The position numbers were made by a program, and so were the translations under genes. From positions 96,001 to 160,000 of the forward strand of contig OZ242008.1 of assembly GCA_965204735.1 (NCBI GenBank): DNA of 64,000 bases, in the 5' to 3' direction. Positions 1 to 64,000 of this stretch are shown in pieces. Numbering within the stretch: position 1 is the first letter of the stretch; each line of letters opens with the position of its first letter. The stretch comes from Longimicrobiales bacterium. Lineage in GTDB: Bacteria > Gemmatimonadota > Gemmatimonadetes > Longimicrobiales > Gaopeijiaceae. Below the pieces are notes generated by a model. The model searched no databases and was not told where the DNA came from. It saw only the letters and a list, made by a program, of their open reading frames with translations.

Positions 1-2
1 AC

Positions 3-608
3 CCGAGTCGGCCCGCCGCCGCTCGCAGCCCGGGGTGCAACCCCGCTCGGCAAGCCGTCCCCCTCCCGGCCGTCACCGTCGGCTACCGTCTCGACGCCAC
101 CTTGTCGGACAGCGGCGGAGTCTCCCGAGGCATCTGCGAAGTCGGCGACGACGGGACGCTCCACTCCCTGACCGAGGGACTGGACCTCCGTCGCGTCGGA
201 AAGCGGATACGGGGCCGGGACCCGACCGGCGCACCCCTGGACGCGAGCCCGGATGCGCTGGCGTGCACTAGCCTGTGGGGCTTTCCGCCACGCATCCTCG
301 GTCTGCTGGCCGAGCGGTTCAAGGCGTTTGTTGCGACGGACCCCGGCCCGGAGCGAGAGTTCTACCTGACGGAGGCGGTCAACGACCTGATCATGGCGGG
401 CAAGGTGCGGTGCACCGTTCTGCCGACCGAGGAGACCTGGCTGGGCGTCACCTTCCCCGATGACCGGCACGGCGTAGCCGAGTCGCTCCGGAAGTTGGTA
501 GAATCGGGAACGTACCCGAAGAACCTCTGGTCGCGGGCCAAGCCGTGCCCGGCGAAGACTTCAGAAGCCGTTCCGGCCCCGAAGCTGGTTCCCAGGGCAA
601 AGCAATGA
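3..608 (+). CDS. Sugar-phosphate nucleotidyltransferase (NTP_transferase family), 5'-truncated by window edge
   Basis: Frame is open from the window start. Motifs VGYRLDATLSDSGGVSRGIC, SLWGF, EFYL and WLGVTFPDD are typical of this family's C-terminal half. Confidence 0.8.
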   Translation, partial: PSRPAAARSPGCNPARQAVPLPAVTVGYRLDATLSDSGGVSRGICEVGDDGTLHSLTEGLDLRRVGKRIRGRDPTGAPLDASPDALACTSLWGFPPRILGLLAERFKAFVATDPGPEREFYLTEAVNDLIMAGKVRCTVLPTEETWLGVTFPDDRHGVAESLRKLVESGTYPKNLWSRAKPCPAKTSEAVPAPKLVPRAKQ

Positions 609-667
609 TCGGGCAGCGGATGCCCAACCGAAGCCAGAAAATGGGCTGACAGCCAGAAAGGGCCAAA

Positions 668-2437
668 ATGCAGCTCGCAATCCTGGACTGGATCGTCGTG
701 GCGCTGTACGGACTGCTGGTCCTGGCCATCGGCCTGCGCTACGCCCGCCGGGCCGGGACCGGGGCCGGCGAGTTCTTCCTCTCGGGCCGCAAGCTGCCTT
801 GGTGGCTGCTGGGCACGTCAATGGTCGCGACGACCTTCTCCACCGACACGCCCAACTTGGTCGCCGACTTCGTGCGGGACGGGGGCGTGGCGCAGAACTG
901 GTCGTGGTGGGCCTTCCTGATCACGGGGATGTGCACGGTCTTCTTCTACGCGAAGCTGTGGCGGCGCTCGGGCGCCCTCACCGACATCGAGTTCTACGAG
1001 CTTCGCTACTCGGGGCGGCCGGCGGCGTTCCTCCGAGGCTTCCGGGCGCTGTACCTGGGCGTCTTCTACAACGTGATGATCATCGCGACCGTGACGCTGG
1101 CCGCGACCAAGATCGGCGGAGTTCTCCTGGGGCTGGACCCCCTCGCCACGGTTCTGATCGCAGGCTCGGTGGCAATGGTCTATTCGGCCACCTCGGGGCT
1201 CTGGGGCGTAGTGGCGACCGACCTGGTCCTCTTCGTAGTGGCAATGGCCGGATCGGTCGCGGCTGCCTGGTTCGCCCTCCAGCAGCCGGAAGTCGGCGGG
1301 CTCGCGGGGCTGTTGGCCAACCCCGCCGTCCAGCCCGCCACGAGCTTCCTCCCCGACTTCTCGGACTGGAGCGTGGCCCTGGGCGTCTTCGTCGTCCCGA
1401 TCGCGGTCCAGTGGTGGAGCGCGTGGTACCCGGGTGCCGAACCGGGGGGCGGAGGCTACGTGGCCCAGCGGATGCTCGCCGCCAAGAACGAGCGCGAATC
1501 CATGAAGGCGACCCTGTGGTTCAACATCGCCCACTACGGGCTCCGGCCGTGGCCGTGGATCGTGGTCGCGCTGTGCTCGATGGTCGTCTACCCCGAACTT
1601 GCCGACATCCAGGCGCGCTTTCCCAACCTGGACCCGTCGCTGGTGGGCAACGACCTGGCCTATCCGGCCATGCTGGTCTTCCTGCCCGCAGGGCTTTTGG
1701 GACTGGTGGTCGCGTCGCTGGCCGCCGCCTACATGTCCACCGTCAGCACCCAGCTCAACTGGGGCTCGTCCTACGTGGTCAACGACTTCTACCGGCGCTT
1801 CGTGAACCCGGACGCCAGCGACCGCAAGCTGGTGGCGGCAGGCCGACTCTCCACGGTGGGGCTGATGATCTTGGGCGCCTTCGTCGCGCTCCAGCTGGAC
1901 ACCGCTGGACAGGGCTTTCAGATCCTTCTCCAGATCGGCGCCGGAACAGGTCTCGTCTTCCTGCTGCGATGGTTCTGGTACCGAGTGAACGTGTGGAGCG
2001 AACTCGCCGGCATGACGCTCTCGTTCCTGGTGGCGCTCTACTTCGCGTTCGTCCATGGCAGGTTGGGACTCGACCCGCTGACGGGCTGGCAGCAGCTGAT
2101 CGCGGGCGTGGCGGTCACGACGCTGGGATGGCTGGCCGTCACCCTCGTCACGCCGCCGGCGGACGCCCCCACGCTGCAACGCTTCTACGACAAGATCCAG
2201 CCGCTGGGCCGGGGCTGGCGCCGTGTCGTGGACACGAGCGCCGCTCGAACCGACGACGGCTCGGTCACGGCCGCCTTCCTGGGCTGGTTCCTAGGCTGCG
2301 TCCTCGTCTACGGCGCGCTTTTCGGCACGGGGTACGCGCTGTACGGCCGTGCAGTCCCGGCGACCCTGGCGCTGGCCGTCTCGGCCGGCGCAGGAGCTTG
2401 GCTCTTCAGGCTATTGCCTCGCCTCGGGTTCCGATGA
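668..2437 (+). CDS. Sodium:solute symporter (SSS family)
   Basis: 589-aa polytopic membrane protein with FFLSGRKLPWW, SMVATTFSTDTP, YVAQRMLAAK and AAYMSTVSTQLNWGSSY motifs. Confidence 0.92.
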   Translation: MQLAILDWIVVALYGLLVLAIGLRYARRAGTGAGEFFLSGRKLPWWLLGTSMVATTFSTDTPNLVADFVRDGGVAQNWSWWAFLITGMCTVFFYAKLWRRSGALTDIEFYELRYSGRPAAFLRGFRALYLGVFYNVMIIATVTLAATKIGGVLLGLDPLATVLIAGSVAMVYSATSGLWGVVATDLVLFVVAMAGSVAAAWFALQQPEVGGLAGLLANPAVQPATSFLPDFSDWSVALGVFVVPIAVQWWSAWYPGAEPGGGGYVAQRMLAAKNERESMKATLWFNIAHYGLRPWPWIVVALCSMVVYPELADIQARFPNLDPSLVGNDLAYPAMLVFLPAGLLGLVVASLAAAYMSTVSTQLNWGSSYVVNDFYRRFVNPDASDRKLVAAGRLSTVGLMILGAFVALQLDTAGQGFQILLQIGAGTGLVFLLRWFWYRVNVWSELAGMTLSFLVALYFAFVHGRLGLDPLTGWQQLIAGVAVTTLGWLAVTLVTPPADAPTLQRFYDKIQPLGRGWRRVVDTSAARTDDGSVTAAFLGWFLGCVLVYGALFGTGYALYGRAVPATLALAVSAGAGAWLFRLLPRLGFR

Positions 2438-3795
2438 CCGCTTCCCGCCGCCAGGTGATCGCCCCCGGCCGCGTGAACCTGATCGGCGAGCACATCGACT
2501 ACAACGGACTGCCCGTTCTGCCCATGGCGCTGGACCGGTCCGTGCGCATCGACTTCGTCCCGCTGGACGAGCCTGTCGTGCGACTGGCCAGCGCGGCGCC
2601 GGGATGCGATCCCGTCGAGTTCCGACTGGACCGCCCGATCGACCGCGCTCCCCAAGGGCACTGGTCGAACTACGCCCGCGCCGCCGCCTGGGGGCTGTTG
2701 GAGGACGAACGCCGGCTGGCGCAGGGCGACCGGGCAAACTCCAGGCCAGTCGCCCCCGACCCCGACGGCCGCCCCGGCGCCCGTGGGCCACTGGGTCGGG
2801 CTGGCCGCCTCCGCGGCTTTGACGGACGGCTCGACAGCGACCTTCCAATTGCCTCGGGACTGGCGTCCTCGTCGGCCTTCGTCGTGGCCGTCGGTCTCGC
2901 GCTGCTCCACTCCAACGACCTGAAGCTTGCCCCGTTGGACCTCGCCGTCAGGATGGCCGGGGCCGAGCGCTTCACCGGCGTGCAGGGCGGCGGAATGGAC
3001 CAGGCGGCCTGTCTGTGCGGGGTCGCGGGTCACGCTCTCCGAATCGACTTCGGCCCATTGCGCGCGACTCCTGTGCCCATGCCGGCCGGCTGGCGGTGGA
3101 TCGTGGCGTCTTCGTTGGCCCGAGCCGAGAAGTCACGGGGCGCGATGGAGGCGTACAACGCGCGAGCCTGGGAGTGCCGCGAAGCGCTCCGACGCCTGAT
3201 CGTCGACGCTTCGAATCCGAAGACTGGCGGCCGTGCCGCCGCGACTTTCTGGCCCCGCACGGAGACGAGGGTGGCTCCAGCCTACCGCGATCTGACTCGA
3301 GCGTTATCAGTGGGCGAAGTGTTGGATTGGGCCGCACGTGTGCTCAACCCCCGCCTGCTTTCTCGGTTCCGTCACGTGGTCACCGAAGCCCGGCGAGTCG
3401 AAGCGGCCCAGCGAGCCATGGCCGAGGCGCGCATCGACGAGTTCGGCACCCAGATGGTGCACTCCCACGACAGCCTTCGAGACGACTACGGGGTCAGCAC
3501 GCCGGCCTTGGACGAGATCGTGTCCGTCGCGCTGGACGCGGGCGCCGCCGGAGCCAGGCTGACGGGGGCCGGCTTCGGAGGCTCCGCAGTAGTCCTCTGC
3601 TCAGCGCAGACAGCGCCCACGGTCTCGGAAGCGCTGAAGTCCCGCTTCTACGCCAAGCACCGGAGCGCCCGAACACCCGGCGCCCGGTCCGCACCTGCCA
3701 CTCCTCTCCACGAGACGATCTTCGTCGCGCGACCTTCGGCCGGCGCCGGTGTGCAGGACGATCCCCATGCCGCCGGGCTGCCCGGTGCCGTCTGA
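2434..3795 (+). CDS. galK: Galactokinase / GHMP sugar kinase
   Basis: ATGA overlap with the SSS stop. Motifs APGRVNLIGEHIDYNG, PIASGLASS, GGMDQ and GARLTGAGFGG. Confidence 0.88.
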   Translation: MTASRRQVIAPGRVNLIGEHIDYNGLPVLPMALDRSVRIDFVPLDEPVVRLASAAPGCDPVEFRLDRPIDRAPQGHWSNYARAAAWGLLEDERRLAQGDRANSRPVAPDPDGRPGARGPLGRAGRLRGFDGRLDSDLPIASGLASSSAFVVAVGLALLHSNDLKLAPLDLAVRMAGAERFTGVQGGGMDQAACLCGVAGHALRIDFGPLRATPVPMPAGWRWIVASSLARAEKSRGAMEAYNARAWECREALRRLIVDASNPKTGGRAAATFWPRTETRVAPAYRDLTRALSVGEVLDWAARVLNPRLLSRFRHVVTEARRVEAAQRAMAEARIDEFGTQMVHSHDSLRDDYGVSTPALDEIVSVALDAGAAGARLTGAGFGGSAVVLCSAQTAPTVSEALKSRFYAKHRSARTPGARSAPATPLHETIFVARPSAGAGVQDDPHAAGLPGAV

Positions 3796-3820
3796 TCCCC
3801 GCCTGCCATCGGGATCAAGA

Positions 3821-4507
3821 TCACGGTTCCCCCAAGCTCTCCATCCGCTCCATCCAGGCATTGAAGTTCGGACAAGCTGCACGGATTTCGTGAAGTCCGA
3901 TCCGCGAGGCAGCGACTAATCCGTCAGCGACCTTCTGATACCCGGGTGCGACCTCCAAGATGCGCTTGGACGGCGCCGTGGATACGCCATCGTCGATCTC
4001 CTCTGGCGTGCCGAAGCGGCTCATGACTTGATGGAATCGCCGCACGGCCCGGTCTTGTTGAGAACCAAGCGACACTACCCTTCCCAGAACCTCTGGTGCG
4101 GCAAACAACAAGGCCTCAAACTCATGCAACTGCACATACGGTATGAACGCATCGGGGCGCCAGTGCTTCCCCACTATTCCCTCCATCCTTGCGTACATTT
4201 CGTTTTCGATTTCAGTGGCCTTCTGGCCATGGGGCCTGCGAGCCGCGGCCGCCCGTCCTGGCCAATCAAGCGGCATGCCGTAGTAGTCGAACATCGTCGT
4301 CACGTGACGGCCGCCATCCTCCTGAAGCAATCGACGCAGTTCCTTCTCTGTTTGTTTCCATGACTTCACTCCGCCTGTGACGCGAGGCCTGCCCATGGTG
4401 GTCGTTTGCAAGTGGACGCCTCTGTTGCCCAAGAACGGTGCAATCAATTCGTTGCAGAATCTTTCTTCTGTCTGGCCTTCCACCAACGCCAGGATCCGCA
4501 CACTCAA
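3821..4507 (-). CDS. DUF4276-family protein (TOPRIM-like)
   Basis: Motifs LVEGQTEE, TTMFDYYGMP, PYVQLHEFEALLF, PEEIDDG..TAPSKRI and YQKV..G. TTG start overlaps the upstream ATPase stop. Confidence 0.82.
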   Translation of the reverse strand: MSVRILALVEGQTEERFCNELIAPFLGNRGVHLQTTTMGRPRVTGGVKSWKQTEKELRRLLQEDGGRHVTTMFDYYGMPLDWPGRAAAARRPHGQKATEIENEMYARMEGIVGKHWRPDAFIPYVQLHEFEALLFAAPEVLGRVVSLGSQQDRAVRRFHQVMSRFGTPEEIDDGVSTAPSKRILEVAPGYQKVADGLVAASRIGLHEIRAACPNFNAWMERMESLGEP

Positions 4508-5655
4508 GGACGACCTCCAAACAGGTTCTTTTCCCACAGTTCGCTGAGCGAGTAGTCCTCCAGCCACTCCGTCAGGGCTTCTTCGGCTAGTCGCTTGTAC
4601 TGGGTACCGGACTTGGCGTCCGCTTCAAGCACGGCAATCTGGCTCGGCTTGAATTCGTCTACCAACCTAGTCGATTGAGTTGCCAGGATCACTTGCACCC
4701 TCGTAGCCGCGGATTTTGCCAGTGCCGCAAGCACGACTATGGCTGATGGATGAAGGCCAAGCTCGGGTTCGTCCAGCACGATCACGTTGGGAAGCCTGGG
4801 CTGGAGAAACAGCGTCGCAAGAGCCATGAAGCGTAAAGTTCCGTCGGAAATCTGATGCGGCCCAAGGAGATATTCATGTCCCCTCTCGTGCCAGTTCAGC
4901 AGTATCTTGTTAGGATCCGTGGTTCGTGGACCCAAATCGAATCCACCGAACGCGGGAAACGCCAAGCGGATGGTCTCCTCAATCCGGCGGTAGCATTCTA
5001 GATCGGTCCGCTCCAGCCCATGGAGAAACGCGGCCAAGTTGCCGGCATCGTCTCGCAAGTACCGATTGTCCTCGATGTACGCGCTCTTGCGAATGTTGGC
5101 ACGAAACGACGTATCGTGAAACTGGTATCCTCGACAAAGGGAAAGCAGCCACAGCACCACGTCGCATGTCTTGTTGCCTTCGTCCCGCTTCTCCTGCAGC
5201 CGGCTTTCCCCGTGGCCGGAACCAAGCAGGAGCCGCTGGGGCTGGGCATAGCCAGCACGATGGTATTCGACTCGTTCTTCGGCGAACAACATGGTGTCGG
5301 GAGCCGCATCCATGAGTCGCATGTGGTATGTGGTGGTGGTCTTCTCATATGCGCCGTCAGCGCCACCGAACTCGACCTCGGCACGCATCTGCGGAGTCGT
5401 CCTGGCTCCGTAGCGCAAAAGCGATTCTGATCCGCCCTCCCGGCCGATGTAGAGTTGAAGGCTATTCGTGCTTACAAATCCGAGCATCCGGAAGAAAGAC
5501 ACAAGGTTGCTCTTTCCAGATCCATTGGCCCCGAGCAGCACCGTGATGTCGCCGAAATCAACCCTGCTTGACGCGAACGACTTGTAGCCCTCGATGGCGA
5601 TGCTGTTCAGCCTGCTTGTCTTGCTCTCGGTGCCGTCGGTCAAGGAATGCTCCAT
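4504..5655 (-). CDS. ABC-type AAA ATPase (AAA_21/AbiEii-like)
   Basis: IEGYKS, Walker A GANGSGKSN, signature SDGTLRF, Walker B LDEPELGLHP, ATQS. Confidence 0.9.
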   Translation of the reverse strand: MEHSLTDGTESKTSRLNSIAIEGYKSFASSRVDFGDITVLLGANGSGKSNLVSFFRMLGFVSTNSLQLYIGREGGSESLLRYGARTTPQMRAEVEFGGADGAYEKTTTTYHMRLMDAAPDTMLFAEERVEYHRAGYAQPQRLLLGSGHGESRLQEKRDEGNKTCDVVLWLLSLCRGYQFHDTSFRANIRKSAYIEDNRYLRDDAGNLAAFLHGLERTDLECYRRIEETIRLAFPAFGGFDLGPRTTDPNKILLNWHERGHEYLLGPHQISDGTLRFMALATLFLQPRLPNVIVLDEPELGLHPSAIVVLAALAKSAATRVQVILATQSTRLVDEFKPSQIAVLEADAKSGTQYKRLAEEALTEWLEDYSLSELWEKNLFGGRP

Positions 5656-5807
5656 GTGTTCCGCGGAACGTTGGGGTGGGGCGTCAGCCTGCGCCAAAGC
5701 CTCGCACGCTGTTCGAGGGGGTTCGTAAGCTAGGAACGGTCATAGCGAAACCTTGGATCGCCGTCCCTGGGCGTCAAGCCCCCTCGGGGGAGGTTGAATC
5801 CGCTCGT

Positions 5808-5884
5808 GCCACCATTCTACTACCATTTTGCTGCCATTCTACTACCAAGATGCCTCCGTTTTACTACCGTTCCGCTACCATTGC
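5808..5884 (+). repeat. Seven tandem 11-bp direct repeats (consensus RCTACCATTYT), putative protein-binding array
   Basis: Units gccaccattct/actaccatttt/gctgccattct/actaccaagat/gcctccgtttt/actaccgttcc/gctaccattgc, at exact 11-bp phase. Confidence 0.85.
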
Positions 5885-5923
5885 GCGAGAGGCCTCCCCA
5901 CTACAGCCCGCTCTAGTGCCCGG

Positions 5924-8137
5924 CTACGTTCCGGGCCGCCACACACGCTCGGCGACCCGTCTGAACCTTGCGTCGCCCCGGATCGGGTCCCAGATGGGAC
6001 TGGCCAAGGACTTGCCCAGGAACGGTTCCCGCCGGGCGACGGCTTCTTCCAGGTGCTCGAAGGCTTGGTCGACGTCGCCCAGACCCACCGCTGTGAACGC
6101 CTGGACCGTGTGGGGGACGTGCTCGCCACGGGCTTGACGAGCTTGAGCCTCCCGCAGCCGGAGCCGCCAGTAGCTTCCCCGGTCGTCCTCGTCGAAGGCC
6201 TCCCAGAGCTCGTCGATCCGCTCCGCCCGCTCCGGCGTGTCGTCCTGCGTGGCCAGGATGTGCTGCTCGCGCACCTTGACCGCGCCGGCGTAGTCACCGC
6301 GCAAGAGATGCAGGTCCTCCAAGACCAGCCAATTGACCTCGTCCTCGGGGTCCGCGGTCACCAGCTCCCGGTAGCTCGCGGCTGCCCGGTCGTACTGGCC
6401 GGAATCCAGAAAGCGGTCCGCTGCGCGTCGTCGCCGAGCCAAGGCCCGGTCTTCGCTGGTCACGAGCACTGGACGGTTCCCGCGATCCGCAACGAACCGC
6501 TCCACGCGCCTACCGATCTCGGTCGAGCTGCGTACGTAGGCGCGAGCCAGCGAGTCGGTGGCAACTCCGGCCTCGGCCAGCGCCGCCTCCACATCCTCCG
6601 CCAGTCCCTCGTCAAACTTCATTGTAACGTTCAACAGGGCAATTCGGAAGACGTCCAGCTCTCGCTTCGGCGCACCCAGCAACTCCGCCCGGTGCAACGA
6701 CTCCTGAATGCGCGCAACGGACTCGTGCGGAGTTCCCGCGCCATGCGCACCGTCCCCGCCCCGGCCCGCAGCCCCGTGCGGAGCCTCGCCCGTTGCCTCG
6801 TGCGTAGCCCCGTGCGTAGCCTCGCCCGCAGCCTCGTGCGTAGCCCCGTCCCGTCGCCTCGTGCGCAGGGTCGCCCCCGGCCCATCCGAAAGCTCCGTCG
6901 GTTCCCCCGGAAACGCGACCGACCCGCCGTCCGCCTTTGCCAGCAGCACGAGCCCCGCCTCGGCCCGCCCCAGCCACGCCAGTCCGAAGGTCGAGTCGAT
7001 CCCGACGGCTTCGGTGAAGTGCCGCATCGCTTGCGCCGCCGCCCGATCCAGCGCCATCTCGGCGTCGGCGCCCAAGTTCTCCGCTTCCAGGCCCAGGTCC
7101 CGCTCGCCCATGTCCACGCCCACCGCCTCCAAGCCCAGCTCGTGGTCCAGCTCCTCCCAGCCCTGGAGGTAGGCTTGGTGCGCCTCGGGATCGACGGCTG
7201 CCACGTGCTCGACGGTCGGCACCGCCGGTTCACCCTCCACTTCCGCCTGCACCGCCTGCGCAATCTCCAGCGCGATCTCGGTCTGGAGGCGCAGGATGTC
7301 GGTCATCTCCCGTTGGTAGGTGCGCGTCATCAGGTGAGTGTCCGACGGCGCGTGAAGCAGCTGGATGCTGATCCGCACGCTGTCGTTCTCGGCCGTCATC
7401 GCCACCGAGCCCGTGACCACGGCCTGGACGCGCAGCTCCTGGGCGATCCGCGGCAGCTGCATCGTGGTGTCGGCGTAGCGGGCGACCGAGGTGCGCGAGA
7501 CGACCCGGAGGCTGGTCATCCCGGTCAGCTGGTTGATGATCTCGTCGTGCAGCTGGCGGGCGAAGAGGTCGCCCTGGCCCTCGGCGAAGTTCGCCAGGGG
7601 CAGCACGGCGATCGCCGCGACCGGCGCCTCGGGGTCGAAGTTGGCGAAGACGGGGCCGCCTCTGGGGCCTCGCGAGTCGGAAGAGCCGGGGCCCGGAGCC
7701 AGCCGGGCTTGGCGGGCCGCCCAGAAAGAGGACCGCCAGCCGGAGCCGTCCCCTTCGGATGCGGACATGAAGCTTCGGCTGAACCAGACGGCCGCGAACG
7801 CCACCGACACCGTCGTCACCCCCAGAAGAGCGAGGCGCGGAGCAAGGGAGCGCACGGCCCCCTGCCCCGACGTTCCGGCGGAAGAGTCCTGCGTCCGCCG
7901 CAGCCCCTCCGACGTGAGCTCGTAGGCCCAAGCCACCGCCAGCACCACCGGCAGTCCCAAGGCGGCTGCCACCACCAGCGACTGCAAGGCCCAGTCGGGC
8001 GTGTTGAAGGCCGGCAGCACGATCTCGCCCAGCTGAAGCGCGACGAAGGCGGCGACCGCGTAGAAGCCTCCGGCCCGCACCACCTTCCGGCGGCGGAGCT
8101 CGTTCCAGAAGGGACCGAACCCGGACTTCAGGCTCAT
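5924..8137 (-). CDS. Membrane-anchored TolB-N-like/TPR protein
   Basis: N-terminus FWNELRRRKVVR followed by TM helices, then IAVLPLAN...LRVVSRTS domain, TPR-like helices and C-terminal WDPIRGDARF. Confidence 0.8.
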   Translation of the reverse strand: MSLKSGFGPFWNELRRRKVVRAGGFYAVAAFVALQLGEIVLPAFNTPDWALQSLVVAAALGLPVVLAVAWAYELTSEGLRRTQDSSAGTSGQGAVRSLAPRLALLGVTTVSVAFAAVWFSRSFMSASEGDGSGWRSSFWAARQARLAPGPGSSDSRGPRGGPVFANFDPEAPVAAIAVLPLANFAEGQGDLFARQLHDEIINQLTGMTSLRVVSRTSVARYADTTMQLPRIAQELRVQAVVTGSVAMTAENDSVRISIQLLHAPSDTHLMTRTYQREMTDILRLQTEIALEIAQAVQAEVEGEPAVPTVEHVAAVDPEAHQAYLQGWEELDHELGLEAVGVDMGERDLGLEAENLGADAEMALDRAAAQAMRHFTEAVGIDSTFGLAWLGRAEAGLVLLAKADGGSVAFPGEPTELSDGPGATLRTRRRDGATHEAAGEATHGATHEATGEAPHGAAGRGGDGAHGAGTPHESVARIQESLHRAELLGAPKRELDVFRIALLNVTMKFDEGLAEDVEAALAEAGVATDSLARAYVRSSTEIGRRVERFVADRGNRPVLVTSEDRALARRRRAADRFLDSGQYDRAAASYRELVTADPEDEVNWLVLEDLHLLRGDYAGAVKVREQHILATQDDTPERAERIDELWEAFDEDDRGSYWRLRLREAQARQARGEHVPHTVQAFTAVGLGDVDQAFEHLEEAVARREPFLGKSLASPIWDPIRGDARFRRVAERVWRPGT

Positions 8138-8306
8138 GGCGTCGTCCAGCGTGGGGTAAGCGATGATCTTGTCCGAAGATGAGCCCGGCGCAGGCCGTCG
8201 GCCAGTGCACCGCCCTCCGGTCCCGGAACCAGTCGGCCCGGAAGAGAGTTGGACGAGCCTCGGCCCTCGGGGGTTGCAGTCCCTTCGCCGCTCCCTCCCT
8301 TGGGTG

Positions 8307-8400
8307 TTGGCCAGCGACCGGAGGCGGGGTTGTCCGGCGAGCTTGGCCAGCGACCGGCGGCAGGGTTGTCCAGCGGGGTTGTCCAGCGACCGGAGAGTTG
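8307..8400. repeat. 36-bp tandem repeat, ~2.5 copies, in a divergent intergenic region
   Basis: ttggccagcgaccggaggcggggttgtccggcgagc / ttggccagcgaccggcggcagggttgtccagcgggg / ttgtccagcgaccgg. Confidence 0.7.
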
Positions 8401-8498
8401 CAACCTTCGGTGCACCAGCGCGTACCGGCCGAGCGTCGCGTTCCCGCTGCAGCCGATCCCGCACTCCCGCAAAAACAGCCAGCCCCAAGGGCCGCCTC

Positions 8499-9446
8499 AT
8501 GACCGTAGTCGAAACCTGCGGACTCACCAAGCGCTTCAAGGACGTGCTGGCCGTGGACCAGGTCGACCTCTCGGTGGAGCAGGGCCAAGTCTTCGGCTTC
8601 CTCGGACCCAACGGCAGCGGGAAGACGACGACGATCGGGATGCTGATGGGGATCGTCACCCCCACGGCGGGGAGCTTCAGCCTCTTCGGCGCGTCTTCGC
8701 CCCGGGCGCTGCTGGCGGCCCGCACCCGGATCGGCGCCACTCTGGAGACGCCCAACTTCTACCCCTATCTGGGCGGGCGGGACAACTTGACGGTCACCGC
8801 TCGGCTGAAGGGCGTGGGGAACGAGCGGATCGACGAGTGCCTGGACCTGGTGGGCCTCGGCGACCGGGGCAAGCACAAGTTCAAGACCTACTCGCTGGGC
8901 ATGAAGCAGCGGCTCGCCCTGGCCGCCACGATGCTGAACGACCCGGAGCTGATCGTCCTCGACGAGCCCGCCAACGGCCTGGACCCCCAAGGGATGCGGG
9001 AGGTCCGAGAGATCATCGGCGTGCTGGCGGACCGGGGGAAGACGATCTTCCTCTCCAGCCACTTGCTGTGGGAAGTCGAGCGCACCTGCACCCACGTGGC
9101 CATCGTCCGCAAGGGCAGGATCGTGAAGATGGGAAGCGTCGCCGAGGTCGTGGGCGGGACCAGCGGCGACGACAAGACGGTCGAGGTCCTGGTCCGCGCC
9201 GCCGCCGACGAGGCGCTGCGGCCGGCGCTGGAGGCGTATCCGGGGGCCTCTTCGGTAAGGCCGGCGGAGGACGGGGGCTTCGTGGTCGGCCTCCGCTCCC
9301 ACGACTTGGCTGGCCTGAACCGGTGGCTGGCGGACCGCGGAGTGTACGTCTCTCACCTGGCCCCTCGCCGGCAGAGCCTGGAGGACGCCTTCATGGGCCT
9401 GACCGAAGGCGGCGACTTCGGCTCGATGAAGGAGATCGCGTCGTGA
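8499..9446 (+). CDS. ABC transporter ATP-binding protein
   Basis: GPNGSGKTT, YSLGMKQRL, LDEPANGLDP, SSH. Confidence 0.93.
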   Translation: MTVVETCGLTKRFKDVLAVDQVDLSVEQGQVFGFLGPNGSGKTTTIGMLMGIVTPTAGSFSLFGASSPRALLAARTRIGATLETPNFYPYLGGRDNLTVTARLKGVGNERIDECLDLVGLGDRGKHKFKTYSLGMKQRLALAATMLNDPELIVLDEPANGLDPQGMREVREIIGVLADRGKTIFLSSHLLWEVERTCTHVAIVRKGRIVKMGSVAEVVGGTSGDDKTVEVLVRAAADEALRPALEAYPGASSVRPAEDGGFVVGLRSHDLAGLNRWLADRGVYVSHLAPRRQSLEDAFMGLTEGGDFGSMKEIAS

Positions 9447-10312
9447 CGACTTCGCCAGGCGAATCCGCGGGCGTTGACGGGCGCCGCGTCGCAGGCGGCT
9501 TCGGCGCGCTCTTCAGGAACGAAGTCCTCAAGGCCCGCAAGCGCCTTGCCTTCTGGGTGACGACGGGTCTCTTCGTCCTGGTCAACGGGGGCGAGACTGT
9601 CGATTCGGTGCAGCGGGAAATGAAGGACCCCGAACGAGTCTTCTCGCTCCCGGAGAGCTGGGCCGACATCTTGGTCGCGCCTGCGAACATGGGGCCGTTC
9701 TTCTTGGCGCTGCTGCTGATCCTCCTCGTGGCGCCCGAGTTCCAGTGGCGAACAGCGCGGCAGAACGTGATCGACGGCCTGAGCAAGGAACGCTTCTACG
9801 TGGGCAAGGCCATGGCGCTGGCCGTGCTCGTCGTCTTGTTCTTCGTACTCCCGCTGGCGATCGGCGGTGCTGGGGCGCTGCTCAGCCCTGGCGAGAACGG
9901 CCCGGACTTGGTCCTCTCCACCGACTTCTCCTACATGACGGGCTACGCGCTGTCCCTGTTGCTGCTCGGAAGCGCGGCGGTGATGCTAGCGGTCCTCGTT
10001 CGGTCGTCGGGTCCCGCCCTGGGCGCGCTCTTCGCCTACATCCTGGTGGAAGAGTTCCTCAGCTTCTTCCTCGAACGCTACGAAAGCCTGCGCGACGTCA
10101 CGAGCCACTTCCCCATGGCGCTGCACGACGCCTTGAACGACAGCCGGTTCCACTACCCCGAGCGACTGGCCGAGGCCAATGCAGCCCGCGCGGAGATCGG
10201 CGTGCCCCCGCTGGAGTTTCTCGACCACGGGGTGGTCGTGACGGCGACGCTGCTCTACAGCGCCGTCTTCTTGGTCGTCGCCTTCGTCGGCATGAGCAAG
10301 CGGGACTTGTAG
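9443..10312 (+). CDS. ABC-2 type permease
   Basis: GTGA overlap with the ATPase, about 6 TM segments, EFQWRTARQNVIDGLSK motif. Confidence 0.85.
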   Translation: MTTSPGESAGVDGRRVAGGFGALFRNEVLKARKRLAFWVTTGLFVLVNGGETVDSVQREMKDPERVFSLPESWADILVAPANMGPFFLALLLILLVAPEFQWRTARQNVIDGLSKERFYVGKAMALAVLVVLFFVLPLAIGGAGALLSPGENGPDLVLSTDFSYMTGYALSLLLLGSAAVMLAVLVRSSGPALGALFAYILVEEFLSFFLERYESLRDVTSHFPMALHDALNDSRFHYPERLAEANAARAEIGVPPLEFLDHGVVVTATLLYSAVFLVVAFVGMSKRDL

Positions 10313-10417
10313 AGAGCAAGGTCCTTCCGGGGCCGCCCTCCCTGTCCAAACCGACGCCTGCACGGCATCTTGTGTCGTGACCACGAACAAGCACGCGACC
10401 ACGAACGAGCACAGACC

Positions 10418-11638
10418 ATGACCACGCGCCGGCGCTTCATTCGCAACACCGCCGCGGCCGGGGGCGCCCTCGCCGCCGGCAACACGCTTGCAGCCGCTGC
10501 CGGCTCGGCGGAAACCCCTGCCCCGGCCGTCCCCGGTCAGGCCGGAGTCGACCTGGTCGAGCCCGGTCGGCGCACACCGGCCCCGGCGCCTGCCGCCGGA
10601 CCCGTGCAAGCCCGACGCTCGCTGTCTCTCCTCGTGCTCGGGGGGACGAACTTCATCGGCCCTCATCAGGTGGAGCACGCCCTCTCGAGAGGGCATCGAG
10701 TGACCCTCTTCAACCGGGGACGCACCAACACGCACCTCTTCCCGGAGATCGAGAAGCTGGTCGGCGACCGCAACGACGACCTGCGGGCGCTGGAGGGCCG
10801 CAGCTGGGACGTGGTGATCGACAACTCCGCCATCAACCCCACGTGGGTCGAGCGCAGCGCCGGCGTGCTCAAGGACAGCTGCGAGAGGTACGTCTTCGTC
10901 TCGACGCGCTCCGTCTACGCCGACACCAGCCGTGTTCCCATGTCCACGGCCGCCCCGGTGTGGAGCTACGAGTCCGCGGGCGTGGCGCCGGGCGCCGAGC
11001 GGCTGCCCTACGGCCTCTCGAAGGCGCTGGCCGAGCAGAAGGCCCGCGACGCCTTCGGGGACGACCGGACCCTCGTCTTCCGCCCCGGCCTCATCATCGG
11101 CCCGGGCGACACCACCGACCGCTTCACCTATTGGCCCGCCCGCATCCACCGAGGGGGCGAGGTCCTGGCCCCGGGCGACGGCTCCGACCCCGTGCAGATC
11201 ATCGACGCGCGGGACTTCGCCGAGTGGCTGGTCCGCATGGTGGAAGCCGGCGAGTCCGGCACCTACAACGTGGTCGGTCCGCGCACCCCCCGGCCCATGG
11301 CCGAGCTCCTCTACGGCATCCGCGCCGTGACCACCGCCGAGACGACCTTCACCTGGGTGGACACCGACTTCGCCATCAACGCCGGCCTGCGCCCCTACGC
11401 CGAGCTTCCCGTGTGGCGCCCCGCCCGAGACGGCGCGGAAGGCTTCGCCCGCTTCGACCTGACGCCGGAAGTGGAGAAGGGACTGACCTTCCGCTCCCTG
11501 GCCGACACCACGGCGGCCACGCTGGAGTACCACTTCTCCCGGCCGGCCGACCGTCAGGCAGCCCTGCGGGCGGGCGTCGACGCCCAGCGGGAGCGGGAAG
11601 CGCTGGACCTGTGGCGCGCCTACCGCCGGGCCGGATAG
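10418..11638 (+). CDS. Tat-signal NAD-dependent epimerase/dehydratase
   Basis: MTTRRRFI twin-arginine signal, VLGGTNFIG Rossmann motif, YGLSK, RPGLIIGPGD. Confidence 0.88.
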   Translation: MTTRRRFIRNTAAAGGALAAGNTLAAAAGSAETPAPAVPGQAGVDLVEPGRRTPAPAPAAGPVQARRSLSLLVLGGTNFIGPHQVEHALSRGHRVTLFNRGRTNTHLFPEIEKLVGDRNDDLRALEGRSWDVVIDNSAINPTWVERSAGVLKDSCERYVFVSTRSVYADTSRVPMSTAAPVWSYESAGVAPGAERLPYGLSKALAEQKARDAFGDDRTLVFRPGLIIGPGDTTDRFTYWPARIHRGGEVLAPGDGSDPVQIIDARDFAEWLVRMVEAGESGTYNVVGPRTPRPMAELLYGIRAVTTAETTFTWVDTDFAINAGLRPYAELPVWRPARDGAEGFARFDLTPEVEKGLTFRSLADTTAATLEYHFSRPADRQAALRAGVDAQREREALDLWRAYRRAG

Positions 11639-11645
11639 CCGTCTC

Positions 11646-13529
11646 GTGCGAATCCGCTCCCGACGCGGCCTCGTGCTTGGCCCCCGAAGCGGCCTTGGCC
11701 CCCGATGCGGCCTCCGCCCCCGACTCGGCCTCGTCCTTGCGGCGTTCGCCCCAGCTGCCTGCGGCCCCGCCGCCGCTCCGTCGCCGTCGGCCGTCCAGAG
11801 CGCCCCGGAGCCGCCCCCGGTTGAAGCCGGCGTCCCGGCCGCGCCCGGCGAGTACGAGATCGCCCCCGACGTCCTCCACTACGAGATCGAGCTTGCCCTG
11901 GGCGCTCCCGAGATCGAGGCCCGGGCCACCCTGTCGGTCCTCCCCAACGGCGCCGCCGAGCTTCCCCTCGACCTGGTCGGCCTGGGCGTCCGCAGCGTGC
12001 ACGTCGACGGCGCCCCCTCGGCCTTCGCCTACGCCGACGGCAAGCTGACCGTCCCACTGGACCGGACCGGCGAGAGCGGCGCCCGCGACCTCGCCGCCCT
12101 CGACACGGTCCACGTCGCCGTCGCCTACCACGGGACCCCCGACGACGGCCTGATCATCCGCCCGAACGTCCACGGCTTCCCCACGGCGTTCGTGGACAAC
12201 TGGCCGAACCGCGCCCGCTTCTGGCTCCCCTCGGTGGACCACCCGTCGGACAAGGCCACGGCCGGCTTCACCGTCCACGCCCCAAACGGCTGGCAGGTCG
12301 TCGCCAACGGCGCCCAAGTCGCTGCCCCGTCGCCCACTGCCCCCGACGCCCTGGGCGGGCCTGCCACCCGGGGAGTCGGCGCCCCGACGGACGGCGCGAC
12401 CCCCAGCGGCAAGACCACCTGGCGATGGGCCACAAGCGTTCCCCACCCCACCTACACCCTCGTCGCCGGCGCCGCCGAGTTCGCGGTCGAGTCCCTGGGC
12501 CGGGCGGCCTGCGGCGCCGCGCCCGTCGCCCCCTCTCCGGACGGCTGCGTCGACGTGTCGTATTGGGTCTACCCCCAGGACACGGCCTTCGCCAGGCAAG
12601 TCTTCCGCCGCGCTCCCCAGATGGTGGACTACTTCGTCGCCACGATCGGCCCGTACCCCTTCGAGAAGCTCGCCAACGTCCAGTCGGCGACGCGCTTCGG
12701 CGGCATGGAGAACTCGTCGGCGATCTTCTACTCCGAAGAAGCGATCGCCGCAGGACGACTGGGGGAGGGGACGGTCTCCCACGAGATCGCCCACCAATGG
12801 TTCGGCGACTCGGCCACGGAGGGCGAGTGGAGCCACCTCTGGCTTTCGGAGGGCTTTGCCACCTACTTCGGCGCCCTCTTCTTCGAAGCGGCGGACGGGG
12901 TCGAGGACTTCCGCGCGCGGATGGAGCGGAGCCGCCGAAGCTACGTGGAGTCGGACGACGCCCGGCGGCCCATGGTGGACATTGCCGGGCCCGACAACCT
13001 CTTCGATCTGCTGAACCGAAACAACTACGCCAAGGGCGCGTGGGTCCTGCACATGCTCCGCGGGCTGCTGGGAGACGAGACGTTCTTCGGCGCGATCCGT
13101 TCCTACTACGCCCAGCACGCCTACGGCACCGCCCTCACCGCCGACCTCCAGCGCGTCTTCGAGGAGAGCTCGGGACGCTCGCTGGAGTGGTTCTTCGAGC
13201 AGTGGGTCCGCCAGCCCGGGCATCCGGTGCTCGAGCACCAGTGGGAGGTGTCGGAAGACGGCGCGGAGCTGATCGTGACGGTCGTCCAGACCCAGTCGCC
13301 CGAGTGGCCCGCCTTCCGCTTCCCGCTGGAGATCGGGATCGTCGGCCCCGCGACCGCGACCGGCTCGACCGCAACCGGCCCTGCGCCCGTTCGCCGCCCC
13401 GGAACCGAAGCCGGCGCCCGTCGCGAGCGCGTCGAACTCCGGGAGCGCGCCCACACGTTCCGCTTCCCCGTCGAGGCGCCGCCCGAAGCCGTCGTGCTGG
13501 ACCCGGACGGCTGGCTGCTCAGGGGCTGA
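11646..13529 (+). CDS. M1 family zinc aminopeptidase (probable lipoprotein)
   Basis: GGMEN, HEIAHQW...LSEGFATY, YAKGAWVLHMLR. Confidence 0.92.
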   Translation: MRIRSRRGLVLGPRSGLGPRCGLRPRLGLVLAAFAPAACGPAAAPSPSAVQSAPEPPPVEAGVPAAPGEYEIAPDVLHYEIELALGAPEIEARATLSVLPNGAAELPLDLVGLGVRSVHVDGAPSAFAYADGKLTVPLDRTGESGARDLAALDTVHVAVAYHGTPDDGLIIRPNVHGFPTAFVDNWPNRARFWLPSVDHPSDKATAGFTVHAPNGWQVVANGAQVAAPSPTAPDALGGPATRGVGAPTDGATPSGKTTWRWATSVPHPTYTLVAGAAEFAVESLGRAACGAAPVAPSPDGCVDVSYWVYPQDTAFARQVFRRAPQMVDYFVATIGPYPFEKLANVQSATRFGGMENSSAIFYSEEAIAAGRLGEGTVSHEIAHQWFGDSATEGEWSHLWLSEGFATYFGALFFEAADGVEDFRARMERSRRSYVESDDARRPMVDIAGPDNLFDLLNRNNYAKGAWVLHMLRGLLGDETFFGAIRSYYAQHAYGTALTADLQRVFEESSGRSLEWFFEQWVRQPGHPVLEHQWEVSEDGAELIVTVVQTQSPEWPAFRFPLEIGIVGPATATGSTATGPAPVRRPGTEAGARRERVELRERAHTFRFPVEAPPEAVVLDPDGWLLRG

Positions 13530-13560
13530 CCGACTCCCTCCCGAAAAGGAGCCCGCGTCC

Positions 13561-14538
13561 GTGGCAGCCCACGCCCCTTTCGAGCGTCACATCGTCGAGA
13601 TGGAGGACCAGATCTCCAAGCTCAAGGAGATGGCGTCCAAGGGCGGAATCGACGTCTCCAGCGAGCTCCGGGTGCTGACGGCGAAGCTCGACGTCCTCCG
13701 ACGAGACACCTACCGCAACCTGGACGCCATGGAGCAAGTTCAGGTGGCGCGCCACGCGGGCCGGCCGTACACGCTGGACTACGTGGAGGGCGTCTTCACC
13801 GACTGGTTCGAGCTCAAGGGGGACCGGCGGTTCCGCGACGACGAGGCGATCGTCGGGGGCTGGGCCCGCCTGGAGGGCCGCTCGGTGATGGTGATCGGGC
13901 ATCAGAAGGGGAAGGACATGAAGGAAAACCTGCGCCGCAACTTCGGAATGCCCCACCCGGAGGGCTATCGGAAGGCGCTGCGCCTCATGAAGACGGCGGA
14001 GAAGTTCGGCCGTCCGGTGGTCACCCTGGTGGACACGCCTGGAGCCTACCCGGGGTTCGGCGCCGAGGAGCGCGGCCAGGCCGAAGCCATCGCCACCAAC
14101 CTTCGAGAGATGGCGCGCCTGCGCACGCCCGTCGTCTGCCTCGTGATCGGCGAAGGCGGCTCCGGGGGCGCGCTGGCCCTGGGCGTCGCCGACCGCATCC
14201 TCCTGATGGAGCACGCGATCTACTCGGTCATCTCGCCGGAAGGCTGCGCGGCGATCCTCTGGCGCTCCGCCGACTACCGCAACGAGGCTGCCCGAGCCCT
14301 GCGCCTCACCTCGTCCGACCTGCTTTCCTTGGGCGTGGCGGACGAAATCGTCCCCGAGCCCCATGGGGGCGCCCACACCAACCCGGAAGCGGCAATGGCC
14401 GCCGCCGCGAAAGCTCTCGTTCGCAACTTGGCCGCGCTGGACGCCGCCGAGCCCGACGAGCTGGTCGCCCGGCGCTGGGCCAAGTACGAGGCCATGGGCG
14501 CTTGGCAGGAGACCGCCGCCGGCGTGGAAGCGCCCTAG
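13561..14538 (+). CDS. accA: Acetyl-CoA carboxylase carboxyltransferase alpha
   Basis: NFGMPHPEGYRKALRLM, DTPGAYPG, GEGGSGGAL, YSVISPEGCA. Confidence 0.97.
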   Translation: MAAHAPFERHIVEMEDQISKLKEMASKGGIDVSSELRVLTAKLDVLRRDTYRNLDAMEQVQVARHAGRPYTLDYVEGVFTDWFELKGDRRFRDDEAIVGGWARLEGRSVMVIGHQKGKDMKENLRRNFGMPHPEGYRKALRLMKTAEKFGRPVVTLVDTPGAYPGFGAEERGQAEAIATNLREMARLRTPVVCLVIGEGGSGGALALGVADRILLMEHAIYSVISPEGCAAILWRSADYRNEAARALRLTSSDLLSLGVADEIVPEPHGGAHTNPEAAMAAAAKALVRNLAALDAAEPDELVARRWAKYEAMGAWQETAAGVEAP

Positions 14539-14542
14539 CGAG

Positions 14543-15415
14543 ATGTCGGGGTCGGGCTTCGCCGAGGTCGCCTTCAAGGCCACGCGCCGGGCGTACTACA
14601 AGTACGAAGCGCTGGAGCTGTCTCCGGGCGACGAAGTGATCGTGCAGGCCGACCGGGGCGAGGACCTGGGCCGCGTCACCGCCCTGGGCAGCATCGCCGA
14701 GCGGAAGTGCTCGTCGTCGAGCGGGTGCGCCACGCCGGTGCCGACCAAGCGGGTGATCCGCCCCGCCAGCGCGGACGAGACGGGGCGCGCCCGGCACATG
14801 CGCGCCGACGAGGAGGTGGCGCGCCGGGAGACGCGGAAGCACGTTCGCCGCCACGGCCTGCGGATGAAGGTCACCGACGCCGAGTGGCAGTTCGACCGAA
14901 AGAAGCTGTACGTCTACTTCACCGCCGAGAAGCGGGTCGACTTCCGGGCCCTCGTTCGCGATCTGGCAAAGGCGTTTCGGACTCGGATCGAGCTGCGCCA
15001 GATCGGCGTCCGCGACGAGGCTGCCCGTCTGGGCGGCGTCGGGCGGTGCGGTCGCGAGCTCTGCTGCTCCACGTGGCTGCCCGCGCTCAAGCCGGTGAGC
15101 CTGCAGCTGGCGAAGGACCAGAGCCTCTCCCTCAACCCGTCCCAGATATCGGGTTGCTGCGGGCGACTGATGTGCTGCTTGATGTACGAGCACGACACCT
15201 ACGTGCAGGCCCGTCGCAAGTTCCCCAGGGAAGGCCGGACGATCCGCACCGCCCACGGCAAGGAGAGGGTCGTCGGCGTGAACATCTTCAAGGAGACGAT
15301 TGCCTTGAGGGACGCCGAAGGGGTCCGGCGCGTCGTGTCCGTCGCCGAGCTGAAGGAGGAAGTTTCGGCCGCGGGCCGTTTGCCGACAGAGCAAGAAACT
15401 CAGGAGAAGCGATGA
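14543..15415 (+). CDS. ricT: PSP1-domain / RicT (YaaT) Fe-S regulatory protein
   Basis: RVDFRALVRDLA, RIELRQIGVRDEA, GRCGRELCCS, SGCCGRLMCCL.YE. Confidence 0.9.
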   Translation: MSGSGFAEVAFKATRRAYYKYEALELSPGDEVIVQADRGEDLGRVTALGSIAERKCSSSSGCATPVPTKRVIRPASADETGRARHMRADEEVARRETRKHVRRHGLRMKVTDAEWQFDRKKLYVYFTAEKRVDFRALVRDLAKAFRTRIELRQIGVRDEAARLGGVGRCGRELCCSTWLPALKPVSLQLAKDQSLSLNPSQISGCCGRLMCCLMYEHDTYVQARRKFPREGRTIRTAHGKERVVGVNIFKETIALRDAEGVRRVVSVAELKEEVSAAGRLPTEQETQEKR

Positions 15416-15867
15416 GCATCAACCTCTCGGAAGACGCAGTGCACGCCCTCAACCGCTCCGCCGCCGCCGCTGCCAGGGACGGCGAGGAAGCGGTCGCGCC
15501 GATCCACGTCCTGGCGGGATGCCTCTCCGAGAAGCATGGGACGCTTGTGGATGCGCTGGAGGGGATCGGTCTGGCGACCGAGGACCTGCCCTCGGAGCTG
15601 CTGGACTTGCCCCGGACCTACGAAGGCCACCTGCCCTTCACGCCCGAGTCCCACGACGCACTGGCCGCGGCCGTCGAGTTCGGCGAGTCCCGCGGCGGCG
15701 CCACGACCAGCGCCCACCTCCTTCTGGGCGTCGCCCGGACACGACCCCCGGACTGCTCCGAGCTCCTTGACGGCTGGGGCTTGGAGCCGGAGGCGCTGGC
15801 CGAGCAGCTGGCTGCCGCTGCCGCAATGGCCGGCTCGGCTCAAGCCCCTTCCCTGGGAGCCGGGTAG
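15412..15867 (+). CDS. Clp N-terminal (Clp_N repeat) domain protein
   Basis: PIHVLAG...LPFTPES..AL..A...TSAHLLLG repeat pattern, ATGA overlap. Confidence 0.75.
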   Translation: MSINLSEDAVHALNRSAAAAARDGEEAVAPIHVLAGCLSEKHGTLVDALEGIGLATEDLPSELLDLPRTYEGHLPFTPESHDALAAAVEFGESRGGATTSAHLLLGVARTRPPDCSELLDGWGLEPEALAEQLAAAAAMAGSAQAPSLGAG

Positions 15868-16959
15868 GTGAGGCCCGCCGCTGCCGCCTTCGGCGTTGCG
15901 CTGCTCCTGGGCGCGGCCACCGCCTGCGCTCCCGCCGCCGACTCCCGCGCGGGCGCCGAATCCGCCCCCGACCCCTTCCCCGCCGTGCCGCCGGACGGCC
16001 CGCTTCCCGAGATCGGCCCCGCTCCCGCCGACTACCGCCCCACCGCCGCCGCCGCGCCCTCCACCGACATCTGGCTCGGCCGCCTCGACCGGACCGGCGG
16101 CACCCTGTCCGCCCTGGAGCTGATCAACGTCACCGACCGGGACGGCTACGACAACCAGCCCGCCTTCGATCCCGACGGCGGCTTCCTCTACTACACGTCG
16201 GCGGTGGATTCGACCCAAACCGAAGTCTTCCGCCGCGACCTGGCTACCGGCGCGACCGAGCAGGTCACCCGCACGCCGGGCGCCAGCGAGTTCTCCCCGA
16301 CCTTCGTCCCCGGCCAGGACGCCTTCTCGGCCATTCGCGAGACGCGCGGCAAGCAGTACCTGTGGCGGTACTCGATCGCCGGTGACGAGATCGGGCCCGT
16401 CTTCTCCACGGTCGAGCCGGTGGGCTACCACGCCTGGGCCGACGAGCGGAGGGTCGTGGCCTTCGTCCTGGGCGACCCGCCGACCCTCCATGTCGGCGAC
16501 GCGGTCTCGGGAGCGATCCGGGTCGTGGCCGAGAACCCGGGCCGCTCGATCCATCGCATCCCCGACGGCGGCGCCGTCTCCTTCGTGCGAAAGGCGACCG
16601 ACGACGAGTGGTGGATCGAGCGCCTGGACCCTGTCACCGGCGCCACCGAGCGCCTGGCCCGGACCCTGCCCGGACGAGAGGACTTCGCATGGACCCCCGA
16701 GGGCGAGATTCTCATGAGCGACGGAGAGACGCTCCACGCCTGGACGCCGGAATCGGGCTGGACCGAAGTGGAGTTGGCCCTCGCAGCGGCCTCGGCGGAG
16801 GACGGGCAGTCGAGGTCGCCCCAGGACTCGCCGACCGGCCGGACCGACCGCCCAGGCGAGCTCTCTCCCGTCGCGGGCGACATCTCCCGCATCGCCGTGA
16901 GCGCCGACGGCGTCCGAATTGCGCTGGTCCGCGGTCGGTCGGCGCCGGACCGGCCTTGA
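15868..16959 (+). CDS. TolB-like / PD40 beta-propeller lipoprotein
   Basis: Lipobox ATAC; motifs NVTDRDGYDNQPAF, SEFSPT, EPVGYHAW. Confidence 0.78.
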   Translation: MRPAAAAFGVALLLGAATACAPAADSRAGAESAPDPFPAVPPDGPLPEIGPAPADYRPTAAAAPSTDIWLGRLDRTGGTLSALELINVTDRDGYDNQPAFDPDGGFLYYTSAVDSTQTEVFRRDLATGATEQVTRTPGASEFSPTFVPGQDAFSAIRETRGKQYLWRYSIAGDEIGPVFSTVEPVGYHAWADERRVVAFVLGDPPTLHVGDAVSGAIRVVAENPGRSIHRIPDGGAVSFVRKATDDEWWIERLDPVTGATERLARTLPGREDFAWTPEGEILMSDGETLHAWTPESGWTEVELALAAASAEDGQSRSPQDSPTGRTDRPGELSPVAGDISRIAVSADGVRIALVRGRSAPDRP

Positions 16960-16975
16960 AGCCGGGCGACCGGCC

Positions 16976-17146
16976 GTGAAGCCCGGGCTGATCGCTTCGT
17001 GCGTCGTGGGGACGGCGGTTCTGGCGGGCCTTGCCCACTCGGGTCTCTTCTTCCCGCCCAACGGGTGGGCCACCCTGGGCGCCGGGGCCCTGGGCGCTTG
17101 GCTGGGCCTTGCCGTCTACCGCCTCGTGGCCGACCCTTTCGAGTAG
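16976..17146 (+). CDS. Small hypothetical membrane protein
   Basis: 56-aa ORF with two hydrophobic segments and host-like codon usage. Confidence 0.5.
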   Translation: MKPGLIASCVVGTAVLAGLAHSGLFFPPNGWATLGAGALGAWLGLAVYRLVADPFE

Positions 17147-17234
17147 CCCTCGCGCGAGTGGTTCTGGCGAAACCGTTGCCGCGACGCGCGCGTAGTGCCA
17201 AGGTTGCCCAACACCACAGCAGGAGGACCCAGCC

Positions 17235-17525
17235 ATGGAATACTTCTTCTTCAACTACCTGCGCTCGCTGGCCGAGTTCTGGAGTTTCGCCTTCCGGCTC
17301 GGCCTCCCCCAGATCCTCCTCATCGTCCTGGTGGTCTGGTGGCTCAAGCGGAGCCGCTGCGGGCAGGACGACGACTGCTGCGGCGTCTGGACCCTGGGAA
17401 CCCGCTGGGGTTGCTGTCGGGGGCCACGCAGCAACAACTGCTGCTGCAGGCAGGACGCCGGCTGCGAAGAGGCCCCCGAGGAGGTCCACGAAGAGGCGCA
17501 AGAAGCGGTCGAAGACGACGACTGA
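17235..17525 (+). CDS. Small Cys-rich membrane-anchored protein with acidic tail
   Basis: AGGAGG RBS at 17221, one TM segment, 9 Cys, Glu/Asp-rich C-terminus, strong GC3 bias. Confidence 0.75.
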   Translation: MEYFFFNYLRSLAEFWSFAFRLGLPQILLIVLVVWWLKRSRCGQDDDCCGVWTLGTRWGCCRGPRSNNCCCRQDAGCEEAPEEVHEEAQEAVEDDD

Positions 17526-17586
17526 CCAAGCCGGCGCGCTGCCCGTTCGGCGCGACCGGCGCCGACGCGACGGACGCGCCGATCCT

Positions 17587-19869
17587 GTGGCGCCACCGTT
17601 GCGCGCGACCCTGCGGAGCTTCGTCGCGGGTCTCCCAGCGGTCCTGACCGCCGCGGGTCTCCCAGCGGTCCTGACCGTCGCGGGTCTCCCAGCGGTCATG
17701 GCCGTCGCAGGGCTTTCGGCTCCAACTGTCGCCCAGAGCTTGCCGCCCTCGATCCAGGTCGGCCCGCCGCCGGGTCCGTCCTCGATCGTGCGGGCCCACC
17801 GCACCGACGCGCCCCCGACGATCGACGGCGTGCTGGACGAAGCGTTCTGGCAGCAGATCGAGCCCGTCGCCGACTTCCGGCAGCGCACGCCCGTGGACGG
17901 CGCGCCGGCCTCGGAGCGCACCGAGTTCCGTGTCGCCTTCGACCAGAACGCCCTCTACTTCGCCGTCGTGGCCTACGACTCGGAGCCCGAGTCGATCCGC
18001 CGGAGCATCCTCCACCGCGAGGGTCGGATCGACCAGGACGACAACATCAGGATCGGCCTCGACACGTACCACGACCGGCGCAACGCCTACATCTTCGAGC
18101 TCAACCCCTTCGGCACCCAGGGCGACGCCCTGATCACCGACGAGTCGATGACGCTGGCGGACTGGAACTGGGAGGGGGTCTACGAGAGCGAGGGCAGAGT
18201 CACCGAAGACGGCTGGGTCGTCGAGGCCGCCGTCCCCTTCACCACGATCCGCTTCTCCGACGACGAGGCGCCGACGATGGGCATCCTCGTGGAGCGCACG
18301 ATCCGCCGGAAGAACGAGTTCGTCTACTTCCCCCACGTGAGCCAGGAGTTCCGCAGCGGTCTCGTGCAAGTCTCCCAGTACGCCACGCTGGAGGGCTTGG
18401 AGGACCTGCGACGAGGCCGCTACATGGAGGCGAAGCCCTTCGTCATTGCGGGGCGGTCCGAGTCGGGCCGAGCCGCCGACGAACCGGGGGCCGTCGAGAC
18501 CCTCCGCGAGATCGGGCTGGACTTCAAGTACTCGATCACGTCGAACCTGACCCTGGACGCCACGCTGAACCCCGACTTCGCCCAGGTGGAAGCGGACAAC
18601 GTCCAGATCAACCTGACCCGCTTCAGCCTCTTCTTCCCCGAAAAGCGCGAGTTCTTCCTGGAGCGCGCGGGGCTCTTCAACTTCGGCGACGCCCGCGAGA
18701 CGGAGGTGTTCTTCAGCCGCCGAATCGGCATCGCCAACGACATTGCCGGCGGGGGACGGCTGACCGGCCAGGCGGGTCCCCTCTCCATCGGCGCCCTGAG
18801 CCTGCTCACCCAAGACGCCCGGGACTCGCAGGGCAGGCTCGTGCCCGGCGGCCTCAACTCGGTGCTGCGGCTCCGAGCGGACCCGTTCCCGCGCACCACC
18901 GTCGGCGGTGTCCTCACGTCGCTGGACGCGGGCGACCAGTGGAACCGAGTCGCCGGCGCCGACGTGCAGGTCAGGTTCGGCGGCTCCAGCTCGGTGGTGG
19001 GATGGGCCGCCCGCTCGTTCCAATCCGACGGGCCCAACGCCACCGCGGGCTCGATCGAGGCCAGCGTGGGCAACAGCGTGGCTTCGATCCGAGGCGGGTT
19101 CGCCCGCGTGCCACGGGAGTTCGACCCGGCCCTGGGCTTCGTGCGGCGGCGCGACATGCAGCGCTGGGAAGGGTCCCTGGCGGCGTTCCCGCGCTTCGAG
19201 TCCAGCCGCTGGGCGCGGCAGGTGGTGGCGGCGTTGAACGGCACTCACACCGTAGGGCTGGACGGGGCCAAGCAGAGCGCGGGCCTGCTTGCCCACAGCA
19301 TGCTGACCTTCCAGACGGGCGACTGGCTGGTCTTCAACGCGCGTCGCCGCTCCGAGACCCTGCACGTGCCCGTCAGCATCCAGGGACGGTGGCTGGATGC
19401 GGGCGAGTACGCCTTCAGCACGGCCGAGCTCCGCTGGCGCTCCAACGACAGCCGACCCCTCTCGACTCGCGGCGGCGTCTCCACCGGCGGCTTCTGGGGA
19501 GGCGACAGGACCCAAGTGTCGGTGGGCGGCCAGTGGAAGACGGGGCCGTACCTGACTGTGGGCGCCGACTACGTCTGGAACCGGATCGGCTTGCCCGTCG
19601 AGGACGGCGACTTCACCACGCGCCTCTTCGGAGCGACGGTCCTGGGCGCCGTCAGCCGTTCCCTCTTCGCCAACGCCCTGGTCCAGTACGACGACGTGTC
19701 CAACGTGGTGCAGGCCAACGTGCGCATCGACTGGATACACACGCCGGGCAGCGACCTCTTCGTCGTCTTCGACACCGGCTACGTTGTCGGCGACTTGCTG
19801 GACCCGCGCACCGAGCGATGGCAGCAGCGCACGGGCGTCGTCAAGCTCACCTACCTGAAGGCGTTCTGA
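17587..19869 (+). CDS. CBM9-like / DUF5916 outer-membrane protein (start uncertain)
   Basis: PTIDGVLDEAFW, DTYHDRRNAY.F..NP.G, NPDFAQVEAD, FFPEKREFFLE, C-terminal VKLTYLKAF. Confidence 0.85.
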   Translation: MAPPLRATLRSFVAGLPAVLTAAGLPAVLTVAGLPAVMAVAGLSAPTVAQSLPPSIQVGPPPGPSSIVRAHRTDAPPTIDGVLDEAFWQQIEPVADFRQRTPVDGAPASERTEFRVAFDQNALYFAVVAYDSEPESIRRSILHREGRIDQDDNIRIGLDTYHDRRNAYIFELNPFGTQGDALITDESMTLADWNWEGVYESEGRVTEDGWVVEAAVPFTTIRFSDDEAPTMGILVERTIRRKNEFVYFPHVSQEFRSGLVQVSQYATLEGLEDLRRGRYMEAKPFVIAGRSESGRAADEPGAVETLREIGLDFKYSITSNLTLDATLNPDFAQVEADNVQINLTRFSLFFPEKREFFLERAGLFNFGDARETEVFFSRRIGIANDIAGGGRLTGQAGPLSIGALSLLTQDARDSQGRLVPGGLNSVLRLRADPFPRTTVGGVLTSLDAGDQWNRVAGADVQVRFGGSSSVVGWAARSFQSDGPNATAGSIEASVGNSVASIRGGFARVPREFDPALGFVRRRDMQRWEGSLAAFPRFESSRWARQVVAALNGTHTVGLDGAKQSAGLLAHSMLTFQTGDWLVFNARRRSETLHVPVSIQGRWLDAGEYAFSTAELRWRSNDSRPLSTRGGVSTGGFWGGDRTQVSVGGQWKTGPYLTVGADYVWNRIGLPVEDGDFTTRLFGATVLGAVSRSLFANALVQYDDVSNVVQANVRIDWIHTPGSDLFVVFDTGYVVGDLLDPRTERWQQRTGVVKLTYLKAF
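17623..17703 (+). repeat. 3 x 27-bp tandem repeat encoding (V/A)AGLPAV(L/M)(T/A) in the signal region
   Basis: gtcgcgggtctcccagcggtcctgacc x3 with minor variants. Confidence 0.85.
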
Positions 19870-20645
19870 TGAAGCGGGCCGAGCGACGGGCGGACTCGCC
19901 CGGAATCCAGCGCCTTTGCGTCGATCGGCTGCGACGGGCCAAAGTGGCCGCCTGCGCCCTCGTGCACCTCCTCGCATCTGCCTATAGCGTTGCGGCCCAA
20001 GAGGTGCGGGGGCGCGCGTCCGACGGGTCGACGGGAAGGTCGATTTCGTTCGCCGAAGTTGCGCTGTTGGACGGAGACGGGGTGCCCGTCGTGGCGGCCC
20101 TGTCCGATTCGGAGGGCCGCTTCGTCTTGAAGGCCCCGTCGGCGGGCGAGTACTACGTCGCCATGCAGCGCCTCGGCTACGAGGCCATGCGCTCGCCGCT
20201 GATCGCGGTCGAGGAGGACGGAGCATACCTGCTGGAGCTGGAGACCGCTCCCGAGGCGATTCCCCTTCGCGGCTTGGAGGTCTCGGTGGTCAACGAGGCC
20301 ACAGTCAACTGGTTGCGTCGGGAGTTTCGCGGCAGTCCCTACGCCATGAAGGGCTTTCGGCTGATTCGGGGCGTTCGGCTGGAAGAGGCCAAGTCGAAGA
20401 GCAGGGACAACACCCAGCTGTTGCGCTGGCTCTACATTCCCGTGTCCCACGGTCGTCAAGTATGCGTGCTCGCGTTGTTCGACGCTTGCGGTGAGCTGTA
20501 CGTGGACGGGCGTTGGATGCCCGCCGAGCACGTCGAGAGCATCGACATGGAGTCGATTGCGACGATCGTCACCGTGCTGGAAGACGGTGCGCGGGTGTAT
20601 CTCTTTACGTCGGACTTCGACTGGAAGAAGCATTGGAACCCGTGA
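19869..20645 (+). CDS. Carboxypeptidase-regulatory-like domain protein
   Basis: AQEVRGRASDGSTGRSI..AEV...SDSEGRF...GEY...RLGY. Confidence 0.72.
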   Translation: MKRAERRADSPGIQRLCVDRLRRAKVAACALVHLLASAYSVAAQEVRGRASDGSTGRSISFAEVALLDGDGVPVVAALSDSEGRFVLKAPSAGEYYVAMQRLGYEAMRSPLIAVEEDGAYLLELETAPEAIPLRGLEVSVVNEATVNWLRREFRGSPYAMKGFRLIRGVRLEEAKSKSRDNTQLLRWLYIPVSHGRQVCVLALFDACGELYVDGRWMPAEHVESIDMESIATIVTVLEDGARVYLFTSDFDWKKHWNP

Positions 20646-20649
20646 GGCG

Positions 20650-22242
20650 CTACTGCCCGTGCGGCTCCGACGAAAGCGACTTGGCCCACTCGGGGACCAC
20701 GGCGGGGTCGATGTCGAAGACGACCAGGCCCAGCGTGTAGACGATCGTCGCGATCACCAGCACGCCGATCAGGTTGAGGAAGATGCCTGGTCGAGCCATC
20801 TCGCCCACCGTGATTCGGTTGCTTCCGAAGACGATGGAGTTGGGCGGCGTGGCCACCGGCATCATGAAGGCGCACGACGCCGACAGCGTGGCCGGAACCA
20901 TGAGAAGCAGGGGATGGGTCCCTGTGGCCACCGCGACCGACGCCAGGATCGGAAGGATCATCTCGGTGGTGGCGGTGTTGCTGGTCAGTTCGGTCAGGAA
21001 CGTCAGCGAGAGGCAGATGAAGAGGATCACCACGAAGGGCGGCAGCACGCCCAGCACGCTGAACTGGTCTCCGATCAGCTGCGCCAGCCCGGTCTGCTGA
21101 AAGCCGCTGGCGAGAGCGAATCCGCCCCCGATCAGCAGGACGATGTTCCACGGCAGGCGCGGGATCACGTCCGGGCCCATGACCCGGGTGTCGGGGACGC
21201 TGCCGGCGCCCGGAGCGTCGTTCGAGCCGCCGGCGTGCGGCCGATTCCGCGTCGGGATGAAGAAGAGCGCCGACGCCATGCCGATCGCCACCGTGCCGTC
21301 GTCGACGAATCCGCCGAAGGGAAGCAGGCTGGACCAGCCGGGGATCGTGATCGCGTCCCCGATCCGCAGGTCGGCGCGGAAGACCCACAGCAGGGCCGTG
21401 AGGGCGAACACCACCGACACCGCCCGTTCCTCGTGGGATATGCGCCCCAGCTTGGCGCGCTCCCGCTCCACCACCTTCGTGTCCACGTTCACGCCCTCCG
21501 GGGCGCGGTAGACGACGTGGGTGATCAGGAACCAGGCGACCGCCAGCATGATCGCGCCGATGGGCAGCGCCACGACCATCCAATGGCCGAATGCGATGGC
21601 GGGCGCCTCGGGAAAGAGGATCTCGAAGATGCGCTGGAACGACAGGTTGGGCGGCGTGCCCACCAGCGTGGTCAGCCCGCCGACGGAGCAGCCGTAGGCG
21701 ATCCCCAGCATGAGGCCGACGGAGAAGGGGCGCGCCTCGTCGCCGGCCGTGTCCTCGATCTGCAGCACGATGGCCAGGCCGATCGGCACCATCATCACCG
21801 CCGTCGCCGTGTTCGATATCCACATCGAGAGGAACGCCGCCGCCAGCATGAAGCCCAGCACGATCCGCGCCGGTCCGCCGCCGACGAAGTGGATGATGTT
21901 CAGCGCGATGCGGCGGTGCAGGTTCCACTTCTCCATCGTCAGGGCGATCATGAAGCCGCCGATGAAGAGGGCGATCGTGCTGTTGAAGTACGCCGGCACC
22001 GTGTCTCCGCCGTCCATGACGCCCAGCAGGGGGTACAGCACGATGGGGACCAGGGCCGTTGCGAAGAGCGGAATCGCGTCGCTCACCCACCACACCGCCA
22101 TGAGCACCGCCACCGCCGCCAGCCGGCTGGCAGGCAGGTTGTCGGGCGCGACGGGAAACGCCAGCAGCAGCAAGGCGAGCGCGGGACCGAGCCACAGCCC
22201 GATGCGACGACCGCGCCCGCCGCGCGAGTTGTCGGTTGCCAT
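20650..22242 (-). CDS. SLC13/DASS family anion:sodium symporter
   Basis: LSMWISNTAT, TLVGTPPN, TELTSNTAT, CAFMMPVATPPN. Confidence 0.93.
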   Translation of the reverse strand: MATDNSRGGRGRRIGLWLGPALALLLLAFPVAPDNLPASRLAAVAVLMAVWWVSDAIPLFATALVPIVLYPLLGVMDGGDTVPAYFNSTIALFIGGFMIALTMEKWNLHRRIALNIIHFVGGGPARIVLGFMLAAAFLSMWISNTATAVMMVPIGLAIVLQIEDTAGDEARPFSVGLMLGIAYGCSVGGLTTLVGTPPNLSFQRIFEILFPEAPAIAFGHWMVVALPIGAIMLAVAWFLITHVVYRAPEGVNVDTKVVERERAKLGRISHEERAVSVVFALTALLWVFRADLRIGDAITIPGWSSLLPFGGFVDDGTVAIGMASALFFIPTRNRPHAGGSNDAPGAGSVPDTRVMGPDVIPRLPWNIVLLIGGGFALASGFQQTGLAQLIGDQFSVLGVLPPFVVILFICLSLTFLTELTSNTATTEMILPILASVAVATGTHPLLLMVPATLSASCAFMMPVATPPNSIVFGSNRITVGEMARPGIFLNLIGVLVIATIVYTLGLVVFDIDPAVVPEWAKSLSSEPHGQ

Positions 22243-22329
22243 GAAGGGAGAAGAATGGCGCGGGGGCGGGGTGGGAGCAAGAACCAACCCCGGAAAGCAG
22301 GGCGGCGCGCGGGGCCCAGGTCTTCGTCG

Positions 22330-22494
22330 TCGGCTTCTGGGTGCCCCGCGGCCTCTGGGCTTCCCGCGGCTCCTCGGTGCCCCACAGCCTCTCGGCGGGC
22401 TCGCGGCCTCTCGGCTTCCCGCGGCCTCTGGGCGTCCCGCCGGCCTCTCGCGCTCGTGGCCTCTCGGCGTCCCGCGCCCTCTGGACGCCCCGCG
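22330..22494. repeat. ~9 degenerate 18-bp tandem repeats (gcggcctctSggcktccc) at the left island edge
   Basis: Visible repeated units such as gcggcctctgggcttccc, gcggcctctcggcttccc, gcggcctctgggcgtccc and gtggcctctcggcgtccc. Confidence 0.75.
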
Positions 22495-22497
22495 TAG

Positions 22498-22503
22498 TAT
22501 ACT
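22498..22503 (+). promoter_or_regulatory. Putative -10 box (TATACT) for a leaderless brxF transcript
   Basis: TATACT ends 7 nt before ATG 22511 and there is no Shine-Dalgarno sequence. Confidence 0.5.
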
Positions 22504-22510
22504 GTACGGA

Positions 22511-23134
22511 ATGGAAGCCCTTGCCGACCGGATCGAACGCCGGGCCCGCGAAGCCGCGTCGCTCCATCATCGACTGGTGCTCGTCGCGGGTCCGCCCGGC
22601 TCGGGCAAGACGACGGCTCTGCGAAAGCTGCGGGACCGCACCGGCGCGCCCCTTGTGAACGCCGGCCTCGAGCTCTCCCGCCGAATGCTGGAGCTGACCG
22701 AACGACAGTGCAGGCTCCGCCTCGCCGGGTTGCTCGGCGACGTGGTGGACGAAGCCCACGCCCAGCAGCGGGAAGCCAAGTCCCAGCAGTGGGAAGCCGC
22801 ATCCCACCGCCCGGAAGCGGCGGCGGGGTCGGCGCCCGACCGAGTGGTCCTGCTGGACAACATCGAGATCGTCTTCGATCCGGTGTTCCAGCACGACCCT
22901 CTTCGGCTGCTCCAAGGGCTGTCGCGCCATCGGGTGGTCGTGGCGGCTTGGCCGGGCGCCGTCGCCGAGGGGCAACTCGCGTATGCGGTTCCCGGCCACC
23001 CGGAGCACCGTTCCTATCCGGTCGCAGAGTTGAGCCGAGGTTCGATCGTGGTGGCCGCCCAGGCCGGCTTCCGACCCTTGACCGCGCTGGAACGCTCCCC
23101 GCAGGACCACCCCCCACAGGAACGCCGGCGATGA
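22511..23134 (+). CDS. brxF: BREX type 3 P-loop protein BrxF
   Basis: [33 protein letters not shown]...[21 protein letters not shown]. Confidence 0.88.
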
Positions 23135-26100
23135 AGTACCGCGACCTGGTCCAGTTCGACTCCATCGAGTCCGTGGTGCAGCTTCGCAACGCGGCGAAGC
23201 AAGACGAGGCTCGGCGGCTGGTCGAGTCCTACGTCGTGTCCGACGAGATGGCGGAGAAGCTGTCGGCGGTGGTGATTCCCCAGCTTCAGTACGACGCTGC
23301 CGCCGACAACCGGGGCCTTCTGGTAGTGGGCAACTACGGCACGGGCAAGTCCCATCTGATGGCGGTGCTGGCCGGGGTCGCCGAGCACGCGGAGTTGGCC
23401 GAGCGCCTCACGCATCCAAAGCTGGTCGAGGCAGCCAGGGCCGTGGCGGGCCGCTTCAAGGTGATCCGGGTGGAGATTGGGGCGTCGCAGATGCCCTTGC
23501 GGGACATCGTGGCGAACGAGCTGGAGGAAGGGACGGCCGCCATGGGCGTCCGCTACGCCTTCCCGCCCGCCGACGAAGTGCGCAGCAACAAGCACTGCTT
23601 CGAGGAGATGATGACGGCGTTCCACGGCGTCTTCCCCGACCACGGCCTCTTGCTGGTGGTGGACGAGCTCCTGGACTACTTGCGGTCGCGGAAGGACCAG
23701 GAGCTGGTGTACGACCTGAACTTCATGCGGGAAGTGGGCGAAGTGTGCCGCGACTTGCGCTTCCGCTTCATGGCCGGCGTGCAGGAAACGATCTTCGGCG
23801 CTCCCTCGCTGGCGTTCGCGGCCCAGGCGCTTCGGCGGGTCAAGGACCGCTTCGAGCAAGTGCTCATCGCCAAGAGCGACGTGAAGTTCGTGGTGGCCGA
23901 GCGCCTGCTGAAGAAGACGGCTGACCAGAAGGCCAGGATACGCGAGCACTTGGCGCCCTTCGCCAAGTTCTACGAGCGCATGAACGAGGGCATGGACGAG
24001 TACGTGCACCTATTCCCCGTGCACCCCGCCTACATCGACACCTTCGACCAAGTGGCCCAGGCCGAGAAGCGGGAGATCCTCAAGACGCTCTCCCGAGCGA
24101 TGCACAAGATGCTCGACGAAGAGCTTCCCGCGGATCACCCGGGACTCGTCACCTACGACAGCTACTGGAACACGTTGCGCGAGAACCCGGCGTTCCGCGC
24201 CGTGCCAGACATCCGCGCCGTCGTTCAGTGCAGCGAAGTGCTGGAGGCGCGGGTCCGGCAGGCGTACACGCGGCCCCAGTACATGGCGATGGCGCTGCGG
24301 ATCATACACGCGCTCTCGGTCCACAGGCTCACGACCGGCGACATACACTCGAAGCTGGGCGCCACGGGGAAGGAGCTGCGGGACTCCTTGTGCCTGCACC
24401 AGCCCGGCGTCGAGAACCTGGGGGGCGATCCGGCCGACGACCTCCTGACCCAGGTCGAAGCCGTCCTGCACGAGATATACAAGACGGTGAGCGGCCAGTT
24501 CGTCTCGTCGAACCCCGACAACGGCCAGTACTACCTGGACCTGAAGAAGACCGACGACTACGACGCCTTGATCGAGGCGCGCGCCGAGACGTTGGAGGCC
24601 TCCAAGCTGGACCGCTACTACTACGACGCGCTCCGGCGGATCATGGAGTGCACGGATCAGACCTACGTCACCGGCTACCAGATATGGGAGCACGAGCTGG
24701 TCTGGCCGGACCGGAAGGCGTCCAGGCGCGGCTACTTGTTCTTCGGGGCGCCCAACGAGCGTTCCACCGCCGTGCCTCCGAGGGACTTCTACCTGTACTT
24801 CATCCAGCCCTACGAGCCGCCCCGGTTCAAGGACGAGCAGAAGCCCGACGAGGTGTTCGTGCGGCTGGCGCGCCGCGACCAGACCTTCGACGAAGTGCTG
24901 ACAAGCTACGCCGCGGCGGCGGACTTGGCGCTGACGTCGTCGGGGCACGCCAAGAAGACCTACCAGGAGAAGGCGGACGGCTTCCTGCGCGAGATCGTGA
25001 AGTGGCTTCGCGAGAACATGATCGACGCCTTCCAGGGCACGTACCGGGGCCGCGCTCGAAGGCTGGTCGAGTGGAGCAAGGAGAAGTCGGTGCGCGAGGT
25101 CGCGGGCTTGCGTCCCGACGATGTGATCGACTTCCGCGGCTTCGTGAATGCGGTGGCCGGCCTGTGCCTATCGCCTCACTTTGCGGACCAGGCGCCCGGG
25201 TACCCCCGCTTCTCCGTGCTGGTCACGGACCAGAGCCGGGAACAGGCGGCCCGGGACGCCCTGCAGGTCGTGGCTGGCAAGCGCCCGACCGCCCAGGCCA
25301 CCGCTGTGCTGGACGCGCTGGGGCTGCTGGACGGCGACCGCATCGACCCCTCCGGCTCGCCCTACGCCGGACACGTGCGGGAGCTGCTGGAGCGGAAGGG
25401 TCACGGGCAGGTCGTGAACCGGAGCGAGGTCGTCGAGGTCGATCGCGGCGTCGAGTACATGGACAAGAACGGCCAGCGCCTGGAGCCCGAGTGGGTGGTG
25501 GTCGTGCTGGCGGCGCTGGTGCACTCCGGTCACGTGGTGCTGGCGGTGCCGGGGGCGGTGTTCGACGCGGTCGGTCTTCCCGAGATGGCGAAGCGCCCGA
25601 TCAAGGAGCTGATCGACTTCAAGCACTACAAGGCGCCGAAGGAGTGGAACCTGCCGGCGCTGACCGCCTTGTGCGAGCTGGTCGGCTTGCAGCCCGGCAC
25701 CGGCCGGCTGGCGACGCAGGGCCAGCAGGCGGCGGTCCAGCAGCTGCAGGAGAAGCTGACGGAGGTGGTGCAGCGGCTGGCCAAGAGCACGCACCTGGTC
25801 CATGAGGGACTTCCGTTCTGGGGCGCGCCCCTGCTGGCGGACGACGAGACCCAGCGGCTCCACGAAGGCATGAAGGGGACCAAGGTGTTCCTGGAGTCCC
25901 TTCAGGCGTACACGACGCCCGGCAAGCTGAAGAACTTCCGCCACTCCACCGACGATGTGGAGTCCCACGGCGCGGGCATGAAGTGCCTGGAGGAGGTCGA
26001 CGCGCTGAACAAGCTGCGGACCAGCTTGGACCCGCTGGCGTCCTACTTGACGGCCGCGCTGGCGGGACTGCCGTCGGAGCACGGATGGGCTGTTCGGGCG

Positions 26101-26865
26101 GGGAAGGTCCGGCGGGACGTGCTGACGCGCTTCGCCGACCCCAAGATGCGTCGCTCCGACGAGTTCCGCCGCAACGCCGGCCAAGCCCTGCGAGACCTGA
26201 AGGGCGAGTACGCGCGCATCTACTTGGCGGCTCACGCCAAGCACCGTCTGGGAGCGGCCGGCCAGGCGCAGAGGCGGCGCCTGCTGGCGAGCGCCCGGCT
26301 GAAGGGGCTGGCCAAGTTGTGCGCAATCGAGCTCCTGCCCAAGCGGCAGCTGGACGACTACCGCGAGCGGCTGAAGGGACTGGCCGCGTGCACGGCGCTC
26401 ATGGAGTCCGAGCTGCGCGCGGCGCCGGTGTGCGGCCACTGCGGCTTCCGCCTGGGCGTTGGCGACTCGGGGCCGTCGGCGGAGTCCGTGCTGGACGCCC
26501 TCGACCAAGCGGCGGACCGAATGCTGGCGCGGTGGTCCGACACGTTGCTGGAGAACTTGGCCGACTCCACCGCCCAGGAGAGCTTGAAGCTGCTGGAGCC
26601 GGCGGCCAAGGCGCTCGTGGACCGGTTCGTGGCCACTGGTCGGCTTGCGCAGGACCCGGAGCAGGAGCTGATCGACGCCTTGGCCGAGGCGCTGGCGGGG
26701 CTCGAGAAGGTGTCGGTGAGGCCGGCCGAGCTGTGCGCCGCCGTGGCCCCCGACGGCGCGCCCTCGACCCCGTCCGAGATGGTGAAGCGGCTGGCGGGCT
26801 GGTTGGAGGACCAGGTCGGCGGACGGGACGCGAGCAAGGTCAGGATCGTGCTGGAGGAGGAATGA
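23131..26865 (+). CDS. brxC: BREX type 3 ATPase BrxC/PglY (DUF6079)
   Basis: [57 protein letters not shown]-terminal CxxC; 1244 aa. Confidence 0.9.
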
Positions 26866-26905
26866 CACGGGACGGGGCGGAAAGAGGGTCGTACTGCCGC
26901 AGAAC

Positions 26906-26969
26906 GGGGTTGGTCACTGACCAAGCTGCCGCGCCTAAAGGGGGGTTGGTCACTGCTGGAGTGACCAAC
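26906..26969. promoter_or_regulatory. Two related palindromes upstream of pglXI (operator-like)
   Basis: TTGGTCA-C-TGACCAA (26910-26924) and GTTGGTCACT-GCTGG-AGTGACCAAC (26945-26969). GGGGTTGGTCACTG is repeated 36 bp apart, and TTGACG follows at 26970. Confidence 0.55.
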
Positions 26970-27027
26970 TTGACGGGACGCCGCAATTTGATTATACATT
27001 AAGAATGGTTTGCCCCGTACCCACCCC

Positions 27028-29814
27028 ATGACCAACTCGCCGAGCAAGCTCTTTGAGCGGAAGGCGACCCCGACGACCGACCAGGTCGAATGCTTGGGCC
27101 TGACCTTCGAGTCCGACGACGCCCGGCGCGAGCACTTCTTGCAGCGGCTGCGCGAGAAGCTCCCCGAGTTGCGCAAGCGTTCCGACTTCCCCAAGGGGGA
27201 GGACGAGAACATCCTGCGCATGTCGGACCCGCCGTACTACACGGCCTGCCCGAACCCCTTCCTGGCCGAGTTCGTCGAGTGCTACGGCGCGCCCTACGAC
27301 CCCGCCGAGGAGTACCACCGCGAGCCGTTCGCCGTGGACGTGAGCGTGGGCAAGACCGATCCGCTCTACCGGGCGCACGGCTATCACACCAAGGTGCCCC
27401 ATCTGGCGATCGTCCCGTCGATCCTGCACTACACCGAGCCCGGCGACATCGTGCTGGACGGCTTCTGCGGCTCGGGGATGACCGGCGTGGCCGCCCAGTG
27501 GTGCGGCGCGGTCCCGGAGGAGTACCGCCGCAAGCTCGAGAAGGAATGGAAGGACCAAGGCCGGGAGCCGCCCAAGTGGGGCGCGCGGCGGACAGTTCTG
27601 GGCGACCTGTCCCCCGCGGCCACCTTCATCGCCGCCAACTACAACATCCCCTTCAACGTGGACGAGTTCGCCGAGGCGGCCAAGCGGCTGCTGGACGATG
27701 TGGAGAAGGAAGTCGGCTGGATGTACGAGACGCTCCACACCGACGGCAAGACCAAGGGTCGGATCAACTACACGGTATGGAGCGAGGTGTTCTCGTGCCC
27801 GGAGTGCGGTGGAGAGGTGGTGTTCGGCAGGGAGGCGGTGGACGCCCGGACCAAGAAGGTGAAGAAGGAGTTTCCGTGCCCGGAGTGCGGGGCGGTGCTG
27901 ACGAAGATACGGCTCGTGCGGAGCTCTTCTGCCCGGTGGGACCGAGCCCTTGAACGGAGCGTAGACGAACCCAAGCGAGTGCCTGTCCTCATCAACTATC
28001 AGATCGGCAACGACAGGCACGAAAAGGAGCCGGACAGCGCCGACCTTCAACTTCTCGAACGAATCGCAGCCATGGAGCCCCTTCAAGGCGTGCCTTTGGA
28101 CCGCATGATGCACGTCTCCGACGGCGTGACCAAGTGGGGCGACAAGTGGCGGGCCGGATCTGCCTCGTTTCAACACGTGCACCATTTGTTCTTGCCTCGA
28201 GCCGCGCGTACTCTGGCTTGCCTGTGGGGCCGGGTTCGCCAACAGAACGACCTGCGGTTGCGCAACATGCTCGTGTTCTTGGCCGAGCAGGCGATCCTCG
28301 GCATGTCCATCTTGAATCGGTACGGTCCAACCCACTACTCCCAGGTGAACCGTGCGATGTCCGGGGTGTACTACGTCAGCTCCCAGATCTCGGAATGCTC
28401 TCTACGCTACAACCTAGCCGGACGCACTGGTCGATTGCCCAAGGCGTTCACGCCCATGCCTTCGCGTCGTGGCCATGCTGTCGTATCGGCCGTGGACTGC
28501 GGACGCATCCCGATTCCGGCGGATTCCGTCGACTACATCTTCACTGACCCACCCTTCGGCGACAGCTTGGCCTACGCCGAACTCAACTTCGTCGTCGAGG
28601 CGTTCCACGGCGTCTTCACGAACCAAGCTCCGGAAGCGATCGTCAGCCCGACGTACCGCAAGCAGCTGGACGAATACCAAGTGCTCATGCGACGCTGCTT
28701 CCGCGAATACGCCCGGGTGCTCAAGCCGGGGCGGTGGATGACCGTCGTGTTCCACAACTCCCAGAACTCGGTTTGGAACGCCATTCAGGAGGGCCTGTCC
28801 GCCGCCGGCTTGGTCGTGGCCGACGTGCGCACGCTGGACAAGAAGGTGGGCTCCTACAACCAAGCCGTTGCCAGCGGCGCCGTGAAGCAAGACCTGGTCA
28901 TCTCGTGCTACAAGCCGTCCCGCGACCTGGAGGCGCGCTTCAAGCTGACGGCCGGAAGCGAAGACGGCGTCTGGGAGTTCGTCCACAATCACCTCAGGAA
29001 CCTGCCGGTGTTCGTGGCCAAAGGGGACGTGGCGGAGATCGTGGCCGAGCGCCTCGACTACCTCCTCTTCGACCGAATGGTGGCGTTCCATGTCCAGCGA
29101 GGTGTCATCATCCCCCTCTCTGCCGCCGAGTTCTACGAAGGCCTGAAGCAGCGGTTCGCGGCCCGCAACGGTATGTACTTCCTCCCCGAGCAAGCCGTCG
29201 AGCACGACCGCAAGCGCCTCACGGTCCGGCGCATCGAGCAGTTGGCCCTCCTCGTAACCGACGAGAAGTCCGCCATCGAGTGGTTGCGCCTCCAGCTGAA
29301 GGCCCGTCCCCGGACCTTCCAGGCGATCCACCCCGACTTCGTCCGCGAACTCGGCGGCTGGCAGAGGCACGAGCAGCTTCTGGAGCTGTCCACCCTCCTG
29401 GAGCAGAACTTCCTCTGCTACGACGGCGAAGACGAAGTCCCCTGCCAGATTCACGGCTACCTGTCCAGCAACTACAAGAACGCCCGCAACCTCCCCAAGG
29501 ACGCTCTCCACCTCCAGAAGCGCGCCAAGGACCGCTGGTACGTACCGGACGTCAACAAGGCCACCGACCTGGAGCGGCTCCGGGAGCGCACGCTCCTCCG
29601 GGAGTTCCAGACCTACCGAGAGCCGTCGCTGCGGCGCCTGACGAAGTTCCGCCTGGAGGCCGTCCGCGCCGGCTTCCGCCGCGCCTGGGGAAAGGGCGAC
29701 TACGACACGATCCTCGATATCGCCCGGAAGGTCCCCGACAAGGTGCTCCGGGAGGACCTCCAGCTGCTGATGTGGTACGACCAGGCGAAGAGAAGAAAGG
29801 AGGCGGAGGGGTGA
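27028..29814 (+). CDS. pglXI: BREX type 3 DNA methyltransferase PglXI
   Basis: SDPPYYTACPNP, HGYHTKVP, motif I DGFCGSG, two CPECG motifs, motif IV DYIFTDPPF, RVLKPGRW. Confidence 0.88.
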   Translation: MTNSPSKLFERKATPTTDQVECLGLTFESDDARREHFLQRLREKLPELRKRSDFPKGEDENILRMSDPPYYTACPNPFLAEFVECYGAPYDPAEEYHREPFAVDVSVGKTDPLYRAHGYHTKVPHLAIVPSILHYTEPGDIVLDGFCGSGMTGVAAQWCGAVPEEYRRKLEKEWKDQGREPPKWGARRTVLGDLSPAATFIAANYNIPFNVDEFAEAAKRLLDDVEKEVGWMYETLHTDGKTKGRINYTVWSEVFSCPECGGEVVFGREAVDARTKKVKKEFPCPECGAVLTKIRLVRSSSARWDRALERSVDEPKRVPVLINYQIGNDRHEKEPDSADLQLLERIAAMEPLQGVPLDRMMHVSDGVTKWGDKWRAGSASFQHVHHLFLPRAARTLACLWGRVRQQNDLRLRNMLVFLAEQAILGMSILNRYGPTHYSQVNRAMSGVYYVSSQISECSLRYNLAGRTGRLPKAFTPMPSRRGHAVVSAVDCGRIPIPADSVDYIFTDPPFGDSLAYAELNFVVEAFHGVFTNQAPEAIVSPTYRKQLDEYQVLMRRCFREYARVLKPGRWMTVVFHNSQNSVWNAIQEGLSAAGLVVADVRTLDKKVGSYNQAVASGAVKQDLVISCYKPSRDLEARFKLTAGSEDGVWEFVHNHLRNLPVFVAKGDVAEIVAERLDYLLFDRMVAFHVQRGVIIPLSAAEFYEGLKQRFAARNGMYFLPEQAVEHDRKRLTVRRIEQLALLVTDEKSAIEWLRLQLKARPRTFQAIHPDFVRELGGWQRHEQLLELSTLLEQNFLCYDGEDEVPCQIHGYLSSNYKNARNLPKDALHLQKRAKDRWYVPDVNKATDLERLRERTLLREFQTYREPSLRRLTKFRLEAVRAGFRRAWGKGDYDTILDIARKVPDKVLREDLQLLMWYDQAKRRKEAEG

Positions 29815-29837
29815 GCGGCAAGACTCCTCTGCCCGGG

Positions 29838-31427
29838 TCAGGGCAGGCCGCTAGTCAGTCCGGCCCTCGCGAGAGAAAACGGGAACAAGTACTCATAGAA
29901 GAACCATGCAAGGTTGTAATTCGCCCACATGTTTTCCAGTGGGTATTGATCGGGGGCATCATTCGTTGGTCCATAACGATCCAACTCCACCCTAGCAGCC
30001 CGTGGCAAAACTGCTTGGCGCGGAACGCCGGGAATTGGGCGGAGGCGGGCGTCCAGCGGAGCCCCGAACGACGCGAATGCCGGGAATTGGGCCCGGAGAG
30101 CCCCCGAGAGGCCGCAGAACGCCCTGAGAGGGCCAAAATGGCCCCGAAATCGGCGTAAAACAGTGGACGCAGCCCCTGCCAAGCAGGAATCGAGCACAGC
30201 TTGCGCTGTGGCGGGGCGGCCCTGCAGGCCCCGAGGCGTGCCGACTCCGAAGCGTTTTCGCATCAGCAGCCCCAGGTTGAAGGCGGCGACGTGAATCAGC
30301 ATCCGCTTTCGGATCTCCTCCTGGCCTCGGACGTGCACACGCCGCATCCCGCCCGTCACCAGCAGGTGCGCGAACGTCCGCTCCAGCTTCTCGCCCCGCA
30401 GCCGCAGCAGCCACTTGCCGCGCTCTCCCCGTATCCGCCTCCGGTTCGCGTAGACCTGCTTCCTCGCGTCCTTTGCCTGCTTCCAGTTCCGGCGGCCTCG
30501 GGCGGGCTCGCTCACGTAACTGCGCAGCCCCCGCCCCGCGACCTCCTCCATCGTCTTGTTCGAGTGGTAGCCCTTGTCGCACACCACTTCCGCCGCCTCA
30601 CCACCCAACTCCGCCAGCTGCTCCGCCGCTTCGTCCAGCGTCTCCGCCAGCGACGCCACGTCGCCCCCGTCGGTCGTCTGAACCGTCACCCCCACCACCG
30701 CGCCCGACTCCAGGTCCACCGCCTGCTCCAGCTTGTGCGCCAAGTGCGTGCGACCGTCCTTCATCTTCGCGATCCGCGCCTCCGGGTCGCCCAGATGCAC
30801 CCACTCCGCATTCGATCCCTTCTTCGACCGCTTCCGGTCCAGCTTCGCCAACTCCTCCCGCGTCGGCGTCTCGATCCCCGACGCCCGCGCCAACTCGCGC
30901 AGCCACTCCTCGTAGCTCGTGCCCTCGTCGCGCCGCACGATCGACCGCATCGCCGCGTTCGCCTCCAGCGTCGTCGAGTCCACGCCCAGCGTGCCGCCGC
31001 TCAGCAGCCCCGAGTCGTCCAACAGCTTCAGCGCCCGGGCGAACACCGCCACGTGCGCCTCCAAGCTCAGCCGCTTGCGCGTCCTCGACAGGCTCGAATG
31101 GTCCGGCGGGTTCTTCGTCAGCCCGTAGCCCAGGAAGTCGCGCAGCGACAACGAGTCCTTGCACCGCCACGCGATGCCCCGCTCCGACCCGATCCCTTCC
31201 AGGTACCCCACCATCATCATGCGGAAGTACACGCCGGGGGGTATGCCGGGCCTGCCCACGTTGCCCGCGTAGAACTCCTGGCACAGGTCCTCGGTGAACT
31301 CGTCGAAGCCGCTCTCGCCCAGCAGCCCGTTCAGAGCCCGATAGAACGGGTTCTCCGCCGCGCTGATCTCGCTGGTCGCCACGAACAGCGCCTGCTCCGG
31401 CGCGCTCCGCTGCCTGCCCATCGCCAT
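29838..31427 (-). CDS. DDE transposase (DUF772 + DDE_Tnp_1); reads through the IS end into the target gene
   Basis: GRPGIPP..YFRMM...SERGIAW, PDHSSLSR, VDSTTLEANA, CDKGY, ERTFAH. Confidence 0.9.
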   Translation of the reverse strand: MAMGRQRSAPEQALFVATSEISAAENPFYRALNGLLGESGFDEFTEDLCQEFYAGNVGRPGIPPGVYFRMMMVGYLEGIGSERGIAWRCKDSLSLRDFLGYGLTKNPPDHSSLSRTRKRLSLEAHVAVFARALKLLDDSGLLSGGTLGVDSTTLEANAAMRSIVRRDEGTSYEEWLRELARASGIETPTREELAKLDRKRSKKGSNAEWVHLGDPEARIAKMKDGRTHLAHKLEQAVDLESGAVVGVTVQTTDGGDVASLAETLDEAAEQLAELGGEAAEVVCDKGYHSNKTMEEVAGRGLRSYVSEPARGRRNWKQAKDARKQVYANRRRIRGERGKWLLRLRGEKLERTFAHLLVTGGMRRVHVRGQEEIRKRMLIHVAAFNLGLLMRKRFGVGTPRGLQGRPATAQAVLDSCLAGAASTVLRRFRGHFGPLRAFCGLSGALRAQFPAFASFGAPLDARLRPIPGVPRQAVLPRAARVELDRYGPTNDAPDQYPLENMWANYNLAWFFYEYLFPFSLARAGLTSGLP

Positions 31428-31511
31428 TGCCGTCCTCCTTCGAGAGGTTCGTCGCGTCCCTCTAACCTAACCAAACTGGAGCGCCAGCGCAGGGACTTTT
31501 GCCACAGGCTG
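29996..31511 (-). mobile_element. 1516-bp insertion sequence (IS1182/IS5-like)
   Basis: Terminal inverted repeats CAGCCCGTGGCAAAA / TTTTGCCACAGGCTG, flanked by CTAG at 29992-29995 and 31512-31515. Confidence 0.92.
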
Positions 31512-32565
31512 CTAGTTGTCTTTTTCAGCTCCTCGTCAAACCACCCGGCACCATAGGTTCTTGCATCATGGTCAAAGAGACACAGCCGATCGTCAGGAAG
31601 TATTCTCTTGACATCCATGAGCCACTTCATCGACGCAGTTCCAAAAAAAGCCAGATCGTCGTTGGTGTACGTTCCATCTTTCAAGGCGGGGCGCGGCGGT
31701 AGGACGTCGGCTAGGTGGCGGCGACGCGTACGTGTTTCGTCCACAATCTTTCCAAAGGTATCGGCCTCAGTCCGTATCTGCTTTTGAAGCGTCTCTGGCA
31801 GATCATTGAAGAGATCGTCAAGGCTGTGAGTGTCCAGCCAGCTTGGACACATACCTTCTCGCAAGAGAGTGTGGGCCTTCATCGCCTTCAGCACTCCCTC
31901 TATGGCATAGTGCATCCCTGCCCCAATAAATCGATCCAATGTAATCGGATCGAAGGATCGTTGCACGAGACGGCCAACCTCATGTCTCTGCAAGAGATCT
32001 TGCAAGTCTGGTGCCTTTCCTGTTAATTCGAGGTCGAACAGTCCTCGATCTCGCCGCTCAACACGACAGAGACGTGCCTGACAATACCACTGGTGACCAC
32101 GACGCCATAGGTTGAGATCCTCGGCCCAATGCCCCCCGGTGGGATAGACCAGCCGGCAAGCTTGCCACCTCCTCTCTTTTGAGTCGCGTGACATTCCCAA
32201 GAAACCAACGTAAAGACGAGAGCGAAGGTACCCAATCCATTCGCCATCCGCACCAGGCAATTCATCATACGCTTCTTTGTCCAGAACGGTCAAATTACCC
32301 AGGCTGTTGGCTCTTGCCGGAACAGCATGTACTGGTACAACGACATCCTCTGCAAGAGATACGGTTCTCATTGTGATCCCCAAACCATGCTCCGATCCAC
32401 CAGTGGCTTGGCCTTTGACCTGTTCGTCGGCCACGACGGCGCGGTGGAGGAGCTCCGCTCGTACGGTGTCGAGCAATTGGGTAGCACCAGAGCGGTCACC
32501 AGCAGCCAAGAGCTCCTGTGCATTCTTCAACACATTAGCCATCTCACGATGTGTCATTTTGAATC

Positions 32566-33951
32566 TCACCTTTCTGCCTTCTCCAGTTCGACCCCTTCTT
32601 CGGACGCCTCCGGTCCAGCTTCGCCAACTCCGCGCGCGTCGGCGTCTTGATCCCCGACGACCGCGCCAGCTCCCGCAGCCGCTCCTCGCAGCCCGTGTCC
32701 CCGTCCCGACGCACGATTGAGCGCATCGCCGCGTTCACCTCCAAAGTCGTAACCGACTTTCTCGATCTGCCGCCACAACAGCTCGCATATATGGTTGACG
32801 ACATCTCGAGACATTACTTGCATGGCCTGCAAGGTATCCCAACTGACATCTATGGCCTCGCGATGCGTGGCCATGTTTCGTAGAATCCTAATTGCATCAT
32901 ACCAACCAGCAAGTTGCGCATCCGGCTTGTTTTTCTCAATCCAGTGGGTCACCTTACTTGGAATATTCCATTGGGAAGTCGTGTTGTGCATCAGTTCACG
33001 TTGTTCCCTCTGTTTCCCATGACTCTTTCCATGCGGCCACTTTTCATCGAGGGCCGCCACGATCGATCGAAGGATCGTATGTCCTTCAACAACAGTTGGG
33101 ATAGAATGCGTAATTGTTCTCAATCGCATCCATTCCATTATGAGGCTTTTCAGTTGGCCATGCATCTGTAGAGCACGCCAGAACACTGGGAAATATCTCT
33201 CGGGGTTTTCGGAATTGTCCATGTATTCTCTGAATCCATGCTCGTGAACCTTGATGTCGTGTAGGTGCGACTTGCTGTCGACAACTGTTCGTATGTACAC
33301 TGTATCGCCGGTATCATAACCCTTACGCACTATGCGATTACTCCTGTGCACTCCCATCCATGGTATACTTACTGGCGTCGATTGGACTGCCGTAAGGTAC
33401 AACTCAACCAACGACACGAAATCTTCGGGATTTTGTGCTGGACCCAAAACGGTACCATGGACAATACCGCCAGGCGTGTTGGCTATTTGACATGTCCAAT
33501 CACCTTGAGCAAGTTCAATATCTCCGATTCGCCCCAATACGAGGATATCGTATTTCGACTGCCATTCGTCAATTTGGAGACGTCGCGGAAACATAATGCG
33601 ATACGATGGGTTATGACCCCCAAACCCATGACACGGTCTGTCGTCGAAGCCCGATTGCGCACCCCAGCGAAATTGTTCTCCATTCGGGAACTTATAGTAG
33701 TATCTGTTGTTTCCGATATCAAGTCTGTCGAGAAATAGTGTCGCCACAATGCGATGAGCATTGGATAGCCGAATGTCAATTTGGAACTCTCCGTTCGGCG
33801 TCGGTACAAGATTACATCGTTCCGGCCAACTGCTACTGTCGTGGTCCACGTCAACCTGTTTCTCGAATACCAACAGATCATTGGTTCGATACCATCCATT
33901 TCTGGTGCTGTCGAAAAACCACTTGGACGACAGGTGTTCGATAAAGCTCAT
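32566..33951 (-). CDS. AT-rich hypothetical protein with C-terminal HEPN RxxxxH motif (ApeA-like architecture)
   Basis: AAGGAG RBS and IRILRNMATH motif near the C-terminus. The tail is encoded out of frame by the IS fragment. Confidence 0.65.
   Translation of the reverse strand: MSFIEHLSSKWFFDSTRNGWYRTNDLLVFEKQVDVDHDSSSWPERCNLVPTPNGEFQIDIRLSNAHRIVATLFLDRLDIGNNRYYYKFPNGEQFRWGAQSGFDDRPCHGFGGHNPSYRIMFPRRLQIDEWQSKYDILVLGRIGDIELAQGDWTCQIANTPGGIVHGTVLGPAQNPEDFVSLVELYLTAVQSTPVSIPWMGVHRSNRIVRKGYDTGDTVYIRTVVDSKSHLHDIKVHEHGFREYMDNSENPERYFPVFWRALQMHGQLKSLIMEWMRLRTITHSIPTVVEGHTILRSIVAALDEKWPHGKSHGKQREQRELMHNTTSQWNIPSKVTHWIEKNKPDAQLAGWYDAIRILRNMATHREAIDVSWDTLQAMQVMSRDVVNHICELLWRQIEKVGYDFGGERGDALNRASGRGHGLRGAAAGAGAVVGDQDADARGVGEAGPEASEEGVELEKAER
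32583..32750 (-). mobile_element. Degenerate internal fragment of the same IS family transposase
   Basis: TTLEVNAAMRSIVRRDGDTGCEERLRELARSSGIKTPTRAELAKLDRRRPKKGSN aligns with the transposase segment at ~30810-30975. Confidence 0.88.
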
Positions 33952-34017
33952 CTTCTCTCCTTGCTGTTGGGTGTAGAGCGACAATCAAGATGGGACGCTC
34001 AGGATCCTGTGACGAGA

Positions 34018-34046
34018 ACGATAGGAGCGGAAGGGGAGCGGGTCAA
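34018..34046 (-). promoter_or_regulatory. Sigma70-like promoter for the antisense HEPN operon
   Basis: TTGACC-17 nt-TATCGT on the minus strand, ~65 nt upstream of ATG 33951. Confidence 0.6.
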
Positions 34047-34199
34047 GGCAGGGGCTTGGGCGGCTGCAGAGCGAGGCCACGGAGGGGTGCTCGGCTGGCC
34101 GACCCGGCCTGGGACCCCCGGAATTCGGGATCGTTCAAGGGACTCCGTCCTGTCGCGGCAGGGGGTAGCGTCGCCAAACCAACCGTGGAGGCGCGTTCG

Positions 34200-34540
34200 G
34201 CGGCGACCCGCTCCGGGCTCGGGCGGACGCTACGGCGAGCGGTCAGTTCGGGCACCGGCGGGGCGTGGGCGTCCCGCACCGTGGTGGTCGCCTTGCGCCG
34301 CCGCTGGCTCGCGCCCTCGATCCCTTCCTCCCGCATGAGGTGGCGGCCAATCCGCTTGGGTACCAGCCGTTCGCTCCACGCCCTGAGTCGGTGTGGATGT
34401 GGGTCCTGTCTTAGGTCCGGCGGCTGGCCTCCCAGCTCTCGCGCACCTAAAACGCGGAGCGCGGCGTCGCGGCGTGCCCGGGCGGAAGAAACGGTTGCTC
34501 GACCCAAGCGTAGCAACCGCTCATGGAGACACCGATGACG
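34200..34540 (-). mobile_element. IS3-family transposase (OrfB N-terminal) remnant
   Basis: SARARRDAAL...KRIGRHLMREEGIEGASQRRRKATTTVRD..APPVPEL..R, frameshifted and lacking the DDE core. Confidence 0.7.
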
Positions 34541-34700
34541 CGGCACATGGCGCGGAAGGTAGGGCTTGATTGCTGAATCCGGTTTGCCCACCTTCTCCAC
34601 ACAATACCAGACGCCGAACCCAACACGCGGGAGGAGACGTGAGTATCGATCCTGGTAGCGACACCGCGGCCCAGCGGCCCACACCGGAAAAGATGTGAAT

Positions 34701-35090
34701 ATGAAGTTCGTGTCGATCAAGGTCAACGGGGCACAGATTCAGGTATCCGAACGTGTTACGGTCCGAGAGATTGTCGAGAGGGCAAGCGAGGCTGGCGCGA
34801 TTTCAGGCGTTATCCGAGGAATATGTTTATTGAAAGGGTCGAGACGGTGGGCGAGCATGGCCTTAAGGAAGTAATCGATCGAAGTTCAGGAGCTAGAAGA
34901 ATTCATGGCGGTCCCGGTCGGCAAGACCGCGGTCGCGACACTGGCAGGCAATTCGCGAGAGAATACGGGAAGAGCTTGGGGCCCTGGGATATCCGTCCCG
35001 TGTTGTGACGGGCGATACTTCAGGCGGATCACAAACGGTCGTAGTATTCGAATATCGAGTGCTTACCGGTCGTTTCAAGGACACTACTAG
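34701..35090 (+). pseudogene. Frameshifted ubiquitin-like gene plus truncated E2-like gene (putative)
   Basis: Manual frame-stitching gives MKFVSIKVNGAQIQVSERVTVREIVERASEAGAISGVI/EEYV/IERVETVGEHGLKEVI/EVQELEEFMAVPVGKTAVA, then IRERIREELGALGYPS...VVVFEYRVLTGRFKD. Confidence 0.45.
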
Positions 35091-35106
35091 ACAGGAGACG
35101 GGTACA

Positions 35107-36348
35107 TTGACCAAGAGCGAACTGTTCGACATGCTGCGCAACGGCGAGGACTCGCTAGTCGAGTTCATGAGGGACGACGTTCGCAACATCCACGTGGCCA
35201 AAAAGTTGGTTGCGTTTCTCAATCTGGATGGTGGGACGCTGTTGCTCGGAGTGGAGGACGATGGAAGCATTTCGGGCGTGACTCGATCGCGGATCGAGGA
35301 ATGGATGGGAGAGCTGTGTCGAGTCAAGATCGCACCGCCTGTGGTGCCAGTGATGCAATGGGTACGGGGTGCTGAGGAAGGCAAGGACGTGTTGGCGGTT
35401 CGGGTATCGGCTGGACCCGAAAAACCTTACGCCCGTATCCACAACAACCGCAGGACGTACTACATTCGCGTGGGCAGCAGCTGCCGGGAGGCAAGCCGCG
35501 AGGAGCTCGGACGCATGTACCAGGCGTCGGGATACCTGCGTCACGGCTTGCGGCCGGTGTCGGGCGCAGACCTCGGTGCGTTTGATCGGCGGCGCCTTCG
35601 GGACTATTGCTCGCGACTGCTTGGGGCCGACCTTCCGCACGACGACGATCGGAACGGCTGGGAGCGATTGCTGACGAACCTGGAGCTAATGACCGAGTCT
35701 GGGGGCGTGCATGTAGCCACGGTGGACGGCTTGCTCCTCTTTGGTCGGACGCCGACGCGCTACTTGTCGCAGGCCGGGGTTCGAGCAGTGTGCTATGCAG
35801 GGACCGAGCCGGAGTACGCGACGCGGGCGGACGAAGTCTTGCACGGGCCAATGGTGCCGCTGGGTTTCGGCAAGGACGGTCCGATCGAGAACGGGTTGGT
35901 CGAACAAGTATGGGACTTTGTCAGGCGCAATACCATGCCCACGGCTCGCTTGGAAGGCGCTCGCCGTATCGACGGATGGGAGTTTCCGGAGGTGGTCCTC
36001 CGTGAAGTGCTCGTGAATGCGCTGGTTCACCGGGACTACAGCATCGCGGGAACTGATGTTGCCGTGGCCATTTACGCTGACCGAATGGAGGTGGAGAGTC
36101 CCGGCGGTTTGCCGAACACTGTGACGGTCGAAAGGATGAAGGCAGGCGTGCGCTACGCTCGCAACCAGACGCTGGTGAACGTGATGCGAGACTACGGATA
36201 CTTGGATGCGCGAGGCATGGGCGTCCGGATGAAGATGATTCCCGGCATGAGGGCTCACAACGGAACGGAACCAGATCTGGTAGCAGAGGAGCATCGCTTC
36301 ACGGTTCGCCTGTGGAAGACAGCAACGCAGCCGGAAGGCGAGGGATGA
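35107..36348 (+). CDS. Schlafen/AlbA_2 domain + HATPase_c_4 ATP-binding protein
   Basis: AGGAG RBS and TTG start. Motifs NGEDSLVEF..D, VAFLNLDGGTLLLGVEDDG, REVLVNALVHRDYS, DRMEVESPG, RNQTL, GMG. Confidence 0.88.
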   Translation: MTKSELFDMLRNGEDSLVEFMRDDVRNIHVAKKLVAFLNLDGGTLLLGVEDDGSISGVTRSRIEEWMGELCRVKIAPPVVPVMQWVRGAEEGKDVLAVRVSAGPEKPYARIHNNRRTYYIRVGSSCREASREELGRMYQASGYLRHGLRPVSGADLGAFDRRRLRDYCSRLLGADLPHDDDRNGWERLLTNLELMTESGGVHVATVDGLLLFGRTPTRYLSQAGVRAVCYAGTEPEYATRADEVLHGPMVPLGFGKDGPIENGLVEQVWDFVRRNTMPTARLEGARRIDGWEFPEVVLREVLVNALVHRDYSIAGTDVAVAIYADRMEVESPGGLPNTVTVERMKAGVRYARNQTLVNVMRDYGYLDARGMGVRMKMIPGMRAHNGTEPDLVAEEHRFTVRLWKTATQPEGEG

Positions 36349-36821
36349 GAGGATGGGCAACGCTGCGCAGGCGGGCCGCCGCCAAGTTCCCGGACGCCCG
36401 GCCATGGCCGCCGTAGGGCCTGCCCTAGGGCTCGATCCAGTCGGCGGACGGTCGCCACTTGCTCTTACATGTGGGCATGCGATCGACCACGGCGTCATCC
36501 ATTCGGCGCGCTCGGGGGCGGCCGGCCCTTGGTCTCGAGCCACGGATTGCGGCCCCTCGGCCACCGGCCACCCTGGACCGTCGCCGCGCTCTCCCGTCTC
36601 CGACAGTAGCGACCTGGTCTGGGAACGACGCCTCACGGGAGCATATGGCCGAACCCGCTGGAGGTGGTCTTGGCCGATGCATGGGACCGGTTGCGTCGGC
36701 GCGACCAGAGACGGGGCTTCCGTCGGACCCCCTTGCGCTGCCGAGGTCGTCTGTGTTATGGTTCAACTTCCGTAGCTAGGCCGAGCCCATCGGTGCCCTG
36801 ATTCCCACATGTGGACCCTCC

Positions 36822-37481
36822 ATGACCCCTTCCAGATCAGACATCGTCCTGGCCGCCATGGTGCCGGCTCCCTGCGACATCTGGTTCGACCCGGTCCGGG
36901 CGCAGAAGCTGTTGTTCTTGATCGACAAGGAGATTCCTACGTTGGTCGGCGGTCCACACTTCAACTTCCAGCCGTACAACTACGGTCCGTTTGATATTAA
37001 CGTGTACTTGGAACTAGAAGCACTGACGGAAGGTTCCTGTGTACATACCGACCGCAGGTTGCGTCACCTTCGGTATAGGCTAACTGGCAAGGGTCTTGCC
37101 CGCGGCACCACGGTAATGGCGAATATTCCAGACAGGGCATCACGCTTCATTGAACGAGCCTGTGAGTGGATGTTGGTCACCTCCATTAGCGACTTGCTCT
37201 CCGCGATCTATCGGCGGTACCCAGAAACGGCGGTCAACATTTCGGCACGTCAGCCAGTTGCTAGGCCCAATCGCCGAAACAGGCAATCGGCAACCACTGC
37301 TTTCCTGACCGGACTGGCCAGAAGCATTGATTACGTGGGACTGCTTGACGAGCGTCCTGCTCGCACCGATAGTAGTGTCAGCGAGGCAATAGGCGAGGCG
37401 TGGCGACGCACGGGTGATCATCTCAGAATGGCCATGGAGCAGTGTGCACCGCAGGAAGTCAGAAGTGGCCAAGACACCTAG
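36822..37481 (+). CDS. Panacea(DUF4065)/YwgA-like wHTH protein with a fused C-terminal helical domain
   Basis: AQKLLFLID, FQPYNYGPF..VY.ELEAL, YRLTGKG, IYRRYPE. Confidence 0.65.
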   Translation: MTPSRSDIVLAAMVPAPCDIWFDPVRAQKLLFLIDKEIPTLVGGPHFNFQPYNYGPFDINVYLELEALTEGSCVHTDRRLRHLRYRLTGKGLARGTTVMANIPDRASRFIERACEWMLVTSISDLLSAIYRRYPETAVNISARQPVARPNRRNRQSATTAFLTGLARSIDYVGLLDERPARTDSSVSEAIGEAWRRTGDHLRMAMEQCAPQEVRSGQDT

Positions 37482-37941
37482 GAAAAATGCCGAAATAGAA
37501 GGCGCACGTGACAACGTGTCCGAACTTGCTGTGTCGGGAAAAGCGACGACCAGCACCGCACTTGACGATCAGAAAGCCGAAGCAGTTGTCAAACTTGTTC
37601 ATCTGGCTACTCAAGAGACCATCACAGTTCACTCCGGTCCACTTCCGTCTCCAGCAACTCTGGATCAGTACGAGAAGGTTGTACCTGGACTGGCCGATCG
37701 CATCGTTTCCATGGCCGAAAGTGAGGCCAGCCACACGCGTAGATTACAATCCGCTGGTCAGTATAGTGGTATTGTAATCGTGCTTGTGACTCTTGCGTTG
37801 GTGTTCTTCGAGAAGTCGGGAGCACCAGCAGTTGCCATGACTGCGCTTGTCTCGTTGGCCGGTATATTTGTCTTCGCGAGGCTTCGCGTACGGCGTGACC
37901 GTGCTGCCGGATTGCCCTCGTCGGAAGAGCCGAATCGCTAG
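37465..37941 (+). CDS. DUF2335 membrane protein
   Basis: HSGPLPSPATLDQYEKVVPGLADRIVSMAE.E..H followed by two TM helices. Confidence 0.82.
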   Translation: MAKTPRKNAEIEGARDNVSELAVSGKATTSTALDDQKAEAVVKLVHLATQETITVHSGPLPSPATLDQYEKVVPGLADRIVSMAESEASHTRRLQSAGQYSGIVIVLVTLALVFFEKSGAPAVAMTALVSLAGIFVFARLRVRRDRAAGLPSSEEPNR

Positions 37942-37956
37942 ACCTGGGCCCGCAGC

Positions 37957-39957
37957 ATGAGCAGCTGGCGGGACCGCATCCTCCAGGAGTTCCCACCGGG
38001 AGCCTCCCGGCTGACCGTCGTATCCGACCCCGACGGCTTGGTGCTGGACGAGGCCGTCCTTGCCGGGCTTCGGCGACGGAACTTTGACGTGCTGGTCTTC
38101 GACGAGCCCGTGGCGTTCCGATACGCCTACGAATCGAGATGCCGGCACTACTGGGACGACGGCAAGCCGGTCGAGGTCGTCGTCGTGGCGAGGATGGACG
38201 CCCTTGATGCCGACAATCTGCCCTACGATGTGGTCCAAGCAGGGAGATCGCTGACCCTCGGACTCGACGCGCTGTTCCCCGGGCTGAGCCGCAGGGTCCT
38301 GGGGGCGCTTGATCTCACGCACCTCGATGCACTCTGCGACGCCGTGGACGGCAGACCCCAGGGCGTTCTGGGCGACAACGCGACCAAGGACTTCGTTCTC
38401 CGCCACGTCTTCGGGATCGCCCCCGAACTCGTGCGGGAACCCCCGAGCCTGCTTCGCGCCCTGCTCCGCATTCATCACGGCGGCCAGTCGATACCGCCAC
38501 TGCTGGGCGAGCGCCTGGTCAGGGTCCTCCGCCGGGACGGCCGCTTCGAGGAGTGGCCCCTGGAGCAGATCGTGCCGGACCCGGACGCCTTCTTCGCGTT
38601 CCTTCAAGAGCGCTGGCCACGCTTCCTCGGCCGTGCCGCCGGGTCCCAGACGACGCCGGAGGAGCACGATCACCACTTCGCCCATCTGGGGCCGGCGGAC
38701 CTGCCCTTCGACCACGACGACGTTCGCGTCTACATCGACAACCTGTTCCGGGAAGGGTTTCTGCGACCGATCGATCATGCGGCCGCCGGCACCTTGGCCG
38801 ACAGTTGGATTGCGTCCGGGGTGCGGACCTCGGGCGACGACGCCGACACGCAGCGCCTGGAACGCCTGCTCGACGCGGCAACCAACGCCCTGCCCGACCC
38901 GGACGCGCGCTACGGCGACTGGCTGCGCTTCGCCCGCACATGGGCGGAAGCAGGGGCGCTCGCCCTGTCCCCGGAACGCCGGACCGCCGACGCGACGGAG
39001 CCAAACCTCTCCGCGCTCCGCGACCGCGTCGACGCCGCCTTCGCCGAGTGGCTGGGGCGCCGCTATGCGAGCTTGGCCAACCTGCCGCCTTCTCCGCCCG
39101 TCATGCTGCACCACGTGCCGGGCGTGCTGGCGCGCCACTTGGACGAAGCGCCGGAGCACAAGGCGGCCCTGCTGGTCGTGGACGGTCTGTCAATGGACCA
39201 ATGGGTCGTGGTGCGCGAAGAGCTGGCCCGTCGTCGGCCCGCCTACCGCTTCCGGGAAGGGGCCGTCTTCGCCTGGATTCCCACGATCACGTCCGTGTCG
39301 CGCCAAGCTGCGTTCGCGGGGAAGCCGCCCTTCTACTTCCCGCCGGGCAGCATCGACTCCACGGACCGGGAGCCGGCGCTGTGGCGTCAGTACTGGACCG
39401 GGCGCGGCATGGCCGCCGACGCCGCCGTCTACCAGAAGAACCTGGGCGCCGGTTCGCTGGAGGCCGTCGCCGACCTGATCTCTCGTTCGCGAGTGCGTGC
39501 CGCCGGGCTGGTCGTGGACACGGTGGACAAGATCATGCACGGCATGGAGCTCGGCGCCCGAGGAATGCACGGTCAAGTCCGTCAGTGGGCGCGGGAGCCC
39601 TACTTGGCCGCGCTCCTCGACCTGCTCCTGGACAACGGCTTCCGAGTCTGGCTCGCCTCCGACCACGGCAACGTCGAAGCGACGGGCTGCGGCCGTCCAG
39701 CCGCCGGAGGAGTCGCCGACTTGCGGGGCAAGCGCGTCCACGTCTACCCCAGCGCGACGTTGCGCACGCGGGCTGCCGCCGAGTTCCCGGACGCCCGGCC
39801 GTGGCCGCCGGCGGGCCTGCCCCAGGACTACCTGCCCCTGCTGGCCCCCGGACGCTCCGCGTTCGTTCGCAAGGGGAAGCGCGTGGTCGCCCACGGCGGC
39901 GCTTCGTTGGAGGAGGTCGTCGTGCCGCTGGTCGGCATCGAGCGGGCGGAGCCGTGA
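37957..39957 (+). CDS. pglZ: BREX type 3 PglZ (alkaline-phosphatase-like nuclease/phosphatase)
   Basis: MSSWRDRILQEF, VSDPDGL, LLVVDGLSMDQW, AWIPTITSVSRQA, DKIMHG, SDHGNVEA, HGGASLEEVVVP. Confidence 0.93.
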   Translation: MSSWRDRILQEFPPGASRLTVVSDPDGLVLDEAVLAGLRRRNFDVLVFDEPVAFRYAYESRCRHYWDDGKPVEVVVVARMDALDADNLPYDVVQAGRSLTLGLDALFPGLSRRVLGALDLTHLDALCDAVDGRPQGVLGDNATKDFVLRHVFGIAPELVREPPSLLRALLRIHHGGQSIPPLLGERLVRVLRRDGRFEEWPLEQIVPDPDAFFAFLQERWPRFLGRAAGSQTTPEEHDHHFAHLGPADLPFDHDDVRVYIDNLFREGFLRPIDHAAAGTLADSWIASGVRTSGDDADTQRLERLLDAATNALPDPDARYGDWLRFARTWAEAGALALSPERRTADATEPNLSALRDRVDAAFAEWLGRRYASLANLPPSPPVMLHHVPGVLARHLDEAPEHKAALLVVDGLSMDQWVVVREELARRRPAYRFREGAVFAWIPTITSVSRQAAFAGKPPFYFPPGSIDSTDREPALWRQYWTGRGMAADAAVYQKNLGAGSLEAVADLISRSRVRAAGLVVDTVDKIMHGMELGARGMHGQVRQWAREPYLAALLDLLLDNGFRVWLASDHGNVEATGCGRPAAGGVADLRGKRVHVYPSATLRTRAAAEFPDARPWPPAGLPQDYLPLLAPGRSAFVRKGKRVVAHGGASLEEVVVPLVGIERAEP

Positions 39958-40823
39958 GCGGCCCGGCGTCGCGTGCGGTCGGGCTCAGCCAGCGCATCCG
40001 CCTGGAGTGGCTGGACGAGGCTGCGGAGTTGGCGCGCGCCGGACGCGACCGCGCCCACGCTTGGTCGGCCCTGGCGGAGACGCTCCAAGAAAAGGTGTCT
40101 GTCGGCGGAACCAGCCCCCGCAGCAATCGCGAGAAGACGGTCACGATCCTGACGCGAATCTGGTGCGGGCCGCCCCCGCGACTCGTCCCGCTGCGCGATG
40201 CCGGCCTGCGCCTTCTGGACGGCATGGGGCCAGCAGAGGCCACGGAGCCATCGGAGGTCATCGAGCCAGCCGGGGTCACGGAACCAACGGCGACTACCGA
40301 ACCGGCGGGTGCCACGGAGCCCACCGGGTGCTTGACCGTCCACTGGGGCATGACGATGGCGGTCTACCCCTTCTGGAACGCCGTCGCGGCCCAGGTCGGC
40401 CGGCTCCTCCGCCTGCAGGGGGTCGCCACCGCCGCCCAGGTCCACCGTCGCGTCCAGGAGCAGTACGGCGAGCGCCCCACCGTGGCCCGGGCCACGCAGC
40501 GCGTCGTGCGGTCGTTCGTGGACTGGGGAGTCCTGGCCGACACCGAGACGAGGGGCCGATACGTCGCCGGCGAGCCATGCCCGGTCCGCACCCCAGCGTT
40601 GGCCGCTTGGCTGGCGGAGGCCGCCCTTCACGTCCGAGACGGCGAGCCCATCGCGCCCGTCCAGGAGCTGCTCGGCCAGCCAGGCCTCTTCCCCTTCCGC
40701 GTGTCCTACGTGACGGCCCGGGGCCTTGCCGCCGAGTCGCCCCGGCTGGATGTGGCGCACCAAGGGCTGGACACGGAGGTGATGATGCTGGTGATGCCGG
40801 AGCGACTGAGGACGATGCCGTAG
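39954..40823 (+). CDS. brxA: BREX type 3 BrxA-like protein
   Basis: GTGA overlap with pglZ. Motifs VGLSQRIRLEWLD, REKTVTILTRIW, HWGMTMAVYPFW, YGERPTVARA..RV.RSFVDWG, LFPF. Confidence 0.8.
   Translation: MSGPASRAVGLSQRIRLEWLDEAAELARAGRDRAHAWSALAETLQEKVSVGGTSPRSNREKTVTILTRIWCGPPPRLVPLRDAGLRLLDGMGPAEATEPSEVIEPAGVTEPTATTEPAGATEPTGCLTVHWGMTMAVYPFWNAVAAQVGRLLRLQGVATAAQVHRRVQEQYGERPTVARATQRVVRSFVDWGVLADTETRGRYVAGEPCPVRTPALAAWLAEAALHVRDGEPIAPVQELLGQPGLFPFRVSYVTARGLAAESPRLDVAHQGLDTEVMMLVMPERLRTMP
40236..40325 (+). repeat. 5 x 18-bp in-frame repeat (xxTEPx) inside brxA
   Basis: Encodes EATEPS EVIEPA GVTEPT ATTEPA GATEPT. Confidence 0.75.
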
Positions 40824-40926
40824 CTGATACTTGAGCATTCGAGATGCACTGTGATGCGCCCCAGAAGCCCACGTGATGGACTTGACTTGCGATTGACGAT
40901 GGCACGTCTTGGATTCACGGGAGTAC

Positions 40927-40954
40927 TTGACCTTCTTTCGATCTGTGGTATCTT
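40927..40954 (+). promoter_or_regulatory. Putative promoter for DUF5343-PIN
   Basis: TTGACC-16 nt-TATCTT with TG extension. Confidence 0.45.
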
Positions 40955-41086
40955 CGATCCAGAAGCGAATCGACGCATCGTGGCCTCGTGACATCCTGAT
41001 GCCACGGAAGCGATGATCAGCAGGGACGCGCAGGCATCCCGAACACTTCGGGAGGCAAGCCAATGAGCGGCACAGGAGGCAGGACA

Positions 41087-41827
41087 ATGAACCAAACGGT
41101 AGACCAGGAATCCACCAGCTGGACGCCGCCGTATATCTCGTGGCGCCTTCTGATCCAGCTCGTCGAGCGCCTGGAGGGCAACCCGCCCCCACGCATCGAC
41201 ACAACGATCCTGGCGGGTTCCAGCCCGACGCGAGCACAGACGAAGCTGGCCCTGAAGTCCCTGGAACTCATCGATCAGGAGGGAGCCCTTACGGAGTCGT
41301 TCACGACGCTGATCGAGGCTGGGGGCAACCGCCCAGTAGTCGTCCGCTCCCTCCTCGAGCGCTTCTATCCGGGGCCGGTGAAGCTGGGCCGGGTCAACGG
41401 AACGCAACAGCAGCTCGAGGAAGAGTTCCGAGGCTACGGCGTGAGTGGGAGCACGGTTCGAAAGGCGATTTCGTTCTTCCTCAAGGCCGCCGAGTACGCT
41501 GAGCTTCCGACGGGTCCGCACTTCCGAGTGCCACCGGCTCCTCAACGATCGAAGAAGCGACCGCCTCCGAGCCTTTCGCGACCGTCAAAGTCCGAATCAG
41601 CAACGGTGGCACCCGTCCAGCATGACGTCGGGACAAGCCACGAACGACCGGAGACCGGCGAGACAACCGAGTCGATCGAGTTGTTGAAGGTCAAGTACAT
41701 CAGAATTCTGGTCGAGAGCGTGAGGCCCGACGCCGAATCGCCTGGGAAGTTCGATCCCGACGTCCTCGACCGGATCGAGCGTCTTCTGGGCTTCGGCTCC
41801 AAAGAGAAACAGGAGGGATCGCAGTGA
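41087..41827 (+). CDS. DUF5343-like protein
   Basis: PPYISW..L...PPRID, ALKSLELID..G, GVSGSTVRKAISFFLKAAEYA; AGGAGG RBS. Confidence 0.65.
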   Translation: MNQTVDQESTSWTPPYISWRLLIQLVERLEGNPPPRIDTTILAGSSPTRAQTKLALKSLELIDQEGALTESFTTLIEAGGNRPVVVRSLLERFYPGPVKLGRVNGTQQQLEEEFRGYGVSGSTVRKAISFFLKAAEYAELPTGPHFRVPPAPQRSKKRPPPSLSRPSKSESATVAPVQHDVGTSHERPETGETTESIELLKVKYIRILVESVRPDAESPGKFDPDVLDRIERLLGFGSKEKQEGSQ

Positions 41828-42255
41828 ACACTCCAGTTCGCATCGTCCACGATACCAACGTGCTGGTGTCCGCGCTCGTGCTGTCCCCCGACCGCGGGTT
41901 TCGGCTCCGGCAGCTCTGGCAGAGCGGCCGAGTCATCCCACTCGCAAGTCAACAGACGACGGACGAGCTTGTCCGGGTGCTGTCCTACGAGAAGTTTGCC
42001 CTGAAGCCTACGGAGCAGCAGGACATTCTGATGGAGTACTCGGGGTACTGGGAGGCAGTTGAAGTGTCGAATGCACCCCCGACACCAAATGTTCGCGATG
42101 TAGAAGACCGCCCGTTCCTGGAACTCGCCCTCGTGGGACGGGCCGATGCCCTGGTAACCGGCGACCGCGACCTCCTGAACCTCGTCCTAGCCTTCTCTGT
42201 AGTTATCCTTAGGCCTCAACAGTTTCGGGAATGGCTCCGACGACGAGGAGGGTAG
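41824..42255 (+). CDS. PIN-domain toxin (PIN_3 type)
   Basis: DTNVLVSA, DELVRVL, RDVEDRPFL, VTGDRDLL; acidic catalytic set appears intact. Confidence 0.88.
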   Translation: MNTPVRIVHDTNVLVSALVLSPDRGFRLRQLWQSGRVIPLASQQTTDELVRVLSYEKFALKPTEQQDILMEYSGYWEAVEVSNAPPTPNVRDVEDRPFLELALVGRADALVTGDRDLLNLVLAFSVVILRPQQFREWLRRRGG

Positions 42256-42269
42256 GTTCGGTGCGGCCC

Positions 42270-42509
42270 TTAGCCGTCGTCTTGGGCGGCCGAACTGCGT
42301 GCCCACTCCACGGCATCTGCGACGTCATCCTCGGTGATGCCCATCTCGGCCAGCTTGGCGCGAACCGCAGCAGCGCGAACGACCTTGACGGGTGTCAAGA
42401 CGATGCGGTCGGCCTCCATGGCCACCTCGAGGTATTCCGTACCTTCGAGTCTGCCGATCACGGCCTCGGGCAACGTGAGTTGGTTGTCGGACGTTAGTCT
42501 GGCGAGCAT
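42270..42509 (-). CDS. AbrB/MazE/SpoVT-family antitoxin
   Basis: MLARLTSDNQLTLPEAV...EYLEV....RIVLTP...GITEDDVADAVEWAR. Confidence 0.82.
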   Translation of the reverse strand: MLARLTSDNQLTLPEAVIGRLEGTEYLEVAMEADRIVLTPVKVVRAAAVRAKLAEMGITEDDVADAVEWARSSAAQDDG

Positions 42510-42678
42510 CAGTCTCGCTCCGGCTTCTCCAGGAAAAGGGGGATTGACGAAGATAACCACTGGGTCCCGCTGGTCGCAAGCTCTTGCCCTGGAGACTAGA
42601 GCAGAGTAGGCTTTCCGAGGCCTGCTGGCAGGCCCGACCAGCCGGGACTATGCTGGAGCACCCGTCGGGCAGGACGAA

Positions 42679-42924
42679 ATGGACATGCTATCAGGATTCG
42701 GAATAGGGGAACTTGTCTTGGTCTCCTTGGCAGCCATCCCGTACCTGTTGATTGCCGCGGCCATCGTGGCGGTCGTCGTCAAGACGCTCAAGATCGCGAA
42801 GGCGGTTGACGAGATATCGAGTTCCATGAGGGTGGCCAACAGGCAGCTTCAGAAGATCACGGACGCCCTTGGGGAGCAAGCAACGCGGCAGAGTACGGAA
42901 CAGGAGCAGCCAGAGTCAGAGTAG
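42679..42924 (+). CDS. Small membrane protein
   Basis: AGGA RBS, GFGIGELVLV TM hairpin and coiled tail. Upstream TTGCCC-17-TAGGCT promoter-like element. Confidence 0.6.
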   Translation: MDMLSGFGIGELVLVSLAAIPYLLIAAAIVAVVVKTLKIAKAVDEISSSMRVANRQLQKITDALGEQATRQSTEQEQPESE

Positions 42925-42984
42925 GGCACTAGCCGCCGCGACTCGGTGGCCCCCGCTGAACGCCGCTTGGCTTGCACCGATTCG

Positions 42985-43200
42985 GCAGTCCCGGAGGTCC
43001 GGCCGTGGCCGCCTGCCCCAGCACTGCCTGCCTGCTGGCTCCCGGATGCTCGCGTTCGTTCGCAAACGGAAGCGCCATGGTTGCCCACGGTGGTGCTTCG
43101 GCGGAGGAGGTCGTCGTGCGGCCCGTCGTGCCCGTCCAGGAGCCCTTCGACCAGCCAGGTCTCTCCCTTCCCGTGCGTCCTACGTGACGGCCTTGCAGCC
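42985..43200 (+). pseudogene. Degenerate fused copy of the pglZ 3' end and a brxA 3' segment
   Basis: 42985-43119 aligns to ~39781-39925 (e.g. gcgttcgttcgcaa, gcccacgg.gg.gcttcg..ggaggaggtcgtcgtgc). 43121-43200 aligns to ~40646-40735 (gcccgtccaggagc, cagccagg, tcctacgtgacggcc). Confidence 0.82.
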
Positions 43201-43281
43201 AGCGGGACCTGGGGCCATGTTCCACCCCTGCTGTTCGATGTCCAGTCTGACGCCAGCAAGTCCGATCGAGGAGGCTGACCG

Positions 43282-43716
43282 TTGATTGACTATCTTCACC
43301 GCTACGACCTCGCGATCTTCGCGTACCAGCAGCCGGCGAAGCCTCTGGCGCTGTGGGCGAACAGCACGCTGGGCTTGATGAGCTTCTGGTGGATCGGGAC
43401 ACGACAACAGCGAGGGCGGGCCATGTTGCAGGTGACCCGTCTCCCCGAGCTGCTCGCTCTCGACTGCCGCGCGCTCACGGCCGGCCAGATCGCCTGGGCG
43501 AACGACATCTTCGACGCCTGCGCGCCGCGCGACCTCCTGCCGGCGAACGAGGCCTACCGAGACCCCGTCCGCCAGGAGCTCGACGCCGCGATCCTCTGCG
43601 ACCTGCTGGGCCTCCCCGAGAGCATCCTCGAGCCGCTGCGGACGCTCCGGCTGGCATGGTGCGAAGAACCCACGGTCCACGGCGGGAAGTCGACGCGGCC
43701 GGGGGGAACGAGATGA
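43282..43716 (+). pseudogene. C-terminal fragment of a probable type IIG-like restriction-modification enzyme
   Basis: LALWANSTLGL...RQQRGRA.L.V..LP.L..LD...LLPANEA..D..R..LD...WCEEPTVHGGK resembles a MTase TRD/C-terminus. No MTase core is present upstream. Confidence 0.55.
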
Positions 43717-44888
43717 TGACAAATGTGGCAATGGATCGACAGACTGCAGCTGATCTGGAGGATCTGACTCTGAAAATAGAAATGAAAATGCGTGGCATGT
43801 ACTCTCTCTTTCAACGTCGTGGGGCTCGTGACGGAAGTCAGACCTTTTGGCTTCCTGACGACTTCTCGCCAGAAGACGGACACAGAATGATGCTTGTGGC
43901 TGAGGAGCTTAGCCTTGATCTGTGGAGAGTTCTTGATGACGGGAAGGTGGATTCAACGTCGCGGGGCCGTAAGGATCTCCGATCGCTTATTTCGAATATT
44001 AGACTGCCGCGCCTCTATCCCAATAAAAGCAGGTGCAGGTTGTCGACTATCTGTAAGGGAGACACGAATGATCATGTGACCCTGGGAGATGTCTTTGTCG
44101 ATCTACCTTATACGAAAGGAGTTGGAGACAACGCCGATTCCTTTCCATCTTCTCATGAAAAGGGACTCTTCATCGGCAGACATATAAACGAAAGAACGAG
44201 CAACCTTTTGCCAATTGGGGACTGGCTCAACCAACGACTCATGACTATCTGGATGCCTCATGGGTCGCCGGTAGAAACCTTTGCAGGGGATGAAAAGGAG
44301 ATAACGGTGAAGGATGTGGTGAGTATTGTTCGACACCAACGAGCAGCTCACATGCCTAAAAGGCACGAGAAACCCTTGGAATTCTACTTTCGCAGAGTTC
44401 CAAGGTTGCGACTTTACCTGAGGCATTTCATACTGACGACAGTGCTGAATGTGTGGCTTGAGATGGTGTTTCTCTGCAAGTCCCTAAACAGTCCATTCAC
44501 CTTCCTTACGCCTGCTTCGCTAGATTTCAAGGTGGAGTTGTTGCCTGTCGTCAGTCGCTTTACCTGCATGAAGAAAAACGTCACCCCTGATGGTGGTGCT
44601 CTAATCAATACGCTTGAGGATGTCTATTCGACATACACACCTCCGCCTTTGGTCTTCTTCGTAGGTTACTCAAAAGCCCTTGACGCTATCAAGAGTCAGT
44701 ATCCTACATGGCTCGGTGGAGAACCAATGCAGACATCCAAACTTACTCTAGACAATATTGGCAAAACCATACAGTGGACCTTCAACAATAAGGCTTTGGA
44801 CCGGATTCCGACATCAAGGGTTTTGGATCTACAACAAACCCAAATCGGAGTGGCTTACCCAGAATGGATGGGAAAGGAGAAAAAATGA
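43713..44888 (+). CDS. AT-rich hypothetical protein (possible HEPN-like RxxxxxH)
   Basis: 391-aa open frame in AT-rich DNA, ATGA overlap, VKDVVSIVRHQRAAH motif. Confidence 0.6.
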   Translation: MMTNVAMDRQTAADLEDLTLKIEMKMRGMYSLFQRRGARDGSQTFWLPDDFSPEDGHRMMLVAEELSLDLWRVLDDGKVDSTSRGRKDLRSLISNIRLPRLYPNKSRCRLSTICKGDTNDHVTLGDVFVDLPYTKGVGDNADSFPSSHEKGLFIGRHINERTSNLLPIGDWLNQRLMTIWMPHGSPVETFAGDEKEITVKDVVSIVRHQRAAHMPKRHEKPLEFYFRRVPRLRLYLRHFILTTVLNVWLEMVFLCKSLNSPFTFLTPASLDFKVELLPVVSRFTCMKKNVTPDGGALINTLEDVYSTYTPPPLVFFVGYSKALDAIKSQYPTWLGGEPMQTSKLTLDNIGKTIQWTFNNKALDRIPTSRVLDLQQTQIGVAYPEWMGKEKK

Positions 44889-45096
44889 CTCCCCGCGACG
44901 TCGTGCGCCATTTGAGGGCCAAGCGGCCGTGGACCGATATCGACATGGACGCGTTGGGTGCGGCAATCGTTTCTTCGTGCGCTCGACATCGTCGACCCCG
45001 ACCTCGCTTCCGTGGCCGCCCTTCCAGTGGCGACGCTCGGCAATGTCTGGTGGTCCCACCCCCTTTCGCTCAGTCTTCGCACGTCCTCGGCTAGCA

Positions 45097-46329
45097 ATGA
45101 CCGCACACGACGACCGACGGTTCCTTACCCGAGTTGTGCTGCGCAACTACAAGAGCATCGCAGCGGCCGACGTTTCTCCTTCCCAAGTCTCGTTCCTAGT
45201 CGGACCCAACGGCTCCGGGAAGAGCAACTTCCTTGATGCGCTGCGCTTCGTGGCGGAGTCGTTGCGAACGACGATGGATCACGCGATCCGCGAGCGAGGA
45301 GGGATCAACGAAGTCCGGCGATGGTCCAGAGGCCATCCCAGTCACTTTGGAATTCGCATCGACTTCCGTTCAGGGCAGTTTCGGGGTCACTATGCGTTCA
45401 CGGTGGGAGCGAAGGCGGGCGGCGACTATGAGGTTCGGAAAGAAGAATGCTACATCAAGACGATCGAAGACGGCCCTAGCCACGACTACTACCACGTGCA
45501 AGGCGGCAAAGTCAAGCAGAGCACGCTTCAAGTGCGCCCCCGCGCTCATCCTCGCCGTCTGTACCTAGTTGCGGCATCTGGGACCGAACCCTTTGGACAC
45601 CTGTATGACGCACTTCTTGAAATGGGGTTCTACAACCTGATCCCGGAGGTCATTCGGAGCCTCCAGCCGCCGGGACCAGGCGATCTCTTGGCAAGGGACG
45701 GCAGGAACGCGGCCAGCGTCTTGGCCAACTTGGCAGCGCGTTCCCCGATGTTCAAGAAACGTATTGAGGACTACCTTGGCCGCATCGTGCCGGGCGTGGT
45801 CGGCGTGGAACGAGTGGTGGCGAGGGACAGGGAAACGCTTGAGTTCGACCAGAAAGTTAAGGGAGCACAACACCCGTGGCGGTTCGGCGCAACCAACATG
45901 TCCGACGGCACACTACGCGCTTTCGGAGTCCTGCTGGCGCTCTTTCAGAGCGGGCGAGATGGGATTGGCTTGGCGCAACCCTTTATTGGGATCGAAGAAC
46001 CCGAGCTGGTAGTACATCCAGCTGCTACGGCTGTGCTGCTGGATGCGCTTCGAGAGACAGCCCAGCACTCTCAGGTGTTGGTCACCAGTCACAGTGCCGA
46101 TCTTCTCGACAATGAAGGGACCACCGCCGAGTCGGTGCTCGCGGCGTTCGCCGACGATGGGGTCACACGCATTGGTCCGCTGGACGAGGCCGGACGTTCG
46201 GCGCTCCACGAGGGACTCTTCACCGCTGGTGAGCTCCTTCGCGTGGACCAGCTGATACCGGACCCGAACAGCACAAACCTGCTGCCGCAACAGCTCCAGT
46301 TGTTTGGATCCGGTGACCGGACTGGATGA
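45097..46329 (+). CDS. ABC-type AAA ATPase (AAA_21)
   Basis: LRNYKSI, GPNGSGKSN, MSDGTLR, IEEPE..VHP, VTSHS. Confidence 0.9.
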   Translation: MTAHDDRRFLTRVVLRNYKSIAAADVSPSQVSFLVGPNGSGKSNFLDALRFVAESLRTTMDHAIRERGGINEVRRWSRGHPSHFGIRIDFRSGQFRGHYAFTVGAKAGGDYEVRKEECYIKTIEDGPSHDYYHVQGGKVKQSTLQVRPRAHPRRLYLVAASGTEPFGHLYDALLEMGFYNLIPEVIRSLQPPGPGDLLARDGRNAASVLANLAARSPMFKKRIEDYLGRIVPGVVGVERVVARDRETLEFDQKVKGAQHPWRFGATNMSDGTLRAFGVLLALFQSGRDGIGLAQPFIGIEEPELVVHPAATAVLLDALRETAQHSQVLVTSHSADLLDNEGTTAESVLAAFADDGVTRIGPLDEAGRSALHEGLFTAGELLRVDQLIPDPNSTNLLPQQLQLFGSGDRTG

Positions 46330-46437
46330 TCACGATCGATTCCATATTCGAAGGTCTTCGACATGGGCGTCGCCCGCAAGCGAGCGCCCTCGTTCGACAA
46401 GCTGTACCGCGCCGTGGAGTCGCTGCTGGTGGATTGA
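46326..46437 (+). pseudogene. Internally deleted DUF4276 partner gene
   Basis: MITIDSIFEG (N-terminus) is joined out of frame to FDMGVARKRAPSFDKLYRAVESLLVD* (C-terminus), with a TTCGA repeat at the junction. Confidence 0.65.
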
Positions 46438-46543
46438 CAGGGCCGGGTGGGCTTCACCCGCCGGAAGCTTGCCGCCCACCGCGAGAAGTAGTACGATTCC
46501 CCAGAGATCGGTCTTGTCCCTGCACTAAGGAGAGGTCCGCGAC

Positions 46544-47749
46544 ATGATCGCCGAATCAAGTCCATTTGCTCCCGGAGCGCCTGTTCCAGTCGAATACTTT
46601 GTGGGGCGCCGGGGCGAAATCGAGCATGTCCGCGGCTTGGTGCGAGCCGCGAGGGACGGCCGGACCAGGGTGGGCTTTGTCAGCGGGGAGCGCGGCATCG
46701 GCAAGAGTTCCTTGGCGGGATTTGTTCGGTGGATCGCCGAACGCCATGACGGAGTGGTCGGCTGTCACGTCTACTTGGGCGGCGTGCAAACCCTGGAGGG
46801 GGTGCTGCAACGGGTTTTCGACCGCCTGCTGAAGGACAGCATCGAACGCCCATGGCACCAGCAGATGCGCGATTCTCTGGGCGACCGTGTTCGCAGGGTC
46901 GGCCTCTTCGGGGCCACCCTCGAGCTGCGGCTCGACAGCGACGACCTGCAAGTCGTCGAGCGCAACTTCGCCCATTCGATTCGGGATTTTCTCAAGAAGA
47001 CGGGGAAGAAGAAGACTCTCCTGATGATTCTCGACGACGTCAACGGAGTGGCCAGTTCGGTGCAGTTCGCCAACTGGCTCAAGAGCACCGTGGACGAAAT
47101 TGCCACGTCGCGGCACCAGACGCGACTGTGCGTGCTGATGGTCGGCCTGGACGACAGACGGCGGCAAATGATCGCCGGGCAACCTTCCCTGGCGCGCGTC
47201 TTCGAGCTGGTGAAGATCGCTCCATGGTCGGCCGCCGAGGTCGAAGAGTTCTACCGGCAGTCGTTTCGTTCCTCTGGTGCGGACGTCTCTCCCCGAGACT
47301 TGGACTTGCTGGTGGACTTCACGGGCGGACTTCCCGTCTTGGCTCACGAAATCGGCGACGCGGTCTGGCGCGTCGCCCGGACTCCGGCGCTCGCGCGGAG
47401 CGACATCGCGACGGGCATTGTGCTGGCCGCCGCAACCGTGGGCAGCAAGTACTTGGGACCCCAAGTCTTGGCCGCAACCCGCAGCGCTCGCTATCGGTCG
47501 ATCCTTGAAGACATCGCGCAACACCTGGACGTTCGTTTCACCCGGACCGAGATCATCCAGCACATTGCGCACGACGACCGGACGGTGCTGGACAACTTCC
47601 TGCGCCGAATGAGACAGCTGGGCGTGCTGGAGGCGGTCCCCGGGACTCGCGGCGAGTACCACTTCCCGAACCGTCTCTCCCGGCTGTACTTCCGGATGTC
47701 GGCCAAGTCGGCGCCCGTTGTCGGAAGCAATCGCCAGAGCCTGCGATGA
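46544..47749 (+). CDS. AAA_16/STAND-like P-loop ATPase with C-terminal wHTH
   Basis: SPFAPG.P...FVGRRGE, GERGIGKSS, ILDDVN, TGGLP; AAGGAGAGG RBS. Confidence 0.85.
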   Translation: MIAESSPFAPGAPVPVEYFVGRRGEIEHVRGLVRAARDGRTRVGFVSGERGIGKSSLAGFVRWIAERHDGVVGCHVYLGGVQTLEGVLQRVFDRLLKDSIERPWHQQMRDSLGDRVRRVGLFGATLELRLDSDDLQVVERNFAHSIRDFLKKTGKKKTLLMILDDVNGVASSVQFANWLKSTVDEIATSRHQTRLCVLMVGLDDRRRQMIAGQPSLARVFELVKIAPWSAAEVEEFYRQSFRSSGADVSPRDLDLLVDFTGGLPVLAHEIGDAVWRVARTPALARSDIATGIVLAAATVGSKYLGPQVLAATRSARYRSILEDIAQHLDVRFTRTEIIQHIAHDDRTVLDNFLRRMRQLGVLEAVPGTRGEYHFPNRLSRLYFRMSAKSAPVVGSNRQSLR

Positions 47750-47858
47750 TGCGTCCGGGGCCTGCGGGAAGGCGGGTCTGCGGCTCCGAGAGCTGGAGGT
47801 CCGCGGGCCCCGAGGGCTGGAGCAGTGGCGGGAGCACGGCGCTTGCCGATCACGCCGC

Positions 47859-47887
47859 TTGACGACACGACATCTGCCGATTACGCT
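47859..47887 (+). promoter_or_regulatory. Putative sigma70 promoter
   Basis: TTGACG-17 nt-TACGCT, ~55 nt upstream of ATG 47941. Confidence 0.5.
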
Positions 47888-47940
47888 GGTAACCATACCC
47901 CGCGACTCCCGTTTCGATCCGACCTCAGCCGGAACCCCCA

Positions 47941-48507
47941 ATGCCTCCGAAGCAAAAGACCTATCAGCTCCGCATCGCCCTGGAAGGCGCCCGGCCGCCC
48001 ATCTGGCGACGACTTCTCGTCCCGAACTCGATCAGATTGGCCGAGCTCCACGGCGTCCTGCAGATCGTCATGGGGTGGTACGACTGCCACCTGCACAGCT
48101 TCGTCAAGGGCGATCGGCAGTACCAAATGCCGAACCCCTGGCGCGATTTGTTGGACTCCCACTGGCTGGACGAAAGGAAGTATCATCTTGACCAGCTGCT
48201 GACCAGGCCGAAGGACTGGATGAGGTACGTGTACGACTTCGGCGACAACTGGCGTCACAAGGTCACGCTGCAGAAGGTCCTGCCTGTCGACCCGAAGCAA
48301 CCGTTGCCGTTCTGCTTGTCCGGCAAGCGTCGGTGCCCTCCCGAGGACTGCGGCGGGCTGGGCGGCTACTACAACATGCTGGAGGCCGTGGCCGACCCGA
48401 CGCACGAGGAACACGAAATGTACTCCGAGTGGCTTGTCGACGACTTCGACCCGGAAGAGTTCGACGTGGACGACGTGAACGACGCACTGGAGATCGGCTA
48501 CCACTAG
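47941..48507 (+). CDS. Plasmid pRiA4b ORF-3-like family protein
   Basis: YQLRIAL...PPIWRRL.VP, LHGVLQIVMGW..CHLHSF, YVYDFGDNWRH, CPPEDCGG. Confidence 0.92.
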   Translation: MPPKQKTYQLRIALEGARPPIWRRLLVPNSIRLAELHGVLQIVMGWYDCHLHSFVKGDRQYQMPNPWRDLLDSHWLDERKYHLDQLLTRPKDWMRYVYDFGDNWRHKVTLQKVLPVDPKQPLPFCLSGKRRCPPEDCGGLGGYYNMLEAVADPTHEEHEMYSEWLVDDFDPEEFDVDDVNDALEIGYH

Positions 48508-48576
48508 CGAACCAAAGACCGAACGGAGCCGCCGAACCACACGAGGTCGAGGAGCGCCCCGGGCGGCGAGTCCCTA

Positions 48577-49062
48577 CTACAGCTCCGCCACCCGCAGCAT
48601 CCGCAGCCCGGGCGTCTCGGGCATCTCACGGTCGGCGGTCAGGAAGTAGCCGCAGCCGCTCGAGAGCGCCGTGCCGAGGTGCACCGCCGCGGGCGTCGGA
48701 ACCGACGACGTGGCACGCAGCCGGCCCGCTTCCCGCACGACGGCCCGGCCCACGTCGATCAGCTCAAGCCCAGGCGAGGCGGCCAGCGCGGCGGCGCACC
48801 GCTCGGCGAACCGCCAGCGCCCGAGCCGGTACGGCGCCACCAGGACGTCCATGAGCGCGAGGACGGACGCGACCAAGCGGAGTTCGCGCCGGTCCGCCAT
48901 CTCGAACACGGGCGCGACACGCGGAGCGACCTCGGGGTCGTCTGCGACCCACCCGACCAGCACCGTGCCGTCCACGCAGACCCTCTGGCCGGCAAGCCGA
49001 CCAGCGCCGGACGCCAGCCCGGCGACGCCCCCACCGTCCCGCTGGGTCAGCTCACTCGCCAT
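48577..49062 (-). CDS. PIN-domain (VapC/FitB-like) protein with a degenerate catalytic set
   Basis: VCVDGTVL, MDVLVAP, AGRLRA....TPAAVHLGTA, FLTADR. Confidence 0.75.
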   Translation of the reverse strand: MASELTQRDGGGVAGLASGAGRLAGQRVCVDGTVLVGWVADDPEVAPRVAPVFEMADRRELRLVASVLALMDVLVAPYRLGRWRFAERCAAALAASPGLELIDVGRAVVREAGRLRATSSVPTPAAVHLGTALSSGCGYFLTADREMPETPGLRMLRVAEL

Positions 49063-49354
49063 CGTCCGGGACCGCCCGCTCGCGCCTCGCGCCTTGGACC
49101 TCATCCTCCTTCCAGCCATCAGAACGGCTCTGGACCGACGTTCCGACATCCTGCGTCGGCCGTCCCTCGGCCTCTGCCCACAGCTCTTGGCCAAGGCCCC
49201 GAATCTGCTGGAGCGACGGCGGCTGTCCCTGCTGGATCGCCCGCTCGAGCAGGAAAGTGACGTGCCCCGAAAGCGACCGGTGATGGCGGTCGGCGTCGTC
49301 TTGGAGCTCTCCGTAAAGCTTGTCCGGGAACCCCTTGATGCTCAGCGTGGCCAC
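49052..49354 (-). CDS. FitA-like ribbon-helix-helix (Arc-family) antitoxin/regulator
   Basis: GGAGG RBS and GTG start; MATLSIKGFPDKLYGELQDDADRHHRSLSGHVTFLLERA...SLQQIRGLGQELW. Confidence 0.82.
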   Translation of the reverse strand: MATLSIKGFPDKLYGELQDDADRHHRSLSGHVTFLLERAIQQGQPPSLQQIRGLGQELWAEAEGRPTQDVGTSVQSRSDGWKEDEVQGARRERAVPDDGE

Positions 49355-49367
49355 GACGTGTTCCTCC

Positions 49368-49466
49368 GTTTTGGTGGTGTTTTGGTAGTATTTTGGAGGC
49401 ATACTGGTAGCATTTCGCCACCGTTTCGCATCCAAGACGCTACCATTTTGGTAGCAGAATGGTAGT
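49368..49466. repeat. Nine 11-bp repeats in both orientations (RCTACCAWWWT-like) upstream of the FitA-like gene
   Basis: Minus strand: gctaccagtat, gcctccaaaat, actaccaaaac, accaccaaaac (49411-49368). Plus strand: gccaccgtttc, gcatccaagac, gctaccatttt (49417-49449). Minus strand: gctaccaaaat, actaccattct (49445-49466). Confidence 0.82.
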
Positions 49467-49686
49467 ACTCTACCGAAAGAAGGTGCAAGGTGCAAGCACC
49501 GACCAAGGGGGTTGCGCGCGAAGACCAGGGGGCAGCGCGCAAGGCGCCGGCCAAGCAGCCGCGGCCAGCTTGACACCTCGCCCTCCGCCGCCCCATGGTA
49601 ATCGCCACGGCGCGAACGGCCGGCCTCTCCGAACGGAGGCCCGCTGGGCAGGAGCGTTTCCCCACCAGAACTGGAGGACGGCAGGT

Positions 49687-49887
49687 ATGGCCAAAGGGAC
49701 GGTCAAGTGGTTCAACGACTCGAGAGGCTACGGCTTCATCTCCCAGTCGTCGGGCGAAGACGTCTTCGTCCACTTCACCTCGATCGAGGGATCGGGCTTC
49801 CGGACCCTCTCCGAGGGCGAGGAAGTCGAGTTCGAGGTCAAGGAAACGGAGCGGGGCGTCCAAGCGGCCAACGTGATCCGCGCCTGA
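49687..49887 (+). CDS. cspA: Cold-shock protein
   Basis: [38 protein letters not shown]-18-CATGGT lies upstream at 49570-49599. Confidence 0.95.
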
Positions 49888-49954
49888 CCCCGACCGTCCG
49901 CAGGGGGGACGCTCAGCCAGCGCCCGCGCTCGCGGGGCGTTCCTTCCCCAAACC

Positions 49955-52780
49955 ATGGAAGTCCCGGCCAAGACCGCTCCCCGCCTTTTCCTGATCGACG
50001 CCTACGCCCTGATCTACCGGGCGTTCTACGCCTTCGGGGATCGGCCGCTCACCAACGCCAAGGGCGAGAACACGTCCGCTCCCTTCGGCTTCGCCACCTT
50101 CCTCCACGACGTCTTCGAAACGCACGGGCCCGACTACTTGGCCGTCGTCTTCGACTCGGGACGCAGCCACCGGGAGGAGCTCTACCCGGCGTACAAGGCC
50201 ACCCGAGAAAAGATGCCCGCCGAGCTGCGGGAGAGCCTGCCTCGGGTTCGGGAGCTGGTGGAGGCGTTCCGGGGGCGAGTCGTCGAAGTGGAAGGCTGGG
50301 AGGCCGACGACGTGATCGGCACCCTGGCCCGCCAGGCCGTGGAGAAGGGGATGGAGGCCGTGATCGTCTCCGGCGACAAGGACTTCTACCAGCTGGTGAG
50401 CGGCGGCGTGCGGCTGCTGAACCCAGGCCGAGGCGGACCCGCCGGCGTGGCGACCCACTGGGTGGACGAAGCGACGGCCGCCCGGAAGTTTGGCGTGCCG
50501 CCCGAGCGGGTCGTGGACTACTTGGCGCTGGTGGGCGACTCGTCGGACAACGTGCCGGGCGCCCCGGGGGTCGGGCCGAAGACGGCTGTGAAGCTGCTGA
50601 ACGAACACGGGACCGTGGAAGCCGCGCTCGACCGCGCGGGCGAGGTGAAGGCCAAGCGGGTGCGCGAGTCGCTGATCGCCAACCGGGAGCAGGTTCTCCT
50701 CTCCAAGAAGCTGGTCGCGATCTGCACGGACGTGGCGGTGGAGGTGGAGATCAACGACCTGCGGGTGTCGGCGCCCGACGCCGAACGGCTGCGCGCCCTG
50801 TACGTGGAGCTCGAGTTCCGCACTCTGCTGGGGCGCCTCGGCGGGAGCGGCATCGCAAGGAAGACGGCCGGCGACGAGAGCGGAGCGGGCGCGGAGGCCG
50901 GGGCCGAGTACGTGGTCGTGTCCGGCTTGGACGAAGTGGCGGACGTGGTGCGGGTCTGCCGAGAGGCGGGAACGATAGGCGTGGCGGTCCTTACCGGGAC
51001 GCTGGAGCCGACGCGGGGAGCGGTCGTGGGCTTGGCGCTGGCGCCGGCGGCAGGCCGCGCCTTCTACCTGCCGGTGGGCCACCAGGAAGAGACGGCCGCC
51101 CCGACGCTCGACGGACTGGGCGAGCTGGGAGACCTGGGCGAAGCGGTCCGCAACGCTCCCGTCCCCAACCTGCCGTCCCTGGACGGCGGCGAGATGACCC
51201 CGCTTCGGGAGCTGCTGGCCGACTCCGCGGTCGCCAAGGTGGGCCACGACCTGAAGCGTTCGATCGTCGCCTGCCGACGGGCCGGGCTGGAGCTGGCCGG
51301 GCCCCTGCACGACGCGATGGTGGCGTCCTACGTGCTGGACCCGGGCCGTCGCCACCAGGACCTGACCGCTCTCGCCACCGACTTCCTGGGCGCCCAGGTC
51401 ACGCCGGCTTCCAACGCGACGGGCAAGGGAAAGGATCGGCGCGACTTCGGCGAGGCGCTCGCCGCTGCCGCCCGCGACTTCGCCTGCGAGCAGGCCGAGC
51501 TGCCCCTGCGCCTGTGGGAGCGCTTTGCCCAGGAGCTGGCCGCCCGCGGCCCCGGGACGCAGCGCCTCTTCGACGATCTGGAGACGCCCCTGATCCCGGT
51601 TCTGGCCGAGATGGAGCTGGCGGGCGTGGGGATCGACGCGGCCTTCTTCACTCGGATGCGCGCCCGCCTGGAGGAGGAGCTGCGGCTGATCCGAGGCGAC
51701 CTCTACCGGATGGCGGGGACCGACTTCAACATCCACTCCACGCCCCAGCTTCGCCAAGTCCTCTTCGAGCGCCTGGAGCTTCCCGTCCTGAAGCGCACCA
51801 AGACGGGGCCGTCCACCGACTCCACTGTGCTGGAAGAGCTGGCGGCGGCAGGTCACGAGCTTCCCCGGCTGCTCATGGAGTACCGGCAGCTCGACAAGTT
51901 GCGGGGCACCTACGTGGACGCCCTTCCCGCGCTGGTGAACCCCGAGACGCGGCGCATCCACACCACCTTCAACCAGTCGGTGGCCGCCACGGGCCGCCTC
52001 TCGTCCTCCGATCCCAACCTCCAGAACATCCCCGTCCGCACCGACCTGGGGCGCGAGATCCGCAAGGGGTTCGTGGCGCCGCCGGGAGCGCTCCTGCTGA
52101 CTGCCGACTACTCCCAGATCGAGCTTCGCGTCCTGGCCCACTACTCGGGGGACCCGGTCTTCGTGCGGGCGTTCCGGGAAGAGAAGGACATCCATCGGGA
52201 AACCGCGGCGGTGGTCTTCGACGTGGCGGTGGACGAGGTCACGGGCCAGATGCGGGACCAGGCCAAGACGGTCAACTTCGCCACGATCTACGGGCAGGGT
52301 CCCTTCTCCCTGAGCCGTCGGCTGGGTATCTCGATGGACGAAGCGAAGGCTTTCATCGCCGCGTACTTCGAGCGCTTCGCCGGGGTGCGCCGCTACCTGG
52401 ACGAGCAGGTGGAGCGGGCCAAGGAGACGGGGTATGTCGAGACGCTGCTGGGTCGGCGGCGACGAGTGCCCGAGCTGTGGGCCAAGTCGTGGAACGTCCG
52501 TCAGTTCGGCGAACGAGTCGCCTGCAACACGCCGATCCAGGGGACGGCGGCCGACCTGATCAAGGCGGCGATGATCCGGCTGGCCGCGATTCTCGACGGG
52601 GACCCGGGGGCCCGGATGCTCCTCCAGGTCCACGACGAGCTGGTCTTCGAGGTGGCCGAGGACCGGGTGGAGGAGTTGGCCGCCACCGCGACGGAGGCGA
52701 TGGAGTCGGCGATGGAGCTCGACGTGCCTCTCCGGGTGGACGTGGGGGCCGGGAAGAGCTGGTACGACTGCAAGGCGTGA
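49955..52780 (+). CDS. polA: DNA polymerase I
   Basis: 5'-3' exonuclease motifs LIDAYALIYRAF, EADDVIG, GDSSDN. Polymerase motifs TGRLSSSDPNLQNIP, DYSQIELR, AKTVNFATIYG, LQVHDEL. Confidence 0.97.
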   Translation: MEVPAKTAPRLFLIDAYALIYRAFYAFGDRPLTNAKGENTSAPFGFATFLHDVFETHGPDYLAVVFDSGRSHREELYPAYKATREKMPAELRESLPRVRELVEAFRGRVVEVEGWEADDVIGTLARQAVEKGMEAVIVSGDKDFYQLVSGGVRLLNPGRGGPAGVATHWVDEATAARKFGVPPERVVDYLALVGDSSDNVPGAPGVGPKTAVKLLNEHGTVEAALDRAGEVKAKRVRESLIANREQVLLSKKLVAICTDVAVEVEINDLRVSAPDAERLRALYVELEFRTLLGRLGGSGIARKTAGDESGAGAEAGAEYVVVSGLDEVADVVRVCREAGTIGVAVLTGTLEPTRGAVVGLALAPAAGRAFYLPVGHQEETAAPTLDGLGELGDLGEAVRNAPVPNLPSLDGGEMTPLRELLADSAVAKVGHDLKRSIVACRRAGLELAGPLHDAMVASYVLDPGRRHQDLTALATDFLGAQVTPASNATGKGKDRRDFGEALAAAARDFACEQAELPLRLWERFAQELAARGPGTQRLFDDLETPLIPVLAEMELAGVGIDAAFFTRMRARLEEELRLIRGDLYRMAGTDFNIHSTPQLRQVLFERLELPVLKRTKTGPSTDSTVLEELAAAGHELPRLLMEYRQLDKLRGTYVDALPALVNPETRRIHTTFNQSVAATGRLSSSDPNLQNIPVRTDLGREIRKGFVAPPGALLLTADYSQIELRVLAHYSGDPVFVRAFREEKDIHRETAAVVFDVAVDEVTGQMRDQAKTVNFATIYGQGPFSLSRRLGISMDEAKAFIAAYFERFAGVRRYLDEQVERAKETGYVETLLGRRRRVPELWAKSWNVRQFGERVACNTPIQGTAADLIKAAMIRLAAILDGDPGARMLLQVHDELVFEVAEDRVEELAATATEAMESAMELDVPLRVDVGAGKSWYDCKA

Positions 52781-52956
52781 CGGGGTCGTTTCCGGCGGTT
52801 GCGGCCACGAAAAAAAAAATAGGCCCAACGAGAAATGGAAACGCCCATCGGGAGAGCCCATCCTTCTGTCGTGCACCCCTGACTCGGGGCCTGCCGGTGG
52901 CCAAACCCGCGACGTCACGGCATCCCGAAGCGCGGTCCAAGACGGAGGAATGTCCC

Positions 52957-53301
52957 GTGAGCCGTTCGGTCAACAAGATCATTCTCGTGGGCAACGTCGG
53001 GAACGACCCCGACGTGCGCATGACCAGCTCCGGCGTGAAGGTCGCCCACCTCTCCCTCGCCACGAACTGGCGCACCGGCGGCGACGAGCCGGAAGAGCGC
53101 ACCGACTGGCACCGGGTGAACCTGTGGGGACGCCTGGCCCAGGTGGCGGAGGACTACGTCTCGAAGGGAGACAAGCTCTTCATCGAGGGCTACCTGCAGT
53201 ACGACTCCTACGAGCGGGACGGCGTGACGATCCCGACGGCGGAGGTCAGGGCGCGGGAGCTGGTGATGCTGACGCCGCGCAGCGCGGACGATCCCGTGTA
53301 G
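52957..53301 (+). CDS. ssb: Single-stranded DNA-binding protein (short)
   Basis: SVNKIILVGNVGNDPDVR, ERTDWHRV, KGDKLFIEG; GGAGG RBS. Confidence 0.92.
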   Translation: MSRSVNKIILVGNVGNDPDVRMTSSGVKVAHLSLATNWRTGGDEPEERTDWHRVNLWGRLAQVAEDYVSKGDKLFIEGYLQYDSYERDGVTIPTAEVRARELVMLTPRSADDPV

Positions 53302-53369
53302 CCCGCGACAGGACTCCGGGGTCGGCGGCGTGCAGACGGCCGTCGGCCCCGGTGGCTTGGCTCAGCGCG

Positions 53370-54230
53370 TCAGTTGGCGGTCCAGAAGCCTTCGAGAGAC
53401 TCGCCCTGGGGGCTGTCCCGGAGCTTCTCGAACGCCCGGTTGCGGATCTGGCGGATCCGCTCCCTGGTCACGCCGAGGAGCTTGCCGATGTCTTCGAGGG
53501 TGCGCTCTTCGCCGTCGTCAAGGCCGTAGTAGAGGTAGAGGATCTTCCGCTCCCGCTCCGTCAGGTACTCGTCGAACATCGACTCCAGGTAGCGACGCCG
53601 AACCCGCGCCTCCATGTGTTCCTCGATGTCGTCCGCGTCCGACCCTGCGAAGCGGTCGCCGAAGCTGGCGCTGTCCCGGTCGCTTCGGTCGATGGGAGCG
53701 TCGAAGCTCAGCTCGGTGGCGGCCACGCGGCGGAGGGTCCGAACCGTCTCCAAGGGCTCCCTCATCTCCCGGGCGAGCTCGTCGTCGGTCGGAGTCCGGC
53801 CCAGCTCTTGGCTGAGGGCGGTGGTGGTGCGCGCCAAGCGAGCCAAGTTCGAGTTCTGGTTGAGGGGGATCCGCACCGAGCGCGTCTGCTCCGCCAGGGC
53901 CTGGAGAACGGTTTGGCGGATCCACCACACGGCGTAGGAGATGAACTTCACGCCCTTGTCCGGGTCGAACTTCTTGACGGCCTTCAGGAGCCCCTCGTTC
54001 CCGATGCAGACCAGCTCTGCCAGCCCCAGGCCTCGGCCTTGGTACTTCTTCACGTAGGAGATGACGAAGCGGAGGTTGGCCGTGACCAGTCGTTCCGCCG
54101 CTTCCTTGTCCCCGGCTCGGGCTCGCCTCGCGAGGTCCTTTTCTTCCTCCGGGTCCGAGATCAGGGGGTAGCGCTCCACGTCTTGGAGGTACTGGTCGAA
54201 GGAATCGAGACCACGCGAATCGGTGAGCAA
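53370..54230 (-). CDS. RNA polymerase sigma-70 factor (RpoD/SigA-like, lacking region 1.1)
   Basis: ANLRFVIS..KKY, GNEGLLKAVKKFDP.KG.KFISYAVWWIRQ, TLEDIG..LGVTRERIRQI. Confidence 0.93.
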   Translation of the reverse strand: MLTDSRGLDSFDQYLQDVERYPLISDPEEEKDLARRARAGDKEAAERLVTANLRFVISYVKKYQGRGLGLAELVCIGNEGLLKAVKKFDPDKGVKFISYAVWWIRQTVLQALAEQTRSVRIPLNQNSNLARLARTTTALSQELGRTPTDDELAREMREPLETVRTLRRVAATELSFDAPIDRSDRDSASFGDRFAGSDADDIEEHMEARVRRRYLESMFDEYLTERERKILYLYYGLDDGEERTLEDIGKLLGVTRERIRQIRNRAFEKLRDSPQGESLEGFWTAN

Positions 54231-54433
54231 AAGCCGTCCTCCTGCCGGAACGATAGGACTGCGGCGTCTCTTGGCGACCGATTGGGGAGGGCTTCGCCCC
54301 CGCTCGAATGCCGGGAAGCCGGGAACACCAACAGCTTATGCCTCCGGCGTCCGAAAGTCAATGTTTTTTTCGGCTTGGCGCGCCTTCCGTCTCGGGCGCC
54401 GGCGCGCATTCTCGGCCGCCGGAACGCGCCTCG

Positions 54434-56278
54434 TCACCGGCCGGAGCGGCCTCCCAAGAGCGCGTCCAGGGCCGGAACCAGACGGCTCCGACGGGTCTGG
54501 CGGTCCCCGAAGCCGGCGAGGAGGCTGACGGTCTGGGAAACGCCCACGTGGAAGCGAACGTCCCGGAGCCCGCCGTCGCGCAGGGGGACGGCCACGGCGA
54601 GGCCATAGGCGTTTCGGCTGCCCGGCGGAAACCCCATCCTGATCCCAGCGCCCGCCGCCGCGCGCGGTCCAGAGTCGGCCCCGAAGGGAACGTCGCCCCG
54701 CCACCCCGCGCCCGCGTCCAGGAAGACGGTCAGGCCCAAGTCGAACACGTCCCTGAACGGCCCGTCCAGAGCGATTCGATCCTCCAAGTTGAGGACGAGC
54801 CTCCGGCCGGCCGGAAAAGCCTCCTGGTCGAGCCCGCGCATCCCTCCGCCCGGGCTGCCCAGCGTCAGCTGGAAGGGAAGCGAGTGGTTCCATCCGCCGG
54901 CGCCCGAGAGGTTCGCCACCAGCGTGTGGCCCGGTCCGCCCGAGGGCTGCCAGTAGAGGTGCGCCTCGAACTCGACGAGGACGTCCCGGTAGCTCGAAGG
55001 GGCGCCTTCCCCGATCAGGCGAGCGGCTTCGGCGGCGAACTCGGAGCTGAGCACCCACGTGGGTCCGGCGGCGCCGGCGAAGAGCGAGAGACGGCCGGCG
55101 AGCTCCCGGTAGGCGCCGTCGGTCGTTCCTCCCGCAGGCGTGCCGTCTCGGCGAAACGGCTTGCCCAAGGTGGTTCCCGCCGCCAGTAGCAGCTGAGCGC
55201 CCGTGCGCACGTCCTGGCGGCCCCGGACCGCGTCCAGTCCCCTGCGGGCGACGAAGCGGATCCTGCGCTTGCCGGCCAGCAAGACGGCCCGGGCGGCGTC
55301 GCGGGGGACGACCTGCGGCCCGAGCGCCTCGATGGTGGCGGAGTCCGCGGGCTCTCGCACCCCGAAGTCCAGGTCCGGCACCACCTCCACTCCCGCCGGG
55401 AAGTCGGCGAACGAGACTTCCCGCCACGACACGCCCGCCCCCAGGACCGTCAGGTCGCCGGGCTCGCCCAGGCGCGCCGCCAGCGTCGCCGACGCCCGAC
55501 GGGTGGCCATCGGCAAGCTCGCGTGCGTGAAGGGCGACCCTTCCGGCGCCCCGTAGGGGAAGAGGCTCTCGCGTCGCGAGAAAGACTGCTGGAAGGCGAA
55601 CCGGCCCACCTCGCCGACGAAGGGGTAGGCCAGCGACTCCTCGAAGAAGGTGCCGGTGCGGGTGCGACCGACGCTGATCCCGCCGTCCATGCGGGTGCCC
55701 GCCATCCGCCGAGTCCGCACCGCTCCGCCCACGTCCTGCTGCTCGTCCTGCTCCCTCCAGAAGAACGCCAGGCGCGTTCCCGTTCCCCAGAAGCTTTCCT
55801 CTGCGACTTCGGCCCGGGCGAACCCGAAGCCGCCCCGCACCTTCGGCAGCACGTTCAGCTTGAAGGTCCACTCGTCCTGCGTCTCCACCACCACCGAGTC
55901 TCCCTCGATCCGCGCCTCCGCTTCGGCGATGAAGGGGTAGGACCGAAGGATGCGGGCCGACTCGGAGACCAGGAACGGATTGAGGCAGTCGCCCGGCTTG
56001 AAGAGCAGCTCGCCGCGCACGAAGCCCTCCCGGGTACGGTGGTGCAGGCGGTTCGCCACGGTGTGGACCAGCCGCCGAAAGCGCCCTTCGGGGACGTCCT
56101 CGTCGGCGTGGTAGATCGATCGGCGATCGAGCGCCACTGCCCGGATCGCTCCGGCGGGGCACGAATCGAGCGGGAGGTCCGCCTGAGCGTCCAAGAGCGA
56201 CGCGCCGCCGGCCGGCCCGGCCGCCAGGGCCAGGGCGCCGGCCGGGACGCGGAAGCGCCGCGCGAGGGCGCGGGTCAT
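54434..56278 (-). CDS. BamA/TamA-like outer-membrane protein
   Basis: Signal peptide, POTRA-like HHRTRE.FVRGELLF..GD...ESARILR, and beta-barrel motifs GGMRG, FLDAG.GW, AGAGIR. Confidence 0.75.
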   Translation of the reverse strand: MTRALARRFRVPAGALALAAGPAGGASLLDAQADLPLDSCPAGAIRAVALDRRSIYHADEDVPEGRFRRLVHTVANRLHHRTREGFVRGELLFKPGDCLNPFLVSESARILRSYPFIAEAEARIEGDSVVVETQDEWTFKLNVLPKVRGGFGFARAEVAEESFWGTGTRLAFFWREQDEQQDVGGAVRTRRMAGTRMDGGISVGRTRTGTFFEESLAYPFVGEVGRFAFQQSFSRRESLFPYGAPEGSPFTHASLPMATRRASATLAARLGEPGDLTVLGAGVSWREVSFADFPAGVEVVPDLDFGVREPADSATIEALGPQVVPRDAARAVLLAGKRRIRFVARRGLDAVRGRQDVRTGAQLLLAAGTTLGKPFRRDGTPAGGTTDGAYRELAGRLSLFAGAAGPTWVLSSEFAAEAARLIGEGAPSSYRDVLVEFEAHLYWQPSGGPGHTLVANLSGAGGWNHSLPFQLTLGSPGGGMRGLDQEAFPAGRRLVLNLEDRIALDGPFRDVFDLGLTVFLDAGAGWRGDVPFGADSGPRAAAGAGIRMGFPPGSRNAYGLAVAVPLRDGGLRDVRFHVGVSQTVSLLAGFGDRQTRRSRLVPALDALLGGRSGR

Positions 56279-56410
56279 GGAGTCGCGAGTTGTCGGTGCA
56301 CGCGGAAGGACGCGGCGTGGGCGGGGCCGGCGAGGCCGACGACCGGCGGGCGGTGATCTGGAAGCTACCACGGAAAGACGAATTGACGGCCGTTCGGGGT
56401 TGCCGGTAGC

Positions 56411-58753
56411 ATGACGCCTCCGTCTTTCGAAAGCGAAGAGAGGGATCAAGTCCCTCGGGGGAAGAGAAGAACTTTGCCGACACCCGCACGCGACGCGCTG
56501 GAGTACCACGCCGAAGGCCGACCGGGGAAGATCGAGGTGGTCCCCTCGAAGGCCGTGGCCACCCAGAGGGACCTCTCGTTGGCGTACACGCCCGGGGTCG
56601 CCGAGCCCTGTCGGGCGATTCACCGAGACCCGGAGGAAGTCTTCCGCTACACGGCCCGGGGAAATCTGGTCGCCGTCGTCTCCAACGGAACGGCGGTGCT
56701 GGGGCTCGCAAACATCGGCCCGCTGGCGTCCAAGCCGGTGATGGAGGGCAAGGGCGTCCTCTTCAAGCGCTTCGCGGGGATCGACGTCTTCGACCTGGAG
56801 ATCGACACGGAGGACCCGGATGAGATCGTCCGCTTCTGCCAGCTGCTCGAGCCCACCGTCGGCGGCATCAACCTGGAAGACATCCGGGCGCCCGAGTGCT
56901 TCCACGTGGAGGAGAAGCTGCGGGAGACGATGGGGATTCCCGTCTTCCACGACGACCAGCACGGAACCGCCATCATCGCGGGGGCGGCCCTGATCAACGC
57001 CTTGGAGCTCTCCGGCCGGAGCCCGGAAAGCGCCCAGGTCGTGTTCAGCGGGGCGGGCGCGTCGGCGCTGGCCACGGCGGGGCACTTCCTGCGGCTGGGC
57101 GTCCGCCCCGAGCACCTGCTGATGGCGGACCGGGCCGGGGTGATCCACCAGGGTCGCGAGGAGGGGATGAACCGCTACAAGGCGAAGTACGCCACTGCCC
57201 GCCCCGAGCGGACCCTGGCAGATGCGATGGAGGGGGCCGACGTGGTGGTCGGCCTCTCCGCGCAGGGAGCGATCACCAAGGAGATGGTCGCTTCGATGGG
57301 GCCGAACCCGGTCATCTTCGCCCTGGCCAACCCCGACCCCGAGATCACGCCGGAGGAGGTGGCCCGCGTCCGGGGCGACGCGATCATGGCCACGGGCCGC
57401 TCCGACTATCCGAATCAAGTGAACAACGTCCTGGGCTTCCCCTTCCTCTTCCGAGGCGCCTTGGACGTGCGAGCCAGGCGCATCGACGAGGGGATGATGC
57501 TGGCGGCGACCGAGGCGCTGGCGGAGCTGGCCCGCGACGAGGTGCCCGAGTCGGTGGCTCGCGCCTACGGGCGGGACGACTTCGCCTTCGGGCGCGACTA
57601 CCTGATCCCCAAGCCCTTCGACCCGCGAGTCCTCCTTCACGTGGCGCCGGCGGTGGCCAACGCCGCCGCGGAGTCGGGGGCGGCCCGCCTCTCCGTGGAC
57701 CCGGACGAGTACCGGGCTCGACTGGAAGCCAGCCTGGGTCCCGGGCGCGAGGTCATGCGGCGGATGCGCAGCCGGGCGCGCAGGGACCCGGCGCGCATCG
57801 TGCTGGCGGACGGCTACAACGAGCGGGTGTTGCGCGCGGCCGCCCAGGTCGTCGAGGAGGGGATCGCCCGGGTGGTGCTGATCGGCAAGGCCGAGAAGGT
57901 GCACCGGATCGGCGCCGAGCTGGGGCTGGAGCTGGGAACCGTCGAGTGCGTCCACCCCGCCGCCGAGGAGGAGCGGCGCTACGAGTACGCCGACGAGTTC
58001 CACCGGCGCCGGGAGCGCAAGGGGCTGACCCTGGCCCACGCCCGGGCCCGGGCCTACGAGCCGGTCTACTTCGCCTCGATGATGGTCAGGGCCGGCCACG
58101 CCGACGCCATGGTGGCCGGGATCGACTCCAACTACCCGGAGATCCTCCGACCCGCGCTGGAGGTGGTCGGGACGTCGTCCTCGGTGCAGCGGGCGTCGGG
58201 GCTGCACATCATCGCCTTCCGGGACCGGGACCCCCTCTTCTTCGCCGACACGACCGTCAACATCGACCCCGACGCGGCCACCCTGGCGGAGGTCGCAGTG
58301 TCGGCGGCCGGGTTCGTCCGCGACCAGGGGATCGAGCCCAGGATCGCCATGCTGTCGTTCTCCAACTTCGGCTCCGTCCGCCACCCCCAGGCCGAGAAGG
58401 TGCGGGAAGCGGTCGAGCGGATCCGCGCCATGGCGCCCGAGCTGGCCGTGGACGGCGAGATGCAGGCCGACGTGGCGGTCAGCGAGCACATGATGTCGGA
58501 AACCTATCCCTTCTGCGACCTGACGGGACCCGCCAACGTGCTCGTCTTCCCCACCCTCAGCGCGGCCAACGCGTCCTACAAGCTCCTGAGCCAGCTGGGG
58601 GCCGCCGAGGTGATCGGACCAATCCTTCTGGGAATGGAGAAGCCGGTCCACGTGCTGCAGCGCGGAAGCTCGGTCCTCGAGATCGTCCACCTGATCGCGA
58701 TCGCGTCCGTGGACGCCCGGACCCGGCGGAATCAAATTGGGGATTCCCCATAA
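56411..58753 (+). CDS. maeB: NADP-dependent malic enzyme with PTA domain (start may be TTG 56474)
   Basis: DLSLAYTPGVA, SNGTAVLGL, KPVMEGK, HDDQHGT, NQVNNVLGFP; C-terminal LSFSNFGS and DGEMQAD. Confidence 0.95.
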   Translation: MTPPSFESEERDQVPRGKRRTLPTPARDALEYHAEGRPGKIEVVPSKAVATQRDLSLAYTPGVAEPCRAIHRDPEEVFRYTARGNLVAVVSNGTAVLGLANIGPLASKPVMEGKGVLFKRFAGIDVFDLEIDTEDPDEIVRFCQLLEPTVGGINLEDIRAPECFHVEEKLRETMGIPVFHDDQHGTAIIAGAALINALELSGRSPESAQVVFSGAGASALATAGHFLRLGVRPEHLLMADRAGVIHQGREEGMNRYKAKYATARPERTLADAMEGADVVVGLSAQGAITKEMVASMGPNPVIFALANPDPEITPEEVARVRGDAIMATGRSDYPNQVNNVLGFPFLFRGALDVRARRIDEGMMLAATEALAELARDEVPESVARAYGRDDFAFGRDYLIPKPFDPRVLLHVAPAVANAAAESGAARLSVDPDEYRARLEASLGPGREVMRRMRSRARRDPARIVLADGYNERVLRAAAQVVEEGIARVVLIGKAEKVHRIGAELGLELGTVECVHPAAEEERRYEYADEFHRRRERKGLTLAHARARAYEPVYFASMMVRAGHADAMVAGIDSNYPEILRPALEVVGTSSSVQRASGLHIIAFRDRDPLFFADTTVNIDPDAATLAEVAVSAAGFVRDQGIEPRIAMLSFSNFGSVRHPQAEKVREAVERIRAMAPELAVDGEMQADVAVSEHMMSETYPFCDLTGPANVLVFPTLSAANASYKLLSQLGAAEVIGPILLGMEKPVHVLQRGSSVLEIVHLIAIASVDARTRRNQIGDSP

Positions 58754-58794
58754 GAGACCGTCCCAGGGAGAACCAACGCTCCGATGACGCTCTG

Positions 58795-60402
58795 ATGACC
58801 GTGGTCACCGACCTGCCCTCGCCGCTCGCCGCGCCGGGCTTGGAGATGCACGGGCTCGCGCCGCGCCGGCGGGTCCGCTGGAACCGGGGCGTCGCGTCGC
58901 TCTACGAGGCCGCGCTGCGCCTGGAGACGGGAAGGATCGCCGAGGGCGGGGGCTTGGCGACCACGACGCTGCCCCACACGGGACGCTCGCCCAACGACCG
59001 CTTCGTCGCCCAGGAAGCGGAAACCTTCGAGCAGATCGACTGGGGCGAGATCAACGTCCCCCTCCCCCGGGAGCGCTACGCCCGCCTCAAGGCCGACCTG
59101 ATCGAGCACCTGAACGGCGAGGACCTCTGGGTGCGGGACGTGCGCGCCGGCGCCGACCCCCGTTACGGGATCGGCGTGCGGGTGATCTCGGAGAGTCCGT
59201 GGCACGACCTCTTCGCCCGCAACATGTTCCTGCCCCCGTCGCCCGACGAGCGGTTCGGCCTGGCGCCCGGCTTCACGGTGTACCACGCGCCGACGTTTCC
59301 GGCGGACCCGGAGCGCCACGGCACCCGGTCCGGCGTCTTCGTGGCGATCAGCTTTGCCGACCGCTCCGTGCTGGCGGGAGGCACGGCCTACGCGGGCGAG
59401 ATCAAGAAGTCGATCTTCTCGGTGCTCAACTTCCTGCTGCCGGACAAGGGCGTGCTGCCCATGCACTGCTCCGCCAACATCGGTCGGTCCGGCGACACGG
59501 CCCTCTTCTTCGGGCTCTCGGGCACGGGAAAGACCACCCTCTCGGCCGACCCTTCCCGACGGCTGATCGGCGACGACGAGCACGGATGGAGCGACGACGG
59601 CGTCTTCAACTTCGAGGGGGGCTGCTACGCCAAGACGATCCGCCTCTCCGCCGAGGGCGAGCCCGACATCTACCGGGCCACCCGTCGATTCGGGACCATT
59701 CTGGAGAACGTGGTCCTGGATGAGGAGACCCGCGCGGTCGACTACGACTCGGCCCTCCTCACCGAGAACACGCGGGCGTCCTATCCCATCGGCTTCATCC
59801 CGGGATCGGTGGAGTCGGGCCGCGGGGGACACCCGGCGAACGTGGTGTTCCTCACGGCCGACGCCTTCGGCGTGCTGCCGCCGGTGGCGCGCCTGTCGCC
59901 GGAGCAGGCGATGTACCACTTCCTGTCGGGCTACACGGCCAAGGTGGCGGGTACCGAACGGGGCGTGACCGAACCCAGGGCCACCTTCAGCGCCTGCTTC
60001 GGGGCGCCCTTCCTGCCGCGCCACCCCGCGGTCTACGCCGCGCTGCTGGGCGAGCGGCTCCAGGACCACGGCGCGACGGCGTGGCTGGTCAACACCGGTT
60101 GGACGGGCGGCCGCTACGGGACCGGCTCGCGGATGGAGCTGGCCCACACCCGGGCAATGGTGGCGGCGGTGCTCGACGGTGCGCTGGACGACGCGCCGGG
60201 GGCGACCGACCCGGTCTTTGGGCTGCGCATCCCCTTGCGCGTGCCGGGCGTTCCCGACGAGGTGCTGCAGCCCCGAGGGACGTGGACCGACCCGGGCGAG
60301 TACGACGCCGCCGCCGGGGAGCTGGCAGCCGGCTTCAAGAGGAACTTCCAGCGGTTCGCGGGACGGGTCGAGGGGGCGGTTCGGGATGCGGGTCCTGCGT
60401 AG
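58795..60402 (+). CDS. pckA: Phosphoenolpyruvate carboxykinase (ATP)
   Basis: TGRSPND, YAGEIKK, MHCSAN, FGLSGTGKTTLS, IGDDEHGW, NFEGGCYAK. Confidence 0.97.
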   Translation: MTVVTDLPSPLAAPGLEMHGLAPRRRVRWNRGVASLYEAALRLETGRIAEGGGLATTTLPHTGRSPNDRFVAQEAETFEQIDWGEINVPLPRERYARLKADLIEHLNGEDLWVRDVRAGADPRYGIGVRVISESPWHDLFARNMFLPPSPDERFGLAPGFTVYHAPTFPADPERHGTRSGVFVAISFADRSVLAGGTAYAGEIKKSIFSVLNFLLPDKGVLPMHCSANIGRSGDTALFFGLSGTGKTTLSADPSRRLIGDDEHGWSDDGVFNFEGGCYAKTIRLSAEGEPDIYRATRRFGTILENVVLDEETRAVDYDSALLTENTRASYPIGFIPGSVESGRGGHPANVVFLTADAFGVLPPVARLSPEQAMYHFLSGYTAKVAGTERGVTEPRATFSACFGAPFLPRHPAVYAALLGERLQDHGATAWLVNTGWTGGRYGTGSRMELAHTRAMVAAVLDGALDDAPGATDPVFGLRIPLRVPGVPDEVLQPRGTWTDPGEYDAAAGELAAGFKRNFQRFAGRVEGAVRDAGPA

Positions 60403-61645
60403 GGACCAAGTCGCGCTCGCGGTGGCGCTCGCCCTGGCCGGGTGCGAACGGGCCGAGCAGTTCGGGGACCGGTTCCGGGGGATGACGCCCTGGGAAGCGT
60501 ACCAGGCGTCGTTGGCCGAGGCGGGCTTGGCGGAGACGGCGCTGGCCAGGGAGTGGACCTGGGCGGGCCGGCAGGCCCTGGAGAGCTCGGTGCCGGTGAC
60601 TCTGCCCTTCCGGGAAGAGGGCTTCATCACCCCCGAGTCGCCGGCGGCGGCGGCCTACCGGCTGGTTCTCCCCCGAGGGCGCAAGCTGGTGGCGGAAGTC
60701 TCGCTGGACTCTCCCGACGGGACGCGCCTCTTCGTGGACGTCTTCCGGGCGCCTGCCGACGAACGGGACCCCTTTCGGCCCGTCTTCTCTTCGGACTCGG
60801 CTTCGCTGACGTTCGTCTACGAGCCTTGGCGCGGCGGCGACTTCGTCGTGCGCGTCCAGCCCGAGCTGCTCCGGGGCGGGAGCTATCGGATCGCCCTGCG
60901 GCAGGACGCCCAGCTCGACTTCCCCGTGCAGGGGCGGAGCATGAGGGACGTGGGCAGCCGCTTCGGCGCGGCCCGGGACGGGGGAAGGCGCCGCCACGCG
61001 GGGGTGGACATCTTCGCGGCCAGGGGCACGCCCGTGCTGGCGGCGTCGGGCGGTCGGGTCGGTCGGGTCTCGACCACCCCTCGGGGCGGCAAGGTGGTGT
61101 GGGTGCGGGACTCGGTGCGGAACGCCAGCCTCTACTACGCGCACCTGGACAGCCAGCACGTGAGGCGCGGCGACGAGGTCCGGCCGGGCGACACCCTGGG
61201 GTTCGTGGGGAACACGGGCAACGCGCGAACCACGCCGCCGCACCTGCACTTCGGGGTGTACCGGCGCGGCGAAGGACCGATCGACCCGTACCCGTTCCTC
61301 GACCCGCCCCGGGGAAGGCTGCCCGCCCAGGACGCCGACTTGGCGCTGCTGGGGGGCCGGGCGCTGCCGCGGTCGCGCGGTGTGCGGCTGCGGGCCGGGC
61401 CGAGCCTGGGGGCGGACGTGCTCGCTGAGCTGGACGGGGGCGCGGCCGTGCGGGTGGTGGGTGCGGCCGGGTCGTGGTACCGGGTGCGGCTGGCGGGGGG
61501 TCGGGAGGGCTACGTGGCCGCGCGGCTGGCCGTGAACGCCGGAGAGGACGCGTCGGTTGGCGGCGGGGGCGTGTTCGTCGACAAGGATCAGCCTGCGGGG
61601 GCGGCGGCGACCGGAGCCGTCGCTGGCCGTCACGCTCCCTCGTGA
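60386..61645 (+). CDS. M23 family metallopeptidase lipoprotein with C-terminal SH3b
   Basis: Lipobox LAGC, HAGVDIFA, YYAHLD, VGNTGNA, HLHFG, LRAGPS...WYRV. Confidence 0.9.
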   Translation: MRVLRRDQVALAVALALAGCERAEQFGDRFRGMTPWEAYQASLAEAGLAETALAREWTWAGRQALESSVPVTLPFREEGFITPESPAAAAYRLVLPRGRKLVAEVSLDSPDGTRLFVDVFRAPADERDPFRPVFSSDSASLTFVYEPWRGGDFVVRVQPELLRGGSYRIALRQDAQLDFPVQGRSMRDVGSRFGAARDGGRRRHAGVDIFAARGTPVLAASGGRVGRVSTTPRGGKVVWVRDSVRNASLYYAHLDSQHVRRGDEVRPGDTLGFVGNTGNARTTPPHLHFGVYRRGEGPIDPYPFLDPPRGRLPAQDADLALLGGRALPRSRGVRLRAGPSLGADVLAELDGGAAVRVVGAAGSWYRVRLAGGREGYVAARLAVNAGEDASVGGGGVFVDKDQPAGAAATGAVAGRHAPS

Positions 61646-61896
61646 CCACTTTCAGGCTGGCCCTCCTGGGCATCGCCGTGGCGCTCGTCGCGTCCACCGA
61701 GGGCGAAACGGTGAAGAAGCTCGCCAAGCCGCTGTCGATCCTGGCCATGCGCGCGCCCGTCTGCGTCCGGCTGGCCAGCAAGAAGGGGTTTGCCGCGACC
61801 AAGCTGCTGGCGGTCGACGAAGGGCCGGGGTTCAACGAAGTCGTGCAGTACTGCAAGTGGGAGAACATCAAACCGCGCACGGAGAAAAAGGCATGA
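61642..61896 (+). CDS. Small hypothetical protein
   Basis: GTGA overlap with the M23 stop and host-like codon usage; no recognised family. Confidence 0.35.
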   Translation: MTTFRLALLGIAVALVASTEGETVKKLAKPLSILAMRAPVCVRLASKKGFAATKLLAVDEGPGFNEVVQYCKWENIKPRTEKKA

Positions 61897-61951
61897 ACAA
61901 GACGGCGGGCACCCGCGAATCGGTCCACCGCTGGTCGGAAGGCGTCGCCGC

Positions 61952-63703
61952 TTGAGCGGCCCAAGCCGTCTGATCGCCCCGTACGGAGGCGTTCTCTGCG
62001 ACCTGTACGCCGACGGGGAACGGCGCCTCGAGCTCTTGGCGGCGTCCCGAGACTGGCCCTCCTGGACCTTGAGCCCGCGCCAGTCGTGCGACCTGGAGCT
62101 GCTCATGAACGGGGCGCTCTCGCCGCTGCGGGGCTTCATGACCCGAGCCGACTACGCGGGCGTCGTCTCGCGGATGCGGCTGGCCGACGGCACGCTCTGG
62201 CCGATCCCCGTCGCCTTGGACGTGAGCCGGGAGGCGGCCGAGAAGCTGACCCCGGGAGAGATGCTGGCTCTCCGGGACGGTCAGGGGAACCTTCTGGCCG
62301 CGCTGCGTGCCGACGAGGTCTGGGAGCCCGACCGGGAAGAGGAAGCCGTCGCCGTCTACGGCAGCCGCTCCGGCGGTCCCGGCGCGAAGCTCGCCGAGCA
62401 CCCGGGCGTTCAGCGGCTCCGGCAAGGGACCGGACCCGTATGCGTCGGCGGTCCCGTGGAGGGGCTCCGCAGGCCCGTCCACTACGACTACCCCATGCTG
62501 CGCCACGCCCCCGCCGAGCTTCGCGGCGCCTTCTCCACCCTGGGCTGGCGTCTGGTGGTCGCGTTCCAGACCCGCAACCCCCTCCACCGCGCCCACCGGG
62601 AACTCACTGTCCGGGCGGTGAAGGAGGTGCGGGCGAGCCTCCTCGTGCACCCGGTGGTGGGGGCGGGCCGCCCGGGGGACTTGGACCACTACACCCGCGT
62701 GCGTTGCTACCAAGCGGTCATGCCCACCTACCCGCAGAACACGGCGATGCTGTCGCTTCTGCCCCTGGCGATGCGGATGGCCGGTCCCCGGGAAGCGCTC
62801 TGGCACGCCTTGATCCGACGGAACTTCGGCTGCACGCACCTGATCGTGGGCCGCGACCACGCGGGGCCGGGCCAGGATTCGGCGGGGGTCCCCTTCTATG
62901 CTCCGAACGAGGCGCAGGAGCTGCTGCGGGAGCACGAGGCCGAGACGGGCGTCGGCACCGTGGCCTTCGAGGAGATGGCGTACTTCCCCGAGACGGGCGC
63001 CCTCTGTCCCGTCGGTGAAGCGCCCAGGGGCGCCCGGGCGCTGCGACTGTCGGGCAGCGAGCTGCGCCGGCGGCTCAGCCAGGACCTGCCGCTGCCGTCG
63101 TGGTTCACCTTCCCCGAAGTGGAGAAGGAGCTGCGCCGGGCCGCGCCCCCGCGCCGAAGGCGGGGGTTCGTGGTGTTCTTCACCGGGCTGTCGGGCGCCG
63201 GAAAGAGCACGATCGCCGGGGCCCTGATGGTGAAGCTCCGGGAGGTGGGCGGTCGCCCCGTCACGCTCCTGGACGGCGACATCGTGCGCCTGCACCTCTC
63301 CAGCGAGCTCGGGTTCTCGAAGGAGCACAGGGACATCAACATCAGGCGGATCGGCTTCGTGGCGTCCGAGATCGCCAAGAACGGAGGGATCGCCCTGTGC
63401 GCTCCCATCGCGCCCTACGAGGCCGTGCGCGAGCAAGTCCGCAACATGGTCGAGCCGGCGGGCGGGTTCGTGCTGGTTCACGTGGCGACTCCGCTGGCGG
63501 TGTGCGAGAGGCGGGACCCGAAGGGGCTGTACGCGAAGGCCCGGGCAGGGCTGGTGAAGCAGTTCACCGGCGTGTCCGACGTGTACGAGGAGCCCCGCAG
63601 CGCCGACGTGGAGATCGACACGACGGAGATGTCGCCGGAGGAGGCGGCGCACCTGGTGGTGCTTCACCTGGAGCGGGAGGGCTACATCGCGGCCTCGGGG
63701 TGA
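61952..63703 (+). CDS. sat: Bifunctional sulfate adenylyltransferase / adenylylsulfate kinase
   Basis: AFQTRNPLHRAH, IVGRDHAG; kinase motifs FFTGLSGAGKST, LDGDIVR, RDPKGLY. Confidence 0.93.
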   Translation: MSGPSRLIAPYGGVLCDLYADGERRLELLAASRDWPSWTLSPRQSCDLELLMNGALSPLRGFMTRADYAGVVSRMRLADGTLWPIPVALDVSREAAEKLTPGEMLALRDGQGNLLAALRADEVWEPDREEEAVAVYGSRSGGPGAKLAEHPGVQRLRQGTGPVCVGGPVEGLRRPVHYDYPMLRHAPAELRGAFSTLGWRLVVAFQTRNPLHRAHRELTVRAVKEVRASLLVHPVVGAGRPGDLDHYTRVRCYQAVMPTYPQNTAMLSLLPLAMRMAGPREALWHALIRRNFGCTHLIVGRDHAGPGQDSAGVPFYAPNEAQELLREHEAETGVGTVAFEEMAYFPETGALCPVGEAPRGARALRLSGSELRRRLSQDLPLPSWFTFPEVEKELRRAAPPRRRRGFVVFFTGLSGAGKSTIAGALMVKLREVGGRPVTLLDGDIVRLHLSSELGFSKEHRDINIRRIGFVASEIAKNGGIALCAPIAPYEAVREQVRNMVEPAGGFVLVHVATPLAVCERRDPKGLYAKARAGLVKQFTGVSDVYEEPRSADVEIDTTEMSPEEAAHLVVLHLEREGYIAASG

Positions 63704-63978
63704 GGCGCGCGACCCAAGGTCATTCCGCTTCCAGCCTTTGTCGCAGCGCCGTCCTCGCGCGGTGCAAGCTGGCCTTGACCGTGCCCGGCGCTCGACCGAT
63801 CTCTTCCGCGATCTCCTTGATCGTCATCTCTTCCCTGATCCGGACTCGTCCCCGGGCCGGCGAAGCTGCCGGCTGCGGCGAGCAAGTCCGTGTAGCTCCG
63901 CCTGACCGCCTTCGCGATCTCTCGCCAAGCCAGGTCGCAGCCTTCGTCCCGTCTCCGGTCGATCTCCGGGTTGCTCAT
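63682..63978 (-). CDS. Hypothetical protein, possibly the C-terminus of a gene entering from beyond the window
   Basis: Frame is open to the window edge; DLAWREIAKAVR helix. Confidence 0.3.
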   Translation of the reverse strand: MSNPEIDRRRDEGCDLAWREIAKAVRRSYTDLLAAAGSFAGPGTSPDQGRDDDQGDRGRDRSSAGHGQGQLAPREDGAATKAGSGMTLGRAPHPEAAM

Positions 63979-64000
63979 GTGGCTTCCTCGTGCAGGTCGT

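Follow-up and report, generated by a model that had tools for sequence, protein, structure and literature searches.

Two arrays of short, regularly spaced boxes lie 43.5 kb apart in the window (the whole 64-kb stretch of DNA analyzed) and belong to one box family. Array 2 adjoins a gene pair encoding a ribbon-helix-helix (RHH) protein and a PIN-domain protein, and array 1 lies ahead of a two-gene operon of the HEC-01 type (Table 1). The shared boxes suggest, without proving it, that the RHH-PIN pair controls the distant operon. On sequence evidence, the best reading, although a tentative one to which we give somewhat less than even weight, is that both arrays are putative operators of the RHH protein and that this protein, possibly together with PIN, controls HEC-01 in trans.

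Table 1. Coordinates of the two arrays and neighboring features in the window
Feature	Positions	Strand	Description
HEC-01B, DUF4276 (Toprim-like) gene, P0003	3821-4567	-	Pfam DUF4276, E 4.6e-47; PADLOC, E 3.8e-70
HEC-01A, ABC-type ATPase gene, P0002	4504-5655	-	383 aa; ATG at 5655; Pfam AAA_21/AAA_15; PADLOC, E 3.3e-127
Spacer, array 1 to ATPase start	5656-5806	-	151 bp; 65% GC
Array 1 (candidate operator ahead of HEC-01)	5807-5883	+	Seven 11-bp units, in phase, single orientation
TPR-repeat gene	5924-8755	-	Upstream neighbor of array 1, codirectional with HEC-01
PIN-domain gene	48577-49062	-	161 aa; Pfam PIN, 30.2 bits (cutoff 23.6)
RHH gene, P0001	49052-49354	-	100 aa; GTG start; Pfam RHH_5
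Array 2 (at RHH-PIN pair)	49369-49467	-	Nine boxes, centers 10 to 12 bp apart
Cold-shock protein gene	49687-49887	+	Pfam CSD, E 4.7e-27; divergent from RHH gene

The original prediction placed seven 11-bp units about 150 to 230 bp upstream of the ATPase gene, and our coordinates for array 1 (151 to 228 bp upstream of the ATG) agree to within one base. The unit cores read, in order, TGCCACC, TACTACC, TGCTGCC, TACTACC, TGCCTCC, TACTACC, and CGCTACC, with a 4-nt, mostly A/T spacer after each; TACTACC, the invariant box, comes back at 22-bp intervals, and Tandem Repeats Finder reports a period of 11 at 5811-5847 (score 53). On the HEC-01 sense strand, two TAGAAT hexamers lie at unit junctions (5841-5836 and 5819-5814); no other -10-like hexamers were found upstream of HEC-01 on that strand, and the pair lacks a good -35 partner. 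Scans for consensus promoters and terminators, sigma-70-type promoters included, returned no site in the intergenic regions of array 1 and array 2. The transcript of 5656-5930 is predicted to fold worse than its shuffles (z +1.94), and a short GC palindrome sits at 5779-5790, within the spacer that separates array 1 from the ATPase gene. Rfam gave nothing at either array, its sole matches being weak, below threshold, and inside neighboring genes. No regulator gene lies beside array 1.

For array 2, the predicted count of nine units and their place were correct to within one base, but the reading of all nine on the minus strand was not, as three of them are reversed: six boxes face the RHH gene (starts 49369, 49380, 49391, 49402, 49446, and 49457) and three face away from it (49416, 49427, and 49438). 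Spacings between box centers, obtained by arithmetic on the box coordinates, are 11, 11, 11, 10, 11, 11, 12, and 11 bp; Tandem Repeats Finder reports a period of 11 at 49368-49396 (score 44), and one reversed box forms with its neighbor a palindrome at 49439-49455. The array ends 14 nt before the GTG of the RHH gene (49354), a GGAGGA ribosome-binding site lies inside those 14 nt, and the leader/promoter region of the RHH-PIN operon is overlapped by the boxes. This candidate operator sits exactly where an autoregulatory operator is expected, directly upstream of the RHH gene as originally proposed, in what appears to be the classical autoregulation layout for the RHH-PIN operon. The ATG of the cold-shock gene is 219 bp downstream of the array's end.

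The unit common to both arrays is a 7- to 8-bp box, T-R-C-T-A-C-C-A, followed by an AT-rich spacer, and the claim that the same repeat array occurs at both loci was borne out by shuffles and cross-trained matrices alike. The motif YRCTACCA occurs 14 times where 1.93 are expected, a count reached by 0 of 100 shuffles, and 8 of the 14 occurrences fall within the two arrays; clusters of CTACC/GGTAG (at least three within 120 bp) were found in the 64-kb window only at arrays 1 and 2. A matrix built from array 2 alone ranks array 1 first among the clusters in the rest of the window (5 matches, a number attained in 1 of 200 shuffles that keep local composition), and one built from array 1 alone recovers array 2 (7 matches, 0 of 200 such shuffles). 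The 27-mer given as an example of the match (5842-5868, against 49410-49384 on the minus strand) was correct. When units are paired between arrays, cores differ at 4 of 42 positions and spacers at 17 of 24 (Fisher p 4.5e-7), a test that is partly circular because the pairing was chosen by the analyst. Spacers are A/T-rich in both arrays, but T predominates in array 1 and A in array 2, so neither array is a recent copy of the other. The likeness ends at the array edges, and segmental duplication was rejected as the source of the two arrays on this ground; a common order of unit variants, considered as a sign of one duplication, was not significant (6026 of 20000 permutations were as good). Mobile-element ends and integrase arm-type sites were likewise rejected, given the ordinary core genes between the arrays: the 43.5-kb segment carries accA, peptidase M1, and transporters with host-like codon GC.

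Downstream of array 1, the ATPase-TOPRIM module of the original prediction is present as an ABC-type ATPase and a DUF4276 protein, the latter assigned as Toprim-like in the literature excerpts available. The two genes are adjacent and overlapping on the minus strand and constitute the PADLOC gene pair HEC-01; the true start of HEC-01B is probably internal, near 4498. The designation "defense module" holds for the PADLOC match but not for phage protection, since in the preprint that introduced the name, as far as its text was available, HEC-01 protected against none of the phages tested. GC content is 57 to 58% in HEC-01 (57% in HEC-01A), against 67% in the RHH gene and 75% in the PIN gene, a gap from which we conclude that their histories differ. 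At least 7637 relatives of HEC-01A at E<=1e-30 were found among 8000 candidates scored, compared with only 3 relatives of the RHH protein in the protein relatives search, and HEC-01 therefore generally lives without this RHH. The closest HEC-01A relative among the 8000 candidates scored (98%) comes from a contig of 97,904 bp; for the RHH protein, the contig of the nearest relative measures 10,241 bp.

To place array 1 among other HEC-01 loci, we inspected 10 of the 20 plasmid records matching P0002. A comparable array lies upstream of HEC-01 at none of the 10 loci, nor is there a recurrent regulator among them: one locus has vapB (of the MazE/AbrB type, not RHH) and vapC directly upstream, another an XRE-type HTH gene, another a ParB-HTH fragment, and another two small proteins without a Pfam match. 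By the measure of these 10 plasmid loci, array 1 is no standard part of HEC-01 cassettes. A search of genome_contigs for loci related to the ATPase P0002 gave 26 pattern matches, 0 of them confirmed. Array 2 had no blastn match in plasmids and phages, array 1 had a single insignificant one in plasmids (E 0.2), and tblastn of the RHH protein against plasmids returned one distant Arc-family match (37.5% identity).

The RHH protein carries its ribbon-helix-helix domain at the N terminus (Pfam RHH_5, 30.6 bits; cutoff 26), and its relatives begin at the same residue. Neisseria FitA, also an RHH protein, reportedly binds the half-site TGCTATCA, and FitA half-sites have N14 spacing. The label "FitA-like" in the original prediction did not survive, however: the protein falls below the Pfam cutoff for FitA-like_RHH (PF22513, 19.9 bits; cutoff 27), passing only RHH_5, and no PDB chain resembles it by sequence (best E 0.65). 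With the protein not FitA-like, the suggested resemblance of the boxes to the FitA half-site was set aside. No other RHH gene was found in the 64-kb window by tblastn. The genes beside it encode PIN, PRiA4_ORF3, a STAND NTPase, and the cold-shock protein, with no ParA or ParM. In a 92%-identical RHH relative (P0005), the annotated N-terminal extension is that gene's own array read through, with the same units as array 2 plus exactly 11 nt more; the array therefore travels with the RHH gene and changes by whole units.

Together with PIN, the RHH gene has the layout of a VapBC-type toxin-antitoxin (TA) pair, that is, two small co-oriented genes, antitoxin first and overlapping, the PIN ATG reaching 11 nt into the RHH gene end (its stop codon and the 8 coding nt before it). 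The C-terminal DGE of RHH lies across this overlap and is kept unchanged in 4 of 4 relatives. The description "TA pair" is right for this layout and fails for the catalytic residues: aligned with 127 relatives, the window PIN lacks the full conserved acidic active-site set of PIN toxins, having Ala at D125 (Asp in 126 of 127 relatives), Asp at E72 (Glu in 127 of 127), and Ala at E40 (Glu in 110 of 127), with D31 and D144 retained. E72 and D125 are retained in the nearest PIN relatives (P0010 and P0011). Because a near-invariant catalytic Asp is missing, the TA pair may be a former one whose main role is now regulation, not poisoning and rescue; the altered residues could equally signal decay of the pair. 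The two proteins are nonetheless predicted to bind each other, as was proposed: the complex model scored 0.75 against 0.00 for the best control, with at least 80% contact agreement between runs and a partner pLDDT of at least 66, and in the model PIN is held by RHH residues 45-62. Of the reference sets, 116 of 157 solved complexes attain the 0.75 mark, as do 2 of 215 mismatched pairs; these counts are only approximate here because our own alignments were used, and the pass may reflect likeness to solved complexes because RHH-PIN complexes such as FitAB have been solved.

In plasmid R1, the 11-bp iterons of parC are bound by ParR. The RHH locus has an array layout of the omega/ParG/ParR type, with many degenerate boxes, regular spacing, AT-rich spacers, and an adjacent RHH gene. 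For the omega repressor of pSM19035 (omega-epsilon-zeta), the likeness lies in an RHH protein on repeat arrays at multiple sites, dimer coating being the proposed element in our case: in the accessible text of PMC4803016, one omega dimer binds each short repeat, omega polymerizes on arrays of direct and inverted repeats, and it controls several separate promoters, one of them that of a toxin-antitoxin operon. Omega units are contiguous 7-bp heptads, whereas ours are 11-bp units of box plus spacer; omega is a third component rather than an antitoxin, while our RHH gene is in the antitoxin position; and omega acts on genes for copy number and partition within a single small plasmid, in contrast to a chromosomal defense candidate 43.5 kb away. 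ParG of TP228 is described, in the accessible text of PMC3130281, on degenerate arrays of 8 and 12 boxes with AT-rich spacers and mixed orientation, inversion being tolerated, with one RHH dimer per box and cooperative coating over about 100 bp. Its OF operator and parH centromere give two arrays for one protein, on that account like the pair proposed here, but its boxes are 4 bp with 4-bp spacers (period 8, against 11 here), its two arrays lie side by side ahead of its own operon, and its partner is a ParA-type ATPase for plasmid partition, a gene absent beside our RHH.

FitAB/VapBC pairs, which combine an RHH or AbrB antitoxin with a PIN toxin, share the gene order seen here, antitoxin first and PIN overlapping, and form complexes as is predicted for our pair; in the literature excerpts examined, their operator lies at the pair's own promoter, like array 2. 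The operators known from those excerpts consist of one or two inverted repeats, against seven to nine phased boxes here, and no second, distant operator is described in them; the PIN protein here, moreover, has Ala at a near-invariant Asp. Regulation beyond an antitoxin's own operon is reported for MqsA, which occupies operator-like sites upstream of rpoS, csgD, and cspD, genes that are derepressed when it is degraded (PMC4803016, in the text available), but MqsA has no RHH fold, it binds single palindromes rather than arrays, and its targets are stress and biofilm regulators rather than a defense candidate. As for dedicated defense regulators, the WYL-domain BrxR family is said to repress defense islands from direct repeats in the promoter. 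RptR is a small repressor on direct repeats in a defense-island promoter, according to the available part of PMC12255303. RptR and BrxR are encoded beside their targets and are not halves of TA pairs, whereas the candidate regulator here is 43.5 kb from its target.

Under RHH control of both arrays, one RHH dimer would read each box via its beta-ribbon, and dimers on adjacent boxes would share one helix face, giving the kind of cooperative coat formed by omega and ParG; binding would probably be tightened by PIN dimers that link one RHH dimer to the next, in the manner of FitAB/VapBC. Coating of array 2 would silence the RHH-PIN operon. Coating of array 1 would hide the only AT-rich patch upstream of HEC-01 together with both TAGAAT hexamers, and HEC-01 would be held off, or read-through from the TPR gene blocked. 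A drop in RHH level, for example, by degradation of a labile antitoxin, would release both targets simultaneously. A bolder version, which we judge quite unlikely, makes the pair a disarmed TA system serving as an infection-sensing switch, in which a labile RHH, kept on the DNA by a dead PIN, coats both arrays, perhaps acting at the neighboring cold-shock gene as well, and HEC-01 is induced in trans when RHH is lost during phage attack or stress.

Array 1 may instead be a real RHH site that is no control element of HEC-01, either a relic or by-product of rearrangement (a lost neighboring copy of the pair, akin to the deleted TA pair of the original alternative, or an old inversion by which a longer array was split or duplicated) or a decoy/titration site that does no more than buffer free RHH, an explanation that we consider somewhat unlikely. 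Its placement fits such an origin, as the array is 151 bp from the ATPase start, just 40 bp separate it from the stop codon of the TPR gene (5924-5926), and every one of its boxes faces away from HEC-01. HEC-01 is also foreign in composition, while the 151-bp spacer and the flanks are host-like, and the cassette may therefore have landed beside a preexisting array. An inversion of 5884-49368 would, moreover, bring the defense genes together and leave HEC-01 and RHH-PIN diverging from a single array of 16 boxes. Against a recent inversion, the core genes within the segment are codirectional with the flanks; GC skew is uninformative, with no inversion signal. In tblastn of the RHH and PIN proteins against the window, only self matches and no remnant near array 1 appeared; nor is a decaying relic expected to keep its box cores while its spacers diverge.

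We regard it as unlikely that another DNA-binding protein owns the arrays, or that they belong to an intergenic repeat family dispersed through this genome, and that their proximity to RHH is incidental. Two arrays in 64 kb would amount to hundreds per genome if evenly spread, and our census covers 64 kb of one genome; however, all 37 matrix matches outside the two arrays are isolated, and a 19-base pattern common to both arrays had 0 matches in genome_contigs (185,579 species genomes), so the arrays are not a widespread repeat family. Since array 2 is also upstream of the cold-shock gene, a different regulator could own it; on the other side, array 2 abuts the ribosome-binding site of the RHH gene in the classical autoregulation layout, the array accompanies the RHH gene in P0005, and the window holds no second RHH. 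It is highly improbable that no sequence-specific protein is involved and that we are seeing either phased A/T tracts that make up intrinsically bent DNA upstream of promoters in a GC-rich genome or a chance likeness: both arrays are AT-rich islands (44 to 47% GC in a 67% GC window) with A/T runs once per helical turn, but the conserved part of the unit is the G/C-containing box rather than the A/T run, and the cross-trained matrices beat their local-composition shuffles.

The roles of chromosomal TA pairs beyond self-regulation are still disputed, and, to our knowledge, the silencing and induction of defense systems have been worked out in only a handful of cases, each with a dedicated regulator such as BrxR or RptR. 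With one RHH gene, two well-defined arrays, and one candidate target operon lacking its own regulator, this locus makes for a clean test. If the RHH protein leaves array 1 unbound, the finding would be an unusual multibox operator of a rare VapBC-type pair, together with an orphan copy. If it binds both arrays, the autoregulation circuit of an antitoxin would be extendable to a defense module elsewhere on the chromosome, TA operators could adopt the multibox form of plasmid partition and copy-control proteins, and HEC-01, to date inactive in a foreign host, would become open to deliberate induction. Should the pair be a disarmed switch, a regulon would have been built from a TA autoregulation circuit.

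The two 11-bp repeat arrays, which lie 43.5 kb apart, are real, specific and related. As originally predicted, both exist: coordinates read out from the sequence, matrix scans and Tandem Repeats Finder, which independently calls a period of 11 at each, agree. Each unit of array 1 consists of a 7- to 8-bp box followed by a mostly A/T spacer, and the boxes run in the order TGCCACC, TACTACC, TGCTGCC, TACTACC, TGCCTCC, TACTACC, CGCTACC, so that an invariant TACTACC box recurs at 22-bp intervals in alternation with more variable boxes. Array 2 had been described as nine minus-strand units; its nine boxes stand, but their single orientation does not. The four boxes adjoining the ribbon-helix-helix (RHH) gene and the two distal boxes face that gene, while the three middle boxes (49416, 49427, and 49438) face the opposite way, one of them making a palindrome with its neighbor. 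By arithmetic from the box coordinates, box centers are 10 to 12 bp apart over the full length of array 2.

Coordinates and properties of the arrays, neighboring genes and other features of the window
Feature	Position	Strand	Description
Array 1	5807-5883	+	seven 11-bp units, head-to-tail
Array 2	49369-49467		nine boxes, mixed orientation (matrix scan and plus/plus BLAST alignment)
RHH gene	49052-49354	-	100 residues, N-terminal RHH domain (Pfam RHH_5, 30.6 bits; cut-off, 26)
PIN gene	48577-49062	-	161 residues; ATG inside last RHH codons
HEC-01A	4504-5655	-	PADLOC E 3.3e-127
HEC-01B	3821-4567	-	PADLOC E 3.8e-70
BREX-type system	21710-41237		BrxF, BrxC, PglX, PglZ
DDE transposase gene	29838-31427		between PglX and PglZ
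Schlafen/AlbA_2 protein	35005-36348		within low-GC DNA
Second HEC-01A-like ATPase	within 44758-48507		PADLOC E 1.2e-149
Tandem repeat	6764-6868		periods 12/24/36
Tandem repeat	8307-8395		period 36
Tandem repeat	17622-17708		period 27
Tandem repeat	22331-22494		periods 18/37/53/55

The octamer YRCTACCA occurs 14 times in the window against 1.93 expected, a count reached by none of 100 shuffles, and 8 of the 14 occurrences fall inside the arrays. Nowhere else in the window do three or more CTACC/GGTAG fall within 120 bp. As a guard against circularity, a matrix was built from one array and used to scan the remaining window. Trained on array 2, it placed its best cluster at array 1 (5 hits, a count reached in 1 of 200 shuffles preserving local composition); trained on array 1, it placed its best cluster at array 2 (7 hits; 0 of 200 such shuffles). 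A joint matrix gave 52 hits in the window: 15 within the arrays and 37 isolated ones outside them.

By BLAST, the arrays resemble each other unit by unit, each one aligning with any other, and no alignment between the two regions continues past the array edges. A recent segmental duplication with the arrays as its ends was therefore rejected, the likeness being limited to the arrays themselves. Between position-paired units, core differences number 4 of 42 and spacer differences 17 of 24 (P = 4.5e-7), though with the pairing picked by the analyst this value mainly restates a conserved box within a free spacer. Spacers are A/T-rich in both, with T prevailing in array 1 and A in array 2. The original prediction had pointed to a 27-mer match, but a common order of box variants in both arrays, this 27-mer included, is not significant (6026 of 20,000 permutations equal it). 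The arrays resemble those coated by RHH proteins such as ParG in their conserved G/C-containing box, their freely varying AT-rich spacer, and their acceptance of either box orientation; passages of PMC3130281 describe ParG at OF and parH as binding degenerate boxes with one dimer per box, reading AT-rich spacers indirectly and tolerating inversion.

Array 2 is strongly linked to the RHH gene. Only 14 nt, holding a GGAGGA ribosome-binding site, separate the array from the GTG start, at which residue the RHH relatives also begin, and this position is the classical one for autoregulation of an RHH-PIN operon. A 92%-identical relative of the RHH protein (P0005) has an annotated 27-residue N-terminal extension whose end is the same as the upstream sequence of the window translated in the RHH frame and whose beginning is the same as the window array read in another frame (nine identical residues, then conservative changes), the length difference being exactly 11 nt. 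The extension is thus array read-through, and the same array, with one unit more, precedes the P0005 gene; as judged from sequence, the array travels with the RHH gene and changes by whole units. The public gene call for P0005 probably starts too early, the extension being operator-array read-through upstream of the true start. The earlier label "FitA-like" fails for the window protein, which scores 19.9 bits against Pfam FitA-like_RHH, under the cut-off of 27, and the FitA resemblance should therefore carry no weight.

On the other side of array 2, a divergent cold-shock protein gene lies 219 bp away, followed by polA and ssb. Array 2 is thus also upstream of this gene (csp, ATG at 49687; region 49369-49686). 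Read by eye, its distal boxes make a CAGAAT hexamer reading toward csp, and a candidate TTGACA-18-CATGGT is found between the two at 49570-49599.

The RHH and PIN proteins are predicted to form a complex. Judging by its aligned residues, the toxin of this genome may lack activity. The complex model scored 0.75 against 0.00 for the best control, with contacts agreeing at least 80% between runs and partner pLDDT at least 66. Of 157 solved complexes, 116 reach this mark, as do 2 of 215 mismatched pairs; with our own alignments supplied, these counts are a rough guide here, and, since solved RHH-PIN complexes exist, the pass may reflect likeness to them. PDB sequence relatives were found for neither protein. 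The predicted contact region of RHH (residues 45 to 62) is conserved among the four relatives. For PIN, the alignment covered the 127 of 150 listed relatives that are 135 to 180 residues long: a column with Asp in 126 of 127 is Ala in the window, one with Glu in all 127 is Asp, and one with Glu in 110 is Ala. Two other acidic columns are kept in the window, and the invariant Glu and the near-invariant Asp are both present in the closest relatives (63% and 57% identity). In PIN nucleases, losing one metal-binding acid is expected to cripple the enzyme.

Array 1 lies within a 268-bp gap between two minus-strand genes, 40 bp past the stop codon of the gene for a 943-residue TPR protein and 151 bp upstream of the ATG that starts the gene for an ABC-type ATPase (AAA_21), which overlaps the gene for a DUF4276 protein, the pair being named HEC-01 by PADLOC. 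DUF4276 is placed in the Toprim superfamily in a passage of PMC12065111, and HEC-01, an ABC ATPase with a Toprim partner, is described as giving no protection against any phage tested (bioRxiv 10.1101/2024.01.29.577857). No regulator gene accompanies array 1: searching the window by tblastn with RHH and PIN returned only those genes themselves, with no remnants by array 1. The array is the only AT-rich patch upstream of HEC-01 (47% GC, versus 65% for the spacer), and, read on the HEC-01 sense strand, the junctions between its units form two TAGAAT hexamers, the best -10-like elements there, without a good -35 partner; a stricter consensus scan returned no promoters in either upstream region. 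A role for array 1 in controlling HEC-01 is plausible.

The HEC-01 cassette (3821-5655) has 57 to 58% GC against 70% in its flanks (a galactokinase-like gene and the TPR gene), and HEC-01A has a 98%-identical relative and thousands more at 50 to 85% identity in diverse bacteria; by its sequence, HEC-01 looks like a horizontally moving cassette. Of 20 matching plasmid records, we inspected 10 HEC-01 loci and found a comparable array at none. One of these, on Acinetobacter sp. TR11 plasmid pTR11_2 (2238-4763), has vapB (MazE/AbrB type)-vapC directly upstream of AAA-DUF4276 in the same direction, which may be coincidence.

Ordinary core genes occupy 6 to 22 kb of the window, and a defense island spans 22.5 to 49.4 kb, with BrxF, BrxC, PglX, an IS transposase, a Schlafen/AlbA protein, PglZ, a PIN_3 protein, a second HEC-01A-like ATPase, a STAND NTPase (AAA_16/nSTAND1), a PRiA4_ORF3 protein, and the PIN-RHH pair. 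The BREX-type system is interrupted between PglX and PglZ by the transposase gene and ∼6.4 kb of low-GC DNA (31.5 to 37.9 kb, 58% GC) that includes the Schlafen/AlbA_2 protein. The second HEC-01A-like ATPase, without a DUF4276 partner, is followed by the STAND NTPase and the PRiA4_ORF3 protein; as listed, its ORF has a ∼120-residue N-terminal extension, which makes its start uncertain. Tandem Repeats Finder also called four other sites, whose periods (12 to 55 bp) are for the most part divisible by three; coding regions, including the TPR gene, contain at least the first three of these sites.

The most economical reading, which we hold tentatively and at somewhat under an even chance, is that RHH, aided by PIN, would coat both arrays, so that the RHH-PIN operon would repress itself through array 2 and HEC-01 would be repressed in trans through array 1, either because the coat would cover the promoter or because it would block transcription reading through from the TPR gene. 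Against trans control are the 151 bp between array 1 and the HEC-01 ATG, the foreign composition of HEC-01 where RHH (67% GC) and PIN (75%) look native, the 7637 relatives of HEC-01A at E ≤ 1e-30 (of 8000 candidates scored) versus three for RHH, and the lack of the array at all 10 plasmid loci. Searches of genome_contigs (185,579 species genomes) gave 0 matches to the pattern common to both arrays, and the search for the HEC-01 ATPase locus there was also empty. Array 1 might instead bind RHH as a relic or decoy, which we consider rather unlikely: an inversion of the 43.5 kb that separates the arrays would leave HEC-01 and RHH-PIN divergent on either side of a single 16-box array and unite all defense genes in one island, but core genes within the segment are oriented as the flanks are, and the array 1 boxes are well kept. 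GC skew, negative over ∼1 to 20 kb and positive over ∼49 to 64 kb, is uninformative on this inversion. That the boxes belong to another protein, or are a dispersed repeat, is unlikely, given that array 2 abuts the RHH start, the P0005 relative has the array too, and the pattern is absent from the 185,579 species genomes. Bent A/T-tract DNA without a specific protein, or chance resemblance, is highly improbable, since the conserved part is a G/C box and the cross-trained matrices exceed composition-preserving shuffles.

Iterons of 11 bp are known from plasmid R1 parC. Nearest in gene content to the RHH-PIN pair are FitAB/VapBC, in which dimers of PIN link RHH dimers seated on operator half-sites. 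Nearest in mechanism to the proposed coating of both arrays are RHH proteins that polymerize on arrays, namely ParG of TP228, with its OF and parH arrays, and omega of pSM19035, for which PMC4803016 reports heptad arrays bound at multiple promoters, a TA operon promoter among them. The same paper gives MqsA as a reported precedent for an antitoxin regulating genes elsewhere, and RptR is described in the abstract of PMC12255303 as a dedicated defense-island repressor binding direct repeats. A keyword search of open-access text found no published description of the combination seen here. If true, the novelty would be the joint presence of a multibox phased operator at a VapBC-type pair, a disarmed PIN, and an orphan second copy of the operator at a distant ABC-ATPase/Toprim operon.
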